Shown: in pieces, positions 1 through 64,000 of the stretch
Layout: every line of letters starts with the position of its first letter
How positions within the stretch are numbered: position 1 is the first letter of the stretch
Source of the DNA: Macrostomum lignano
Lineage: Eukaryota
Reading direction: 5' to 3'
NCBI GenBank assembly: GCA_002269645.1
Contig: NIVC01002468.1
Span: 62,001-126,000 of the forward strand
Length of the DNA: 64,000 nt
Program-made: the position numbers and the translations under genes
The notes under the pieces: model-generated
Databases searched by the model: none
Told to the model about the DNA's origin: nothing
Seen by the model: the letters and a program-made list of their open reading frames with translations, nothing else

Positions 1-321
1 GATAGGATTTTTCGTCATTTATTTCAACCAGTCGGTTTGTCACTTTTTCGGAAATCTACTTCGAGCTTACTTACTTCTATGTACTTACAGTGCTTAATTT
101 GACAGCCCCTTTCGAACATTTTGAAGAGTTTCTCTTTACTACTACCATGCAGTAGTTGATAATGTATATTTTACCAGCTTTCTCGTTTACTAACACACGG
201 AGGATTCGTGCGCTCAGGGGGTAAGGGATATTTAATCAAACACGGAAGCAACGTCACCAGTTATATTACACACAAGAGTACCTCCACAAATGAAATTAAT
301 TCAATTACAGCAGTTCCACTC

Positions 322-335
322 GTTGCCATGGCGAT
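322..335. promoter_or_regulatory. X-box-like (RFX) motif upstream of Cys-loop receptor copy 1
   Basis: GTTGCC-AT-GGCGAT, one mismatch to RYYNYY-WW-RRNRAC, about 150 nt upstream of the ATG. It ends a 28-nt block (302-329) identical to 14174-14201 in otherwise diverged flanks. Confidence 0.5.
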
Positions 336-480
336 TGATTCAGCACTGGTAGACCAGACGCGTTATTGGCTAAACAGCTATCCTATAGGGTCTTTTCCTC
401 AACTCTGCTTTCTATGATGATATAGAGTAGAAAGCAGTAACCAACATTGGCCTCTTACACCGTATCGACACATCGACACA

Positions 481-1770
481 ATGTCCGTACGCGAAATTCT
501 ACTAGTCGCCACAGCGATTATAGCTGCCACTTGTGGCGGCTCAGCTCAAGATAGAGATCTGCAACACGAGCTGCTGCAGTACTTGAAGAACAATATCACC
601 AACTATAGTCCGCTGCTGCGACCCACAATTAACGCCTACAAGCCTACGTACATCACTATGGATACATCCTTGACCCAGCTGGTATCGGTAGACAGTGCCA
701 AGCAAAGCGTCAAGATTGGGGCTTTCGTAATGGCCGGCTGGACCGAGGAGCGTCTGGTCTGGGATCCGGCCAAGTTCGGGAACCTAACCGTGATTAACTG
801 GGACAATTCGAATGTCTGGTTTCCTGTCATCCTCATCTATAATGGCATCGGAGACAACCAGATGCTCACTCCGCAGATGCCAGTGTATCTAAGGTCGATC
901 CAGTCCAACCTTACCAGAGTCATCGCGGGATGGCGTCGAGAGTTCGAATTCTCGTGTGAGTTCGACGTGAGCAAATTCCCCATAGACAGGCACGTCTGCG
1001 AGCTCGAGTTCTTCTTTAGCGACCAGGGCCATGACAACCAAATGCTGATTCCTGTCAAGAACAATTTGACGCCATTTCAAATAGACGGACTTTATCGAAC
1101 TAACAGCGAATGGAAGTTGTTGAATGCGTCGACGTCGTCCGAACGGAAGCCGTACAAACTCGTTCAAGGTGCACCGGATGTGCTTCTACCAACTTATGTG
1201 ATCCGTCTGGAGATCGAGAGAGTCTCCGCCTACTACTTTATGAACATCATCACACCACTGCTACTGCTGACTTTGCTACAAGTGCTGGTATACTTTGTGC
1301 CCCTGGAGTCTGGCGAGAAGCTGGGATTCGGCATCACAATCATGCTCAGCTACACTGTGTTCCTTCTTCTGCTGGACAGCATCGTGCCCAAGTCGCAGAC
1401 AACACCAGCGATCGCTTCGTTCATCACGGCCGCTATGATCTTGTCGACGATATCTCTGCTACTAACGTCGCTAATTATGCGTCTGCACTTCGCTCCGGAG
1501 GGCAATCGGATGCCGGCCTGCATGCGTGCCGTTTTGATTGGCTTCTTGGCTCGAGTGTTCTGCGTTGGCGGTGCTGCCAAAATCAACAAGGTCGAGATCA
1601 AGAAAGGGACTAGCATCGAAAAAAAGAACACTACTGATGAAGAGGACACTCCAGTTGTTCGATCCGATTGGGTGGTTGCTACGCACGCTGTCGAACGACT
1701 CATGGTTGCTATGGGAGTGGCCGCCACTGCAGCTATTATTGGAGTTTTCGTCATCCAACCGTACACCTAA
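481..1770 (+). CDS. Intronless Cys-loop ligand-gated ion channel subunit, divergent nAChR-like, predicted cation-selective (429 aa), copy 1
   Basis: Signal peptide, WxDxxLxW and WxP-x-I-x-x-Y-N motifs, Cys-loop C159-x13-C173 (CEFDVSKFPIDRHVC), four TM helices, GEK motif before M2 (ESGEKLGFGITIMLSYTVFLLL). No vicinal Cys in loop C. Confidence 0.93.
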   Translation: MSVREILLVATAIIAATCGGSAQDRDLQHELLQYLKNNITNYSPLLRPTINAYKPTYITMDTSLTQLVSVDSAKQSVKIGAFVMAGWTEERLVWDPAKFGNLTVINWDNSNVWFPVILIYNGIGDNQMLTPQMPVYLRSIQSNLTRVIAGWRREFEFSCEFDVSKFPIDRHVCELEFFFSDQGHDNQMLIPVKNNLTPFQIDGLYRTNSEWKLLNASTSSERKPYKLVQGAPDVLLPTYVIRLEIERVSAYYFMNIITPLLLLTLLQVLVYFVPLESGEKLGFGITIMLSYTVFLLLLDSIVPKSQTTPAIASFITAAMILSTISLLLTSLIMRLHFAPEGNRMPACMRAVLIGFLARVFCVGGAAKINKVEIKKGTSIEKKNTTDEEDTPVVRSDWVVATHAVERLMVAMGVAATAAIIGVFVIQPYT

Positions 1771-2164
1771 AGACCGCAAGAGATTATACTGAGTCGGCTT
1801 ATGAAACTTTCTGAAAAAAGATTCTTTAATAATAATAAATTCTCTATGCTTCTATCTTCTAATTAAATGAATTAATTCACATCAAAAGTGCATATGTGCT
1901 TCTAGTCTTCTCATTTAATCGAGCGACTTTCAGCATTGTTCTGTTCTACGAGCTATGCTAATTGTATGCCACTCTGTGCCACTAGAGACAACTAGAATCA
2001 GATTATGCAAGCATCTAAAAAACAGCTCTGGTTCTCTACTCACAGCAATTGCTGCCGCAGTAGGCTTGCACCCCAATCCTTCATAAAACGATAGGTTCAT
2101 CAAGGGGATAGCTACTCAATCATGCAGTAAACTAAGAGGCACTTTTCATGATTGCAAATGGTGA

Positions 2165-2178
2165 GTTGTTATGGTAAC
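2165..2178. promoter_or_regulatory. X-box (RFX) motif downstream of Cys-loop receptor copy 1
   Basis: GTTGTT-AT-GGTAAC matches GTHNYY-AT-RRNAAC. Positionally homologous to 16032-16045. Confidence 0.5.
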
Positions 2179-2348
2179 AGTTAATGAATTCTTAGCAAAG
2201 GCTTGGTAAGCACTCGATAAAACTAACTGTGGACAGAGCCTTCAGCGAACAGGCAGGACTATTGTTAATTTAACGAAATCACAAGCTTTTTGGGAAGAAA
2301 GTTTTAGAGAGCGTGTGTTTACTGCCACCAGAAAAAGTTATTTGCAAA

Positions 2349-3288
2349 TAGGGATTCCAAAATCCCGACATTTTACAATCCCGGGATTGAATAGTCCCGA
2401 AATCCCGATGCTGTTGAAATCCCGGGATTCAAAATCCCGGAATCCCGGTGCTTTTGCAATCCCGGGATTAAAAATCCCGGGATTCGATTCCCAAAAAAAT
2501 CCCGGGATTCAAATCCCGGATTTTTGGCCCCAATCCCGGGATCCCGGGATCCCGGGATTGGAATCCCTAAATTGCTAGACGGACTGTGCGGCGTGCCGCG
2601 TGCAGTAGTCATGGTCTCGCGACTCTCAGAGTCTCAGGGCCTTTTCATATTACCAATTCCAGAACCAGAATCGGTTCGGAATTCGAAGAAAAACAGCAGT
2701 ATAACTATTAAACTCTGTTAATATTTGACTGCCTTAACAGCCTCACTTAGCACAATTTTTCACTTTCTTCTTGGCGACTGTCATTCAATAATAAAAACTT
2801 TATAGCACGTATCTCCCTCTAGTTATGGAGACAAAAAGTTTATACTTCACAAATTGGTTCTTGTTCTGGAACCAGAGCAAGCAATATGAAAAGGCCATCA
2901 GTCTCGTCTCGTGGTAGAAAACGAAAAAAAGTTAAAATTATCTATAATTTACAGTTCACATTAACAATTTTTAGCTCAATTAGGACAGGAGCTTTGCAAA
3001 TGTTTAACGTTTCATTGAGAAACAGCAAAAACAAATAAATGTTTTATTATTCAAATAAACGTTTAGACTTTAAATTATCTAATTTAGGCATTGAAAGGTC
3101 GTTCTAATCCCGGACCAATCCCGGGATTAAGGCCTTGAAATCCCGGGATCCCGATCCCGGTCTTTTGCAATCCCGGGATTAAAAATCCCGGGATTCGATT
3201 CCCAAAAAAATCCCGGGATTCAAATCCCGGATTTTTGGCCCCAATCCCGGGATCCCGGGATCCCGGGATCCCGGGATTGGAATCCCTA
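2349..3288. mobile_element. Non-autonomous hAT-type DNA transposon (MITE-like) with ATCCCGGGAT subterminal repeats
   Basis: TIRs TAGGGATTCCA...TGGAATCCCTA, 8-bp TSD TTTGCAAA at 2341-2348 and 3289-3296, many palindromic ATCCCGGGAT motifs. An internal duplicate right end finishes at 2569. Confidence 0.75.
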
Positions 3289-3482
3289 TTTGCAAAGACG
3301 ATTTTTTTCAACAGGTGGAATAAAGGCCCGTTTGAGCTACTGAAACTTGAAAGCGGAACCGGGCATTTTTATTCAGCTCGAGAGGGAGAATCCAAACACG
3401 AATGGAATAAAATATGACGGAAACAACTACAAGTATGTGCATATGGCATATTTCTATATATCTCTCCTCCCCTCCCCTCCCC

Positions 3483-3900
3483 TAATACTAAAACTGACGC
3501 GATGTTTGTCTGTCTGTGTGTTGTAAGTGAACTCCTACAATTCTGGCAAGTCAGCGTCGAAACTTATATGGGAAAACTGCAAATTTTCCGGAGCAGGCTT
3601 TAGGCTATTTTAATTTTCACATTTTAACATCCCTAAAAAAGCAGAAAACTGCTTTTCAGCCACCAATAACCTTCTTTGGCCACTCTGACTGGGGCTGCAG
3701 CCAGTTTGTAAAAAAAGCCACCCCAACCTCCGCCCGCGGGTCACTGTGTATTGAGGGGTGGTGGGTGCGCGTGTTCTGCGTTCAATGCAAATAAAACCCC
3801 CCGCATGTTGGGGGGTTGAGGTCAAGTTAATGCTTCCCCCAGAACGGGGGTTGGGCTTGGGTTGAGTGTACATAGCAGTTGTACAGTGTAAACAGATAGA
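3483..3900 (+). mobile_element. Probable non-autonomous Helitron/Helentron-like element fragment
   Basis: 5' ctaatactaaaa followed by a GTCT microsatellite. Shares blocks CAGCCACCCCAACCTCCGCCCGC and GTACATAGC...TGTACAGTGT with 6772-7540. Family call by general resemblance only; ends approximate. Confidence 0.4.
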
Positions 3901-4442
3901 TATAGACTGTGTCGAGATTCATTTGGTTTTATTATTGGCGCCTTTTTTCCATAGGCAGCCCTGTGTATTAGTTTGGCAGTGAAATTCAATGAATAAACTT
4001 GCGAGCTTCTCTATCTCTAGCAAGCAGTCGGGAAATCGGTAAATTTCAAACGCTAACTGTTCCTCGAGTTTTAAACTTTGAGAGGAGACACTTATATTGC
4101 TGGAAAGATCTTGCAACGCTGAGTTCGGGGATAAAAGTTGTTTGCTTTATATATGAAAAGAAAAAGCACCGCATTTAAAAAACTATTTCCATACTTTTTT
4201 AACTTTCTGCAAAAAATTGTACTCAGTTTTGCGAGACGTAATAGATAAAGTTGGGGGAGGGTTCAACTTCTCACTGCTGCTGTGTATTGGAGGGTTGATT
4301 TAGATTGCGCAATTGCGCAATGTTTTTGTTAACTTTAACTGAGACTGATACTGACTGACTGTGAAATCGGTTGCGCAATGAATTGATTCAATTATTTCAA
4401 TATTTTTATCAGTTGTCTTTTAACACGAAGCTGTGCGTAGTT

Positions 4443-4466
4443 CTAACCCTAACCCTAACCCTAACC
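4443..4466. repeat. Short interstitial telomere-type repeat (CTAACC)4
   Basis: ctaaccctaaccctaaccctaacc read directly; complement of TTAGGG. Confidence 0.8.
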
Positions 4467-4549
4467 AATGAATCCGGAGAGTTGAGTTGTTTGACGGAAA
4501 AAATTCGATTGAGTCCAGTTTAGTGGAGACGATTTCAATGTTTAAAATT

Positions 4550-5570
4550 TGACGAAGAGGATTTCTTTTTCGTGGAGAGGATTTCGATGGTGTTCAGTTT
4601 CACGGAGAGGATTTCGATGATGTTCAGCTTCACGGAGAGGATTTCGATGATGTTCAGCTTCACGGAGAGGATTTCGATGATGTTCAGCTTCACGGAGAGG
4701 ATTTCTGTTTCGTGGAGAGGATTTCGATGGTGTTCAGTTTCACGGAGAGGATTTCGATGATGTTCAGCTTCACGGAGAGGATTTCGATGATGTTCAGCTT
4801 CACGGAGAGGATTTCGATGATGTTCAGCTTCACGGAGAGGATTTCTGTTTCGTGGAGAGGATTTCGATGGTGTTCAGTTTCGTGGAAAGGATTTCGATGA
4901 TGTTCAGTTTCACGGAGAGGATTTCGATGATGTTCAGCTTCACGGAGAGGATTTCTGTTTCGTGGAGAGGATTTCGATGGTGTTCAGTTTCGTGGAAAGG
5001 ATTTCGATGATGTTCAGTTTCACGGAGAGGATTTCGATGATGTTCAGCTTCACGGAGAGGATTTCTGTTTCGTGGAGAGGATTTCGATGGTGTTCAGTTT
5101 CACGGAGAGGATTTCGATGATGTTCAGCTTCACGGAGAGGATTTCGATGATGTTCAGCTTCACGGAGAGGATTTCGATGATGTTCAGCTTCACGGAGAGG
5201 ATTTCTGTTTCGTGGAGAGGATTTCGATGGTGTTCAGTTTCGTGGAAAGGATTTCGATGATTTTCAGTTTCACGGAGAGGATTTCGATGATGTTCAGCTT
5301 CACGGAGAGGATTTCTGTTTCGTGGAGAGGATTTCGATGGTGTTCAGTTTCGTGGAAAGGATTTCGATGATGTTCAGTTTCACGGAGAGGATTTCGATGA
5401 TGTTCAGCTTCACGGAGAGGATTTCTGTTTCGCGGAGATAATTTATGATTTATTTCTGCTTTATGGAGACGATTTTGATGGATTTAAGTTTCACGGAGAG
5501 GATTTCGAAGAAGTCCAGTTTCACGGAGAGGATTTCTGCTTCGCGGAGAGGATCTTGATGGATTTGGCAT
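4550..5570. repeat. 30-bp minisatellite with a 20-bp variant and 140-bp higher-order units
   Basis: Unit CACGGAGAGGATTTCGATGATGTTCAGCTT. The 4x30+20 = 140-bp period is seen between 4572 and 4712. Degenerate copies at both edges. Confidence 0.95.
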
Positions 5571-5580
5571 CTTCAATCAG

Positions 5581-6660
5581 TCAGAGAAGAGAGTAAAGAG
5601 AAGAATGAAAAGAGAAGAGAGATGAGATGATAGAAAACAGAGTAGAAATGAGTGGAGAGATTAGACATGACAGATGGGAGAGAAGAGGGGAGTAAGGCGG
5701 GAACGAAGGAGAGAGAAGAGAAGAGGAGAGAGGAGATGAAGGGAGAGGAAATGAGAGAGGAGATATGAGATAGCAGAGAGGAGACAGGAGAGAGAAGAAA
5801 AGAGGGATAAGAGCGTACAGAGGCAATAGAAGAGAGGAAAGAGAGGAGAGAGGTGAGAGGAGAGAGATGAAAGATCAGAGATCAGAGATTTAAGAGAAGA
5901 AAGTAGTGAGGAGAAAGAAGAGGGTAAAGATGAGAGTGCAGAGAGGAGAGAAACGAGAGGAGACAGGTGGTAGAAAGGAGTGTAAAAAACAGGAGATAAG
6001 AAAGGAGAGGGTGAGAGTGAGAGCATATAGGAAAGTGTAAAAGGGGAGCAGAGGAGAGAGAATAGATAAGTGAGTAGAGAAGAGATATGAGGGAGGAGAG
6101 ATTCGAGATTAGAGAAGAGATGAGGGGAGATGAGAGGAGAGAAGAGAGAATGGAGAGGAGAGAAAAGAGAGGAGAGGAGACAGGTGATGCAGTAGAAAGG
6201 AGGGAAGAAAGATGGTAGATAAGAAAGGAGAGGGTGAGAGCGTATAAGAGATACGAGAAATGAGAGCAGAGAGAAGAGAGAAAAGGGAAGAGAGAAAGTA
6301 GAGCGGAGACGATAGATAAGTGAGTAGAGATGAGATATGAGAGAGGAGAGAAAAGGGGAGAGATAAGAGAGAAGATAGGAGAGTAGACAGGAGAGGGTAC
6401 AGACGAAAGACGAGGGAGAAGAGATAAATAAGGGAGTAGAGATGAGAAAAGAGACAGAAGAGATAAGCGAGAATAGTAGGAATAGAGGAGAGAGAGAAGC
6501 GAGAGAAGGGAGAGAGTAGGGAGAAGAGAGATGAAAGATCAGAGATGAGAGAGATGAAAGTGTAGAGAGGAGTAATTAGTGAGGAGAAAGAAGAGAGTAA
6601 AAATAAAAATCAGAGCGCAGGGCGCAAGAGATGAGAGATGGGAGTTGATAGATTGTAGAG
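5581..6660. repeat. Purine-rich (GA) low-complexity tract
   Basis: Plus strand is almost entirely G/A. The Leu/Ser-rich minus-strand ORFs are a by-product. Confidence 0.9.
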
Positions 6661-6771
6661 GATTTGGAAGATGGGATTCAATTCATGGAATTTCAGCTGA
6701 TAGGAGTTCTTCCCCTTCAGAATTCCGGTGATGGGAGTTCTTCCGCTTTCTTCTCCAGAGAAGGAGTTCCA

Positions 6772-7540
6772 CTCGTCTACATTTTAAAATCAAAACTCTG
6801 TCTGTCTGTGTGTGTCTGTCTGTCTGTCTGTGGACAATTTTGTTCGCTATAGACTCCCAAACCACCCGACCAAATGACACCAAATTTTGCACCCACCCTA
6901 AACTCACTACGGAGAATGTCTTAGGCTATCTTTAAATTTCCTAAATTTGAGTCTTCATACCTAAAATTGCAAAAAACTGCTCAAAATGCGCGATTTTTCC
7001 ACTAAATCCTTCATAGCGCCGCGCCACTTCTACCGATGTTCTTCAAATTTGACACAATCAATCTTCAACTATTTTGACACAATCATGTAAAATTTTAAGT
7101 CTCAAAGTTAATCTTAAACGGCGCTGTGCACTTTTAAAGTTAGGCTGTTTTTTTTCAGCGAGGCAGCCACCCCAACCTCCGCCCGCCTGCCTCTCCCGAT
7201 CCGGGCAAAGGGTGTAAATAGGTTTTAAAATGACTAACTTTCGGCTGCCATAACTTTGCTCAACGTGAGGCGATTGGCTTCAAATTTGACACAATACTTT
7301 ATTAACTCATTCTCTGTCTGAATGTAAAGTCTCAACTCCGTATCTTAATCAGGACAGAAACTAAAAGCATGTGAATTTTGTCTGCTTTTTCTGTTGTTTA
7401 TGCCGCTCACTCACTCATTCCCCCAGTCCAGACGAAGGGTCAGGCGATAGGGCTCAATGTACATAGCGAATGTACAGTGTTTTGGAATAACTTTTCAATA
7501 GCCTTCTGCCGCAACCCGCGCGTGGAGAGGCTACGTTTAG
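6772..7540 (+). mobile_element. Probable non-autonomous Helitron/Helentron-like element
   Basis: Begins TCTAC..., then a (GTCT/GT)n microsatellite and a ccgaccaaatgacaccaaattt block, with a GC-rich hairpin near 7500-7535. Shares motifs with 3483-3900. Ends approximate. Confidence 0.45.
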
Positions 7541-7984
7541 CCTTGACAGTTTAGCGAGAGATTCAAACCAGTGTCCTCTGTATAGACAAGTCTGCAGCAG
7601 TTTAACAGTGGATGGCAAATCAAGGCGATGTGGGATGGTTTGTAAAAATAGCGAAAAATTAATAACTGATTAGTAGTGATTACAATGCAATCCTACTAAA
7701 TTAGTTACACCATGAAAATTTTAACATTAAGATTCGCATAAGGTACTTTAAAATTTAAATGGCTCCTAAGAAATACGTATTTCCTTGGTTGCTAGACTGC
7801 TGCAGACTGTGGTGGTGGAGCTGGGCTGGAGGGAGATACACAAATTCCTCTCAGGGCTGCTAATTGGCCAGAAATATGATGTGATTAAAGCATAACAACC
7901 ATGAGAGTACTACGCCCCACAAACGCTTTCGAAGCGGGGATTGGCAGACTTTAACCTCAAATGCCAGATAAAGAACCAAGCTCA

Positions 7985-10480
7985 TGGCTGATGAGATGAG
8001 AGTGAAAAGGAGAAGGAATAGACTATAAGAAGAGAGGAGAAGCGAGAGGAGGATAAGAGAAAAGATAGAAGACAAGAAGAGAGACGATGGGGTAAGGATA
8101 AGGAGTGAGCAGATAATATTGGAGTAAGAAGCGAGAGGAGGGGAGAGAGAAGGGAGAGGAAAGAGTAGAAGTGAGAAGAGGGAGAGAGAAGATGGGAGAG
8201 ATGAGACAGGATCGATGACAGAGGAGAGCAGAGAAGAGTGAGAAGAGAGTAGAGATGAGAGATGAAGGAGGAGAGAGCAGAGTGCAGAAAGGCGAGAGAA
8301 GAGAATAGAGGGGAGAGAGTATAGAAGAGAGAAGAGAAGAGGAGTAAGGAAAGAGAGGAATCAGAAGAGGGTAAAGAGAAGAGTACACTGAAGATTGGAG
8401 AGTACAGATGACAGAAAAGAGAGGGGATGAAAGTGAACACGATATCTGAGAGGAGAGAGGAGAGCGGAGATAGGAGTCAGATGAGGGGAAAGAGAAGAGT
8501 ACAGAGGAGAGAGGTGAGAACGTACGAGTATACGAGAGTAAGGATGACAGATGAGAGAGGGAAGATGAGACTGAGAGAGCAAAGACGAGAGTGAACACAC
8601 GAGAGATGGTAGAGTAGAGAGAAAAGAGGATAGATAAGAAATGAGAGATGAGAGATGAAAGGTGAGACAAAGGGAGAGAGAGAAGTGAGTGAGGAGAGAG
8701 GAGGGGAAGGGAGAGAATCGAGAGGACAGGGGAAAGAGGGGAAAGGATGAGAGAGAGATGAGAGAGGGGAGAGGAGAGAGGGAGAGATAGAGGTAGAGAG
8801 CATGCAGAGAGAAATGAGAAGAGATAAGAGAGAAAAGATAAAAGAAGAGAAAGGAGAGATAGATAAGAGAGCAAAGACGAGAGAGGAGAGGTGGGGGAAG
8901 AGACGATAGAAGAGAGGAGAGGAGAAAGACGAGAGAGTACAGAGTACAGAGGAGGGAGGAGAGGAGAAAGGAGAGAGAAGTGTTCGGAGAGGGTAGAGTA
9001 AGGAGTGAGAAGAGGGGAGAGGGAGGAGAGGAGAGGAGAGAGGAGAGTAGAGAGCAGAGGGAAGATAGAGTAGAGAGCAGAGAGAAGATGGAGTAGAGAG
9101 CAGAGGGAAGATAGAGTAGAGAGCAGAGAGAAGATAGAGTGGAGAGCAGAGGGAAGATAGAGTAGAGAGCAGAGAGAAGATAGAATAGAGAGCAGAGGGA
9201 AGATAGAGTAGAGAGCAGAGGGAAGATAGAGTAGAGAGCAGAGAGAAGATGGAGTAGAGAGCAGAGGGAAGATAGAGTAGAGAGCAGAGAGAAGATAGAA
9301 TAGAGAGCAGAGGGAAGATAGAGTAGAGAGCAGAGGGAAGATAGAGTAGAGAGCAGAGAGAAGATGGAGTAGAGAGCAGAGGGAAGATAGAGTAGAGAGC
9401 AGAGGGAAGATAGAGTAGAGAGCAGAGAGAAGATAGAGTGGAGAGCAGAGAGAAGATAGAGTAGAGAGCAGAGAGAAGATAGAGTGGAGAGCAGAGAGAA
9501 GATAGTAGAGAGCAGAGAGAAGATAGAGTAGAGAGCAGAGAAAAGATAGAGTAGAGAGCAGAGAGAAGATAGAGTGGAGATCAGAGAGAAGATAGTAGAG
9601 AGCAGAGAGAAGATAGAGTAGAGAGCAGAGAGAAGATAGTAGAGAGCAGAGAGAAGATAGAGTAGAGAGCAGAGAAAAGATAGAGTAGAGAGCAGAGAGA
9701 AGATAGAATAGAGAGCAGAGGGAAGATAGAGTAGAGAGCAGAGGGAAGATAGAGTAGAGAGCAGAGAGAAGATGGAGTAGAGAGCAGAGGGAAGATAGAG
9801 TAGAGAGCAGAGAGAAGATAGAGTGGAGAGCAGAGAGAAGATGGAGTAGAGAGCAGAGAGAAGATAGTAGAGAGCAGAGAGAAGATAGAGTAGAGAGCAG
9901 AGAGAAGATAGTAGAGAGCAGAGAGAAGATAGAGTAGAGAGCAGAGAGAAGATAGAGTAGAGAGCAGAGAGAAGATAGAGTAGAGAGCAGAGAGAAGATA
10001 GAGTAGAGAGCAGAGAGAAGATAGAGTAGAGAGCAGAGAGAAGATAGAGTAGAGAGCAGAGAGAAGATAGAGTAGAGAGCAGAGAGAAGATAGAGTAGAG
10101 AGCAGAGAGAAGATAGAATAGAGAGCAGAGGGAAGATAGAATAGAGAGCAGAGGGAGGATAGTAGAGAGCAGAGAGAAGATAGTAGAGAGCAGAGAGAAG
10201 AGAGAGTAGAGAGCAGAGGGAAGAGAGAGTAGAGAGCAGAGAGAAGATAGAGTAGAGAGCAGAGAGAAGAGAGAGTAGAGAGCAGAGAGAAATGGGAAGA
10301 GATAAAACAGGAGAAAGGGAGATAAGAGAGCAGAGACAAGAGAGGAGAGGAGAGGAGAGAAAAGAATAAGAGGGAATAGACGCGAGAAGAGGGGATAGAG
10401 GAGAGAGAGAAGAGACCACAGACCAGAGAGAAGAAAGAAAACAGAAGAGAAGGTAGAGATAGAAGTTTCTAAGGATCCAA
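7985..10480. repeat. GA-rich tract containing a 23-bp minisatellite (about 9045-10290)
   Basis: Unit AGAGCAGAGAGAAGATAGAGTAG with 21-bp variants; about 55 copies embedded in degenerate GA sequence. Confidence 0.95.
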
Positions 10481-13400
10481 CTTCCAAGGGACACAAGGAG
10501 AGGCAGAGGCCATGAGTTTGCCTGACATTCTGCGCAGCACCCTAACCAAAAATATTAATGTTTGCTTCAAATACTAATTTTACATGAATGTACTCTATTT
10601 TATGTTTAACTCTATCCTAAATTCCTAACTATTAAAAAGTTTTTGTTTAAGTATGACTTCAGATTTTAGAATACTTTCAAAAATAGTTCTAGGGATTGGA
10701 GTTCCCCGGGTTCAAAATCCGCGGGTTTCAACAGCTTGTCGATATATAATAGACACAACCACAGATCCTAAATCTTAGTCAATTAATCAGGCTTCGCAAA
10801 AGAACATAACTAAACACAGGATTGCTTTGGTTTAAATTTTTACATGTAAAAACTATCAATTGATGCGACTATTTATAATATCTTACGAAAACCAACGCAA
10901 GTGTCAATGACCTTTCATTTTGCAATACTTGGAGGGATGGACACTTAAACAGGCTCGTCAAGTTAAAAGATGACTATTTGGACTGCTCTGAAACAAATAA
11001 ATAGGACCAGAATATTTTTATTTTGGCAGAAAATTAAAGCTGTTTTCCGGGTAAGCAATTCTCTAAAAAGGTTTCGAGAAACAAGGCATCTAGGCCTTAT
11101 CTATTCTTTTTCACGATCCCTGGTTTGGTTCCTGTTAGGAGACGTGGGAAAGCCGGAAGGGCCTCCTTGCGAGTTGTGCGGGTGGTGCTGCACTCAGAGG
11201 TCTTGTGAGATGGCGCCAGGTTGCAGCTCTCCAGCCGGTTGTGGAGACCGCCTTGCTGTAATTGTACTGAGCTATAATTGTCACTTTTGGATGCACTCTG
11301 TCAAAATGGATGCACATATGCAAGTTTTGTTCAATAGACAGTGAGACAAAGGCACTGTCTTGTAACCCAGTGTCAAAACTGAATGCACACTGTCAAATGT
11401 ACTAGCAAATTGTGAATAAAGGTTGGAGTTTGTCTTTTTCGGTTGAAAATCGGCATTATTGCATTTGAGTTTGTCAAAATAGATTGAAAATTTCAACAAG
11501 CGATACAACAGACTGTCAAAATTGAATGCAAAGATATCAATACTGAGTGCAGATTTTCCAAAAATAGAAAGTAAAAAGGTGTAGCTAAAACTCGGTCTTG
11601 TTGTTTCTGTGAAACACTCTATTCGTGAGCTACTTCCTAAGTTGAATCTTAGGTTCAAATTTTGCTGTGTGAAGCGCCCCCAGCTGGGAGTTGGAAGTCT
11701 TTCCCTACTGGGAGAAAATATTAAGCGGCAAATCACATGACTATAGGTGTTGTGGCTCTGGCTTGTGCCCCTCAGATAAAAATCCGGCTTATGCCACTGA
11801 CATCTGGCTGCTGTGGGCTAGACCAAGGTAGCTAATATGCAAATTTTTGTAAGAATAATAAAAAATTTTCTACCTTCCGTCTATATCTGTATGAAACATT
11901 CTGTTGGGGCGCTAAGTTGACAATATTTACTCATCTCATGCGCGACATGCCAATTGAAAATAGAGCTAGTATTTGTTTGGTCTGAAGTTAAATTATTTGG
12001 TTGGATTATTGCCGACTAGACCAAGTTAATTGACTTTTTTCTTCTTCAGAAGTGCTCCTCGGAGGGTAAGAAAACAGATTGAGGCCTCTAAAAAGTTGAG
12101 ATGTTTGACGCGACGCAGGTGTTAGGGTTTCAAATCTCTGGCCTCTTACGATCTCCGGTGCCTTACGTTCTCCTGTAGGTATAATTAAAAGTCAAGGGAT
12201 TTTTTATAAAGGGATTAAAGTTGATAAGAAATTGGTAGCCTTTGAGATCGTCACACGTGTGCTATGTACGCAGTGCTTACTTGTCAAATGAGTATACGCA
12301 TAATAATACTAATAGCTCAGCACTATACAGTTCACCACATGCCTTGGCTGCTTCATTATGGCCAGTATTTTATACCTGTTCACTGTTCAGCATGATCTTC
12401 CGTCCAAAGAAAATGACAAATTGAAGCGTCGAATTAGAGAAAAAGGCACGAGTTTTGCTCTTCACAATGTAGCGGAATGTACCAGCTATAGTTAAAAATA
12501 TTGCAAGCAGCAAGAGACGGTGATCAAAAGAGGTGAAAAAAGTTGTTTGCATCGAGGATAAGGCCAAGAAGCTTGTCGAAAGGGTTCACATGGAGTCCTG
12601 TCAATTCGGTCTAAAAGCCTCGTCAAAATCAGATGTTACAGTAATGTAGCCGTCACTCCGATTGCCAGGCATAGGCATGTACGCAGAACTTACATATTGT
12701 TGGGTTGCTGTTCAATTCCCAGTGCATACTTGCGGCTGTGCACACCGGATGTACACTGCAGGTGACAGACTATCGATCTTAATCGTACCTGAAAGTCATG
12801 TAGCACTACGTAGATGTACATACATGACAATTCCTTTCTATCCAGGTGCAAAGAAACGGCCAAAATCAACGGCTTAACCAAAATTGCCTGAGTTTGCTGC
12901 TCAAAGTTTGTGATTCATATAGTCGTGACTGCATGGGATTTAAAGCGAAATGCCATCTAACTCGTCTACGACACTCCACCACAGGCACTTCACCCTTTCT
13001 GTATGCCGTATCTCTCTGTCTTCTCTTGCGCCTTGTTTGAATTTCAGGCATTAATGCCGACAGAATTTGTATATTTGCATATAAGAAGCGCCCTACTTCA
13101 TCAATTTTAGGGCGGCCTTTGGATTCAATCAATTGGGAGATGAGGCTGCCAATTTCTTAACTCGCCCGACTGCCGTGCGAACTACTACGAACAGACGCCA
13201 GTTGGCTAAAAAAGCAACGCATCGAGCAGAGACAAAAAAGCTGATCGCCCAGAATATTTGGACTTTGCAAGAGAAGGAAACCGAGTCAGACTTAAAAAGT
13301 CTCAACGCGATGACCGACCGCAAAGGCGGAAAATTCCAAATGGCTTGGAATGCGCGCAGATAAAAAATGTAACACGAGCGTAAAAGATGTCTCAGTCTGA

Positions 13401-14193
13401 ATGTACTAGCTGACTGCTCTTAAAGGGTGCGTCAATGGACAGCAATCGAAACGCTGCTTCAATTTTGTTAGCCGAAGTGGACCGATTAATTAATTACCAA
13501 TGTTTGATCTTAGTATAAACTATCTGTTTTACTAAGTAACGAATAGATATTTGTCAGCAAGTGAGACGGTTTCAGTAACTATTCCATTTTCTTTAGATGA
13601 GTAAAATGTACACTACTTTTTTCTAATACAGTGGTCTGATTCAGTGAACAGCCTTGGAACTATTGTGAAAGAGAAATAATTTTGATGCCTGCACTTTGGG
13701 TCTTTAAAGGACGTGTGATCACAGACACAGCGGGACCGCAGACAAGAAGCCGGAAATCCTAAAGCAAACCTTAGTTTTTTATTAGCTCGGAGATCCTAAG
13801 CTGATTTGCGATTCCCGGGTCGAATGGTGGCTGCCTCGCAACCTCCGAGGTAGACTAATCAGAAACTGTCCCGGAAACTGCAAAGCAGCTACTGTTCTCC
13901 GAAGCGGAGATTGTAAAGCACTTGTAGTCTCCAGAAGAAACCCCTAAGGCCAGCCAGGAGACTGTACAGTCACTTCACATCATTTTGACGAGTTACAAAT
14001 TCCTACTACCAGTAGTTACATGGATGTGTGTTTGATCAGCTTTATTTTACCAGCATTTTATTAACGCGAGGACCAGTGCACCCCGAGGGAATGGAATAGT
14101 TAGCCAAACACGGAAGCAATATTGGCAGTTATGACGAGCATATACTTCCTAACTTCCACAAACGAGATTCATCCAATTACAGCAGTTCCACTC

Positions 14194-14207
14194 GTTGCCA
14201 TAGCGAC
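14194..14207. promoter_or_regulatory. X-box (RFX) motif upstream of Cys-loop receptor copy 2
   Basis: GTTGCC-AT-AGCGAC fits RYYNYY-WW-RRNRAC, about 155 nt upstream of the ATG. Confidence 0.55.
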
Positions 14208-14359
14208 GGCTTCAACAATGGTAGGTGAGACGCATTACTGTTTAACAGCTATGCTTATGGTGCTTTGCGTCAGCTCTGCTTTCTATTTAATTCTGCCGTA
14301 AAGTAGAAAGCAGTAACTAACACAGTAACCAAAATTGGCTTCTTACACATATCGACACA

Positions 14360-15667
14360 ATGTCCGTACGCGGAATTCTACTAGCCGCCACAGCAATTTT
14401 AGCTGCAACTTGTGGCGGCTCAGCTCAGCATAGAGATCTGCAACACGAGCTGCTGCAGTACTTGAAGAACAATATCACCAACTATAGTCCGCTGCTGCGA
14501 CCCACAATTAACGCCTACAAGCCTACGTACATCACTATGGATACATCATTGACACAGCTGGTATCGGTAGACAGTGCCAAGCAAAGCGTCAAGATTGGCG
14601 CCGTTTTAATGGCCGGCTGGACTGAGGAGCGTCTGGTCTGGGATCCGGCCAAGTTTGGGAACCTAACCGTGATCAACTGGGACAATTCGAATGTCTGGTT
14701 TCCTGTCATCCTCATCTATAATGGCATCGGAGACAACCAGATGCTCACTCCGCAGATGCCAGTGTATTTGATGTCGATCCAGCCCAACCTTACCAAAGTC
14801 GTCGCCGGGTGGCGTCGAGAGTTCGAATTCTCGTGTGAGTTCGACGTGAGCAAATTCCCCATAGACAGGCACGTCTGCGAGCTCGAGTTCTTCTTTAGCG
14901 ACCAAGGCCATAACAACCAGATGCTGATTCCTTTCAAGAACAATATGAAGCCATTCCAAATAGATGGACTTTATCGAACTAACAGCGAATGGAAGTTGTT
15001 GAATGCGTCGACGTCGTCCGAACGGAAGCCGTACAAACTCGTTCAAGGTGCACCGGATGTGCTTCTACCAACTTATGTGATCCGTCTGGAGATCGAGAGA
15101 GTCTCCGCCTACTACTTTATGAACATCATCACACCACTGCTACTGCTGACTTTGCTACAAGTGCTGGTATACTTTGTGCCCCTGGAGTCTGGCGAGAAGC
15201 TGGGATTCGGCATCACAATCATGCTCAGCTACACTGTGTTCCTTCTTCTGCTGGACAGCATCGTGCCCAAGTCGCAGACAACACCAGCGATCGCTTCGTT
15301 CATCACGGCCGCTATGACCTTGTCGACGATATCTCTGCTACTAACGTCGCTAATTATGCGTCTGCACTTCGCTCCGGAGGGCAATCGGATGTCGGCCTGC
15401 ATGCGTGCCGTTCTGATTGGCTTCTTGGCTCGAGTGTTCTGCGTTGGCGGCGCTGCCAAAATCCATAAGGTCGACGGAGCAGAGGACGTCGAGATCAAGA
15501 ATGAGACTAGCATCGACAAAAAGAATGCTACTGACGAAGAGGACACTCCGGTTGTTCGATCCGATTGGGTGGTTGCTGCGCACGCTGTCGAACGACTCAT
15601 GGTTGCTATGGGAGTGGCCGCGACCGCTGCTATTATTGGAGTTTTCGTTATCCAACCGTACACTTAA
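14360..15667 (+). CDS. Intronless Cys-loop ligand-gated ion channel subunit, divergent nAChR-like (435 aa), copy 2
   Basis: Paralog of 481-1770 with the same Cys-loop, GEK and M1-M4. Net 6 aa longer in the M3-M4 loop. Homology extends into about 0.4 kb of 5' and 0.55 kb of 3' flank. Confidence 0.93.
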   Translation: MSVRGILLAATAILAATCGGSAQHRDLQHELLQYLKNNITNYSPLLRPTINAYKPTYITMDTSLTQLVSVDSAKQSVKIGAVLMAGWTEERLVWDPAKFGNLTVINWDNSNVWFPVILIYNGIGDNQMLTPQMPVYLMSIQPNLTKVVAGWRREFEFSCEFDVSKFPIDRHVCELEFFFSDQGHNNQMLIPFKNNMKPFQIDGLYRTNSEWKLLNASTSSERKPYKLVQGAPDVLLPTYVIRLEIERVSAYYFMNIITPLLLLTLLQVLVYFVPLESGEKLGFGITIMLSYTVFLLLLDSIVPKSQTTPAIASFITAAMTLSTISLLLTSLIMRLHFAPEGNRMSACMRAVLIGFLARVFCVGGAAKIHKVDGAEDVEIKNETSIDKKNATDEEDTPVVRSDWVVAAHAVERLMVAMGVAATAAIIGVFVIQPYT

Positions 15668-16031
15668 TGACAGCTCGAGATTAGCCTGATGGGGCTTATG
15701 AAACTTACTAAAAATTGATTCCTAAATATTTATCAACCCTCTATTATTTTCTCTTCTAACTACGAGCTAAATCCGATAAAGTGTTTTGCATCAAAAAGTG
15801 CACGGGTGCCTCTAGTTGTCTCTAGTGGCAATTACGAGCTTAGAACAAGAACAATGCGAAATGTCGGCTAAACTAATTATCAAGCTGAATAAGTGCGAGC
15901 ATCTATAAAGAATGGCTCTTGCTTTCTTGTTGCACTGCCAATTCCCAACGAAATGAGTTTCAGAGGAAATGACCGGATTCGTCCCTCCATCATTCAATCA
16001 ACTAAGCTTCAGTTTGCACCATTGCAAATGA

Positions 16032-16045
16032 GTTGCCATGGTAAC
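16032..16045. promoter_or_regulatory. X-box (RFX) motif downstream of Cys-loop receptor copy 2
   Basis: GTTGCC-AT-GGTAAC, a near-palindromic textbook X-box. Confidence 0.6.
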
Positions 16046-16792
16046 CAAATTTTGGCAAAGACTCGGTAAACACTCAATAGAACTGTGGGCAGAGCTTTCA
16101 GCTAACCATGCAGCAGGGCTATTGTTAATTAAATAAAATCACGAGCGAGCCTTTTGGGGACAGAGCTGCAGAGGGCGTGTGTTTGCAATGAAAACAGAAC
16201 TTGGCTGGAATATGGACACGGCAGCCTGGGAACCTGCTGGACACCTGCCAGTATATGCTATATATGAATTGTTAAATATTTACCTCAACACTCCGTGTTA
16301 TATTTTCTCTCCTAAACCTTACTAGCAAAGAAAATTGTTAGCATAGAAAACATTTTCTACAGTTAAAACAAAGGCCTGTTTTTAGACATGTCATAGACAG
16401 CTATTGCATATCAGCATATTCGGCCATAAATCGATAGACACAATCGAGTTTATTGATCAAGCAAGCACTGTCAAAACACAACACAAAAATGCCTGCGCAC
16501 ACATGATTGCTTTGTTAAAATAAGGTATAATTGCCGAGCTAAGAGTAGAGAAACGGAACACTGTATGATTGGAAGGAATGTTCGATTTAAGATGTTTTAT
16601 AGTTAGATCGAGCTAGAATACTTTAGAATTTGATCTGCATTTCAATCAAATACACACTTGCAATCGCTATATTCTTATAGTGTTCCAGTGCGCCAACCAA
16701 TGTCATACGGTTAGTGTCGCAGCGTCCTTGGTATTGAAACTAGAATCGAACTGAACTGAAAGTTTTACTCTATATCGGGAGAAGCTCCCAGA

Positions 16793-19459
16793 TCACAGAT
16801 TCGGGGTTGCTACGCCGACAGCTTTCAAAGAATCCTCCAGCGCTGCCAGAACCCGTTCGGCCACGGCCTCCGTGGCGTTGAGGCCCATCAGGCCGATGCG
16901 CCACACCTGGCCTGCGGTGGGGCCGAGACCGCCAGCGATCTCTACGGAGTGTCTGGCGGTTGGCAGGTGCGGGATAATCGTAGTGATTTATTACTTTAAT
17001 AATGAGACACCCAGATCGGTGATAGAGGCTCAGGTCATCAAAATATATCAATCAAATATAGCAACTGAGGATCTGGGAGGCTGGCCCAGCAACTGAGGAT
17101 CTGGGAGGCTGGCCCAGCAACTGAGGATCTGTGAGGTAGGCCCAGCAACTGACACTCTGGGAGGCTTGCCCAGCAACTGAGGATCTGGAAGGTTGGCCCA
17201 GCAACTGACACTCTGGGAGGCTGATGGCCCAGCAACTGAGGATCTGGGAGGCTGGTGACCCAGAAACTGAGGATCTGGGAGGCTGGTGACCCAGAAACTG
17301 AGGATCTGGGAGGCTGGTGACCCAGAAACTGAGGATCTGGGAGGCTGGTGACCCAGAAACTGAGGATCTGGGAGGCTGGCCCAGCAACTGACACTCTGGG
17401 AGGCTGGTGGCCCAGCAACTGAGGATCTGGGAGGCTGGCCTAGCAACTGAGAATCTGGGAGGCTGGCACAGCAACTGAGAATCTGGGAGGCTGGCCTAGC
17501 AACTGAGAATCTGGGAGGCTGGTACAGCAGCTGGGGATCTGAGAGCCTGGCCTAGCAACTGGGGATCTGGGAGGCTGGCAACAACAACTGGGGATGTAAA
17601 AAGGCGGCGCTACTATACACAAACTAAAGAAAGCGCTCACTTGGCCATCGCGTGCTGAACAACAGCCTTCCAATCAACGCCCTCCGGCACAGCTATTGTG
17701 GTAACGGTTGGCGCCCGGTCCTGCGGTTCCGACACGAACAGCCGCTGCCCGAGGCGACCTTGGAGTCCGGCGCGTAGCTTGTCAGCGGCGCGCTCGTGTC
17801 GCTCCCACGCGGCTGGCAGGCCCTCGACGGCCACTAAGCGTAGCGCTTCGCGGGCGGCGTACACCAGACTGATCGGCGCCGTGTGGTGGTAGCGCCTGGC
17901 CGACACGGGCTGGTCAGGCGGCTCTGTGGTGCGGCAGCCCCAGTAGTTTGCCAGCTGGCTCGCGTCCAGGTAGAACGAAGGCGGCGGCACCTTGCGGCTG
18001 AGGATCTGTGGTTGAAGCCATTTAAGTTATACGGATGGTTGCTTAACTGATAACAAGTCTCAGAGTCTTAATCACATCGTTGTGTCCCAACGCCTTCCTA
18101 ATGTCTTACTGTCCTAATGCTTGAGAGTCCTAATGCCTTTGTGTCCCAATGCCTTAGTATCCCAATGCCTGAGTGTCCTAATGTCTGTGTTTCCTAGTCT
18201 TAGTGTCCTAATGTCTTTGTGTCCCAATGCCATACGAGTAGTATCCCAATGCCTGAGTGTCCTAATGTCTTTGTGTCACAATGCCTTAGTATTCCAATGC
18301 CTAAGTGTCCTAATGTCTTTGTGTCCCAATGCCTTAGTATCCCAATGCCTGAGTGTCCTAATGTATTTGTGTCACAATGCCTTAGTATTCCAATGCCTGA
18401 GTGTCCTAATGTCTGTTTCCTTAGTCTCAGTGTTCCAATGCATTAGTATTCCAATGCCTGAGTGTCCTAATGTCTTAACTGCCTTTAATCATAATGTCTT
18501 AGTGTCCTAATGCCATAGCATATCTTAGTGTCTTAGCGCCTTAGGTTGCCATTATCTTAACGTATTAACTTATTAGTGACTTAATGTTCTAATGTTCTAG
18601 TGACTACTTAGTTACTACTTACTGCTTACCGTTAAGGCAAAAAAACCACAAATCGCCTCGAAGTCAATATCGAAAACCCAAATCAAAGTAACTTGCATTG
18701 TCATTAGTGTCTTATGCTGTTCTGTTTTAGCACTTTACTATATATTAACGTATGGCTCCGTAATGCTATATTGTGTAAATAGCATAGTGTGCGAATCGAA
18801 TAGAGTTTCAATTCCATCATGTCGTAATGTCCAAATGTCTCGATGCTTTAGTGCTCTCATGCCATATAGTATCAATTTCACAACTATATTGATTGGGCTA
18901 ATATTCAATAGTGTCTTATGGCATCATGGCTTAGTTATAGTGTCTATTGAGAATAGTCAATATTCTTTTTGCTTAATGTCTAAGTGTCTGAATTTCTAAC
19001 CTTCCTCCTAGCAGCCTCCGAGAAAGAGATTAGCCCCAGGCCGGGCGTGCAGCCCAAGCACTTCTGACTGCCGGTGTACACGCAGTCGATCAGCCAATCG
19101 TCAGTGAGCAGCGGAGCTCCTCCGGCAGCGGCAACGGAGTCTACAAGCAGCAGGGCGCCATGCTTGCGGCAGACGCCGCCCAGGTGTTCGAGAGGCTGCA
19201 GCGTGCCGGTGCTGCTTTCTCCGTGAACAACGAAGACAACGCTGGGCCTGTGCTGCTGAAGGGCCGACTCCAGCTGCTCGGGGGTGAACACGCTGCCAGG
19301 AGGCTGCGACAGCAGGACAGGTTTCAGCGACAGGCGGCGGGACAGTTCAGCGAACCTGTCGCCCCAGATGCCGTTGCGACAGACTAAGACGGTTTCACCT
19401 GGCTCCAGGAGGTTCATGCAGGCCGCCTCCATGGCGCAGTGGCCTGGGTAGAAACCGGG

Positions 19460-19494
<35 letters not shown>

Positions 19495-20276
19495 GTTTGT
19501 GTGTCTGTCTGTCTGCCCTGTGTGTCCGTCTGTCTGTGTGTCTGTCTGTGTGTCTGTCTGTCTGCCCTGTGTGTCCGTCTGTCTGTCTGTGTCTGTCTGT
19601 GTGTCTGTCTGTCTGTCTGTGTGTCAGTCTGTCTGCCCTGTGTGTCCGTCTGTGCCTGTCTGTTTATCTGTTTTTTCTGTCTGTCTGTCTGCCTGTGTGT
19701 CTGTCTGTCTGCCTGTCTGAGTGAGTATCTGTCCAGAAAGCAGTCTTACCAGTTCCAGAGATAGCAAAACTCCAATCGTTGTTGGTTTGAAAGAAATATC
19801 GAATTCCATCTTTCACGTCGTCCATTATCTGTGGCGTGGTAGATTAACGGCGGAAATAAGCATAAGAAACGCTCCTGACCTGATATGCTTCTAATAAAAA
19901 TACTAAAAAACTCACTGTCCTTGCACCTGCTCAACATCTCCCTCAGTTCCTGTCTACTTTACTTCCCAGTTCCTGGTCACTCTCTCATTTACATGTAGTT
20001 CTTAGTCAGTTTCTCCTTCAGTCTCAAGTCACTCTTCTTCAGTCCCTACTCACTCTCTCATTTAGTTGAGTCACTATAAAAAAACTGCCTAAAACGCAAA
20101 GGTACCTTGGTGAACTCAGGATGCAGATGTCCAAGCAGCGGTGCGGACAGGGCGGTAGACACTTCCGGGTGTTGATTAGACGGACCGGGACCCGTGAGCA
20201 ATTTGTTGGGAATGCTCAAAGGGTTGAGCAGGCCTGCTGCCGCTCGAACCGTAAGATTTGGTAGTCGACAAGTCAT
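16793..20276 (-). CDS. AGXT: Alanine-glyoxylate / serine-pyruvate aminotransferase (class V PLP enzyme), 5 exons, 405 aa
   Basis: Exons 20276-20106, 19828-19750, 19443-19001, 18005-17641 and 16952-16793 (1218 nt). All introns are GT-AG with compatible phases. Motifs [32 protein letters not shown] (PLP lysine), YHHTAP and [20 protein letters not shown]. Confidence 0.95.
17058..17590. repeat. 28/31-bp minisatellite in AGXT intron 4
   Basis: Unit CAGCAACTGAGGATCTGGGAGGCTGGCC. Confidence 0.92.
18085..18530. repeat. 16-bp minisatellite (48-bp trimer) in AGXT intron 3
   Basis: CCCAATGCCTTAGTAT / CCCAATGCCTGAGTGT / CCTAATGTCTTTGTGT in rotation. Confidence 0.85.
19461..19720. repeat. (GTCT/GT)n compound microsatellite in AGXT intron 2
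   Basis: Read directly from the sequence. Confidence 0.95.
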
Positions 20277-20694
20277 TTTGATTCAATAGAGCAGCATGCA
20301 AGAGAAATAATAATTACTTATTGTATTTATTGCTTTTTTAGCCCGATTTGTTTATATATAGACAATTAAATAAACAACAAGGGATACACAAATTAGATCT
20401 TCCTAACGCTATCTGAGTCATAGTAGCTTGTATTCGTATATCACACTCATTGTTATCACCGTCATTGTTATAATGCATATGCATAACAGTGGATAATAAA
20501 TCTTAGGCAGTACTACGTTTGCTAACCCAAATGGGATCATTAGGGATATTTTGTGAGCCACAAACTCCAATGTAACCCTGAGACTTATGGGGACAAAACA
20601 TACAGAATTTTTTTAGAGAAGACGAGACTAACTAAATTTATGAAGTGTTATGAAAGCGTAGCATCAAAACGTAGCATGAGCTGGACAGAATGAG

Positions 20695-21620
20695 AAACAG
20701 AGTAAATTGGGCAGAGGGGGTGGAGCGCGCGACTGAGGAGAGGCCAGATCTAAGAACCAATCAGAAGGCAGTGAGGGAGAGAGATAAGAATAACCAGACT
20801 GAACTGGACAGAGAGAGAGAGAGAGAGAGAGAGAGAAAACAGAGTAAAGTGTGCCGAGGGAGGCTAGCGCGCGACTGGGGGAATGAGGCAAGATTGAAGA
20901 GCCAATCAGAAGGCAGTGAGGGAGAGATAAGAATAACCAGACTGAACTGGACAGAGAGAGAGAGAAAACAGAGTAAAGTGTGCCGAGGGAGGCTAGCGCG
21001 CGACTGGGGGAATGAGGCAAGATTGAAGAGCCAATCAGAAGGCAGTGAGGGAGAGATAAGAATAACCAGACTGAACTGGACAGAGAGAGAGAGAAAACAG
21101 AGTAAAGTGTGCCGAGGGAGGCTAGCGCGCGACTGAGGAGAGGCCAGATCTAAGAACCAATCAGAAGGCAGTGAGGGAGAGATAAGAATAACCAGACTGA
21201 ACTGGACAGAGAGAGAGAGAAAACAGAGTAAAGTGTGCCGAGGGAGGCTAGCGCGCGACTGAGGAGAGGCCAGATCTAAGAACCAATCAGAAGGCAGTGA
21301 GGGAGAGATAAGAATAACCAGACTGAACTGGACAGAGAGAGAGAGAAAACAGAGTAAAGTGTGCCGAGGGAGGCTAGCGCGCGACTGAGGAGAGGCCAGA
21401 TCTAAGAACCAATCAGAAGGCAGTGAGGGAGAGAGATAAGAATAACCAGACTGAACTGGACAGAGAGAGAGAAAACAGAGTAAGCAGAGCCAAGGGGGTG
21501 GAGCGCGCGACCGAGGGAATGAGGCGATTAAAGAGCCAATCAGAAGGCAGTGAGGGAGAGAGATAAAAAGATCGAACTGTACAGAGGGGGAGAAAATAGA
21601 GTAAACAGAGACGAGGGCAA
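20695..21620. repeat. About 126-bp tandem repeat, 7 copies, each with a CCAAT box, a CGCGCG run and a GA run
   Basis: CCAATCAGAAGG at about 20757, 20902, 21031, 21157, 21283, 21409 and 21536. Confidence 0.92.
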
Positions 21621-22615
21621 ATGAACTATGACTAACATAGTTCGAGAAACTCGACCTAGCTCGTATTAAAGCTACGAGAAAAATTGAAAAAAAGAACTGC
21701 AAAATTTTCCTGATTTTGAAACTGAAGTAAATTCAAGGCATTTATTGTAATTAACAGCGATTAATTCATTTTAATATGACAAAATATATTTATAGCTTGA
21801 GTTAAGTGTTGATAAAGAAAATAATTAATAATTACAACTACTTTACTACAAGTAGTATAGTTTTAATTTGAAAAGGTACAAAAAATGTGCATTTGAAAAC
21901 ATGACTCGGGAGCTGGATAACGAATGGTTAATTACTTTATAAACGCGAGATAAAATGCAATATGTATTAGAAATAAAAATAATACCATTCATTATTATTG
22001 GTTGCTCCAATGGCATAAGAAATGGTTAAGTTTACAGTGTTTTAGGTGTATGAATTTTAGGTGTATTCGGTTAGATTCTTATAAAAAGCTTCAATAAGAC
22101 CACAGATACTAAAAAATCTAGATGGGCCACTCAACACATTTGCGTGTAAGCTACTGTCAGTTCAGTAGTAAATTAAACAAAAACATTTTAATGTAATTTT
22201 AAAGCCAAAGCTTATTTATTGGCTTCTCACCTACAGCCTAAACCGCCTTTCCTCACTCCCCCCGCCCCGCCCCAATTTTTATTGCCTTTCTCGGAATTCC
22301 ACCCTAAAGCTGCCATGTACATTTCAGTGGACTGGCTAATGTACATTATTGCTGAACCAATTAGCACTTTGTTTACGCCTGCTAGCTTGGGGTTTCTTAA
22401 CTTATCAAAGTCATTTTAGCTGTCTTATTTATAAAATAGCTTATGTATTCTTATTTGCTACTGAACTGAAAGTAGAAAGCTATTTTTCTAAGTATATATG
22501 CCTGTGTGGCTCATCTAGTTATTTTAGAATCTGTGAATAAGACTATTGGGGGTTTAAGAAATATGCTGAAGTTAGAAGTACAATATTGAAATATGTCACA
22601 GTTCTTGAGAAATAG

Positions 22616-25600
22616 TTAGCCTGGCACACTCACCCTATAGTCCAGTCGAACTTTCATATGCCGCCTGACAATATCGGCGTACAGAGACCGACCAACAAGC
22701 CCGTATCCAGTCGCTAACAAGCCTTCAATCAGGTCGTCATAGCAACCAATCTTAGTTGGCACGCTAAGCAGATCTAAGCCGAGCTCCAATCCCATGCCGG
22801 GATCGCCTTCGTCGTTAGCAAATTGAACCAGAGTGACCAGCTCGTCCACTGGTTCCAGCAGAGTCAGGCGAGTCTGCTTATCAGACTCCGAGTCGCATTT
22901 CGCGGCTATTTGAGTGAGCAGTTTACGCAAGCTGGCATCAGTCTCGGGCAGTTCTCTGTAGCCTACACCGTCGCTAGATAAGCGAACGCACAGGCCAAGT
23001 CCGTTCAAAGTGGGAGCTACAACAGTGTATGACCCGCTGGTCTTCTTGGCTCGAGAACGGCACTTGACAACCTTTGACATTTCGGCGGCCGACGGTACGG
23101 GCTGATGACAGAATTTGGCCAGCTTACTGATCAGCTGGTTCTGCTGTTGGATTGCTTGAGCACTGAGGGACTTCTTGCAGCGGCGTTGGGCGTGGAGACT
23201 GAAAGAGTTTTGATGAGGCGAGGATCAACTCCAAGGCATAGGGTGTACATGCCTGACGATTAGAATGTACACCCTGAGTGTGTGCGTGTATGAGTGCGTG
23301 CCTGTATTAGCATTCCTCATCCCTGATTGTAGGGAATCCCCATCCCTGATTGTAGGGAATCATTGTTCCTGATTGTAGGGAATCCCCATCCCTGATTGTA
23401 GGGAATCCCAATCCCTGATTGTAGGGAATCCCAATCCCTGATTGTAGGGAATCATTGTCCCTGATTGTAGGGAATCCCCATCCCTGATTGTAGGGAATCA
23501 TTGTCCCTGATTGTAGGGAATCCCCATCCCTGATTGTGGGGAATCCCCATACCTGATTGTAGAGAATCCTTGTTCCTGACTGCAGGGAATCCCCATCGCT
23601 GATTGTAGGGAGTCCCCATCCCTGATTGTGGGGAATCCCCATCCCTGATTGTAGGGAATCCCCATCACTGATTGTGGGGAATCCCCATCCCTAATTGTAG
23701 GGAATCTCCATCCCTGATTGTAGGGAATCCCCATACCTGATTGTAGAGAATCCTTGTTCCTGACTGCAGGGAATCCCCATCGCTGATTGTGGGGAGTCCC
23801 CATCCCTGATTGTGGGGAATCCCCATCCCTGATTGTAGGGAATCCCCATCTCTGATTGTAGGGAATCCCCATCCCTGATTGTAGGGAATCCCCATCCCTG
23901 ATTGTAGGGAATACCCATCCCTGATTGTAGGGAATCCCATCCCTGATTGTAGGGAATCCCCATCCCTGATTGTAGGGAATCCCCATCCCTGATTGTAGGG
24001 AATCCCCATCCCTGATTGTAGGGATTCCCCATCCCTGATTGTAGGGATTCCCCATCCCTGATTGTAGGGATTCTCCATCCCTGATTGTAGGGATTCCCCA
24101 TCCCTGATTGTAGGGATTCCCCATCCCTGATTGTAGGAATTCCCCATCCCTGATTGTAGGGAATCCCCATACCTGATTGTAGGGAATCATTGTTCCTGAT
24201 TGTAGGGAATCCCCATTCCTGATTGTAGGGAATCCCCATTCCTGATTGTGGGGAATCCCCATACCTGATTGTAGGGAATCATTGTTCCTGATTGTAGGGA
24301 ATCCCCATCCCTGATTGTGGGGAATACCCATCCCTGATTGTAGGGAATCCTTGTTCCTGACTGTAGGGAATCACCATTCCCGAATATAAATCGCCACAAA
24401 GAAATCACTCACGCCAGACAGTACAAAATAGACTCGCCCATCAAGTCAAAGTGGCCATCAACTCTAGCACTATTTGAGGCCAAACAAGCCGGCTCCAATT
24501 CTGGCGAATCCCTCACGTAGCCGATGTGAAACTCTTTCTGATCACCTTCATTGGCGTCGTCAATAGCAACGAATAGAGTGAGAAACTCAGGTGGATCATG
24601 AGCATAGCGACAGTGAGTTAGCCAATCGTATTCCAGCACAGTTGCTTTATCATTGCTGCTGCTAGCGGCTCCGTAGCAGAGAAGAAAGTCGAACGGGCCG
24701 CACGGTTCAATGCCCAGAGGACGAAGAGTGGACTTGAACCGGTCGGCTGCGTTTTTGTGGGCACCTGTGCTGCAGACATGTGCAGTGCGATTTTATATCA
24801 ATATTTATGAACTGTTATGCCACTCTGTGTACTTTATGTGACTGAGGTTGATCAAGAGTGACCGAGATTGATCTAGAGTGACCGAGATTGATCTAGAGTG
24901 ACTGAGAATGATGTAGAGTGACCGAGATTGATCTAGAGTGACTGAGAATGATGTAGAGTGACTGAGATTGATCTAGAGTGACCGAGATTGATCTAGAGTG
25001 ACCGAGATTGATCTAGAGTGACTGAGAATGATGTAGAGTGACCGAGATTGATCTAGAGTGACTGAGAATGATGTAGAGTGACTGAGATTGATCTAGAGTG
25101 ACTGAGAATGATGTAGAGTGACCGAGATTGATCTAGAGTGACTGAGAATGATGTAGAGTGACTGAGATTGATCTAGAGTGACTGAGAATGATGTAGAGTG
25201 ACCGAGATTGATCTAGAGTGACTGAGATTGATCTAGAGTGACCGAGATTGATCTAGAGTGACTGAGATTGATCTAGAGTAAAAGATATTGATCTAGAGTG
25301 ACTGAGATTGATCTAGAGTGACCGAGATTGATCTAGAGTGACCGATATTGATCTAGAGTGACTGAGATAGATCTAGAGTGACTGAGATTGATCTAGAGTG
25401 AAAGATATTGATCTAGAGTGACCGAGATTGATCTAGAGTGACTGAGATAGATCTAGAGTGACTGAGATTGATCTAGAGTGAAAGATATTGATCTAGAGTG
25501 ACCGAGATTGATCTAGAGTGACCGAGATGAATCTAGAGTGACTGAGGTTGATCAAGAGTGACCGAGATTGATCTAGAGTGACCGGGATTGATCTAGAGTG

Positions 25601-26952
25601 ACCGAGAATTATCTAGAGTGACCGAGATTGATCTAGAGTAACTGAGATTGATCTAGAGTGACTGAGATTGATCTAGAGTGACTGAGATTGATCTAGAGTG
25701 ACCGAGATTGATCTAGAGTGACTAAGATTGATCTAGAGTAACTGAGATTGATCTAGGGTGATTGAGATTGATCTAGAGTGACTGGGATTGATCTAGAGTG
25801 AAAGATATTGATCTAGATTGACTGAGATTGATCTAGAGTGAAAGATATTGATCTAGATTGACTGAGATTGATCTAGAGTGACTGAGATTGATCTAGAGTG
25901 ACTGAGATTGATCTAGAGTGACCGAGATTGATCTAGAGTAACTGAGATTGATCTAGAGTGACTGAGATTGATCTAGAGTAACTGAGATTGATCTAGAGTG
26001 ACTGAGATTGATCTAGAGTGACTGAGATTGATCTAGAGTAACCGAGATTGATCTAGAGTGACTAAGATTGATCTAGAGTAACTGAGATTGATCTAGAGTG
26101 ACTGAGATTGATGTAGAGTGACTGAGATTGATCTAGAGTAACTGAGATTGATCTAGAGTGACTGAGATTGATATAGTGAGAGCGTGATATAGAGTGACTG
26201 AGATAGATATAGGGTGACTGAGATAGATCTAGAGTGACTGAGATTGATATAGTGAGAGCGTGATATAGAGTGACTGAGATAGATATAGGGTGACTGAGAT
26301 AGATCTAGAGTGACTGAGATTGATCTAGAGTAACTGAGATTGATCTAGAGTGACTGAGATAGATATAGGGTGACTGAGATGGATCTAGGGTGACTGAGAT
26401 AGATCTAGGGTGACTAAATGGTGACTGGATGATTCAGAGGTGACTAAGCTTGATCTAGAGTGACTGGATTAATCTAAGAGTGACTAGATGGCTCAGGAAA
26501 GTAACTGAGTTCAATCTATAGTGACTGAGGTCATTCAGGGGAGTGACTGAGGTGACTAAGGAAGAGCTGCCCTGAATCATGAGTGACTAACAATCGTGAA
26601 GTTAATAAGCGTTAATGTTTCAAAACCAGTCGGCCAGCCCTCACCCTCCATTAAGCTTATTGGCAGAGCAATCAACATTAATATCGCATTCAGCCAGGCA
26701 GAACTCGAACAGTTTGAGCAGCTCCTGCGGGAAACGGACTCCACCGTATGCGGCCTCAAGTGCTACAACAGCGGCAGAATCAATTGTTGGCAAATTGGTC
26801 ACAGCTATTGGCAGTGGAAACGGCAGAGTACGTGCCCTAATCCTACCACTAGCCCCATCCACATCTCGAGCTGCTCGTTTCGTCGAACCATTCTGAGCTT
26901 CCACCAAAGAAGCGTCACCGGCAGCTGAAGGTCTTTTTCGACCGCGCGGCAT
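22616..26952 (-). CDS. HPF1: Histone PARylation factor 1, 3 exons, 415 aa
   Basis: Exons 26952-26645, 24769-24413 and 23198-22616 (1248 nt), GT-AG, both introns phase 2. Family motifs RYAHDPPEF, FHIGYVRDSP, VGYRELPETD and QFANDEGDPGMGLELGLDL; basic N-terminus MPRGRKRP. Confidence 0.92.
23315..24385. repeat. 23-bp minisatellite in HPF1 intron 2
   Basis: Unit ATCCCTGATTGTAGGGAATCCCC, about 45 copies. Confidence 0.95.
24835..26560. repeat. 20-bp minisatellite in HPF1 intron 1
   Basis: Unit GATCTAGAGTGACTGAGATT, about 80 copies, degenerating towards 26400-26560. Confidence 0.95.
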
Positions 26953-27129
26953 TTTTTACTTTATAAACAAATAATTATAACATAAAAGTATGGCAGTTAT
27001 AAATCGTTTGAGTAATGAAGCTTTGGTGTTGATTTAAATTACCTAACCACAATAGCCTAGAGTATCCCACAGCTTTTGCGGATGCCACGGCCAATTCCTC
27101 AGGCAAGCTAATCGGATGTTACACCCTCC

Positions 27130-27806
27130 CTGAGGTCACTCAGGGGCACCACAACCCTTCCTAAGGTCACTTTCAGGGGCGCCACAACCCTCACTCAGGA
27201 CACTTTCAGGGGCGTCAAAACCCTTCCTCAGGTCACTTTCAGGTGCCACAACCCTTCCTAAGGTCACTTTCAGGGGCGCCACAACCCTCACTCAGGACAC
27301 TTTCAGGGGCGTCAAAACCCTTCCTCAGGTCACTTTCAGGTGCCACAACCCTTCCTGAGGTCACTTTCAGGTGCCACAACCCTTCCTGTGGTCACTTTCA
27401 GGGGCGCCAAAACCCTTCCTGAGGTCACTTTCAGGTGCCACAACCCTTCCTGAGGTCACTTTCAGGTGCCACAACCCTTCCTGAGGTCACTTTCAGGCGC
27501 CACAACCCTTACTGAGGTCACTTTCAGGCGCCACAACCCTTCCTCAGGTCACTTTCAGGGGCGCCACAACCCTTCTTCAGGTCAACTTTAGGGGCGCCAC
27601 AACCCTTCCTCAGGTCACTTTCAGAGGCGCCACAACCCTTCCTCAGGTCACTTTCAGGGGCGCCACAACCCTTCCTCAGGTCACTTTCAGGAGCGTCACA
27701 ACCCTTCCTCAGGTCACTTTCGGGGGCGCCACAACCCTTCCTCAGGTCATTTTCGGGGGCGCCACAACCCTTCTTAAGGTCACTTTCAGGGGCGCCACAA
27801 CCCTTA
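27130..27806. repeat. 33/30-bp minisatellite upstream of HPF1
   Basis: Unit CACAACCCTTCCTCAGGTCACTTTCAGGGGCGC. Confidence 0.92.
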
Positions 27807-28489
27807 CTCGCACCACCCTCCCTCAAAGCTCAAAGCTCACAAAGTTCAAAGGTCACTTGGGCAAGTCACCTTCGGCAAAGGTTACTTTTTACTTTAACTT
27901 TTGATGTTTTTTAAATTAAAAAAATACATTGAGTACCTAGTAAAAAGGCCAATTAGCAATAAATCTTTCAAAGTCAATTTGTAATTTTTTATTAGCAGAT
28001 AATTACAGATAAGCAATATGAATAATATTTAAATGATCAATAAAAGTATTTTATAGAAAAAATAATAACAAGATTTTAAGAGTGCGGCTCGATACGCACA
28101 TAGCAGTCAAATATAAAAAGCGACAGAAATTACACAAAAATATTGAGCTTTTTTGTACACAAAAGCTGGCTAAACGACACTGATGATATATTTTATATCG
28201 TGACAAGAAGTTTATTTCACACGAGAAAAACCTGCAAGAGATTAAGCCGTACAGGTAAGAGAAAGAGACTGCCTGGAAGGTGGGGTAGGTTAAGCTGTCC
28301 GCATAGTATGTGCGGAACACAAAATTTGTGATGTAAGTTAACAAATAGGGCGTGGTACACGATTTCTCAAAAAGGTTGATATACAAATTAATTTAAATAT
28401 TATTTACAAACAACGGGTGAACTACAGTTAAGAAGTATTTCTAGTCACAAATATTTGCAAAGGTAGTAGATGTAGACATTGGCTAGAGT

Positions 28490-29300
28490 AGCAATCCGTT
28501 CTTTTACATTCATCCATGATGTTGGCTAGATTAGCAATCCATTCTTTTACATTCATCGATGATGCTGGCTAGATTAGCAATCCATTCTATTCCTTCATCT
28601 ATGATGCTGGCTAGATTAGCAATCCATTCTATTCCTTCATCAATGATGCTGGCTAGATTAGCAATCCATTCTATTCCTTCATCTATGATGCTGGCTAGAT
28701 TAGCAATCCATTCTATTCCTTCATTAATGATGCTGGCTAGATTATCAATCCATTCTATTTCTTCATCAATGATGTTGGCTAGATTAGCAATCCATTCTAT
28801 TCCTTCATCCATGATGTTGGCTAGATTAGCAATCCATTCTTTTACATTCATCGATGATGCTGGCTAGATTAGCAATCCATTCTATTCCTTCATCCATTGT
28901 GTTGGCTAGATTAGCAATCCATTCTATTCCTTCATCCATTGCGTTGGCTAGATTAGCAATCCATTCTATTCCTTCATCAATGATGCTGGCTAGATTAGCA
29001 ATCCATTCTATTCCTTCATTAATGATGCTGGCTAGATTATCAATCCATTCTATTTCTTCATCAATGATGTTGGCTAGATTAGCAATCCATTCTATTCCTT
29101 CATCCATGATGTTGGCTAGATTAGCAATCCATTCTTTTACATTCATCGATGATGCTGGCTAGATTAGCAATCCATTCTATTCCTTCATCCATTGTGTTGG
29201 CTAGATTAGCAATCCATTCTATTCCTTCATCCATTGCGTTGGCTAGATTAGCAATCCATTCTATTCCTTCATCAATGATGCTGGCTAGATTAGCTATTAG
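28490..29300. repeat. 42-bp minisatellite with 295-bp higher-order repeat, downstream of CUL5
   Basis: Unit TAGCAATCCATTCTATTCCTTCATCAATGATGCTGGCTAGAT. The 295-bp period is seen at 28559/28854/29149. Reverse complement of the array at 35678-36635. Confidence 0.95.
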
Positions 29301-29750
29301 CCATTTTACTTTCCATCAAGAATCACGTGCATTTTAGATTATTCTACCCAGACAAAACAGTAAATAGACACTGTTGCAAAGTAACTTACACATTTTGTCA
29401 GTGATTAGCTGCAACCGCAGTATGCCTATGAAAGCCATCAAAAATAGAAAGCAGGTGTCAGTCAGTTAAAAAAAGCATGATCATTCTGTAAAACAAGGGA
29501 CACAAGTTAGAAAGTTCAACTGGTTACACTGATTCAGGGCCAACTGGTTTCCACTTTAAAACAATTACGTACTATCATTAGAAAATAGACCGATTTTCAT
29601 TGAAAAGTGCATAAATTATATCACTCGAAGCCGAAAAGACATGATCTGTTTTCTTCATCACTTCAACGTTGCGAAGAAAACGAAAAAAAACCTGTTAATT
29701 GCAATCGGATTTGTCTATTAAAAAATCTTAACGAAGTGAACGAAATTCCG

Positions 29751-32700
29751 TCAAGCTCGATAAATGTAAACGCTCATGTCGACCTCGTCGCGTCTTAAAT
29801 AGTCGTTCTGTATCATCCAGTCTATTTGTTCTTTGATCATCTTGCGGCTTGGCACAAACTGGCGAGCTAGTAGGCGGATTAACTCGCTGCAGAGTTCGGC
29901 GTTGTGCATCCGCTTGCGAGACTTCATTATGGTCACTATGGCCTCCTGGGGGATAGGGCGAAAGTTATTGTGAATACATGTGTGATTTGTGAAGCTGTAG
30001 TGAATGCCTGTGTGATTTGTGAAGCTGTAGTGAATGCCTGTGTGATTTGTGAAGCTGTAGTGAATGCATGTGTGATTAGTGAAGCTGTAGTGAATGTCTG
30101 TGTGATTTGTGAAGCTGTAGTGAATGCATGTGTGATTTTTGAAGCTGTAGTGAATACATGTGTGATTTGTGAAGCTGTAGTGAGTGTCTGTGTAATTTGT
30201 GAAGCTGTAGTGTCTGTGTGATTTGTGAAGCTGTAGTGAGTGTCTGTGTGATTTGTGAAGCTTTAGTGAACACCTGTGTGAGTTGTGAAGCTGTAGTGAA
30301 TGCCTGTGTGATTAGTGAAGCTGTAGTGAATGCCTGTGTGATTAGTGAAGCTGTAGTGAATGCCTGTGTGATTTGTGAAGCTGTAGTGAATGCATGTCTG
30401 ATTTGTGAAGCTGTAGTGAATGTCTGTGTGATTTGTGAAGCTGTAGTGAATGCATGTGTGATTAGTGAAGCTGTAGTGAATGTCTGTGTGATTTGTGAAG
30501 CTAAAGTAATAGCATGTGTGATTTGTGAAGCTGTAGTGAATGCATGTGTGATTAGTGAAGCTGTAGTGAATGCCTGTGTGATTTGTGAAGCTTTAGTGAA
30601 TGTCTGTGTGATTTGTGAAGCTAAAGTAATAGCATGTGTGATTTGTGAAGCTGTAGTGAATGCATGTGTGATTTGTGAAGCTGTAGTGAATGCATGTGTG
30701 ATTTGTGAAGCTGTAGTGAATGCCTGTGTGATTAGTGAAGCTGTAGTGAATGCCTGTGTGATTTGTGAAGCTTTAGTGAATGTCTGTGTGATTTGTGAAG
30801 CTAAAGTAATAGCATGTGTGATTTGTGAAGCTGTAGTGAATGCATGTGTGATTTGTGAAGCTGTAGTGAATGCATGTGTGATTTGTGAAGCTGTAGTGAA
30901 TGCCTGTGTGATTAGTGAAGCTGTAGTGAATGCCTGTGTGATTAGTGAAGCTGTAGTGAATGCCTGTGTGATTTGTGAAGCTTTAGTGAATGTCTGTGTG
31001 ATTTGTGAAGCTAAAGTAATAGCATGTGTGATTTGTGAAGCTGTAGTGAATGCCTGTGTGATTTGTGAAGCTTTAGTGAATGTCTGTGTGATTTGTGAAG
31101 CTAAAGTAATAGCATGTGTGATTAGTGAAGCTGTAGTGAATGCCTGTGTGATTTGTGAAGCTTTAGTGAATGTCTGTGTGATTTGTGAAGCTAAAGTAAT
31201 AGCATGTGTGATTTGTGAAGCTGTAGTGAATGCATGTGTGATTTGTGAAGCTGTAGTGAATGCATGTGTGATTTGTGAAGCTGTAGTGAATGCCTGTGTG
31301 ATTAGTGAAGCTGTAGTGAATGCCTGTGTGATTTGTGAAGCTTTAGTGAATGTCTGTGTGATTTGTGAAGCTAAAGTAATAGCATGTGTGATTTGTGAAG
31401 CTGTAGTGAATGCATGTGTGATTTGTGAAGCTGTAGTGAATGCATGTGTGATTTGTGAAGCTGTAGTGAATGCCTGTGTGATTAGTGAAGCTGTAGTGAA
31501 TGCCTGTGTGATTTGTGAAGCTTTAGTGAATGTCTGTGTGATTTGTGAAGCTAAAGTAATAGCATGTGTGATTTGTGAAGCTGTAGTGAATGCATGTGTG
31601 ATTTGTGAAGCTGTAGTGAATGCATGTGTGATTTGTGAAGCTGTAGTGAATGCCTGTGTGATTAGTGAAGCTGTAGTGAATGCCTGTGTGATTTGTGAAG
31701 CTTTAGTGAATGCCTGTGCCATTTGTGAAGCTGTAGTGAATGCCTGTGTGATTAGTGAAGCTGTAGTGAATGCCTGTGTGATTTGTGACTGCAGAGTGAC
31801 AATGAAGAGTAAAAACAGGAGTGACAAACTGCAGGGACAGTGAAGAGTGACAAACTACAGAGTGACTAAAGAGTGACAAACTAAAGGGACAGTGAAGAGT
31901 GAAAAACTGCAGTGACAGTGAAGAGTGACAGTAAAGAAAGCAGTGTGGCAGTAAAGAAGAGAAGAGTGAAAATGTGACAGTGAAAAATAATGTTTGTGAA
32001 CAGCCAATAACAGAGCACAGTCTTATTGTTACCTGCACCCGAAGCACCCGCAGGTGAACAATCTCTTCATTCTCTTCTTCGCGCACTTTCTCAGTCTGCA
32101 GCTGTAGCCGGCCAATCAAATTGAGCTTGCCGCGCTTCTGTACTTTTTTGTTTTTGCTGAAAATAATTTATAATGCATAATATTGTGTGTCATAATCTTT
32201 GCACATGGCATTCGATGAATATATTAGTCCATCTAGTTATGATCCTCTAAGCCACTGAAGTACAGGTAGCATTGGTAGAGGTACTTCAACCACATCTACA
32301 GTTCATTTACCATTTTACAAGTCTATCTACCGGTCCTGCTAATAATTTAGTTTCCCTACCTTTAAATACGTACTAAATTTTACCCTAACCTTCTCACCCC
32401 ACCCTAACTTTGCCCTACTTTATCTCTGAACCAAAGGTACCTTTATCTTACCCAAACCCTACCTAACCTAGCCTACCCGGCCTTACCCTTATCTCTCTTA
32501 TCCTACGTCCTCCATTCCCACTACCGTACCTTCCCTAATCTAACCTTACCCTACCCCCTACCCTACCCTACTCCAAACCTACTCTACTCCAACCTATCAT
32601 TTTCCAACCTACACTACTTCCTTTACCCTACCCTGTCTTTCATTTTTCAACAGAAACTATCTCCCCTACCCAACCAACCCTACCTCAACCAACCCTACCT

Positions 32701-35700
32701 CCCCTAGCCCAACCAACCCTACCTCCCCTACCCCAACCTACCCTACCTCCCCTACCTCAACCAACCCTACCTCCCCTAGCCCAACCAACCCTACCTCCCC
32801 TACCCCAACCTACCCTACCTCCCCTACCTCAACCAACCCTACCTCCCCTAGCCCAACCAACCCTACCTCCCCTACCCCAACCTACCCTAACTTCTCTAAG
32901 CCAACCTACACTACCTCCCCAAGCTCCCCAACCCCAACCAATTCCCCCCTTAGCAACTCACACAAGGCAGAAGCCATTATTAAGCCAGAACACGGTGGCC
33001 GGATTAAAATCCCTAGCCGAAGACACCTCGGGAGAGTAGCACAGCAGCTGATGGGCCAGTTTAGGATAGGCCACCAGCGACCAAAGCGTCCGACGCAGCT
33101 CTCCGTCTGGCAGCTCCGTGGCCAGCCGCAGACTTTCAAAGCTAATCCGATCGTGCCGCCGAGAATTCCAAGCGTACAACACCGCCATCTGGAAGGTGGT
33201 CACGTCGATGTCATATTTACCAATGTCGCTATCAAAGGTCAGAGTGCCATTAGACATTAGATGATTCCAGTGCAGCCTCCGGCCAAGATGCTTCTGCTTG
33301 TAGAAATCTTCAACGCGAGGCACAAAATCCTCCAGTTCCCGAGGCAGAGTAACGGCAATACGCTCCGACGGTCGAAGCCACGAGCCCATGTTGAGTATCT
33401 TGATGCCAACAGTCTCGGCCATGGCTTCCTGACTATTATTACGCAACTGCTCCTTGAATTCTTGATTAAGATCGCCGGACACTTTCACGTCTTGGAACAT
33501 CCTAGCCAGCTTGTTGACGTACTCGGCTGGCATGCCGCCCTCTCGAAGCCAGTCGACCATGGCTTCTTCTTTCTCCGTGTCAGCCGAACTGTCTAGTATC
33601 AGGCGCCTTGTCAGGTGGGCCTTGTGATACTTCATAAATACGTCCTTGTTTTGCACGTATTTTAGCACTAATAGCACGTCTTTTAGGCGCTTCTCCACCT
33701 GTGCGGGTAGGTGCGGGGTGTCATTGAGGTGTCAGACGGCGCTTAAGTTTCATGTGGAGCTAAAATGTCAGACGGAGCTAACGAGAGTATCAGACGGAGC
33801 TAGAATGTCAGACGGATCTAATAAATTTTCAGACAGAGCTAATGAAAGTGTCAGACGGAGCTAATGAAAGTGTCAGACGGAGCTAATGAAAGTGTCAGAC
33901 GAAACTAATGAAATTGTCAGACAGAGCTAATGAAAGTGTCAGACAGAGCTAATGAAAGTGTCAGACGGAGCTAATGAAAGTGTCAGACAGAGCTAATGAA
34001 AGTGTCAGACGGAGCTAACGAGAGTATCAGACGGAGCTAGAGTGTCAGACAGAGCTAATGAAAGTGTCAGACAGAGCTAATGAAAGTGTCAGACGGAGCT
34101 AATGAAAGTGTCAGACAGAGCTGAAGTGTCAGGTGGAGCTTAAGTGTCAGATGAAGCTAACTGAAATGCCAGACGGAGCTTAATGAAGTGTCAGACGAAA
34201 CTAATTAAAGTGTCAGACGGAGCTTAATGAAAGTGTCAGACAGAGCTAATGAAAGTGTCAGACGGAGCTAATGAAAGTTCAGACAGAGCTAATGAAGTGT
34301 CAGACGGAGCTAATGAAAGTTCAGACAGAGCTGATGAAAGTGTCAGACGGAGCTAATGAAAGTTCAGACAGAGCTGAAGTGTCAGGTGAAGCTAACTGAA
34401 ATGTCAGACGGAGCTTAATGAAGTGTCAGACGAAACTAATTAAAGTGTCAGACGGAGCTTTAAAAAGTGTTAATTCACTAAGTTCAATAACGCTTTAATT
34501 TAAACACCTAACGAAGACGTGAATCAAAACAAACCAAACGTTTTACTTACCTCGTCAGACGTAAGCCGCTTACTCAGTGGAGTCTTCCTCAACAGCATGT
34601 CGCAATAGTTAGCCAGCTGCTCCGGACACCTGGACTCCGGCAGAGTTTTACCTCCGGCAGCTTTCTTAGTTGGCAATTCTAATCGAAACACTGACGTATC
34701 GTTAACGATAGCCTCGTAGGCGATATCGCGAGACGTAAGAAACCTCGGATCGTTGCTAAACGCCCGATCTACCAAGCTGCTGAACTGCTCGAATAAGTCT
34801 AGCAGTTTCTCTACGTACTGCTCAGAGTCTGACAGGATCAGCTGAGCGCTAGCAACCATGTTCTCGAGGCCTTTCTGACGGATGTGCCGTTCCAGTGCCT
34901 CTCGCATCGGTTGGACACCGTCTGGCACGCGGTCCAGAAGGCTGAACATCAGGCGGAGCCGCTCCGTTTGACCTTCGTTTATCATCGGCTCGCACTCTTG
35001 CAGGATGGCCTCTTTAAAGGCGCTTACCTGCGGGGGAAATTTTTGGAGAAATTGGTTTGGAGGTGACACTGGAGATACGGAATCTGCCTCAATGCTAATC
35101 GAATCTGCCTCAGTGCTAATTGAATCTGCCTCAATGCTAATTGAATCTGCCTCAATGCTAATTGAATCTGCCTCACCACTACTTGAATCTGCCTCACAAG
35201 TACTTGAGTCTGCCTCACCACTACTTGAGTCTGCTTCGCTTCCCTCTATATATTCAGGATTCTAAGAAAGCAGACTCACCAGAACATCCACGCATCTAGC
35301 AACCAGCTTAGACACAGAATTGCAGCCCGGCTTGGTCTCCAAATACCGCTTCGCTCTGTCCTCCTCTTCTTTAAGCTTCTTATCAGCGTACTCCATGTAC
35401 TCTTGCACGCCTCGCATGTTCAGATGCTGATTGGCTTGAGTCCGGTAGAAAGTTTCCGTGCTGTCTAAATACGAGCGCTCGAAATTGTCCTCGTAGATAC
35501 GCAGGCGTTCGTCCGAGCTCGGACTGAGATTAACGTAGCTCTCGCGAACTCCAATCACAAGGCCAGCGTCAATGGGCTCGCCGCGGCGTTCCTGCTCCAC
35601 CAGCTTCATAGCGGAGGCCTGGGGAAGGGGGAGAAGTCGATTTGAATGAAATTTTTAAAAGAAAATGGATCAAGAAATACAGAATGGATTGCTAATCTAG

Positions 35701-37104
35701 CCAACGTCATGGATGAAGGAATAGAATGGATTGCTAATCTAGCCAACGTCATGGATGAAGGAATAGAATGGATTGCCAATCTAGCCAACGTCATGGATGA
35801 AGGCATAGAATGGATTGCAAATCTAGCCAACGTCATGGATGAAGGAACAGAATGGATTGCTAATCTAGCCAGCATCATGGATAAAGGCATAGAATGGATT
35901 GCTAATCTAGCCAACGTCATGGATGAAGGCATATAATGGATTGCTAATCTAGCCAACACCATAGATGAAGGCATAGAATGGATTGCTAATCTAGCCAACA
36001 TCATGGATAAAGGCATAGAATGGATTGCTAATCTAGCCAACGTCATGGATGAAGGAATAGAATGGATTGCTAATCTAGACAACATCATGGATGAAGGAAT
36101 AGAATGGATTGCGAATCTAGCCAACGTCATGGATGAAGGCATAGAATGGATTGCAAATCTAGCCAACGTCATGGATGAAGGAACAGAATGGATTGCTAAT
36201 CTAGCCAACGTCATGGATGAAGGAATAGAATGGATTGCCAATCTAGCCAACGTCATGGATGAAGGCATAGAATGGATTGCAAATCTAGCCAACGTCATGG
36301 ATGAAGGAACAGAATGGATTGCTAATCTAGCCAGCATCATGGATAAAGGCATAGAATGGATTGCTAATCTAGCCAACGTCATGGATGAAGGCATATAATG
36401 GATTGCTAATCTAGCCAACACCATAGATGAAGGCATAGAATGGATTGCTAATCTAGCCAACATCATGGATAAAGGCATAGAATGGATTGCTAATCTAGCC
36501 AACGTCATGGATGAAGGAATAGAATGGATTGCTAATCTAGACAACATCATGGATGAAGGAATAGAATGGATTGCTAATCTAGCCAACATCATGGATAAAG
36601 GCATAGAATGGATTGCTAATCTAGCCAGCATCATGGTCGTCAATGACTCACCTGCAATCTGTGCTTAATATCCATGAAGATATTCTGATTCCAAGCCTTC
36701 AACATGATTTTAGTGACATAGCGACTCTCTTTAGCCGACTTTTTAGACGGTCCAGTGTGCATCTTGACACCTAAAGTGCTTTCCACTTGGCTAAACGGCT
36801 TAGGCAGGTACTCGCATAGAGTGAAGAACTTCTTCCATTCAACTATGTAGGCCTTCAAAAGGGCGCTATCTTCTTGGTGCTGCATAACTCGCCTCTCAGC
36901 ATCTTTAACATAGCCAGTGATAACCTCATCTAAAGCAGTGATAAGCTTCTGTGGGCCGCTCTCGTCCCAGACGCTGATATTGTGCACAGCAGCAAACAGG
37001 TCGTGCCATTCTGCTTTGCTAACATTCTGCTGATAAAGCAACTTCTGAAGTGTGCCATGAACTGCTGGCCACTTGCTTTCAAACGATGTGTCAGCTTTTT
37101 GCAT
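29751..37104 (-). CDS. CUL5: Cullin-5, 6 coding exons, 774 aa
   Basis: Exons 37104-36652, 35618-35280, 35027-34551, 33698-32962, 32156-32033 and 29945-29751 (2325 nt), all GT-AG with compatible phases. CUL5-type motifs LLKAYIVEWKKFF, LANYCDMLLRKTPLSK and VLKYVQNKDVFMKYHKAHLTRRLIL; neddylation site IVTIMKSRK. Confidence 0.96.
29965..31790. repeat. 30-bp minisatellite in CUL5 intron 5
   Basis: Unit GTGTGATTTGTGAAGCTGTAGTGAATGCCT, about 60 copies with recurring variants. Confidence 0.96.
32660..32945. repeat. C-rich 24-bp repeat (72-bp trimer) in CUL5 intron 4
   Basis: Unit CCAACCAACCCTACCTCCCCTAGC; TAGCCC recurs at 32705, 32777 and 32849. Confidence 0.88.
33728..34465. repeat. 22-bp minisatellite in CUL5 intron 3
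   Basis: Unit GTGTCAGACGGAGCTAATGAAA. Confidence 0.93.
35078..35240. repeat. 21-bp minisatellite in CUL5 intron 2
   Basis: Unit GAATCTGCCTCAATGCTAATT, about 7 copies. Confidence 0.88.
35678..36635. repeat. 42-bp minisatellite in CUL5 intron 1
   Basis: Unit GAATGGATTGCTAATCTAGCCAACGTCATGGATGAAGGAATA, about 23 copies. Confidence 0.95.
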
Positions 37105-37606
37105 GTTTCACTTGGTCTATTGTTGAGAGTCAGACACTGTTTTCTTTATTTTATAGTTCTATTGTTAACAATATGCAAGCATGAATGTTATTAACAATTT
37201 TATTGTTCGAATCTATGATGCCAAAGTGAAAATCAACATCTCTACCTCTCTGGCCAATAGAAGTTGTTTGCTGTCTGCAGGCTCCATGTTTTATGGATTT
37301 TGACATATTTTAAATTCCAAAAATCCTAATAATTCTAAACTTATTCATACTTCAAAAAAGAATTGTAAAAGATATTAGAACTTAAATAAAAATGGTATCC
37401 AAAATAGAAAAAATAGGGTGCTAGTTTGGCATTAGGCATTTAAATTCAAGATGCCTAAATTAAAATTGATTTGCTATGACTAGAAGTAATTAGCATCGAA
37501 ATCATGATCCTTAACTGCTAATTGGAAAAAATTGGAATCCCAATTGTACCTTATCTCTAAAAATTATATTGCCAACCTTTTCACATAAGCTATAGTCATA
37601 GTCATG

Positions 37607-38243
37607 GGCTACCAGACATTTCCCCTCCAGCATTTCCCCTCTGGCGATTTCCTCCGGACATTTCCCCTTGGCAGCATTTCCCCTCCGGACATTTCCTCTC
37701 CAAACATTTCCCTTCGGCGGCATTTCCCCTCTGTATATTTCCCCTCCGGACATTTCCCATCCAGCTATAACGAAATAACAGAGCTTTAGAACATGCCAAA
37801 AAGAAGTTTTGCATGCATGTACATCACATCCATGTAGTTATGCTGTTAGATTGCTTTTATTTTAAATATTATGTAAGTAAAAAGTGAGAGTAGATGGTTT
37901 TATTATAATAAAATTATTATATTTTTTTGTATATTATTATTTTTATACTATAATATTATAATATTACTATATTATTACATTTATATATACACTTATATAC
38001 ATTTATATATATATACATGCAACTTATGTTCTCTTACGACATGTCCGAAGGCACTGTTATTTCATTATAGATGAAGGGGAAATGTCCGGAGGGGAAATGT
38101 CTGGAGGGGAAATGCCGGAGGGGAAATGTCTGGAGGGGAAAAGTCCCCGAGGGGAAATATCCTCGAGGGGAAGTGTCCGGAGGGGAAACGTTGGAGGGGA
38201 AATGTCCGAAGGGGAAACGCCAGAGGGGAATTATCCGTAAGCG
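37607..38243. mobile_element. Foldback/Mutator-like MITE
   Basis: 9-bp direct repeat ATAGTCATG at 37598-37606 and 38244-38252. Imperfect inverted arms of about 190 bp built from GACATTTCCCCTCC-type subrepeats surround an AT-rich spacer. Confidence 0.7.
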
Positions 38244-39044
38244 ATAGTCATGACATATTTTCAATGATACAAAATCTAGCTAATGATAATTAATTCACTT
38301 GTGATCCTTTTTGACATGAAATATTGGTTAGAAATGCACCTGGTTAACACAACTATTGCTATTTATCAAAATTAATGTCTGATTAAAACAAATATTAGAA
38401 TAGTATTTGACTGCATTGTTTTGCATTGCAAATAGGTGAAAATGCTTGTAATTTTAGGAAAATGAGTCAATGGCATTAAATATTGCAAGATAAGCTATAA
38501 ACTAAAATTAACTGATTTTTTTAATTGATTGAGCTAATGTAGATATATGAGAATTTTTTTAAACTAATTGATTTATATTGTACTTTCTTTGCAAACCAAA
38601 GTATACAAAAACACAAAATATTAATAGAAAGAGGCTATAGAGATTTGTAAAGATCAAGTTGCAATAAAACCAATTATAGTGTAAGAGCTGAGAATTAAAA
38701 GTCAAATTATGAAGTATATACTATGGCATGCATGTGCAACATGTACAATAACTGAGAAGCAATTATATAGCTAGCAAGGTTAAAATGACTTACCCAACTG
38801 AGGCAGAAGCATGCACAAAGTAAAGTGTGATGAAAATAATAAGACCATACATGCCCAACACCTGTCCAACCTGTTTGAACTGGACAGGTGAAATGGCCGC
38901 CGGTTAAGGTAAGTCGCAAAATTGAAAATGGGAAAAACGAAAAATTGGGGGAAGAAAGAAAGGAGAGGAAGAGAAGAGGAAAAGAAAGAAAGGAGAGAGG
39001 GAAAGAGGAGAGAGAAAGAGAAAGAGAAGAAAAGAGAACAGAGG

Positions 39045-39675
39045 AACTAAGTAGCAATTAGGAGGAACTAAGAAGCAATAGAGAGGAACTAAGTTGCAAT
39101 CGGGAGGAACTAAGTTGCAATTGGGAGGAACTAAGTTGCAATCAGGAGGAACTAAGTCACAATCAGGAGGAACTAAGTCACAATCGGGAGGAACTAAGTC
39201 GCAATCAGGAGGAACTAAGTCGCAATCGGGGTGAACTAAGTTGCAATCAGGAGGAACTAAGTTGCAATTGGGAGGAACTAAGTCGCAATCGGGAGGAACT
39301 AAGTCGCAATTAGGAGGAACTAAGTTGCAATTGGGAGGAACTAAGTTGCAATCGGGAGGAACTAAGTCACAATCGGGAGAAACTAAGTCGCAATTAGGAG
39401 GAACTAAGTTGCAATCAGGAGGAACTAAGTTGCAATCAGGAGGAACTAAGTTGCAATCAGGAGGAACTAAGTTGCAATCAGGAGGAACTAAGTTGCAATC
39501 AGGAGGAACTAAGTTGCAATCAGGAGGAACTAAGATGCAATTGGGAGGAACTAAGTTGCAATTGGGAGGAACTAAGTCGCAATCGGGAGGAACTAAGTCA
39601 CAATTGGGAGGAACTAAGTCGCAATCAGGAGGAACTAAGTTGCAATTGGGAGGAACTAAGTTGCAATCGGGAGAT
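39045..39675. repeat. 21-bp minisatellite
   Basis: Unit GAGGAACTAAGTTGCAATCAG, about 29 copies. Confidence 0.95.
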
Positions 39676-39689
39676 TTTTTGCCTGTCCT

Positions 39690-39890
39690 CTAGGCGTTGC
39701 AGTAGTGTATCTAGGCATTGTATATATGGCAAATTTTTGAAGGCATGATACATAGAAGACTCCAATTTGTGTGCAGCACAATGGTGTTGGAAGAAATTGT
39801 TTCTTGCCTGTGGTTTTAGCAAACTTGTAAGTCCAACTCGACTTCCTGTCATCACAGATGCTGTATCTGTTGTAACGCCCTGTGGGTTGT
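39690..39890 (-). pseudogene. hAT-family transposase fragment
   Basis: Reads GVTTDTASVMTGSRVGLTSLLK...FFQHHCAAHKLES, resembling the second catalytic Asp motif (TDGASVM-G) and the CxxH motif of hAT transposases. The flanking frame is disrupted. Confidence 0.55.
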
Positions 39891-40260
39891 TGCATCTGCA
39901 ACATGATTCTCAATTTTTGCATTCTGCACAGATAGATCTCTATTAGAAGCAACAATCTTTGGATTTTGCACAGCAATTAACAGTCCTTCTCTGTGTGGGA
40001 TGGTGGTGCTTCTAGTTCTCTTGAATGTGTTGCAGCTGCACCATCACCTGATCCCTGGGCTGCACTTAGATTGCTGGTAAATTGTATTCTAATATCCAAT
40101 GCTCACCAGAACAATTATTAACATCTCCAAGAGTTACACGACCCAAGTTTCCATCGTGTAAAGAGCAATGGCTTTCACTCTTCAGCTGCAGAAAGGGGGC
40201 ACCGGTTGATAGAATAGTTTTCATGGCCTTTTTCACTCCATTTACATGCAGGATTCAGTA

Positions 40261-41507
40261 TACGAGGGCTGAGCAATAAGTTTCTGGGTGTGCATAGTTA
40301 AGAGGCGACTGACAAAATCTGACACCATAGGTGTCAAGTACATTATATAAGTACAATGTTTATAAAGTTTCAAACACACTGGTCATACATAGCCAGTGCA
40401 GCATCCCAAACCAAGCTAGCATAGCCATCCTATCTATCAAATTCACAATGGAGCTCAATAGGAGTCATTTTAGAGCAATGATAAGTTTTTATCACTTTTA
40501 AAAGCCACTTTTAAAGTGGTTTGCGGCAGCAAGAAAGTCTTGAGCGATTGCGAGAAGCTTTTGGGGATGAAGCACCATCTAGATCCACCGTTTTTGACTG
40601 GTTTGCCAAATTTTGATGCGGCAGACAGAGTCTGGATGATGAGGAGTGCAGCGGCTGGTCTGTCTCCGCAACGACTGAGGATAATGTTGCTACTGTCCAG
40701 GCCATGGTTGAGGATAATGCCCGAGTGACTGGCCCAGATAGAGGCAGAGGTGGCATCTCATCAGGATCTATCAGGACAATCCTGCATTCACATCTCAACC
40801 TAAGCAAGATTTCTGCATGCTGGGTGTCTCATCAGCTGACTCCAGAGCAGAAGGAGGCTTGGGTGACCTGATGCCACACTATGCTCGACAGATTCAATGG
40901 AGGCAGCTCAAACTTGGTCTGGGATATTGTCAATGGTGACGAGTCCTGGATCCATAGTTTCAACCCAGAGACTAAGCAGCAGTCGGCCCAGTGGACTCCA
41001 GTTGGTGGCACCCCACCATTTAAGCTTCGGTGAGAGTGCAGCGTGGCAAAGCAGATGGTGGCCATTTTTGTGGTGGTAGTGCACAGTCACCGGTAACTGG
41101 TATGCCAATGTTTGCCTGCCAGAAGTGCTGAGCGCTCTCTCCAGGCATCGCCCAAGGACTCAAGCTTGGGGCATCCTTCTCTATCACAACAATGCCCCGG
41201 CCCACAAGGCTCGACAGGTGGCGGAGTTCTTGGCCGGAGAGCGCATTCAAGAGCTTGGTCATCTACCCTACAGCCCCATGTTTCCACAAATCAAGCGCAG
41301 GATGCGTGGAATCCACTATGGATCATCAGAAGCTGCAGTGGAGGCCTTCATCTGACATGTGGAGGAGGTGCCTGCTTTAGCAAGTGGTAAAGCGCTATGA
41401 AAATTTACATCGAATCTGCTGGAGAGTACTTTGAAAAGATGTAACTGTTTTTCTCTCTAACTATTTCTGTCTGGGCACATCTGGAAACTTATTGCTTAGC
41501 CCTCATA
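40261..41507 (+). mobile_element. Full-length but inactivated mariner (Tc1/mariner) transposon, 1247 bp
   Basis: TA TSD. TIRs TACGAGGGCTGAGCAATAAGTTTC / GAAACTTATTGCTTAGCCCTCATA. Transposase remnants WVSHQLT, IVNGDESWI, LYHNNAPAH and HLPYSP carry stops, frameshifts and a deletion after YSP. Confidence 0.92.
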
Positions 41508-42832
41508 TAGTCAGGTGCAGGTCTATCTTTAAGTGAAGTATATAATGACTCAAAGAATGTACACCTATATATATGAGTGCACAAGTGTACATAAACAAGT
41601 TAGTTTGCCAGAAATATACAGTACAGTATGTAAAGTGTAGCCTACAGGGTACAGGGTACAGTGCAGTTTAGTACAATGCTGCATAAGTGAATGATAAATC
41701 AATTGGTAAAGAGAGTAAGGGCAGGAGAAAGGGAAGAGAAATGAGGCACTTCCATGTTTCAATAAGCACAAGCATGCACGAGGCGTCCTATCCCCCCCCC
41801 CGGTCCTTAAGTGTGGTGGTATATAGGTAAGTTGCAAATCTGGACAAAACTAAGTCATACTGGATGGGTGAAATTTTGAGGTTGGGCATATATGACTAAG
41901 ACAGCAACCCCCATCCCTGATAGCACAAATCAAATCAAATCACAAATCACAAATCAGCACTAGGTTCTTTATAAGCAGAAGGTATTTCAGTATATATGTT
42001 AAAAGGAACTATTGTATATTTATTATTAAAAGAATTAATTCTGCAAACTATGTTATAACTTTTATTATATTTGTTTTTATTTCTAAAAGGTTGTATATAG
42101 AGACTCTTACTCTATTGAGTATACACTCTCACACTGCATGCCTATCCTAATACACAGCCTAATATGTTTTCATTTTCAACAAGACATCAAACAGGACATA
42201 CATGCGCAACAGTTGGCCAAGTTGGCCAATCTAGCTGACTGATTTGGCAGCCAATCAAGGAAGTTGCAAAAATGCCCACCTGAAAAATACCAAAGTAGTA
42301 TTACTAAGTAGCTGACAAGGCATTTTGACCTAATAAGACAGTCACAGTTACTCCTGCCATTTACCCAAAGTTGCATTAATTTTGCTTTAGGGTTTTTATT
42401 ACATGTAAGTTGCATTTTTAGCCAAAAACTATGTTGCATTTTTGTTAAAACTAAGTTGCATGACTGACCAAATTTTAGAGGTTGCGCATGTATGAAACAG
42501 GACATTTAGCAGTTTGTAGCAGCTTTATTCTATAGTTTTTGTCTCTTAGATCTATAATGCAATGCTGTTTGCACCCAAGTTTATAAAATTGCAAAGTCAT
42601 AGTCACTGCAAATGCAATTAAAATCATGGTTTCCACTAACTCTGAGGCCTAGATAAAATAGGTCTCCATGTTTTGTAAGCAGTTTAGTTTGCTTAGCTAT
42701 ATAACCTGGATATCCAACTGTAGCAATAGTTACATCTTATCATACATTGCTACTGTCTACCATGAAAGAAAATAATAATGATTATTAATATTAAACTTAT
42801 AATAAATTTCTTATCAACAAAACATAAAGCCT

Positions 42833-43188
42833 GGGGGCCGTAGCCCAGCGGTAGCGCAGCTGCTCTGGTGTGCCGCGACCCAGGCTCGATTCCAAGTGCA
42901 GCCACATTAATTTGGGGCTGAATTGGAATTTCAGCTTGGCTCGCCTGTGCAATTAACGGCCTTGAGAGCCAACCCCCCTAAGGCGCAGTGAAATGTACAT
43001 GCCTAACGATAATATAAAGTTAGGGCCACTGTACACTCCTGTGTGAGTGTGTGCCTGCGTAACGTATCCGCGCGCTTGTATGCCTGCTCAGGGGAGTCGG
43101 CGGAATGGGCAGTAATGCCTCTTGCCGGTTGTGTGCCTATGTTGCCTAAAGTGCGCCAGGGTGCACACAACCCCCTGCCTCTAATAAA
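42833..43188 (+). mobile_element. tRNA-derived SINE, 356 bp
   Basis: Pol III A box TAGCCCAGCGG and B box GGCTCGATTCC, A-rich tail, 14-bp TSD AAAACATAAAGCCT (42819-42832 and 43189-43202). Confidence 0.85.
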
Positions 43189-43355
43189 AAAACATAAAGC
43201 CTTAAATGGTATTTTTAGCATCATTTAATGATTTTTTCATACTAAAAATCACCGTACCCTGTATATATATTAATTTCTTATTGTTATTCTTGTAAATATT
43301 CTTATTGATTTTTTTGTATTTTTTTACTTAGCTTTGATGTAATTGCATTTGTGTA

Positions 43356-43598
43356 CAGGGGCGTAGCCAGGATTTTTTTTTGGGGGTATCAGTTAGCTGT
43401 TATCAGAAAGCAAGGGCTTGAGATCCACATATCCCCTTAATGTATTTCTAGTGCATAATACATATAATTACTCTATTTGTTTGTTAATTGTTATTCTGTT
43501 AATTGTTAATTGTTTGTTTATTAAAAAGAAAAAAAATGTTGCTTTGGAAATTTGGGGGTATCGGCCGATATACCGATACCCCCCTCGCTATGCCCCTG
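43356..43598. mobile_element. hAT-type MITE, 243 bp
   Basis: TIRs CAGGGGCGTAGC / GCTATGCCCCTG; 8-bp TSD TTTGTGTA on both sides. Confidence 0.88.
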
Positions 43599-44330
43599 TT
43601 TGTGTACCTTGGTTATACTTCAATATTTTGCCCTGCTGAGAATATAGATCATCATAGCATCAGTTTTTATGTTCAATATACTTATAGTGTTCCTGTTCCA
43701 CCATAGCTATAGCTGCAGCTATAGGATCTTATGGAAATATGGTAAAATAGGTGCATATGGCAACTACAGATATGCCTATAGTAGATAGCTACTCTTATGG
43801 CTATGACGATGAAATATAGTAGCTGTTGTTGCATTTTGTAGATTCCTATAGCCATAGGCTTAGAGTTAATAATTAAAAAAAATAACAAAATATTAGAAAT
43901 AGATAGAGACAATAGAGTAAAACAAAGAGTACTTTGGTAGATTGTATTATAGACTAGATTTTTTTAAGTTGGAAATCCAGTTACCAGCTAGCCCTTAGGG
44001 CTCAAAATCTAGTTGCCAATGTTTATTTTTGGTTGCACATTGGCAATTAGCTAAATTATCAAAGATAGATATTTCTAAAGCTGCACTTGAAAAGCAGAAA
44101 TTTGTTCACTTAACTCTTGTCTAAGATTGCTATCTATTCTACAAACAATAACAAACCAATAATTCTATCATATTGATTCATATAGCACTTTTATTATACT
44201 TTTAGACTTACAAACTTAAAAATTAGGCCTATACCTAATAAAGTACCTACAATAAAACACTAGCAAAATCAAACTTTAAATAATGTGAAAAAGTTTAGCA
44301 TTAGTACTTTCAGTTCAGTAGGCCCCTAGC

Positions 44331-44844
44331 CCACACTCCGGATCATGTAGTATATGCCCAAAAATTTGGGCATGCATTAGCCTTGCACGCCAAAATTAGG
44401 GGTGTACAATTGTCGTGTATCATTCCTAAGAAAATAGTATACGTGCATACCTGGTGTGAAGTTGTGAACTTTATAGAATCATGCGTAAAAGTTATTCTAA
44501 AGCTGAAAAAAAATGAAAAAATTCATTTTTAAGTGCAAATTTTAACTTTTCTGGTTTTTTTCAAGCTTGTAAAAGAACATTTAAACAAATCTTTATGTGT
44601 ATAAATTTTCCATTGTTAATAGGCCTAGTATTACCAAAAAACATGAAAAGCAACCAAATTATCTGGTAATAAAGGTCTCTTACACAATTTAAAAAAGGTA
44701 TTTTATTGTCACAATGTAAAAAGGTTATTTATTGTCACAACACTAGCATATTTTAGAGAATGGGCATGCACTACATTTTTTTAGCGTGCATTTGTTATTA
44801 TTCAATTTTTGTTTGGGCGTGCACTTAGCATGATCCGGACTATG
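44331..44844. mobile_element. Mutator-like MITE, about 514 bp
   Basis: TIR cores TCCGGATCATG / CATGATCCGGA with further imperfect inverted similarity. Flanked by the 9-10 bp direct repeat (G)GCCCCTAGC. Confidence 0.78.
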
Positions 44845-46065
44845 GCCCCTAGCAATTAAGTATTATTACTCTTTGTAAAAAGGATAAAATATAGGCCTAA
44901 TTTAAATAATTTTACAAAGGCAATCAAGTGTTTTTTATTTTAGCCTTAATTTGTAGATGTTTAAGCACCAGGTTATCTTTTGGATTCAAAATATTTTGTT
45001 TCCTAGACTTTTTGTTAAAACTATGGTATGGCTACAACAGCTATAAATAAGAACTAGGCCTATAAGAATATGGTAATATTGGGGTCCTTATGACAAAATA
45101 TAGAGCATTATAATAAGCTAGGGCCTATAGTTTGCTTACAGCTATAGCTATGGCAGATGGACCCCCTTATGGTAGAATACTACCTAAATAAACATTTGCA
45201 CATTTGCAAACCAAAAGATAATTTGACATTTATACATATGCTTCATTTCATATAGGTAAAAGGCATAAAGACTGGCTTATCCTGCTGATCAGTGATCAAA
45301 AAGGCCAGAATCCAGATTATGTCAAAATGCCAGTCAAGCTACCTGCAGGACCTATGGCTGCATTTGTCTTTAAATACTATACACATGGATATTGATTTTA
45401 AAGCCGTGATAAACAAGGCCATTGCCTACCATTTTTTGTGCAGACTTATATTTATAGCCATATTAAATAGGTCTATATAGAAAGTAGGGCCTACTAGACA
45501 TTAGATTTTGAATACCAAGGTGGCATTAATAGGCCTAAGGAAGACTCAAACTCGTAAGTTTTTTATTATCTACTTAACATCAAAGTTGGTACTTGGCCCC
45601 ACTTTTATGTCAGTCGAATTACATTTAGACTCACTAGCTATTTTTCCAAGGACGCTTCTTGTATTTTTCAAAGAATATTTTAAAATCCCGTGCCCAAGTA
45701 CTGTTTAAAACAAAATAGCGATACTTAAAAGTCATTCCGGTCTTTTGTCCTGCAGCGGTTGAGCGCAACGCCCGAGTCTGCTCCGTTTCACTAATAATAT
45801 ATTTGCTATTGCTAAATAGCAATGTTTCAGTTTCGTCTATAAAGAATCAGAGCGCGCAATTTGGCCTCATTGTACGGATCGATCGATCGGCCTACATTAT
45901 TATTTCGTGTTATGATATGAGACATTAACGAACTTCTAAAAGCGGAAAGCAAGTCAAATATCTATGCACCCAAAAAACTGCCGGATCAGACCTTTTCAGT
46001 GAGTTAAACATCTGATAGCTTCATGATATCCATCCCAGATATTCAGAGACTTTTTCGGTGGTTAA

Positions 46066-48264
46066 GGCCTTAATTCAGCTGCCAGAGACGACCTGAAGGT
46101 GCGCCTGTTCCACGCGGCCGTCGAGCCGATCCTGCTGTACGGCATGGAGGCTGTGCCGCTGACCGAAACGCGAGAGCGAGCCTTGGACGCGCTTTACCTA
46201 TCGCTGCTGCGCTACGCGCTGGGCGTGCACTACCCGGATCGCCCTGCCGACCAACGCTCCGGTGGCCCGCGCTGGAACTCCGCCCCTGAGCGCTACCCTG
46301 CGCCGGCGCCGCCAGATGCTGCTGGGCCACTGCTTACGGACCCTGGGTCGCGGCGCGCCCGTCCCTCTGGCCCTGCATGGCCATGCTGCACCGGCCGACC
46401 GAGCATTGCACCGCGGCCAGGCCCGCACTGCCACTCTAACGGACTGCCTCATCGCTGACTTGCAGGCGCTTGAGCTGACCTCTCAGTCTCTGCTGCTGCC
46501 TGCCCCTCCCGCCTGTTCTGCGAGCGCGTGCGCGCAAGGGGCCTCGCCTCTGGGTCTTATAATATTATTATATGACCGCTTTGATATAGCGGTGTAAAAA
46601 TGATATCTCTGATATTAGCCTGTAGCAGGTGCTAACTGGGCACACTGCTCGATCAAAGACACCAGATTTCGGTTTGGAAAACCGAGGTGTTCTAACTGCC
46701 GAGGTGCAGAATTTCTTGAAAGTGCTTCGCTCTACCCCCGGTTACACCGCTGGCTGTTGCAGTTATTCAAATACATTTAGCTTCATTGCCTGATTTCATC
46801 TAGAAAGTACCTGAATCAGGTGTTATGCTATATATAGTCTTGCTAATATATGACGAATGTATAAGTTAGTCACGTTAGTCATTGTATTTGAAGTCATTTG
46901 TTTTCTGCAATAAAAAACAAATATATTAAGTGTACCTGTTGACTATTGCAGTTGCAGTTTCAGTTGAAGTGAGAAACTAATGAGATAAAGCCTGCTCCAG
47001 TATATTTAATCCCGTATATAATAATTTAGGCTCGAAATACCGTATATAATATATATCAAACTAACAAATCGATCAGTTTTCAAATACAACGCGTCCGCGT
47101 TCACTCAAACTAATGACCTATCTCCAATTTGTCCAATTTTGGGGCGTAAGGATCATTTAGACAGGATTGGGCGCACTGTTTCATTAGGGGGCCAGCACTG
47201 CATGGCGACTAGTTAGGCGCCAAAACCTGCATTGGAAGGGCTGGTACACCAGAATGCCTTTTTCGAAACTAGTCCATCGACTTCGGGCTACGTCGGCGAA
47301 GTTCAGAAAGTTGCACGGGAATGGTGTGTGCCGCCCTGGCTTCGCTGTTGCTTACGTAAGTTTTATTTTCACGTTTTATTTTTTATATACTGTATTCGAT
47401 GCAAGCGTGTACATGAATGGGCGAATGTACACGCGCACTATAATATCCACGTGCTTCGATGTATTTAAGAATCATTTTTCGGATTTTTTTGTACTCAATG
47501 GATACCAAGTGAAATTCGGACATATACTAGATGTCCGACAATTCTCGCGTCCAGTGTGGGAAGGCATACGAGTTTTTGCCTTTAGGGGTCTGAAGCTCAG
47601 CCAATCGCAAAAGAATCGAAGCTCGTTTATAACAAATCAACCGCTGAGGATCTTTAGAACTTTGCAAATTCGATCCTCACCGTTTTTAAATCATTTTTTG
47701 GCTTGATAACTTCAATGAGGCCAAGTACCTCGGTGTGAGGCTCACGCATGACCCGGGCTGGACTAAGCACCTTGACAAAATTAAGAATGAAAACAACTTG
47801 CAAGTTTGAAGCCAGAAAGGTACAGCAGAGTTTTTTAGAAAACATCACATGAATAAATGTCACTCCCCTGGCTCGATTCGAGACAGACTGACTACAGGTA
47901 CTCCCAGCAACGGTACCGTTGGGAGGTAGTGTAGCGTGCGCAAGTTTTGCGATCAGCAGATCGGCCACACATGTGACATCTTCCTCTTTGGCTTGCTGCA
48001 ACTAGGATACAGTGTAGTTCCGACGTGCTCAGCTCTATGGACAGGCTAGCTATTGCTCCAGCAGTGCCATTCCAAGTGAGCTCAGAAAAATGGAGCACAT
48101 GCCATTGTAGTGGAAAAGTGGAAAAACTTTGCAAAAACACCCCTCGGTTTTCCAAACCGACCATATTGAGCAGTGTGCCCAGCATCATGCTCTACAGGCT
48201 GATATCAGAGATTTCAATATTCATTCATTTTTACGCGGATAGCCAAAGCCGCTATATCAAGGCC
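46066..48264. mobile_element. Non-autonomous DNA transposon with TTAA TSD and GG termini (Kolobok-like), left TIR interrupted by a LINE
   Basis: TTAA at 46062-46065 and 48265-48268. Termini GGCCTT|GATATAGCGG and CCGCTATATCAAGGCC. About 110 bp of inverted similarity (46581-46690 vs 48130-48260). Confidence 0.6.
46072..46575 (+). mobile_element. 5'-truncated non-LTR retrotransposon (RTE-like) 3' fragment
   Basis: Frameshifted ORF2 C-terminus RLFHAAVEPILLYGME...LRRRRQMLLGHCLR followed by a (TAT/TAA)-type tail. GC-rich against the surrounding DNA. Confidence 0.75.
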
Positions 48265-48340
48265 TTAACCACCAAAAAAATTACGCTGGAACTCTTTTTT
48301 AAATTCTACCGCAGTGTGCAGTCTCTCTCAGGCCTTAACA

Positions 48341-49027
48341 GTATTAGAACCACTCGGTGACAGCGATATCCTGGGCAACGAGCTCGCGGATTCCCTTGCC
48401 AAGGAGGGAAGCAACCCAGACGACAACCACCGTCTGCAGATGAGGCTACCCATTCCTAGGTCGCAAATATCCCGCCGTATGAACAGGTGGCTCCGCCAGC
48501 AACACCAGCTCCACTGGAGCAGTTGCACCGACTACAGGCGGACCCGCTCTGCAATGCCTGATGTGACCAGAAAAGTATCTGGTTATCTGACCTCGCTTAA
48601 CAGAACCAGCTTCAAAGAGATGTGCATGGTCCTAACCGGCCATGGATTCTTCCAGAGACATCTTGTTGCAAACCGGTTGCCCTCCCACCTGTTCTTTCTG
48701 TGGCATAGGAGAGGAGACTGCGAAGCATCACGTCACTTTCTTCCCTTACATGTACTTCAATAAGGCGCGGCACAAATACCTCGGCTACCCCCAGCGGATG
48801 GACGAGCTGACAACCCCGGACAACATCCGTGACATTTGCGCCTTCGTCCGAGATACCGACCGGATGAGGGTCGCCGATGTCTATTCAGCTAGTGAACCTG
48901 CCAGGGGGCTGGGCGCACCCCCAGGGTTAAACCTTGATTTATTCTACCTTGAGGTTGCGATAAGGGCCTCGCGGCCTATTCGCGGTGCCTGCGCCGCCCC
49001 CTCCCACGTCAGTAGTAAGTAAGTAAC
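48341..49027 (+). mobile_element. 5'-truncated non-LTR retrotransposon (I/R1/Loa group) 3' fragment with RNase H end and CCHC knuckle
   Basis: [12 protein letters not shown] (RNase H C-terminus), LTGHG, CSFCG...ETAKH, frameshifted; (TAAG)n tail at about 49015-49027. Confidence 0.8.
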
Positions 49028-49082
49028 AAAGAAAGAAAAAAATCGTCATGTCCACTATAAAGACGCTATATAGCGCCTTTAC

Positions 49083-50034
49083 GGTGCTGGCGCCCCTTGG
49101 TGCTGGCGCCCCTTGGTGCTGGCGCCCCTTGGTGCTGGCGCCCCTTGGTGCTGGCGCCCCTTGGTGCTGGCGCCCCTTGGTGCTGGCGCCCCTTGGTGCT
49201 GGCGCCCCTTGGTGCTGGCGCCCCTTGGTGCTGGCGCCCCTTGGTGCTGGCGCCCCTTGGTGCTGGCGCCCCTTGGTGCTGGCGCCCCTTGGTGCTGGCG
49301 CCCCTTGGTGCTGGCGCCCCTTGGTGCTGGCGCCCCTTGGTGCTGGCGCCCCTTGGTGCTGGCGCCCCTTGGTGCTGGCGCCCCTTGGTGCTGGCGCCCC
49401 TTGGTGCTGGCGCCCCTTGGTGCTGGCGCCCCTTGGTGCTGGCGCCCCTTGGTGCTAAAGCCCCTTGGTGCTAAAGCCCCTTGGTGCTAAAGCCCCTTGG
49501 TGCTGGCGCCCCTTGGTGCTGGCGCCCCTTGGTGCTGGCGCCCCTTGGTGCTGGCGCCCCTTGGTGCTGGCGCCCCTTGGTGCTGGCGCCCCTTGGTGCT
49601 GGCGCCCCTTGGTGCTAAAGCCCCTTGGTGCTAAAGCCCCTTGGTGCTAAAGCCCCTTGGTGCTAAAGCCCCTTGGTGCTAAAGCCCCTTGGTGCTAAAG
49701 CCCCTTGGTGCTAAAGCCCCTTGGTGCTAAAGCCCCTTGGTGCTAAAGCCCCTTGGTGCTAAAGCCCCTTGGTGCTAAAGCCCCTTGGTGCTAAAGCCCC
49801 TTGGTGCTAAAGCCCCTTGGTGCTAAAGCCCCTTGGTGCTAAAGCCCCTTGGTGCTAAAGCCCCTTGGTGCTAAAGCCCCTTGGTGCTAAAGCCCCTTGG
49901 TGCTAAAGCCCCTTGGTGCTAAAGCCCCTTGGTGCTAAAGCCCCTTGGTGCTAAAGTCCCTTGGTGCTAAAGCCCCTTGGTGCTAAAGCCCCTTGGTGCT
50001 AAAGCCCCTTGGTGCTAAAGCCCCTTGGTGCTAA
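49083..50034. repeat. 16-bp GC-rich satellite, about 60 copies, two variant domains
   Basis: GGTGCTGGCGCCCCTT dominates to about 49610 and GGTGCTAAAGCCCCTT thereafter. Confidence 0.96.
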
Positions 50035-51809
50035 GAGCCTGATCGCCCCTTGGTTACTCCTTGAAATCAAATTGCGGCCAAAACTGAAGACGCTTAAGTC
50101 AATTTTCTCATTTCCGGCTTCCGTGTCCATTGTCTATGATTGTCTATGGCTTCAAGTCTTTGACGATCCTGGAGGTGGGCCGGGAGCCCTCGAGTTCCTC
50201 ACAGTATTCGCACTACTTGTTCGTTTTGACGTTCCTGAAGGCAGTTTGGTAGGCTGGGTTTTTGTTGTGTTAGCCAAACTTAGATTCTCTTAGACTCATT
50301 CATTTACGATAACGTGCAATGCAGTCTCAAGAAAATTGCAACTTTTAAAAAACAAATTAAGATCCAGTAGTACAGTACTGTTAGTAGTATTTTTCGCATC
50401 AACACTAAATTTAAAGTGAACTGTCGGATGTGTGTAACATTATATTCGCAAGTCTGGTCTATTTTATTGCCGGAAATTATAAATTCATTCTCATTCTCTA
50501 TAGCTACTGCACTTGACTAGTAGGGAGTTAGCTAGAACGGCAGTGTTTGTCTCTCCCTCCCACTGTCCCAAAACTACGTATAGCCTGCAGCAAAGGGATG
50601 ATGATGATGCATTTGCATGCTCCGCTGTATGAATGTTTCTGCCTTGGCCGTGCGTGAGCAAAAATAAATGGCTCAAGCCCGAAACCATGGTTTCATTATT
50701 GGCCTCTACGAGCGCTTCTCCCCGCCTTGTCAGCTGTTATAGTTGGTCTAGGAACCTATGAACGCACACGACACGGCTTAATATAAACTTTAGTCTAACC
50801 CAGTGTCAAGGACGCCTTAGGTTAGTATCTGGACAGCTGGAAACAAAAGCTCCACAGGACTGGACGGTTTTGCTACAATACTTTAGGGTCTCGGTGAAAT
50901 TTCTTCACCTACATGTATGCACACAATTTTGCACCTCCATAACGGCCACTCTCTCCTCCGACAGGCCGATGACCAGGTTATACTCCTGCTTGAGAAAATC
51001 AAGGCTCTCCTGGTGCAGGTAGCATGCACCTCTAAACGATCATCTTCCAGAGGTTCTAACTGATCGAAACCGCAGCTGACATCGGCTAATTACTGCAAGA
51101 CGCGATTGGCATCTCGCCTAGAAGCAGATGGGGCCACAATTTGATATATCAGATTGAGCTCCAAAAACCACTTGAGCGACATCTACCAAGCTCAAATCAC
51201 CTACATGTATCATGAGGATCCGCGATGAGAGTAGATCAGAACGGGCCATTGGTGGACTTAGATGTACTACCACGACCAATCGGCATCGCAACCTGAGATG
51301 TGTCGGCTCTGTAGCGAGCCATCCTGCTTGACTGTCTGACCCTCGACGCCACCAGAAGGACAAACGACATCATTTAGCGCTTGCCTTGGTTCTGTACCCG
51401 ATCTGACGTAGTGGCGCTGCTCTCTTGTTGCCATCGACTAGTGTCCCTTTTGAGCTATTCACCACAGATAACAACAACAGGTTGACCTTTTCCTGTAGGC
51501 CCTCCTGCAGCACCTCCTGCGCCAGATGTGGACGGTACTGTCATGCCGCAGCGCTGTACTCACTTGTTGTCGTTAAACGGGGTGCCTAGCAGTGCGGGGT
51601 GCTCGCTCACAAAATACTTACTTATTGTACTCTGCACCCCCCGGCTTACTTCACCCCTGTTATGCCTTTTATGCCAACGTGGCCGCATATGATTGGCTGG
51701 GGCCTGAAGGCCCAAATATGTATAGGCGCTCTCGCCCTATTTGGAAGGCCAAGCGTTTTCGCACTGCCAAAATCGATACTGACTCCTGAGTCATTATAGG
51801 TACGACAGT

Positions 51810-51958
51810 GGTGCCAGCACCAAGGGGCTTTAGCACCAAGGGGCTTTAGCACCAAGGGGCTTTAGCACCAATGGGGCACCAGCACCAAGGGGCGCCAGCA
51901 CCAAGGGGCTTTAGCACCAAGCGGCGCACAGCACCAAGGGGCGCCACGCCAGCACCAA
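51810..51958. repeat. Inverted copy (about 9 units) of the 16-bp satellite
   Basis: AGCACCAAGGGGCTTT / AGCACCAAGGGGCGCC units, the reverse complement of 49083-50034. Confidence 0.9.
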
Positions 51959-52631
51959 GAGAGTTGGAGGACACGGCCCTCCCCATGGCCCCTATATATG
52001 GCCCAGAAATTTCCCGATTGATGTATTAATCGACTGTAAAACACAATTACCATGGATATACATTATATTTTCATTTCCAGTTTCTGCTAATTCTTTTTCT
52101 TGAAGTTATTATAGTGAAGAAGTTGTTGATCAAAACTTTCTAAGTAAATTTTGCTTCTAGAAAATAAATTTATCGAAATTGAAGAAAAAAACTGAGTGGA
52201 TTCTGCTAAATTCCAAATTCTCTCTCTATATGTCCAGCCCGCACTGGCTTTTCTTGTCCGAAAACTGGGGGGAGGGAGTATTTTATATTTTATTCACGCG
52301 ACGATCTGCATTCCAGGGATCAGAGGCGTGCAACTCTGCATGACGATTGGTCGTTTGAATATGCAGCCAGCCAGAGGCATCAATTTAGGATTTCCACGCC
52401 TGTGCATTCAAACTCCAATACCAGCTAGATAGGACATGCGAGAGTGTACGTTGTAGTAGTACTCAGTACAAATAAGCTCAAACAACCGACGCTTTTTTAA
52501 GCTTCCATTTGTCCATGAGCTCGCAGCTATAAGGCAATCATTTTGACTAAAGAGATATAACTGCATATCGAGTGATCTCAGTTCTAGAATCAGCTAGTGG
52601 TCTTTCAGGTACCAAAGCCGATATCAGAACA

Positions 52632-53949
52632 ATGGGACAACAATTAAGCTGCGAGAGCTACTGCGTATCGACAATGCAGCGTTTAGCGGGCGAGCTTAAT
52701 ACCACAGAAAGTCAGGTGAGAAATACGAGTTGTTTAGCATAATTTTTTTAGTTATTCGGCTGAAATCTGCCTTGCGTCACGACCCAGAGAGTGTAAATGC
52801 CTGATGATTAGAAAGCTAGAAAGCCTGCGTATGAGTGCCTGACTGCGTACAGTATTAGTGCGCTTGTACGAGCGTATGTGCTCGAGACTGAATTACCTCG
52901 GCGCTGGTTGTGGGACGATGTCGCCACAGTTTACTCAATTCGATTTGCAGGTAAGCGAATGCCGAGTCCTCGATAGTAGCTGGCCTAGCAACGGCACGGG
53001 CAGCAGCAGTATGAAGCTGCAGTTTTCGTGGCGCGAGTGGCAGCGCGTCAGCGGCTACTTGGAGCGAATACTTTCAACCATGGAGCAGCGGCGCCTGCTC
53101 GACCACTTGCTACTTGACGTCACCGGCCTGCGAACTATCGACCTTGGCGCCGTCTGGGAAGGTGTTGTCGGAGTCGCCGACTCAGAATTTCAAAGCGTTG
53201 GCGATGACGAAGTCTTTCAGCCGTTCGTGCCAATGTCGGCCCTACCGGAGACTACAAGCAGCTTGAACTTGAACGCCAGCGCCGACTGGACCATTCATCC
53301 GGACTGGACAGACGGCAGCTGCAACAACCCGCTGCTGTACCGGGATTTCACCAAGATTCACATGCAACTTGGCCCAGTGTTCTCCGCATTCAACCTGGAC
53401 CTGCCAACCCTGTTAAGCCAGCCGCGGCAGCCGGGTGAATTCGAAGAACAGCCAACCGAATCGGTTGCCAGCCCGACAGCAGATTATCCAAGCACGGTGT
53501 CAGTGTACGGCTACAGAGCTAGTCGTCGGGTTAGCAACGCTAGAGCCTCAGATTTGCCCAGCTACGCTCAGGCGTTCTCGGATCGGGTGGCCGACTTGGT
53601 GCGATCCCGGTGCGCCAGGCTGGGCCTGAGCTATTTGGTCTCGGGCGCGCAGTACCACGCCTCGCACAATTGCCTGGTAGTCAGCGGCACGGCCGACGTT
53701 CGTTCGCTGCTACGACAGAGCGGCGGCATTGAGCTGCGCTCGTGGGTGAACCCGGAGGCCGAGAGTCAGGAGCTTGCCGACCAGCTTCAACGATCCATAG
53801 GGCGAAGTTTCGACGGCCTGATGGAGCCGAGGGAACAACAGTCCGGCTCGAAGTATTTTCCCATGGTGATGTACTACTGCGACAGTCGCAAATTGGTGAC
53901 GATCATCTACGGGCTTGAGCCAAAACGCGACGGGCCACCGAATGAGTGA
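52632..53949 (+). CDS. Uncharacterised protein, probably 2 exons (52632-52715, 52951-53949), 360 aa, predicted N-myristoylated
   Basis: 999-nt GC-rich open exon. Upstream ATG exon MGQQLSCESYC... ends CAG|GTGAG in phase 0 and joins in frame at TTGCAG|52951. No family recognised; exon 1 is inferred. Confidence 0.68.
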
Positions 53950-54559
53950 ATGAGCTCTTTAAATGTGTATAGACATCTGTTTAATTTCGTTTTTTACTGC
54001 ACACTGTACTGCAATACACTGTACTGCATGACCAACGAACGGGTAAAGTTGGAGCTCTCACTTCGAAACAATTATTCGATACTGAATCAACATTTTAATG
54101 GCAAAATTACCATCTAAATAGACAACTGCAGAAGTCAATCAAGGCAATGGTCGAACTCAGTGTACCATGACTGACTGAGACTGGTAATTACTGGGCCAGC
54201 CACGCAGTCTAGACTGGCTTTAGCTAGTGCAATTGGCAACGATATATCGATGCTGTGCTTCAATAGCTAGGCATTAATATGCATGAGACGCGGCATGCCC
54301 TGTGCTGCGCCTGTCGCAAATGTGTAACTCTGCGGCTATATAAATTCACCGACATTGGAGCACTGCTTGTCAACAATAAATATATAAGAGCGCGCCTCAA
54401 ACTCATCAGGGTAATGAGCCGCTGAGCCGGAAATATGTCTGGAACATAATTGATCATTCTGTACCATTTCGGAGACTGTGCTCAATTTCACGTTGGTGAC
54501 AATTCAGAAACAGTAGAGGTACCAATGCAATAGAAACGCTAGAAAACAACCTAGAAACG

Positions 54560-55130
54560 CTATTGACAACAATTCAGAAACACAAGAGACAAAAATCCAG
54601 AAACACTATTGACAACAATCCAGAAATACTATTGACAACAATCCAGAAACACTAGAGATAATAATCCTAAAACACTAGAGACAACAATCCAGAAACACTA
54701 GAGACAAGAATGCATAAGAAACACTAGACACACATCTAGAAACACAAGGGACAACAATCCAGAAACACTATTGATAACAATCCAGAAACACTAAAGACAA
54801 CAATCCTGAAGCACTACACTAAAACAACAATCCAGAAACACTGCAGACAACAATCCAGAAACACTAGGGACAACAATCCAGAAACACTAGGGACAACAAT
54901 CCAGAAACACTAGGGACAACAATCCAGAAACACTAGTGACAACAATCTAGAAACACTAGGGACAACAATCCAGAAACACTAGGGACAACAATCCAGAAAC
55001 ACTATTGACAACAACGCATGGGAAACACTAAAACATAAATCAAGAAACACTAGAGACAACAACCCGGAGGCAGTAGACACAACAACCCCGCAACACTAGA
55101 GGTGCCAATATAGAAACACTACATAGAAGT
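54560..55130. repeat. 23-bp A/C-rich minisatellite
   Basis: Unit GAAACACTAGAGACAACAATCCA with degenerate edges. Confidence 0.9.
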
Positions 55131-56263
55131 GCAGCTCCAGAGGTGTTCAATATTTCTTCAGCCTAGCTATTGTTAATATTTCATGTAAACAAGCATTGGA
55201 GCCATACAATCCAGCATCTGGTTGGCGATGTAAATTATTCATTAGAAAGGCATTAAGTTCCAGCGTGCACTTTTTTCGGTATTTTCTCTTTTAAAAGCAA
55301 CTATCTGTGCAGAAATCTATGCGTATAGACGGAACGGAAGATACTTATCGATATATCTAGGCTAATATCTGAGATCGGGGGCACTAGCCGAATGTAGCCA
55401 TACGTCCAGTGTGTGAAATCCTTTTATCGTTTTTTTTAAAAAGCATGCATTTTGCAGTAGCCATCATGAGCAAACGAGAGTGATCTCAGCAGCGAGCCCA
55501 GCGCCAAATGGTGGAGTTCCGCTCATGTTGGCCCAGACCCGATCGAGCATTCGAAGCCCTCGCTTATATTGATGTTGAAAAAACCACTTATCTCATTTCC
55601 CATGGGGCTCTTCCCTCCCCATATGGGGTCTCACCAGATGAGCTGGGTCTATTTGATAGCCGCTGCAGTTTGAGCTGACACAGGATTATCCTCGATCGCT
55701 CGCCTCTCAAGCTAAGCTTCACCACACCCAGTAACCAACCCAACGCGGAGCAGGAGATGATGCTAAAAAATTAAACGAGAAACTCGCTCGCCATATTTGA
55801 TAGGGTTTCAGCTTAATCTGTATCGTTTGCGATGCTGACTCGGTTGAGTGGTGGGATAGAATTACTTAAAGATCGTAATAATTCTTACAGTTCGAATTCA
55901 AAGCAAACTTCAGGATCTAAAGCTAGCTCGTAATTTATCCTATACTACTTTCATGCATAAATACTACACGGATGCCGGCAATGAAGGCCATTTAAACAAT
56001 ATATTTATTGATTTCTTAGTGTTTTACGCTCGTAGCTGATGCTTTCCATGCTACTTTTAGTACTACTTTTTGTGTAGAGCTAGTGAATTCATAGCTTGCT
56101 GTTTCGCCGTCTCAATTGAATGACAGCTTCTTGGGGACTACAGAGCCATTCCATTGGTTGAGTGACGCTATTATATAAATCACGTTGTTTCTCTGACAAG
56201 AGACGAGAGTGAAGTTGTTAAGTCTGAAAGCTTGCTTTGTTTAAATGGGCTTAAACACAAAAA

Positions 56264-57810
56264 ATGTACCAGAATTGTCTGATTCTATTCAGCGGCACTC
56301 TGCTCATGTTTTATCGGTGTCAGCTGGTTCGCTCCGTCTGCACTCGATCCTACATCGAGGAGCCAGAAAAGCCGTGCAAATTTCCATCGGTGGTCGATTC
56401 CAAAAGCGACTTCGAGTCCGCTATTCGTCAGTGCAGAGGCTCAAGTCCTGATAGGTACTGGTGCCCCACCACGCCAAATTATTGTCGCGACGGACGATTC
56501 GCTTGGTGTCCGGACACGGCTGACACCTTCGGCGGCAACGATCCCGGCCGGGTATGTCAGTTCCCCTTCCGGTACAAAGGGGTCGAGTACCACCACTGCA
56601 CCACTAGAGACACCGGAATAGTGGAGCAATCGTTATTTGACAAACTGTTTGGACAGAAACAATACAAGCCGTCGGGTGAGTGGATCTTCGATGCACGAGT
56701 GAAGCATGATTGCGCGGTAATGGACTTGAAATGTACTTTTGCATGTCTCGGAGATATTCGAATGAACCGCCAGACTAGCTTATCCATCTGTTTCATTTGC
56801 ATTCGAGGCATCAAATCTCCCAGGGATTCGATTCTGTCCATGATACAGAATAGTGCATCCTGCTGTTATCCTACTTAATTGAGTACTTAAAAGCCGGTTT
56901 ATGTGACTAGAAAGATGCACTAGACGAGACGAGATTTCCACACATTCTTTCTACTCGTAGATAATCAAGTTCTGCCCCAAGTTCCTTTGACTCAATCTAA
57001 ATTTATGCAAACCAGCTTGCACTGTCAGATAGTTCACTAGCTATCCTCGTTGCTAAACCTACCAACGCAGAGGCTTATTACTGGTGCTCTACAACACACG
57101 GAAACTACACTGGTCGATGGACAAAATGCCGAACCGACCGGCCGCATCAGCTGCCATGTCACTTCTCGGACGAGGTGTCCGAATGCCAGTGGCAACCGTC
57201 CAGCAATGGCTGGTCCTGTCCAACCGTCGGTGGTCTGACGCGAGCCTGCCCAGAGACGGACACCACTGAGGCGGGAAACGATCCCGGAAGGTCGTGCAGT
57301 TTTCCGTTCAAGTATCGGAGGATTAGCCGCTATAACTGCCTGCGCTACTCGCCCACTAGCGATGCCAGCTATCAATATCAACAGCACAGTCCTGATGACT
57401 ACATGTGGTGCAGCACAACGCCGGATTATGATCGTGACAAACTGTGGACCAGATGCAAACCGCCACCAGAGCCGGTGCATCTTCGAGGACTTTTGCTACT
57501 ATTGGCAGTGCTAACATCAGTCCTCACGGGAGCCTGTGGTTTAGCTTGCCTGATGTACTGCCTGTGTGATCGAACGCGCCTGCTCTGCAATTGGCTTCGG
57601 AGGCGTCTTTGCCTGAGGCGGAGCACCGTTGAGATGGCCACGTTGGACTGCAAACGGAACGAGATGCAACTGACGCCTACTGCTCCGCCGCCGTCTTCTT
57701 CACCGCTAGAGTCATCGACATCGCAGCCGCCAAGCTACGATGAAGTGATGCAACTGAGCTTACACCAGCAGTCAGAAATAATTATGCAACAGACGTGCAT
57801 GGGAGATTAA
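56264..57810 (+). CDS. Type-I membrane protein with fibronectin type II repeats, 2 exons (56264-56675, 57071-57810), 383 aa
   Basis: Signal peptide. A phase-1 GT-AG intron joins CQFPFRYKGVEYHHCTT... to ...YWCSTT...GRWTKC, completing an FN2 domain. A second full FN2 (CSFPFKY...MWCSTTPDYDRDKLWTRC) and two degenerate ones. TM helix LLLLLAVLTSVLTGACGLACLMYCL. Tail contains PTAP and PPSY. Confidence 0.85.
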
Positions 57811-57912
57811 CTGCTGGGGAAACATGACTATGTATGTACTTTCTATGCATACATGCACATTGTAACTTATTCATAGTGTAAATTATGTTTACTGGCCACT
57901 CTGCCTTTACTG

Positions 57913-58650
57913 ATCAACTCTGGGTGTTGATAATCAACAACTTTGTCACTCTATGTACGCATCACAACTCTGTGGGTGTTGATAATCAACAACTTTGTCA
58001 CTCTATGTACGCATCACAACTCTGTGGGTGTTGATAATCAACAACTTTGTCACTCTATGTACGCATCACAACTCTGTGGGTGTTGATAATCAACAACTTT
58101 GTCACTCTATGTACGCATCACAACTCTGTGGGTGTTGATAATCAACTCTGTCACTCTATGTACATTCCAAAACTCTGTGGGTGTTGATAATCAACAACTT
58201 TGTCACTCTATGTACGCATCACAACTCTGTGGGTGTTGATAATCAACAACTTTGTCACTCTATGTACGCATCACAACTCTGTGGGTGTTGATAATCAACA
58301 ACTTTGTCACTCTATGTACGCATCACAACTCTGTGGGTGTTGATAATCAACAACTTTGTCACTCTATGTACGCATCACAACTCTGTGGGTGTTGATAATC
58401 AACAACTTTGTCACTCTATGTACGCATCACAACTCTGTGGGTGTTGATAATCAACAACTTTGTCACTCTATGTACGCATCACAACTCTGTGGGTGTTGAT
58501 AATCAACTCTGTCACTCTATGTACATTCCAAAACTCTGTGGGTGTTGATAATCAACTTAATTTGTCACTTAATGTACGCATCACAACTCTGGGTGTTGAT
58601 AATCAACTCTGTCACTCTATGTATGCATCACAACTCTGTGGGTGTTGACT
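57913..58650. repeat. 52-bp minisatellite with an internal palindrome
   Basis: Unit CTCTGTGGGTGTTGATAATCAACAACTTTGTCACTCTATGTACGCATCACAA, about 14 copies; contains TGTTGA-TAA-TCAACA. Confidence 0.95.
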
Positions 58651-59354
58651 GTAAACTTGTTCACTCTGCGTTCATTGATCAAGTCTGTGGGTCTGTTATT
58701 TAACTTGGTCATTCTCTGTGCACTCAAGATAACGACAAGCAGAATGGAAAGTTAAAATCGATGAAAACTGCAGTAAAACAGGGTAATAATTAGGGCTTTA
58801 GGTGAGTAAGGTGAGTGAGATCGGATACTGCTCAAATTCTGGAGCTGAAATCCCTATGCACTCTGTTTGTCAATGTTGAGTATACATGTATGGCTCTGCA
58901 TCCTAAACCTTTCGCGAAGCCTAATCTTCTGGCTGTGCCGTAAGCTTAGAGTAGCTGCTGAGCAACTTGAAGAAACATCAATAGCTAGCCACTAAAAGGT
59001 GCCTGAGCACTTAATGCTAACTCACGCAGCTAAAAATGTTTCTATAGCGAAAGGTGATTGCTTCCTTTTTAGATTGGCCTCAGCTGTTTTCTGTTGAGTT
59101 AAAAATCATAGTAGGGCAACCGCATAGAAAGTCTTGCGCGCGCTTCAATTTCGGTTCAACGAGGCGAAAACAGGAGCGAAAAGATAATTGCACGACTGAG
59201 TGAGCAGCTGCTCACAGCCTGGGGCTTTTTCTTAGGCGCATACGAGTGCTCTTAGCTGCCTTATATTTTCTTCAGTGGCTCGCGTATCTTTGCTGATACT
59301 TGTTCAATAAGCGATCGTTGAACTTACGAAGGGGACTGTCTGAAGTTCTAATAA

Positions 59355-60595
59355 CGCAAAGTTGAGCTCTAGTGACGCAAAGTTGAGCTCTAGTGATGCA
59401 AAGTTGAGCTCTAGTGACGCAAAGTTGATTTCTAGTGACGCAAAGTTGAGCTCTAGTGACGCAAAGTTGAGCTCTAGTGACGCAAAGTTGATTTCTAGTG
59501 ACGCAAAGTTGAGCTCTAGTGACGCAAAGTTGAGCTCTAGTGACGCAAAGTTGAGCTCTAGTGACGCAAAGTTGAGCTCTACTGACGCAAAGTTGAGCTC
59601 TAGTGACGCAAAGTTGAGCTCTAGTGACGCAAAGTTGAGCTCTAGTGACGCAAATTTGAGCTCTAGTGACGCAAAGTTGAGCTCTAGTGACGCAAAGTTG
59701 AGCTCTAGTGACGCAAAGTTGAGCTCTAGTGACGCAAAGTTGAGCTCTAGTGACGCAAAGTTGAGCTCTAGTGACGCTAAGTTGAGTTCTAGTGACGCAA
59801 AGTTGAGCTCTAGTGACGCTAAGTTGAGCTCTAGTGACGCTATGTTGAGTTCTAGTGACGCAAAGTTAAGCTCTAGTGACGTTATGTTGATTTCTAGTGA
59901 CGCAAAGTTGAGCTCTAGTGACGCAAAGTTGAGCTCTAGTGACGCAAAGTTGAGCTCTAGTGACGCTAAGTTGATTTCTACTGACGCAAAGTTGAGCTCT
60001 AGTGACGCTATGTTGATTTCTAGTGACGCTAAGTTGAGCTCTAGTGACGCAAAGTTGAGCTCTACTGACGCAAAGTTGAGCTCTAGTGACGCTATGTTGA
60101 TTTCTAGTGACGCTAAGTTGAGCTCTAGTGACGCAAAGTTGAGCTCTACTGACGCAAAGTTGAGCTCTAGTGACGCAAAGTTGAGCTCTAGTGACGCAAA
60201 GTTGAGCTCTAGTGACGCAAAGTTGAGCTCTAGTGACGCAAAGTTGAGCTCTAGTGACGCAAAGTTGAGCTCTAGTGACGCAAAGTTGAGCTCTATAGAC
60301 GCAAAGTTGAGCTCTAGTGACGCAAAGTTGAGCTCTATAGACGCAAAGTTGATTTCTAGTGACGCAAAATTAAGTTCTAGTTCTAGTGACGCTTAGTTGA
60401 TTTTTAGTGACGCAAAGTTGAGTTCTTGTGACGCAAAATTAAGTTCTAGTTCTAGTGATGCTTAGTTGATTTTTAGTGACGCAAAGTTGATTTCTAGTGA
60501 CGCTAAGTTGAGTTCTAGTGACACTTAGTTGATTTCTAGTGACGCTAGGTTGATGTTTAGCTAGTGACGCAAAGTTGATTTCTAATGATGCTAGG
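59355..60595. repeat. 21-bp minisatellite
   Basis: Unit GTTGAGCTCTAGTGACGCAAA, about 55 copies. Confidence 0.96.
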
Positions 60596-61795
60596 TTTTG
60601 ATTTAATGGCGTTAACTGTAGTTGCTTTTTGAAGAATAGCTAGTTTCGATCACTGTCGATAATCAGAGGAACAGAGGACGCAAGTAATTGCATGTAGCTA
60701 ACTGCATTACGCTACACACGTACAAGTACACCCACTGACATGTACACAACCCTGACTTTATCGTTAGGCAGTGTACAGTACCTACACATTCTGGGATATT
60801 TTCAGTAGTGGCGTCGCACAACAGGACAAGCGATTCTTATTTCCATTTAGGTAATGGTGATTCATACGTGCAGTATATTGTGAACATGTAACAACGTTAT
60901 TCTTCTCGTCTTTCTCATAAGGAAATGTTTCTCTCATCTCCTCTTTCTCAAAGAGTAACTATGGAGCCGGGCATACACCAGAACTAGATAATTGAAGTGT
61001 CTCTCCTAGTGAAATCTCATTTATTCCTTTCATTAGGAGCTGGCAGAGGCAGACGCTATATACACGATCGAGCTTTGAAGCTGAGTTGCTGTGAGTTCGA
61101 ATCAAACCGCTGGATGCTGGCAGTTTGCCGGGGGGGGGGGCAGGGAGTCAAGAAACAAGAACTTGCGCGGAGTTCTTATCCACAGGAGGGGCAGATAGGA
61201 GTGGAGTGGAAAAAGACGGGGATTTTCTATGGCTTCTGACTTTTTCAGAAGCCGATCAGAAGCTTTGGATCAGTTTGATTGGGGAATGGATTTGAAAAAA
61301 TACTGCCCTGAAAAAGTACATGTTGTAGCAGGGATATGAGCGCGCGTATGAGATGGGCTTTATACACAATGGCAAAAAATAAAACAAAAGTAAATGATAA
61401 CATTGAAATTGAAGTTACAAAAATTAGGCGAATAATACAATACGATAACGTACATTTCTTGAAAGTTCAACACTGCCTTCTAAACAAGAAGCACAATATG
61501 TGACACAATTATCAAAATCAGAAAAACACGATGGTACGTCTGATGATCACGACGCCACTAAGCAAACTCGTACCGAAAGCACTTGCAATTGCAAATGCGA
61601 AAATTGCTCTATTATTGCCCGTTCTTACTATCAAATTCACATTCTTTTCTGTGTTAATTGCGGCTTACAATTTTTGCGACGTAATTTCTAAGCAATTGAC
61701 TGGTAACACAATCGCAATTTGAATGCAAGTTTTTATGTTAAACATGGCGCGTTTAATTATTTATAATTGCAAACCGCATAAAGACGTCGCTTTTA

Positions 61796-63568
61796 CACCA
61801 ACGTAAAGTTAGCCGCATGCCCAGCCTCACATTTTTTAAAACAGCTTGGTCCACCCGTGGAAATGACTTAAATCAAAAGTTTTTCGCTAGACTAGCTTGG
61901 TCCAGAGGGTTTCAGACCTTCCCAAAGTAAAGCCTTGGTTCTAGACACAAAATAAAATTCATCAAAGCCGGAAAAATGCGGCTGGACCATGGGCTGGAAT
62001 CCCGAGAGTGTAGGATACGCTGAAAGTCTGGTCCACTTGCGGAATCTCGATTTCCTATCTATTTTGCATATTTTGGTACACGTTTGAGGCAAATCGGTTG
62101 GATAACAAAAATTCTACAGGCCTCCAAAGTTCGGAATTCTAACAAATTGGAACATTTCCCTTTCTGTGGCTTACGGAGGGTTACAAAATCTTGGTCCACA
62201 AAAGGAATATGAAACTACTACATCTGTTCTTTGATTTGACATAAGAAATGACCGTCTACACTCCTGTATTGCTGAGATATAGCCGCATGAACAATGTACC
62301 GTCAGTTGAGCACATTGTAAAAAATAATCGTAAACGCATTAAACGCATTAAAACGCATTTTCGTGCGCGAAAAAAGAAAAAAAATTTAATAAAGCATGCG
62401 CCATTTTGATTGCTTAAATTAATTTCGAATGCCATTGGCATTTCAAATACCAATATATCAAAAACGGTTTGTCTTTACTGTTATTTTTCATATTTAGTCC
62501 AAATTTATAAAATAGATGTAGCTATACCAAATGGAAGAAAAATACAATACCAAAATACCAAGCTTTGTAGTAAGCATTAGACAGTAAGTTTAGTTTAAAA
62601 GCTATAGTGTAGCCAGTGGAAAAAAGCACAAGCCCATTGTGCCTGTGTTTATAGGACTCTAAGTAGGCTAGTTTATTAAATATTTCTGACAGGGCTCTAG
62701 AGACATTTGTTTACTGTGGCAGTGTGAAAATATTTATAAAGCAAGATATAGAAAGAAATACAAAATGTCTAATGGAACCAATAGACATTACAAACTAATT
62801 GTTTTATTATGGCTTTATTACTTTGAGTTTGAGTAGCCTATATTCATAAGAAATTATTATTGGGATTTTTATACCCTCCTACACTTACTTTCTTAAAAGA
62901 CAATATTTGGAATAAAATCTAATTAATTTATTATATAGAAATTAATTTAAGCAATCAAAATGGCGCATGCTTTATTAAATTTTTTTTCTTTTTTCGCGCA
63001 CGAAAATGCGTTTTAATGCGTTTAATGCGTTTACGATTATTTTTTACAATGTGCTCAACTGACGGTACATTGTTCATGCGGCTATATCTCAGCAATACAG
63101 GAGTGTAGACGGTCATTTCTTATGTCAAATCAAAGAACAGATGTAGTAGTTTCATATTCCTTTTGTGGACCAAGATTTTGTAACCCTCCGTAAGCCACAG
63201 AAAGGGAAATGTTCCAATTTGTTAGAATTCCGAACTTTGGAGGCCTGTAGAATTTTTGTTATCCAACCGATTTGCCTCAAACGTGTACCAAAATATGCAA
63301 AATAGATAGGAAATCGAGATTCCGCAAGTGGACCAGACTTTCAGCGTATCCTACACTCTCGGGATTCCAGCCCATGGTCCAGCCGCATTTTTCCGGCTTT
63401 GATGAATTTTATTTTGTGTCTAGAACCAAGGCTTTACTTTGGGAAGGTCTGAAACCCTCTGGACCAAGCTAGTCTAGCGAAAAACTTTTGATTTAAGTCA
63501 TTTCCACGGGTGGACCAAGCTGTTTTAAAAAATGTGAGGCTGGGCATGCGGCTAACTTTACGTTGGTG
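61796..63568. mobile_element. Young non-autonomous foldback DNA element with 631-bp inverted arms, superfamily unassigned
   Basis: Arms 61796-62426 and 62938-63568 are reverse complements with no mismatch seen by eye; 511-bp AT-rich spacer. Flanking direct repeat CTTTTA (extendable to GCTTTTAC). Confidence 0.9.
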
Positions 63569-64000
63569 CTTTTACGAGCTATTTTAAGCCTCGGATGTCG
63601 ATCAATTAATTTTAATTGCAATTTGCTCATTGAAACATCAAACAACTCAAACATACGCTCGTATAGCCAGTCGCGATCGTACCACAAAAATAGGTGACCG
63701 GACATTTCGTCAACCGGCATTTCGTCAACCAGACATTACGGCAACTCAGCAAATTGTAGCTGATTATTATATCTGCACCAGCCAGAGAATATGAGAAGTG
63801 GTAATGCGATTTCAAATTTGTTTAAAACTTCTTGGAAGTAAATTTTCGTAGAAACGTTCGGTCCTCAATGGTGTCGCAATACTCGCACCATGGTACATGA
63901 ACACCATGCACATGGTTTCAATATTTTCTATGATAACATTTAAAAACTTAAACTTAAATATGTTAACGTTAACGGCTAACATGACGGACGAACTAATTTT

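Follow-up and report, generated by a model that had tools for sequence, protein, structure and literature searches.

The window, a 64-kb stretch of DNA analysed as a whole, carries two genes (W1 and W2) that, to judge from their sequences, are intact and selected subunits of cation channels derived from nicotinic acetylcholine receptors (nAChRs). We consider it probable that the two proteins function as channel subunits and are paralogs within a small, intronless, tandem subfamily of nicotinic-type pentameric channels. These subunits would form homo- or heteropentamers conducting cations, which acetylcholine (ACh), given the residues present, would not gate. Another small molecule would occupy a remodelled pocket between subunits, and every paralog type would be separately tuned. 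The ligand may come from inside the animal, as a transmitter or metabolite, or from its surroundings.

Two channel genes without the acetylcholine box

Both open reading frames (ORFs) are uninterrupted (Table 1). The two proteins are 94% identical, their sole indel being the six residues in the M3-M4 loop, and the coding sequences share 96% nucleotide identity. Using tblastn, no further copy or fragment of either gene was found in the 64-kb window. Both proteins contain the Pfam domains Neur_chan_LBD (1e-27 for W1 and 2e-28 for W2) and Neur_chan_memb (4e-20 and 6e-20, respectively). The closest solved relative of W1 is the human alpha7 nAChR (8e-42, about 25% identity); vertebrate alpha4 and alpha3 are also among the closest known subunits. 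The ORFs, the domains and this affinity for alpha7 agree with the original prediction of tandem, intronless, nAChR-derived channels. The genes had also been described as single-exon among intron-bearing neighbours, and this holds at the level of the coding sequence, introns in the untranslated regions being possible: the coding sequence of the neighbouring cullin-5 is broken into several ORF blocks, and ORFs with partial domains represent a class-V aminotransferase and HPF1.

The AlphaFold model of W1 (pLDDT 87.3) displays strands beta1 to beta10 and helices M1 to M4, with Foldseek TM-scores up to 0.89 against alpha4beta2, alpha3beta4 and alpha7. The Cys-loop (C159-EFDVSKFPIDRHV-C173) has 13 residues between its cysteines and includes FPxD; both cysteines, P167 and D169 are invariant in an alignment of 46 sequences. 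The M2 segment, ESGEKLGFGITIMLSYTVFLLLLD, is the same in all six members of the family, with Glu at -1', Leu at 9', GEK and no Pro-Ala-Arg, and the pre-M1 Arg and the M2-M3 Pro are both kept. The signature of cation selectivity is present at the cytoplasmic end of M2, and the channels are predicted to be cation-selective. By their domains, the Cys-loop with FPxD and GEK, W1 and W2 belong to the nicotinic (cationic) branch of the Cys-loop receptor superfamily. An intact GEK/M2 pore and a very short M3-M4 loop had been anticipated; the identity of M2 in six members supports the first, and the second corresponds to a segment of about 60 residues in the model (end of M3 at 336, start of the M4 helix at 396), which is short for an nAChR.

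Table 1. Genes and flanking elements at the two loci (positions within the window)
Feature	Position	Strand	Description
Copy 1 (W1), putative nAChR-type Cys-loop cation-channel subunit without the ACh aromatic box	481-1770	+	Single-exon CDS, 429 aa
Copy 2 (W2), putative nAChR-type subunit	14360-15667	+	Single-exon CDS, 435 aa; 6-aa insertion in M3-M4 loop
5' duplicated flank of copy 1, candidate promoter/5'UTR	117-480	+	About 66-70% identical to 13981-14359 (blastn, MAFFT)
5' duplicated flank of copy 2	13981-14359	+	blastn, MAFFT
Conserved island of copy 1, CAATTACAGCAGTTCCACTCGTTGCCAT	302-335	+	Motif matches; ends in X-box-like 14-mer GTTGCCATGGCGAT (322-335)
Conserved island of copy 2	14174-14207	+	X-box-like GTTGCCATAGCGAC (14194-14207); reverse strand fits strict X-box consensus
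Hairpin of copy 1, 45-75 nt upstream of ATG	405-437	+	11-bp stem CTGCTTTCTAT/AGTAGAAAGCAG; fold z = -3.0
Hairpin upstream of copy 2	14276-14313	+	13-bp stem, other loop; fold z = -3.9
3' duplicated flank of copy 1, candidate 3'UTR with AATAAA	1771-1865	+	74% identical to 15668-15762
3' duplicated flank of copy 2	15668-15762	+	Match to 1771-1865
Conserved non-coding block downstream of copy 1	2115-2320	+	71% identical to 15985-16184; strict X-box GTTGTTATGGTAAC at its centre (2165-2178)
Conserved block downstream of copy 2	15985-16184	+	Match to 2115-2320; near-perfect palindromic X-box GTTGCCATGGTAAC (16032-16045)

The family shares with alpha7 the FPxD of the Cys-loop, GEK at the mouth of M2, the 9' Leu, four transmembrane helices, and the Tyr of loop A and the first Tyr of loop C. 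Unlike alpha7, it has an intronless coding sequence, the short M3-M4 segment and an altered pocket. Residues of this pocket were assigned with an HMMER alignment and a MAFFT alignment of 154 sequences, and all the losses and retentions named in the original prediction were recovered. The loop A Tyr (Y120) and the first loop C Tyr (Y225) are kept. At the position of the loop B Trp149, W1 and W2 have Ser180, and the family S, I, A or N. The vicinal cysteines of loop C are gone, with Leu-Val instead in W1 and W2, L/I followed by I/F in the M. lignano paralogs, and L/I followed by V/I/F when the pocket is tabulated across the family. The second loop C Tyr, expected to be Leu, is Leu236 in the MAFFT alignment and Ala in that of HMMER, non-aromatic either way; the Y195 position is L or I in the family-wide table. 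The loop D Trp55 is replaced by Phe82 in W1, Val82 in W2 and I, L, Y or F in the paralogs, while 99 of the 148 non-family sequences of the alignment still have Trp there. Loop C is indeed longer and hydrophobic: its hairpin with beta10 counts 24-26 residues, about four more than usual (among 147 relatives the median is 21 and the 90th percentile 22), and it is aliphatic. In addition, strand beta6 has a family-invariant W-R-R-E instead of the near-universal P-P-[A/G]-I (P-P-G-I in alpha7), most of these relatives having P/P where the family has W151 and R152. The pocket residues W86, Y93, Y188 and Y168 are retained.

At the sequence level, the hallmarks of the cation-pi box for ACh are all replaced on the principal and complementary faces, mostly by aliphatic residues. 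W1 and W2 lack three features of an ACh-binding alpha-type subunit (Cys pair, loop B Trp, second loop C Tyr), as well as the loop D Trp of a complementary (non-alpha) ACh-binding subunit. Altered boxes still bind quaternary amines in some receptors.

Extent of the family and divergence of its members

As far as public data show, these genes form a small, previously undescribed family that appears confined to one lineage of free-living flatworms, that of Macrostomum. Only four public proteins and two unannotated genes were retrieved when 1.8 and 5.8 billion sequences were searched, and close relatives of W1 and W2 came only from Macrostomum lignano. In M. lignano, a 21-kb tandem array contains three intact intronless paralogs, among them the ortholog of W1 and W2 (MligB), and one truncated fragment; a single gene of this array is annotated. 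The window and the array, taken as two species, together hold five full-length open frames, and about five to six paralog types are known in M. lignano. The intronless state is older than the split from M. lignano, and no recognisable poly(A) remnant or target-site duplication was found at W1 and W2.

In the tree, the family is monophyletic with 100/100 bootstrap support and sits at the end of the longest internal branch; W1 and W2 group with MligB in only 58% of bootstraps. No cephalopod or molluscan sister to this clade was found in the tree, and it is therefore independent of the octopus chemotactile receptors (CRs). No CR chain occurs among the best 60 sequence matches or the best 50 fold matches of W1. 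The lineage-specific clade that had been expected, separate from molluscan groups, was thus recovered, the separation from CRs resting on the tree and on PDB sequence and fold matches. The family does not fall inside a conserved non-alpha clade either, and the chemoreceptor hypothesis therefore survives as one of several. Of the 147 nearest relatives, 22 (15%) have likewise lost both Trp residues (loops B and D) together with the Cys pair; they come from several phyla, with brachiopods, nemerteans, snails and tardigrades among the sources. Similarly stripped relatives carry the automatic names 'beta-3-like' or 'beta-like'.

W1 and W2 are under purifying selection (overall dN/dS = 0.22). No replacement separates them in 142 scaffold codons of the extracellular domain (ECD), and only one in 91 codons of M1-M3. 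All ten replacements of the mature ECD are located in loops A-F (P = 5e-5), nine of them in loops D, E and F (P = 9e-6). Omega in the binding loops is 0.26, so that positive or diversifying selection between W1 and W2 is not apparent, the older paralogs being too saturated for such an analysis. Synonymous divergence is also higher in the loops (dS = 0.21) than in the scaffold (0.07). That both kinds of change, synonymous and non-synonymous, cluster in the loops may result from gene conversion acting patchily rather than from selection on the pocket. In the reading that we prefer, W1 and W2 would go back to an older duplication, with conversion maintaining the similarity of scaffold and pore; their differences, almost confined to loops D, E and F of the complementary face, could create two slightly different pockets or interfaces. 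Between paralog types, M1-M3 is 74-87% identical and the loops 27-52%. Loop B is identical at 10 of 11 positions between W1 and MligB, against 61% for the scaffold, and that of the other paralog types is unrelated. From this alignment, loop B is conserved between W1 and its M. lignano ortholog (taken as two species) and differs between paralog types.

Flanking elements and alternative readings

Within a 5' flank that is otherwise 66% identical, the conserved island of each gene is the only stretch of strong conservation; it contains an exact run of 28 nt, the longest there (shuffle P = 0.0006), and its X-box-like motif precedes the ATG by about 150 bp. A strict-consensus X-box follows each stop codon, some 400 bp further on. 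Six X-box strand-hits were observed in the window versus 0.32 expected; as the two loci are duplicates, the sites count as two independent ones, not four. No X-box was detected in the whole 21-kb M. lignano array, even at ≤3 mismatches, and only single half-sites occur there, near chance frequency. The X-boxes invoked in favour of sensing are thus present near both genes, but absent from the array. RFX sites do not tell sensory cilia from the motile cilia covering a flatworm, and fit motile-cilia or non-ciliary expression equally. Between the two upstream hairpins, the stem is conserved and the loop is not.

The original prediction saw here a parallel to cephalopod CRs, recruited for environmental sensing. 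Spelled out, this reading would place the channels in ciliated sensory neurons, where they would respond to molecules of the environment, most likely hydrophobic ones. We regard this as unlikely. The loss of the ACh box to aliphatic residues, the intronless tandem arrangement and the restriction to one lineage stood up, and are traits listed for CRs (PMC11526382); the confinement of W1/W2 differences to pocket loops and the X-box sites point in the same direction. The recruitment itself fits less well with a family of two genes in the window and a handful of types in M. lignano, with loops that show no sign of diversifying selection between W1 and W2, and with an array devoid of X-boxes. An invariant Arg-Arg-Glu by the predicted pocket is unexpected for a purely hydrophobic site, the ACh box is commonly lost among the nearest relatives, and molluscs and annelids are already known to carry divergent nAChR-like genes in intronless tandem arrays (PMC6896357). 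A more specific version, in which a flatworm-specific family under RFX control in ciliated sensory neurons would detect, with each paralog type, its own environmental or conspecific cue through aliphatic walls and the invariant Trp-Arg-Arg-Glu, seems slightly less likely again. If true, it would be a second case of a neurotransmitter-gated channel turned chemoreceptor, convergent with cephalopod CRs; since the clade is separate from molluscan groups, any sensor here would have been recruited in parallel.

W1 and W2 might also be accessory structural subunits comparable to vertebrate beta1, beta3 or alpha5: binding no ligand themselves, they would fill the non-binding places of heteropentamers built on canonical flatworm alpha subunits. 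Key aromatics are missing from both binding faces, the paralogs differ in their loops but hardly at all in the pore and gating machinery, and the automatic names of similarly stripped relatives point the same way; the variable loops could reflect relaxed constraint in a subunit that binds no ligand. We nevertheless give this reading little credence, because loop B is far better conserved than the scaffold within one paralog type, the loops are under purifying selection, and four pocket aromatics are kept together with the new invariant W-R-R-E. It would also be unusual for one tandem array to hold several divergent accessory subunits that lack orthologs beyond the lineage. Finally, that the two ORFs are non-functional, as decaying retrocopies or annotation noise, is very improbable: intronless copies of intron-bearing families often die, intron-poor molluscan nAChR genes are more often unexpressed or low than intron-rich ones (PMC6896357) and the M. 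lignano array holds a truncated fragment, but five full-length frames, the low dN/dS with an unchanged scaffold, the invariant M2 and a confident structural model argue against decay.

Relation to known receptors

Functional channel subunits with a remodelled pocket, the reading that we prefer, have several counterparts. Cephalopod CRs (CRT1/CRB1), whose traits are taken from van Giesen 2020, Allard 2023 and Kang 2023 by way of PMC11526382 and PMC10338036, resemble the W1/W2 family in several ways: both are intronless, lineage-specific derivatives of nAChRs, known or predicted to conduct cations, and both have exchanged the ACh signature for a pocket that is, or is predicted to be, more hydrophobic. 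Intronless, lineage-specific clusters are found here as tandem arrays in the window and in M. lignano. Unlike the CRs (26 in octopus and 6 in squid; PMC11526382), the family is smaller, shows no detected diversifying selection and has a separate origin, i.e. no descent from a cephalopod or molluscan nAChR-like lineage.

The intronless tandem nAChR expansions of molluscs and annelids (Jiao et al. 2019, PMC6896357) also combine intronless coding sequences, tandem arrays, paralogs clustering by lineage and a divergent ligand-binding domain. That survey, which covered no flatworm, counted 99-217 such genes per species in five bivalves; the W1/W2 family has a handful of members, and no hallmark of retroposition is recognisable in it any longer.

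Alpo4 of Alvinella pompejana is an orphan nAChR-like receptor activated by neither ACh nor serotonin (De Gieter et al. 2023, PMC10338036). Like the W1/W2 family, it is an isolated, fast-evolving lophotrochozoan nAChR-like subunit devoid of the loop C Cys pair, but it keeps an aromatic cage (F103, W159, Y199, Y205 and W65) most of which the family has lost, and it is absent from the best fold matches of W1. In nematodes, DEG-3/DES-2 and the betaine receptor ACR-23 are nicotinic-clade channels with non-ACh agonists or sensory sites. Their structures are in the PDB; they are absent from the best 60 PDB matches of W1 and have no specific sequence affinity with it; what they share with the family is membership of the nicotinic clade, there re-tuned to other small molecules. 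Orphan nAChR-like channels are already a known kind, of which the W1/W2 family is a further instance.

Sequence features of the two channel genes

W1 and W2, the two copies of the channel gene, encode proteins that are 94% identical (96% for the CDS nucleotides) and differ by a single 6-aa indel in the cytoplasmic loop. Using tblastn, no third copy or fragment was found within the window. Both proteins match the Pfam domains Neur_chan_LBD and Neur_chan_memb well over threshold, and the best solved relative of the pair is the human alpha7 nAChR (8e-42). Built from 46 aligned sequences, the AlphaFold model has high confidence (pLDDT 87.3, pTM 0.77) and displays the expected beta-sandwich and four transmembrane helices. 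Its nearest folds, as found by Foldseek, are alpha4beta2, alpha3beta4 and alpha7 (TM-scores up to 0.89). The coordinates of the main features are listed in the table.

Features of the window and of the M. lignano array on NIVC01000059.1
Feature	Position	Strand	Description
W1	481..1770	same strand as W2	uninterrupted ORF, 429 aa
W2	14360..15667	same strand as W1	uninterrupted ORF, 435 aa
W151-F157 motif	~931-951 (W1) / ~14810-14830 (W2)		strand beta6, adjoins loop E
Near-consensus RFX site, W1	322		GTTGCCATGGCGAT; ~150 bp upstream of ATG
Near-consensus RFX site, W2	14194		GTTGCCATAGCGAC; ~150 bp upstream of ATG
Conserved hairpin	405-437 / 14276-14313		45-75 nt upstream of start codons; 11-13 bp stems; RNA fold z -3.0 / -3.9
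Strict X-box near W1	2165		~400 bp downstream of stop; strict-consensus match, in conserved block
Strict X-box near W2	16032		~400 bp downstream of stop; strict-consensus match, in conserved block
Downstream non-coding block	2115-2320 / 15985-16184		~350-550 bp past each stop; 200 bp, 71% identity, centred on strict X-box
Class-V aminotransferase fragment	18980-19432	-	neighbouring multi-exon gene
HPF1 C-terminal part	22616-23080	-	neighbouring multi-exon gene
Cullin-5	31703-37104	-	multi-exon; an exon matched at best at 70% identity, to an oyster
Two ORFs with fibronectin type II domains	56264-57810	+	neighbouring multi-exon gene
Array paralog	NIVC01000059.1 locus 7863..9188	same strand as array	intact, intronless, 441 aa; absent from called genes
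PAA92206.1 gene	NIVC01000059.1 locus 10001..11305	same strand as array	annotated, 434 aa
Array paralog	NIVC01000059.1 locus 12783..14105	same strand as array	intact, intronless, 440 aa; absent from called genes
C-terminal fragment	NIVC01000059.1 locus 16333..16674	same strand as array	absent from called genes

We read the residues of the acetylcholine site from a HMMER alignment to alpha7 and from a MAFFT alignment of 154 sequences. The pair retains the loop A Tyr (Y120) and the first loop C Tyr (Y225). The position of the loop B Trp149 is occupied by Ser180, that of the vicinal Cys pair by Leu-Val, that of the second loop C Tyr by Leu (MAFFT) or Ala (HMMER), and that of the loop D Trp55 by Phe82 in W1 and Val82 in W2. 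None of the Cys-loop (C159-x13-C173, FPxD), the pre-M1 Arg, GEK, the 9' Leu and the M2-M3 Pro is missing. The dismantled acetylcholine site with an intact pore that had been proposed from the sequence is thus confirmed. The same is true of the longer loop C (a loop C/beta10 hairpin of 24-26 residues vs. a median of 21 among 147 relatives), of the very short M3-M4 loop (a spacing of only ~60 residues in the AlphaFold model) and of the single-exon CDS of the pair beside intron-bearing genes, cullin-5, the class-V aminotransferase and HPF1 each being split into several exons.

Judging from the relatives, a stripped acetylcholine site is not very unusual. Joint absence of the Cys pair and of the Trp in loops B and D was observed in 22 of the 147 nearest relatives (15%); the genes with a name among them are from a brachiopod, a nemertean, a snail and a tardigrade. 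The same three elements are lacking in P0003, a protein with 25% identity encoded by a single-ORF Cys-loop receptor gene (L001, 1652-3004) on a 9.7-kb eukaryotic metagenome contig (ENA ERZ27296354). A second feature of the ectodomain is the motif W151-R-R-E-F-E-F, which is invariant in the family, most relatives having P-P-[A/G]-I-F-K-S there. This motif brings two Arg and one Trp close to the complementary face and perhaps points to a ligand with an anionic or zwitterionic group.

Relatives, tandem array and phylogeny

The W1 and W2 proteins themselves have no entry in the public protein collections searched. Their close relatives are only M. lignano proteins or unlabelled MetaClust entries, namely PAA92206.1 (61% identity), P0002 (47%) and the fragments P0124 and P0134. 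Apart from these, an exhaustive scan with HMMER, covering 1.84 billion cluster representatives, gave no match above about 32% identity. When 5.8 billion clusters were searched with a family profile, the same four proteins alone came back at E <= 1e-30. The next-best per-domain matches are "alpha-10-like" genes of corals, Nematostella, starfish, amphioxus, chiton, clam and annelids.

Exact-sequence look-ups of W1, P0001 and P0002 matched no contig; the cluster member P0273 led to the M. lignano locus on NIVC01000059.1. The annotated ortholog (PAA92206.1) is encoded there by an intron-free gene of 1305 nt, and tblastn together with an ORF listing identified it as the middle gene of an otherwise unannotated same-strand array. 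The paralog types share 44-60% mutual identity. The intronless and tandem organisation claimed for the window pair therefore extends to a second locus of single-ORF, arrayed genes and, since both loci have this state, it predates the split of W1/W2 from the M. lignano array.

A bootstrapped NJ tree was then computed from the six family members, 147 domain-trimmed relatives and alpha7. All 100 replicates recover the family as monophyletic, and its branch is the longest internal one in the tree (0.68). Its sister placement, with a Lingula "beta-3-like" gene, is weak (32% support). W1 and W2 group with MligB, the M. lignano ortholog (58%); the W1/W2 duplication therefore postdates the split into paralog types. 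Among the relatives sampled, the tree shows no affinity to molluscan or cephalopod sequences. No cephalopod chemotactile receptor (CR) or Alpo4 chain was found among the top 60 sequence matches or the top 50 fold matches. Within this sampling, a sensory recruitment separate from that of cephalopods, as put forward in the original prediction, would agree with the monophyly of the family.

Similar genes have been described in other spiralians. Bivalves possess 99-217 nAChR genes, of which many lack introns and stand in tandem arrays, with diverse ligand-binding domains (Jiao et al. 2019, PMC6896357); flatworms are absent from that survey. Orphan receptors such as Alpo4 have been linked to cephalopod CRs (De Gieter et al. 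2023, PMC10338036). The CRs (26 in octopus, 6 in squid) derive from nAChRs, lack introns and are gated by hydrophobic molecules, and diversifying selection acts on sites of their pocket (review PMC11526382). The W1/W2 family is of the same kind as these spiralian orphan, intronless, tandem nAChR-like genes, now in flatworms. Like the CRs, W1 and W2 are intronless nAChR derivatives; their family is small, and no sign of positive selection was seen between the two copies. Our literature search found nothing relevant on this family, on Mlig033226 or on flatworm X-boxes.

Divergence between the two copies

Between W1 and W2, dS is 0.105 and dN 0.023 overall (dN/dS of 0.22). The ectodomain (ECD) scaffold displays 0 replacements for 6 synonymous changes, M1-M3 1 replacement for 0 synonymous changes, and binding loops A-F 10 replacements for 10 synonymous changes (omega 0.26, dS 0.21); omega is 0.28 in the cytoplasmic loop and 0.06 in M4. 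All 10 replacements in the mature ectodomain are located in binding loops (binomial P = 5e-5), nine of them in the complementary-face loops D, E and F (P = 9e-6). A test of the pair for positive selection was negative, omega being <1 wherever a region has synonymous differences.

Synonymous divergence is very uneven, from 0 in M1-M3 (91 codons) and 0.07 in the ECD scaffold to ~0.2 in the binding loops, the cytoplasmic loop and M4. Because of this unevenness, and because the flanks of the two genes are only 66-74% identical, the data suggest an older duplication whose scaffold and pore were homogenised by patchy gene conversion. W1 and W2 would then be a pair shaped by gene conversion that looks young and differs in the loops of the complementary face.

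Across paralog types, identity reaches 74-87% in M1-M3, 43-61% in the scaffold and 27-52% in the loops. Loop B is identical at 10 of 11 positions between W1 and the M. lignano ortholog and unrelated in the other paralog types, which argues for a pocket constraint specific to each paralog type, rather than simple decay. The inter-subunit pocket would have been remodelled, with a tuning that differs by paralog type.

Flanking elements, possible function and surrounding sequence

The longest exact run shared by the two upstream flanks (28 nt, against 66% identity elsewhere in the flank) includes the upstream RFX site of each copy (shuffle P = 0.0006). The window contains 6 strand-hits of the X-box vs. 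0.32 expected; as the W1 and W2 loci are duplicates, these count as two independent sites. Dispersed-repeat copies were rejected as the origin of the X-box flanks, which within the window match just each other. The downstream 200-bp block may act as an enhancer or as the promoter of a transcript further downstream that has gone unrecognised, or it may belong to the duplicated unit. The stems of the upstream hairpin are identical between copies, its loops differing in length and sequence, and no such hairpin was seen in the sequence preceding the M. lignano ortholog. The element may be a structured part of a 5'UTR or a palindrome to which a protein binds. Another strict match to the X-box (GTCGTCATAGCAAC, 22733-22746), inside the HPF1 coding ORF, is probably due to chance.

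The X-boxes had been taken as support for a sensory role. They are indeed present at both copies, but no X-box with up to 3 mismatches occurs in the 21-kb M. lignano locus, and the upstream motifs that W1 and W2 have in common with the M. lignano paralogs are only scattered 8-mers and single RFX half-sites, at about chance level. Motile-cilia genes are among the targets of RFX, and the flatworm epidermis is multiciliated. Given these targets and its absence from the M. lignano locus, the motif is an experimental lead and no evidence of sensory expression.

These sequence data are best explained by a subfamily of nicotinic-type cation channels that is functional, restricted to its lineage and would no longer use acetylcholine. 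A chemoreceptor role, as initially suggested, is a less likely possibility: the lineage restriction and the lost aromatic box are in its favour, but the family is small, the copies show no positive selection and the X-box is not conserved. That the genes encode accessory subunits is a weakened alternative, with loop B conserved at the ortholog level and the loops under purifying selection. Pseudogenes are effectively excluded.

Catalogues of divergent orphan channels of the nicotinic type exist for molluscs and annelids, and only in cephalopods have such channels been functionally decoded; the pattern now reaches flatworms, outside the scope of the cited surveys. This subfamily of channels is possibly a flatworm-specific class, so far a candidate and not a discovery. 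With about six paralog types, a frozen pore, a stripped acetylcholine box and an invariant W-R-R-E, the clade offers a compact and tractable system for experiments in Macrostomum, a laboratory model genus. Identification of its ligand would reveal if a lost aromatic box generally predicts a shift to non-cholinergic or sensory ligands.

The window as a whole gave no Rfam match. The ORF at 48314-48763 resembles the RNase H region of a non-LTR retrotransposon (no Pfam match at E <= 0.001). Between W1 and W2, at ~8000-10500, lies a low-complexity minisatellite of >2 kb that is strongly strand-asymmetric (GC skew 0.81, AT skew 0.68) and yields long spurious Ser/Leu-rich minus-strand ORFs. Other long minisatellite arrays are located at 17.0-17.5, 20.7-21.7, 23.5-24.3, 30.1-31.8, 35.6-36.6, 39.2-39.7, 49.0-49.5 and 59.4-60.4 kb; several are within cullin-5 introns, and the arrays give repetitive pseudo-ORFs in several frames.

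What the first reader, a model, noticed from the sequence alone, without database searches (positions are those of the whole stretch)
551..15317. Patchwork identity between the receptor paralogs: pore homogenised, complementary ligand loops D/E/F divergent
Seen: 1087-1438 is identical to 14966-15317 (352 nt, no synonymous change), covering loop C, M1, M2 and most of M3. Other identical patches are about 551-668, 796-888 and 931-1025. Between them differences cluster, both synonymous and non-synonymous: F82V and V83L (loop D); R138M, S142P, R146K and I148V (loop E); D185N, V192F, L196M and T197K (beta8/loop F). Non-coding flanks are far more diverged. Inference: an old duplication under repeated gene conversion that spares the complementary face of the binding pocket, so the two subunits may share a pore and assembly interface but differ in ligand tuning.
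Basis: partly seen in the sequence, partly recalled or inferred. Interest (0 to 1): 0.7.

Follow-up and report, generated by a model that had tools for sequence, protein, structure and literature searches.

The report
Gene conversion between two flatworm receptor genes
Two neighbouring intronless copies of an orphan nicotinic-receptor-like channel gene, from a flatworm related to Macrostomum lignano, were partly overwritten by each other through gene conversion, which is a real but ordinary pattern, and there is no evidence yet that selection protects the ligand-binding loops.

Summary
ORF A (481-1770, 429 aa) and ORF B (14360-15667, 435 aa) differ by 52 substitutions and one 18-nt indel. Bases 1087-1438 equal 14966-15317 (352 nt). 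The three shorter identical blocks and all ten listed amino-acid changes are correct.

A synonymous-free run of 149 codons is far beyond chance (P≈1.5e-5). It is not synonymous constraint, because the same pore codons differ at 56-60% of synonymous sites from the Macrostomum lignano relatives. The homologous flanks are about 0.4 diverged, against dS 0.10 for the coding sequence. Interlocus gene conversion after a roughly 2.2-kb tandem duplication is well supported, unless the assembly is at fault.

The finer claim is only partly supported. Synonymous differences alone are not clustered within the extracellular domain (P≈0.2), although they sit next to the replacements (P≈0.001). The replacements fall mainly at positions that vary across the family, and dN/dS in the islands is 0.08-0.35. 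The recent tract also homogenised hypervariable loop C. Selection "sparing the complementary face" is therefore unproven.

The proteins are non-alpha and lack the loop B Trp and the vicinal Cys, so they are orphan cation-channel subunits. This is a new member of a known kind, of modest interest.

The parts
481..1770 (+). Gene A: intact intronless ORF of 429 aa. It is a nAChR-like pentameric ligand-gated channel subunit with signal peptide, ligand-binding domain, Cys-loop C159-C173, M1-M3, a short cytoplasmic loop and M4.
   Evidence: ORF list. Pfam Neur_chan_LBD 1.4e-27 and Neur_chan_memb 3.8e-20. Best solved relative is human alpha7 nAChR, E=8e-42. Secondary structure of the model.
14360..15667 (+). 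Gene B: intact intronless ORF of 435 aa, a tandem paralog of A in the same orientation. The coding sequences start 13,879 nt apart and the spacer is 12.6 kb.
   Evidence: tblastn finds only these two copies in the window.
1087..1438 (+). Copy A of the 352-nt tract identical in both genes (codons 203-319 plus one base). It covers beta9, loop C, beta10, M1, M2, the M2-M3 loop and most of M3. It is the most recent conversion tract. The synonymous-free run extends to codon 351 (nt 1533).
   Evidence: The upper 95% bound on pS in the tract is 0.03.
14966..15317 (+). Copy B of the 352-nt identical tract.
551..668 (+). Identical block 1 (118 nt; B 14430-14547). It covers the N-terminal helix to beta1.
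   Evidence: 0 differences in 26 synonymous sites.
669..795 (+). Divergent island around beta1-beta2 / loop D (B 14548-14674). Its core at 720-727 has 5 differences in 8 nt, giving F82V and V83L. F82 aligns with alpha7 W55.
   Evidence: pS 0.26, omega 0.08. Alignment to alpha7.
796..888 (+). Identical block 2 (93 nt; B 14675-14767). It covers loop A (W113...Y120).
889..930 (+). Divergent island in beta5'-beta6 / loop E (B 14768-14809), carrying R138M, S142P, R146K and I148V plus 4 synonymous differences.
   Evidence: pS 0.36, omega 0.35.
931..1025 (+). Identical block 3 (95 nt; B 14810-14904). It covers the Cys-loop and loop B.
1026..1086 (+). Divergent island in beta8 / loop F (B 14905-14965), carrying D185N, V192F, L196M and T197K plus 4 synonymous differences.
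   Evidence: pS 0.36, omega 0.21.
1439..1767 (+). 3' part of the coding sequence, with moderate divergence. I320T and P345S are both derived in B relative to the M. lignano copies. The cytoplasmic-loop changes and M4 are here. The last 15 codons have pS 0.42, which is flank-like.
15470..15487 (+). An 18-nt in-frame indel (VDGAED in B, absent from A between 1590 and 1591) in the M3-M4 cytoplasmic loop.
117..480 (+). Upstream flank of A, homologous to 13981-14359. Divergence rises away from the gene: K80 is 0.13 at 421-480, 0.26 at 301-420 and 0.46-0.50 at 117-300. It contains a perfectly conserved 28-mer (302-329 = 14174-14201).
1771..2320 (+). Downstream flank of A, homologous to 15668-16184 (K80 about 0.41, with many indels). 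Homology ends without a poly(A) tract, so this was a DNA-level duplication of about 2.2 kb and not a retrocopy.

Best explanation
A and B are two intact, intronless, head-to-tail paralogs of an orphan nicotinic-receptor-like cation-channel subunit. The subfamily is so far seen only in macrostomid flatworms.

A DNA segment of about 2.2 kb was duplicated after the split from the M. lignano lineage. Flank divergence is about 0.4, whereas divergence from the M. lignano copies is saturated in the extracellular domain and about 1.0-1.2 in the pore region. Non-reciprocal exchange between the copies (interlocus gene conversion) then overwrote parts of the coding sequence.

A very recent tract of at least 352 nt (possibly up to about 447 nt) removed all differences from beta9 to M3. 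Earlier or patchy tracts erased most of the divergence in the rest of the coding sequence. What remains are short islands whose silent divergence (pS 0.26-0.42) matches the flanks.

The islands contain the beta2/loop D, loop E and loop F positions, which are among the family's variable positions and evolve under purifying selection here.

Shown: the mosaic itself, its statistical significance, the contrast between coding sequence and flanks, and the absence of synonymous constraint in the pore region.

Inferred: that the cause is gene conversion and not an assembly artefact, and that the tract locations mainly reflect where sequence identity is highest. The constrained pore stays similar, so it recombines, so it stays identical. 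Selection for a shared pore or against homogenised loops is not needed to explain this.
For: - Identical 352-nt tract: P=3.4e-6 on all sites. The synonymous-free run of 149 codons has P=1.5e-5. It is still about 3e-6 for zero differences in the run (not corrected for where the run lies) if pore synonymous sites evolve at half rate.
- Pore-region synonymous sites differ at 52-60% between A or B and the three M. lignano paralogs, and among those paralogs. Constraint therefore cannot explain zero differences.
- Flank K80 is 0.38 and 0.41, against a coding dS of 0.105 (0.16 in the extracellular domain); Fisher P=6e-4. Divergence rises in a gradient upstream of the ATG.
- Island pS is 0.26-0.42, about the raw flank divergence of 0.30, with omega 0.08-0.35.
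- Synonymous differences lie next to replacements (P about 0.001), as expected for old unconverted segments.
- There is no excess of adjacent substitutions once the identical blocks are excluded (13 observed against 11.5 expected, P=0.35).
- Both ORFs are intact with overall omega 0.22.
- Homology ends without poly(A).
- The syntenic M. lignano locus has three old intronless tandem paralogs and a GIPC1-like neighbour.
Against: - Only one pair from one assembly is available, with no reads. Short-read polishing can copy one paralog onto another.
- No close ortholog or population data exist, so the segment-wise tree incongruence that defines conversion could not be shown.
- Synonymous-only clustering inside the extracellular domain is not significant (P about 0.2). 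The fine mosaic there could be a uniform dS of about 0.16 plus replacements at unconstrained sites.
- Island boundaries were drawn at the differences, which inflates island pS.
- No GC-biased signature appears in the tract (GC3 is 0.65 in the tract and in the 5' part of the gene).
- Flank divergence and dS need not be strictly comparable.
Confidence: 0.72

Rival explanations
1. One reading: conversion is recurrent, and natural selection removes conversion events that would homogenise loops D, E and F. The two subunits would then keep distinct complementary-face pockets (different ligand tuning) while sharing pore and assembly surfaces.
For: All 10 mature-domain replacements lie in three clusters at beta2/loop D, loop E and beta8/loop F (P about 6e-4, and 7e-4 even when only hypervariable columns are allowed). 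Linked synonymous differences persist beside them (P about 0.001). F82V sits at the position of alpha7 W55, a key pocket residue. Principal-face loops A and B and the Cys-loop lie in identical blocks.
Against: Island omega is 0.08-0.35, so there is no sign of adaptive divergence. At all 10 sites neither M. lignano protein compared matches copy A, and 7 of them show three different residues among A and those two proteins. Loop C, equally hypervariable among old paralogs, was homogenised. Synonymous-only differences also lie outside the loops (codons 63, 65, 88, 99, 105). R146K and I148V align to alpha7 Y118 and P120, next to the pocket-facing Q117 and L119 and not at them. These are mostly conservative changes. 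With one gene pair, chance placement of 3 islands cannot be excluded. Reduced recombination around mismatches gives the same picture without selection.
Confidence: 0.2
2. The divergent islands are not relics. They are short imports (micro-conversions) from a third family member elsewhere in the genome, or upstream of the window, onto an otherwise recently homogenised pair.
For: There are dense clusters: 5 differences in 8 nt at 720-727 and 3 in 5 nt at 889-893. M. lignano carries at least five or six family members, including three in the syntenic array. The window starts only 480 nt upstream of A, so further copies may exist.
Against: No third copy or remnant is in the 64-kb window. Island states show no consistent match to any one M. 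lignano paralog. Island pS equals flank divergence, which the relic model predicts without extra donors.
Confidence: 0.1
3. Assembly or polishing artefact: the identical tract, and perhaps the shorter blocks, were produced when reads from one paralog were used to correct the other.
For: Perfect identity over 352 nt with sharp edges. No read data are available. The proteins are absent from the public protein and contig collections searched, so there is no independent copy of the sequence.
Against: The copies are 13.9 kb apart with unalignable surroundings and about 30% diverged flanks, so they are not collapsed or haplotig duplicates. Differences occur within 100 nt on both sides of most blocks, which would anchor reads. 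The tract length is typical of real conversion tracts (own knowledge).
Confidence: 0.08
4. No conversion: a fairly recent duplication in which non-coding flanks simply evolve much faster, and synonymous sites of the pore region are constrained or mutationally cold.
For: Pore-region pS between distant paralogs (0.52-0.60) is lower than in the extracellular domain (0.71-0.83), which hints at some synonymous constraint or codon bias.
Against: Even at half the rate, about 12.8 synonymous differences are expected in the run and none is seen (P about 3e-6). The last 15 codons and the islands reach flank-level pS within the same gene.
Confidence: 0.05

Closest known systems
Interlocus (ectopic) gene conversion between young tandem duplicates, leaving mosaic divergence. 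Textbook cases are primate gamma-globin genes and L/M opsins, with the Teshima-Innan theory of divergence islands. These are cited from my own knowledge and were not retrieved here.
   Same: Head-to-tail paralogs a few kb apart. The coding sequence is much more similar than the flanks. There are sharp-edged identical tracts a few hundred nt long, and residual islands of old divergence that include functionally variable sites.
   Different: Here there is a single pair from one assembly, with no orthologs or polymorphism data. Selection on the islands is not demonstrated. The gene family (flatworm nAChR-like channels) has not, in the literature I could search, been described as undergoing conversion.
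Intronless, tandemly arrayed nAChR-like gene expansions of lophotrochozoans (Jiao et al. 2019, PMC6896357)
   Same: Single-exon nAChR-like genes in tandem, highly diverse in sequence, with paralogs clustering within species.
   Different: [quoted passage not shown] The present subfamily is only 24-32% identical to other channels in the 1.8-billion-protein library.
Macrostomum lignano array on NIVC01000059.1 (PAA92206.1 and two neighbours)
   Same: These are the nearest relatives, at 61, 57 and 51% amino-acid identity. They are also intronless, tandem and in the same orientation, with a GIPC1-like gene downstream as in the window. The M1-M2 pore sequence is almost invariant.
   Different: The three M. 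lignano copies are old (saturated dS) and show no homogenised tract. They are spaced 2-3 kb apart, not 12.6 kb. A and B are both closest to the middle copy (dN 0.34 against 0.45-0.49), so they are lineage-specific co-orthologs.
Orphan or re-purposed nAChR-like receptors: cephalopod chemotactile receptors and Alvinella Alpo4 (PMC11526382, PMC10338036)
   Same: nAChR-like fold, intronless (chemotactile receptors), no loop C Cys pair, and not expected to bind acetylcholine. The ligand pocket is variable and the cation pore is conserved.
   Different: No orthology was tested. Alpo4 keeps the aromatic cage, which A and B lack in part. No expression or ligand data exist for the flatworm genes.
Human alpha7 nicotinic receptor (PDB 7EKI and others)
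   Same: It is the best solved-structure match (E=8e-42, or 1e-50 with the family profile). It shares the Cys-loop, the GEK motif at the cytoplasmic end of M2, and the loop A and first loop C tyrosines.
   Different: About 25-30% identity. W149 aligns with Ser180, C190/C191 with Leu227/Val228, Y195 with a non-aromatic residue, and W55 with Phe (A) or Val (B). The cytoplasmic loop is much shorter.

Membership tests
Pentameric ligand-gated ion channels (Cys-loop receptors) | N-terminal ligand-binding domain followed by the transmembrane domain (Pfam PF02931 + PF02932) | tested here: met
   Both ORFs score above the curated cut-offs: 96.9 / 73.6 bits for A and 99.8 / 72.9 bits for B.
Pentameric ligand-gated ion channels (Cys-loop receptors) | Cys-loop: two cysteines 13 residues apart, with the FPFD-like motif between them | tested here: met
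   C159-x13-C173 with 'FPID', aligned to alpha7 C128-C142. It is invariant in the family alignment.
Pentameric ligand-gated ion channels (Cys-loop receptors) | Four transmembrane helices M1-M4 | tested here: met
   M1-M3 align to alpha7. The model has helices at 250-271, 277-299, 304-337 and 396-424, but its confidence is low (pLDDT 56).
Cation-selective (nAChR/5-HT3-type) branch | Glutamate at the cytoplasmic mouth of M2 (GEK motif) instead of the anionic-channel PAR motif | tested here: met
   'ESGEKLGFGITIMLSYTVFLLLLD' aligns with alpha7 '[25 protein letters not shown]'. Selectivity itself is inferred.
nAChR alpha-type (agonist-binding principal) subunit | Vicinal Cys pair at the tip of loop C | tested here: not met
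   Alpha7 C190/C191 align with L227/V228 in both copies.
Acetylcholine-binding pocket | Aromatic box: loop A Tyr, loop B Trp, two loop C Tyr, loop D Trp | tested here: not met
   Y120 (=Y93) and Y225 (=Y188) are present. W149 aligns with S180, Y195 with A231 or L235, and W55 with F82 in A or V82 in B. The alignment has only about 25-30% identity, so single positions could shift by a residue or two.
Interlocus gene conversion | Silent divergence is significantly heterogeneous along the paralogs, with tracts of identity | tested here: met
   P=1.5e-5 (synonymous sites) and 3.4e-6 (all sites).
Interlocus gene conversion | The converted region is younger than the duplication (silent divergence below that of the homologous flanks) | tested here: met
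   dS is 0.105 (0 in the tract) against flank K80 of 0.38-0.41.
Interlocus gene conversion | Segment-specific tree incongruence against orthologs or other paralogs (GENECONV/RDP-type evidence) | not testable with these tools
   The only relatives found (M. lignano) are saturated at synonymous sites in the extracellular domain and about dS 1 in the pore region. No closer sequence was found in any collection.
Interlocus gene conversion | The identity is real in the organism (read support) | not testable with these tools
   No reads are available.
Selection-maintained divergence islands | Islands coincide with sites under diversifying or divergent selection (dN/dS above 1, or fixed functional differences conserved in orthologs) | tested here: not met
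   Island omega is 0.08-0.35. Conservation of the A/B differences in orthologs could not be tested.
Lophotrochozoan intronless tandem nAChR-like expansions | Single-exon gene, tandem copies, family expansion in the lineage | tested here: met
   Uninterrupted ORFs in both species, with 2 copies here and 3 plus a fragment in the syntenic M. lignano locus. Neighbouring genes in the window do have introns.

The most novel reading that the evidence does not exclude
The flatworm subfamily might be a chemoreceptor-like offshoot of nicotinic receptors, analogous to cephalopod chemotactile receptors. Tandem copies would evolve modularly. Gene conversion would keep pore and assembly surfaces interchangeable so that subunits can co-assemble. 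Selection would hold short divergence islands at the complementary-face loops, including the loop D W55-equivalent (Phe in A, Val in B), generating pockets of different specificity from a shared chassis.
Probability: 0.12. Interest if true: 0.55.

Novelty: new member of a known kind. Interest (0 to 1): 0.3.

Why it matters
If confirmed with reads and orthologs, this is a clean small example of concerted evolution inside a ligand-gated channel gene pair. It carries one practical warning. In the large lineage-specific nAChR-like expansions of lophotrochozoans and flatworms, paralogs that cluster by species may partly reflect conversion and not recent birth, so duplication dates and pore-based trees can mislead. 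It also marks a compact, intronless, poorly sampled orphan channel family in macrostomid flatworms. The pore is nearly invariant while the ligand-binding domain diverges fast, and natural A/B differences at 10 positions offer a ready-made mutagenesis series. The biology itself, gene conversion between tandem duplicates, is well known.

Tried and rejected
- Exact-protein look-ups of A and B in public assemblies found nothing on record. The look-ups for P0001 and P0002 also failed.
- Two metagenome scans, one with protein A and one with the family alignment, found no relatives.
- The Rfam and tRNA scans of the window found nothing, so they gave no taxonomic marker.
- A cullin-5 exon search meant to pin down the species gave only about 70% hits to assorted animals and was not decisive. 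Assigning the window to a Macrostomum relative rests on the receptor array, GIPC1 synteny and 76-84% nucleotide matches to L001.
- AlphaFold with the 4-sequence alignment gave a low-confidence model (pLDDT 56). I used it only for secondary structure and ran no fold search.
- Multinucleotide mutation as the cause of tight clusters was rejected. There is no excess of adjacent differences once the identical blocks are excluded (P=0.35).
- No GC-biased conversion signature was seen.
- Polarising the loop differences with M. lignano outgroups was uninformative because the sites differ in every copy. Only I320T and P345S could be polarised, and both are derived in B.
- A retrocopy origin of one copy was rejected. 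Homology extends into both flanks and ends without poly(A).
- A haplotig or false duplication was rejected. The flanks are about 30% diverged and unalignable beyond about 0.4-0.55 kb.
- The conserved upstream 28-mer is not present in the M. lignano locus.
- Remnants of further paralogs in the window: none.

Full report
**What is there**

The first 16 kb of the window hold two uninterrupted ORFs on the + strand: A (481-1770, 429 aa) and B (14360-15667, 435 aa). Both carry the Pfam neurotransmitter-gated channel ligand-binding and transmembrane domains above the curated thresholds. Their best solved relatives are human alpha7 and other nicotinic subunits (E=8e-42, or 1e-50 with a family profile). 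tblastn finds no third copy or remnant in the 64 kb. Neighbouring genes are split by introns: a class-V aminotransferase, HPF1, cullin-5, a GIPC1-like gene and fn2-domain ORFs. The receptor genes are not.

**Checking the observation**

A MAFFT alignment of the two coding sequences gives 52 substitutions and one 18-nt in-frame indel.

Bases 1087-1438 are identical to 14966-15317 (352 nt). The other long identical blocks are 551-668, 796-888 and 931-1025.
- All ten amino-acid differences quoted are present.
- The loop labels agree with the alignment to alpha7. F82 aligns with loop D W55. Residues 138-148 lie in beta5'-beta6 (loop E). Residues 185-197 lie in beta8 and the beta8-beta9 loop (loop F). 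The tract spans beta9, loop C, beta10, M1, M2 and M3 to residue 319. The low-confidence AlphaFold model gives the same secondary structure.

**Is it more than chance?**

- Overall dS is 0.105 and dN is 0.023, giving omega 0.22.
- A 352-nt identical run given 52 substitutions in 1290 sites has P=3.4e-6 (0 of 300,000 permutations).
- Using only synonymous differences weighted by synonymous sites, the run without any synonymous change (codons 203-351, 117 synonymous sites) has P=1.5e-5.
- This is not synonymous constraint. In the same M1-M3 codons, A and B differ from the three M. lignano paralogs at 56-60% of synonymous sites, and those paralogs differ among themselves at 52-58%.
- Even if pore synonymous sites evolve at half rate, about 12.8 differences are expected and none is seen (P about 3e-6).

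**Flanks**

The duplicated unit extends beyond the ORFs. Positions 117-480 align with 13981-14359, and 1771-2320 with 15668-16184.

- K80 is 0.38 upstream (117-420) and 0.41 downstream (1801-2320), with many indels. This compares with dS 0.16 in the extracellular domain and 0 in the tract (Fisher P=6e-4 for extracellular-domain synonymous sites against the flank).
- Divergence rises stepwise upstream of the ATG: 0.13, then 0.26, then 0.46-0.50.
- It jumps to flank level at the stop codon, and the last 15 codons already have pS 0.42.
- Homology ends without a poly(A) tract, and the surroundings are otherwise unrelated. This is therefore a DNA-level tandem duplication of about 2.2 kb. It is not a retrocopy, and it is not two haplotypes placed side by side.

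**The fine mosaic in the extracellular domain**

The evidence here is mixed.

- Synonymous differences alone are not significantly clumped in codons 1-202 (P about 0.2).
- They do lie next to the non-synonymous differences far more than expected (mean distance P=0.001; 11 of 15 within 5 codons, P=0.0005).
- The ten replacements fall into three clusters (P about 6e-4). This holds even if only family-hypervariable columns are allowed.
- Within the variable parts there is no excess of adjacent substitutions (13 observed against 11.5 expected, P=0.35). Multinucleotide mutations are therefore not needed.
- Island pS (0.26, 0.36 and 0.36, and 0.42 at the 3' end) matches the raw flank divergence of about 0.30. 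The three identical blocks have 0 differences in 60 synonymous sites.
- The simplest reading is a mosaic of old, unconverted segments and homogenised segments. Island limits were drawn at the differences, which inflates island pS.

**Selection on the loops**

Nothing tested supports selection.

- Island omega is 0.08-0.35.
- At all 10 replaced positions neither M. lignano protein compared (P0001, P0002) matches copy A. At 7 of them A and those two proteins carry three different residues (hypergeometric P=0.004). None of the ten lies in an invariant column of the family alignments. Outgroup states cannot polarise them.
- Loop C is just as variable among the old paralogs, yet it lies inside the recent tract and is identical in A and B.
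- Synonymous-only differences occur outside the loops (codons 63, 65, 88, 99, 105).
- In the alpha7 alignment, R146K and I148V fall beside the pocket-facing loop E residues and not on them.
- The most suggestive change is F82V at the W55-equivalent position.
- A neutral alternative gives the same picture. Conversion needs high local identity, so the constrained pore and the conserved loops A, B and Cys-loop keep converting. Stretches that have accumulated replacements and linked silent changes recombine less.

**What the proteins are**

- They have a signal peptide, a Cys-loop (C159-x13-C173), the GEK motif at the inner mouth of M2 (typical of cation channels), four TM helices and a short M3-M4 loop.
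- They lack the loop C Cys pair (L227/V228), the loop B Trp (S180) and the second loop C Tyr. They keep the loop A Tyr (Y120) and the first loop C Tyr (Y225).
- They are therefore non-alpha, probably not acetylcholine-gated, orphan subunits.

**Relatives**

- An exhaustive HMMER search of 1.84 billion representatives finds only a handful of close relatives, at 43-67% identity. Everything else is at most about 37% identical, mostly 24-32%.
- Two of the close ones are named as Macrostomum lignano proteins in their source records (PAA92206.1 / A0A267H1R5 and A0A1I8GG98). The other two carry only MetaClust identifiers with no organism.
- The M. lignano contig NIVC01000059.1 carries three intact, intronless, same-strand paralogs 2-3 kb apart, a fragment, and a GIPC1-like gene downstream. 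That gene matches window 43.7-45.1 kb at 76-82% nucleotide identity. The window is therefore the syntenic locus of a related flatworm. The species is not identified.
- A and B are both closest to the middle M. lignano copy (extracellular-domain dN 0.34 against 0.45-0.49). Divergence from all M. lignano copies is saturated in the extracellular domain and about dS 1.0-1.2 in the pore region, whereas A and B flanks differ by only about 0.4. The A/B duplication therefore post-dates the species split.
- The M. lignano paralogs show no homogenised tract.

**Comparison with what is known**

- Intronless tandem nAChR-like expansions are documented for lophotrochozoans (PMC6896357). That paper does not mention gene conversion.
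- nAChR-like receptors that have lost acetylcholine binding and become chemosensors or orphans are known from cephalopods and Alvinella (PMC11526382, PMC10338036).
- Gene conversion between tandem duplicates that leaves islands of divergence is textbook population genetics (own knowledge).
- A literature search for conversion in ligand-gated channel paralogs found nothing specific.
- The finding is thus a new example of a known process in a little-studied family.

**What remains open**

I could not test read support, since no independent copy of the sequence exists in the searched collections. I also could not test segment-wise tree incongruence, because there is no close ortholog. The assembly-artefact rival (about 0.08) and the third-donor rival (about 0.1) therefore stand.

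**Verdict**

- Gene conversion is the best explanation (about 0.7-0.8 including the selective variant).
- The selective and functional reading is unproven (about 0.2).
- Interest is modest.

Noticed in passing
window 4574-5536; 5711-6383; 8133-10349 (23-nt unit at 9044-10291); 17060-17595: The 12.6-kb spacer between the two receptor genes is dominated by minisatellites and purine-rich low-complexity DNA. There is a 30-nt unit repeated 34 times, a 23-nt unit repeated 55 times at 93% identity, GA-rich tracts with GC skew up to +0.8, and a 28-nt unit repeated 18 times just after gene B. The long 'ORFs' listed there are repeat artefacts.
   Followed up: partly
window 2414-2569 and 3135-3288 (exact 108-nt repeat 2451-2558 = 3162-3269): Two copies of a roughly 155-nt element, 89% identical overall with a 108-nt perfect core, built of short palindromic GGGATT/AATCCC units. 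It looks like a MITE-like or foldback repeat downstream of gene A.
   Followed up: no
window 302-329 and 14174-14201: A 28-nt block (CAATTACAGCAGTTCCACTCGTTGCCAT) is perfectly conserved about 150-180 nt upstream of both start codons, inside flanks that are otherwise about 30% diverged. It is a candidate promoter or 5'UTR element. It is not found in the M. lignano locus.
   Followed up: partly
window 2201-2320 vs 16061-16184: The far end of the downstream homologous flank is less diverged (K80 0.24) than the stretch between it and the stop codon (0.34-0.69). It may be a conserved non-coding element or a separate small conversion patch.
   Followed up: no
L001 (M. lignano NIVC01000059.1) 7863-9188, 10001-11305, 12783-14105, 16369-16671: The syntenic M. 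lignano locus holds three intact intronless paralogs plus a C-terminal fragment. Their M1-M2 protein sequence is almost invariant although synonymous sites are near saturation. This indicates very strong purifying selection on the pore alongside a fast-evolving ligand-binding domain (dN 0.34-0.60).
   Followed up: partly
window 32958-37104 (-), with 35606-36643: Cullin-5 exons (Pfam Cullin; 70% identical to animal cullin-5) are separated by introns. One intron contains a long minisatellite that reads as a 345-aa pseudo-ORF.
   Followed up: partly
window 18980-19432 (-), 22616-23080 (-), 43694-45092 (+), 56264-57810 (+), 48314-48763 (+): Other gene fragments are present: a class-V aminotransferase exon, an HPF1 exon, GIPC1-like exons (syntenic with M. 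lignano), two fibronectin type II domain ORFs, and an ORF that looks by eye like the RNase H part of a retroelement (no Pfam match).
   Followed up: partly
window 1439 and 1513 (codons 320 and 345): The only two differences inside the synonymous-free run downstream of the identical tract are replacements derived in copy B (I320T in M3, P345S after M3). Either they arose after conversion or the tract ends at 1438.
   Followed up: partly
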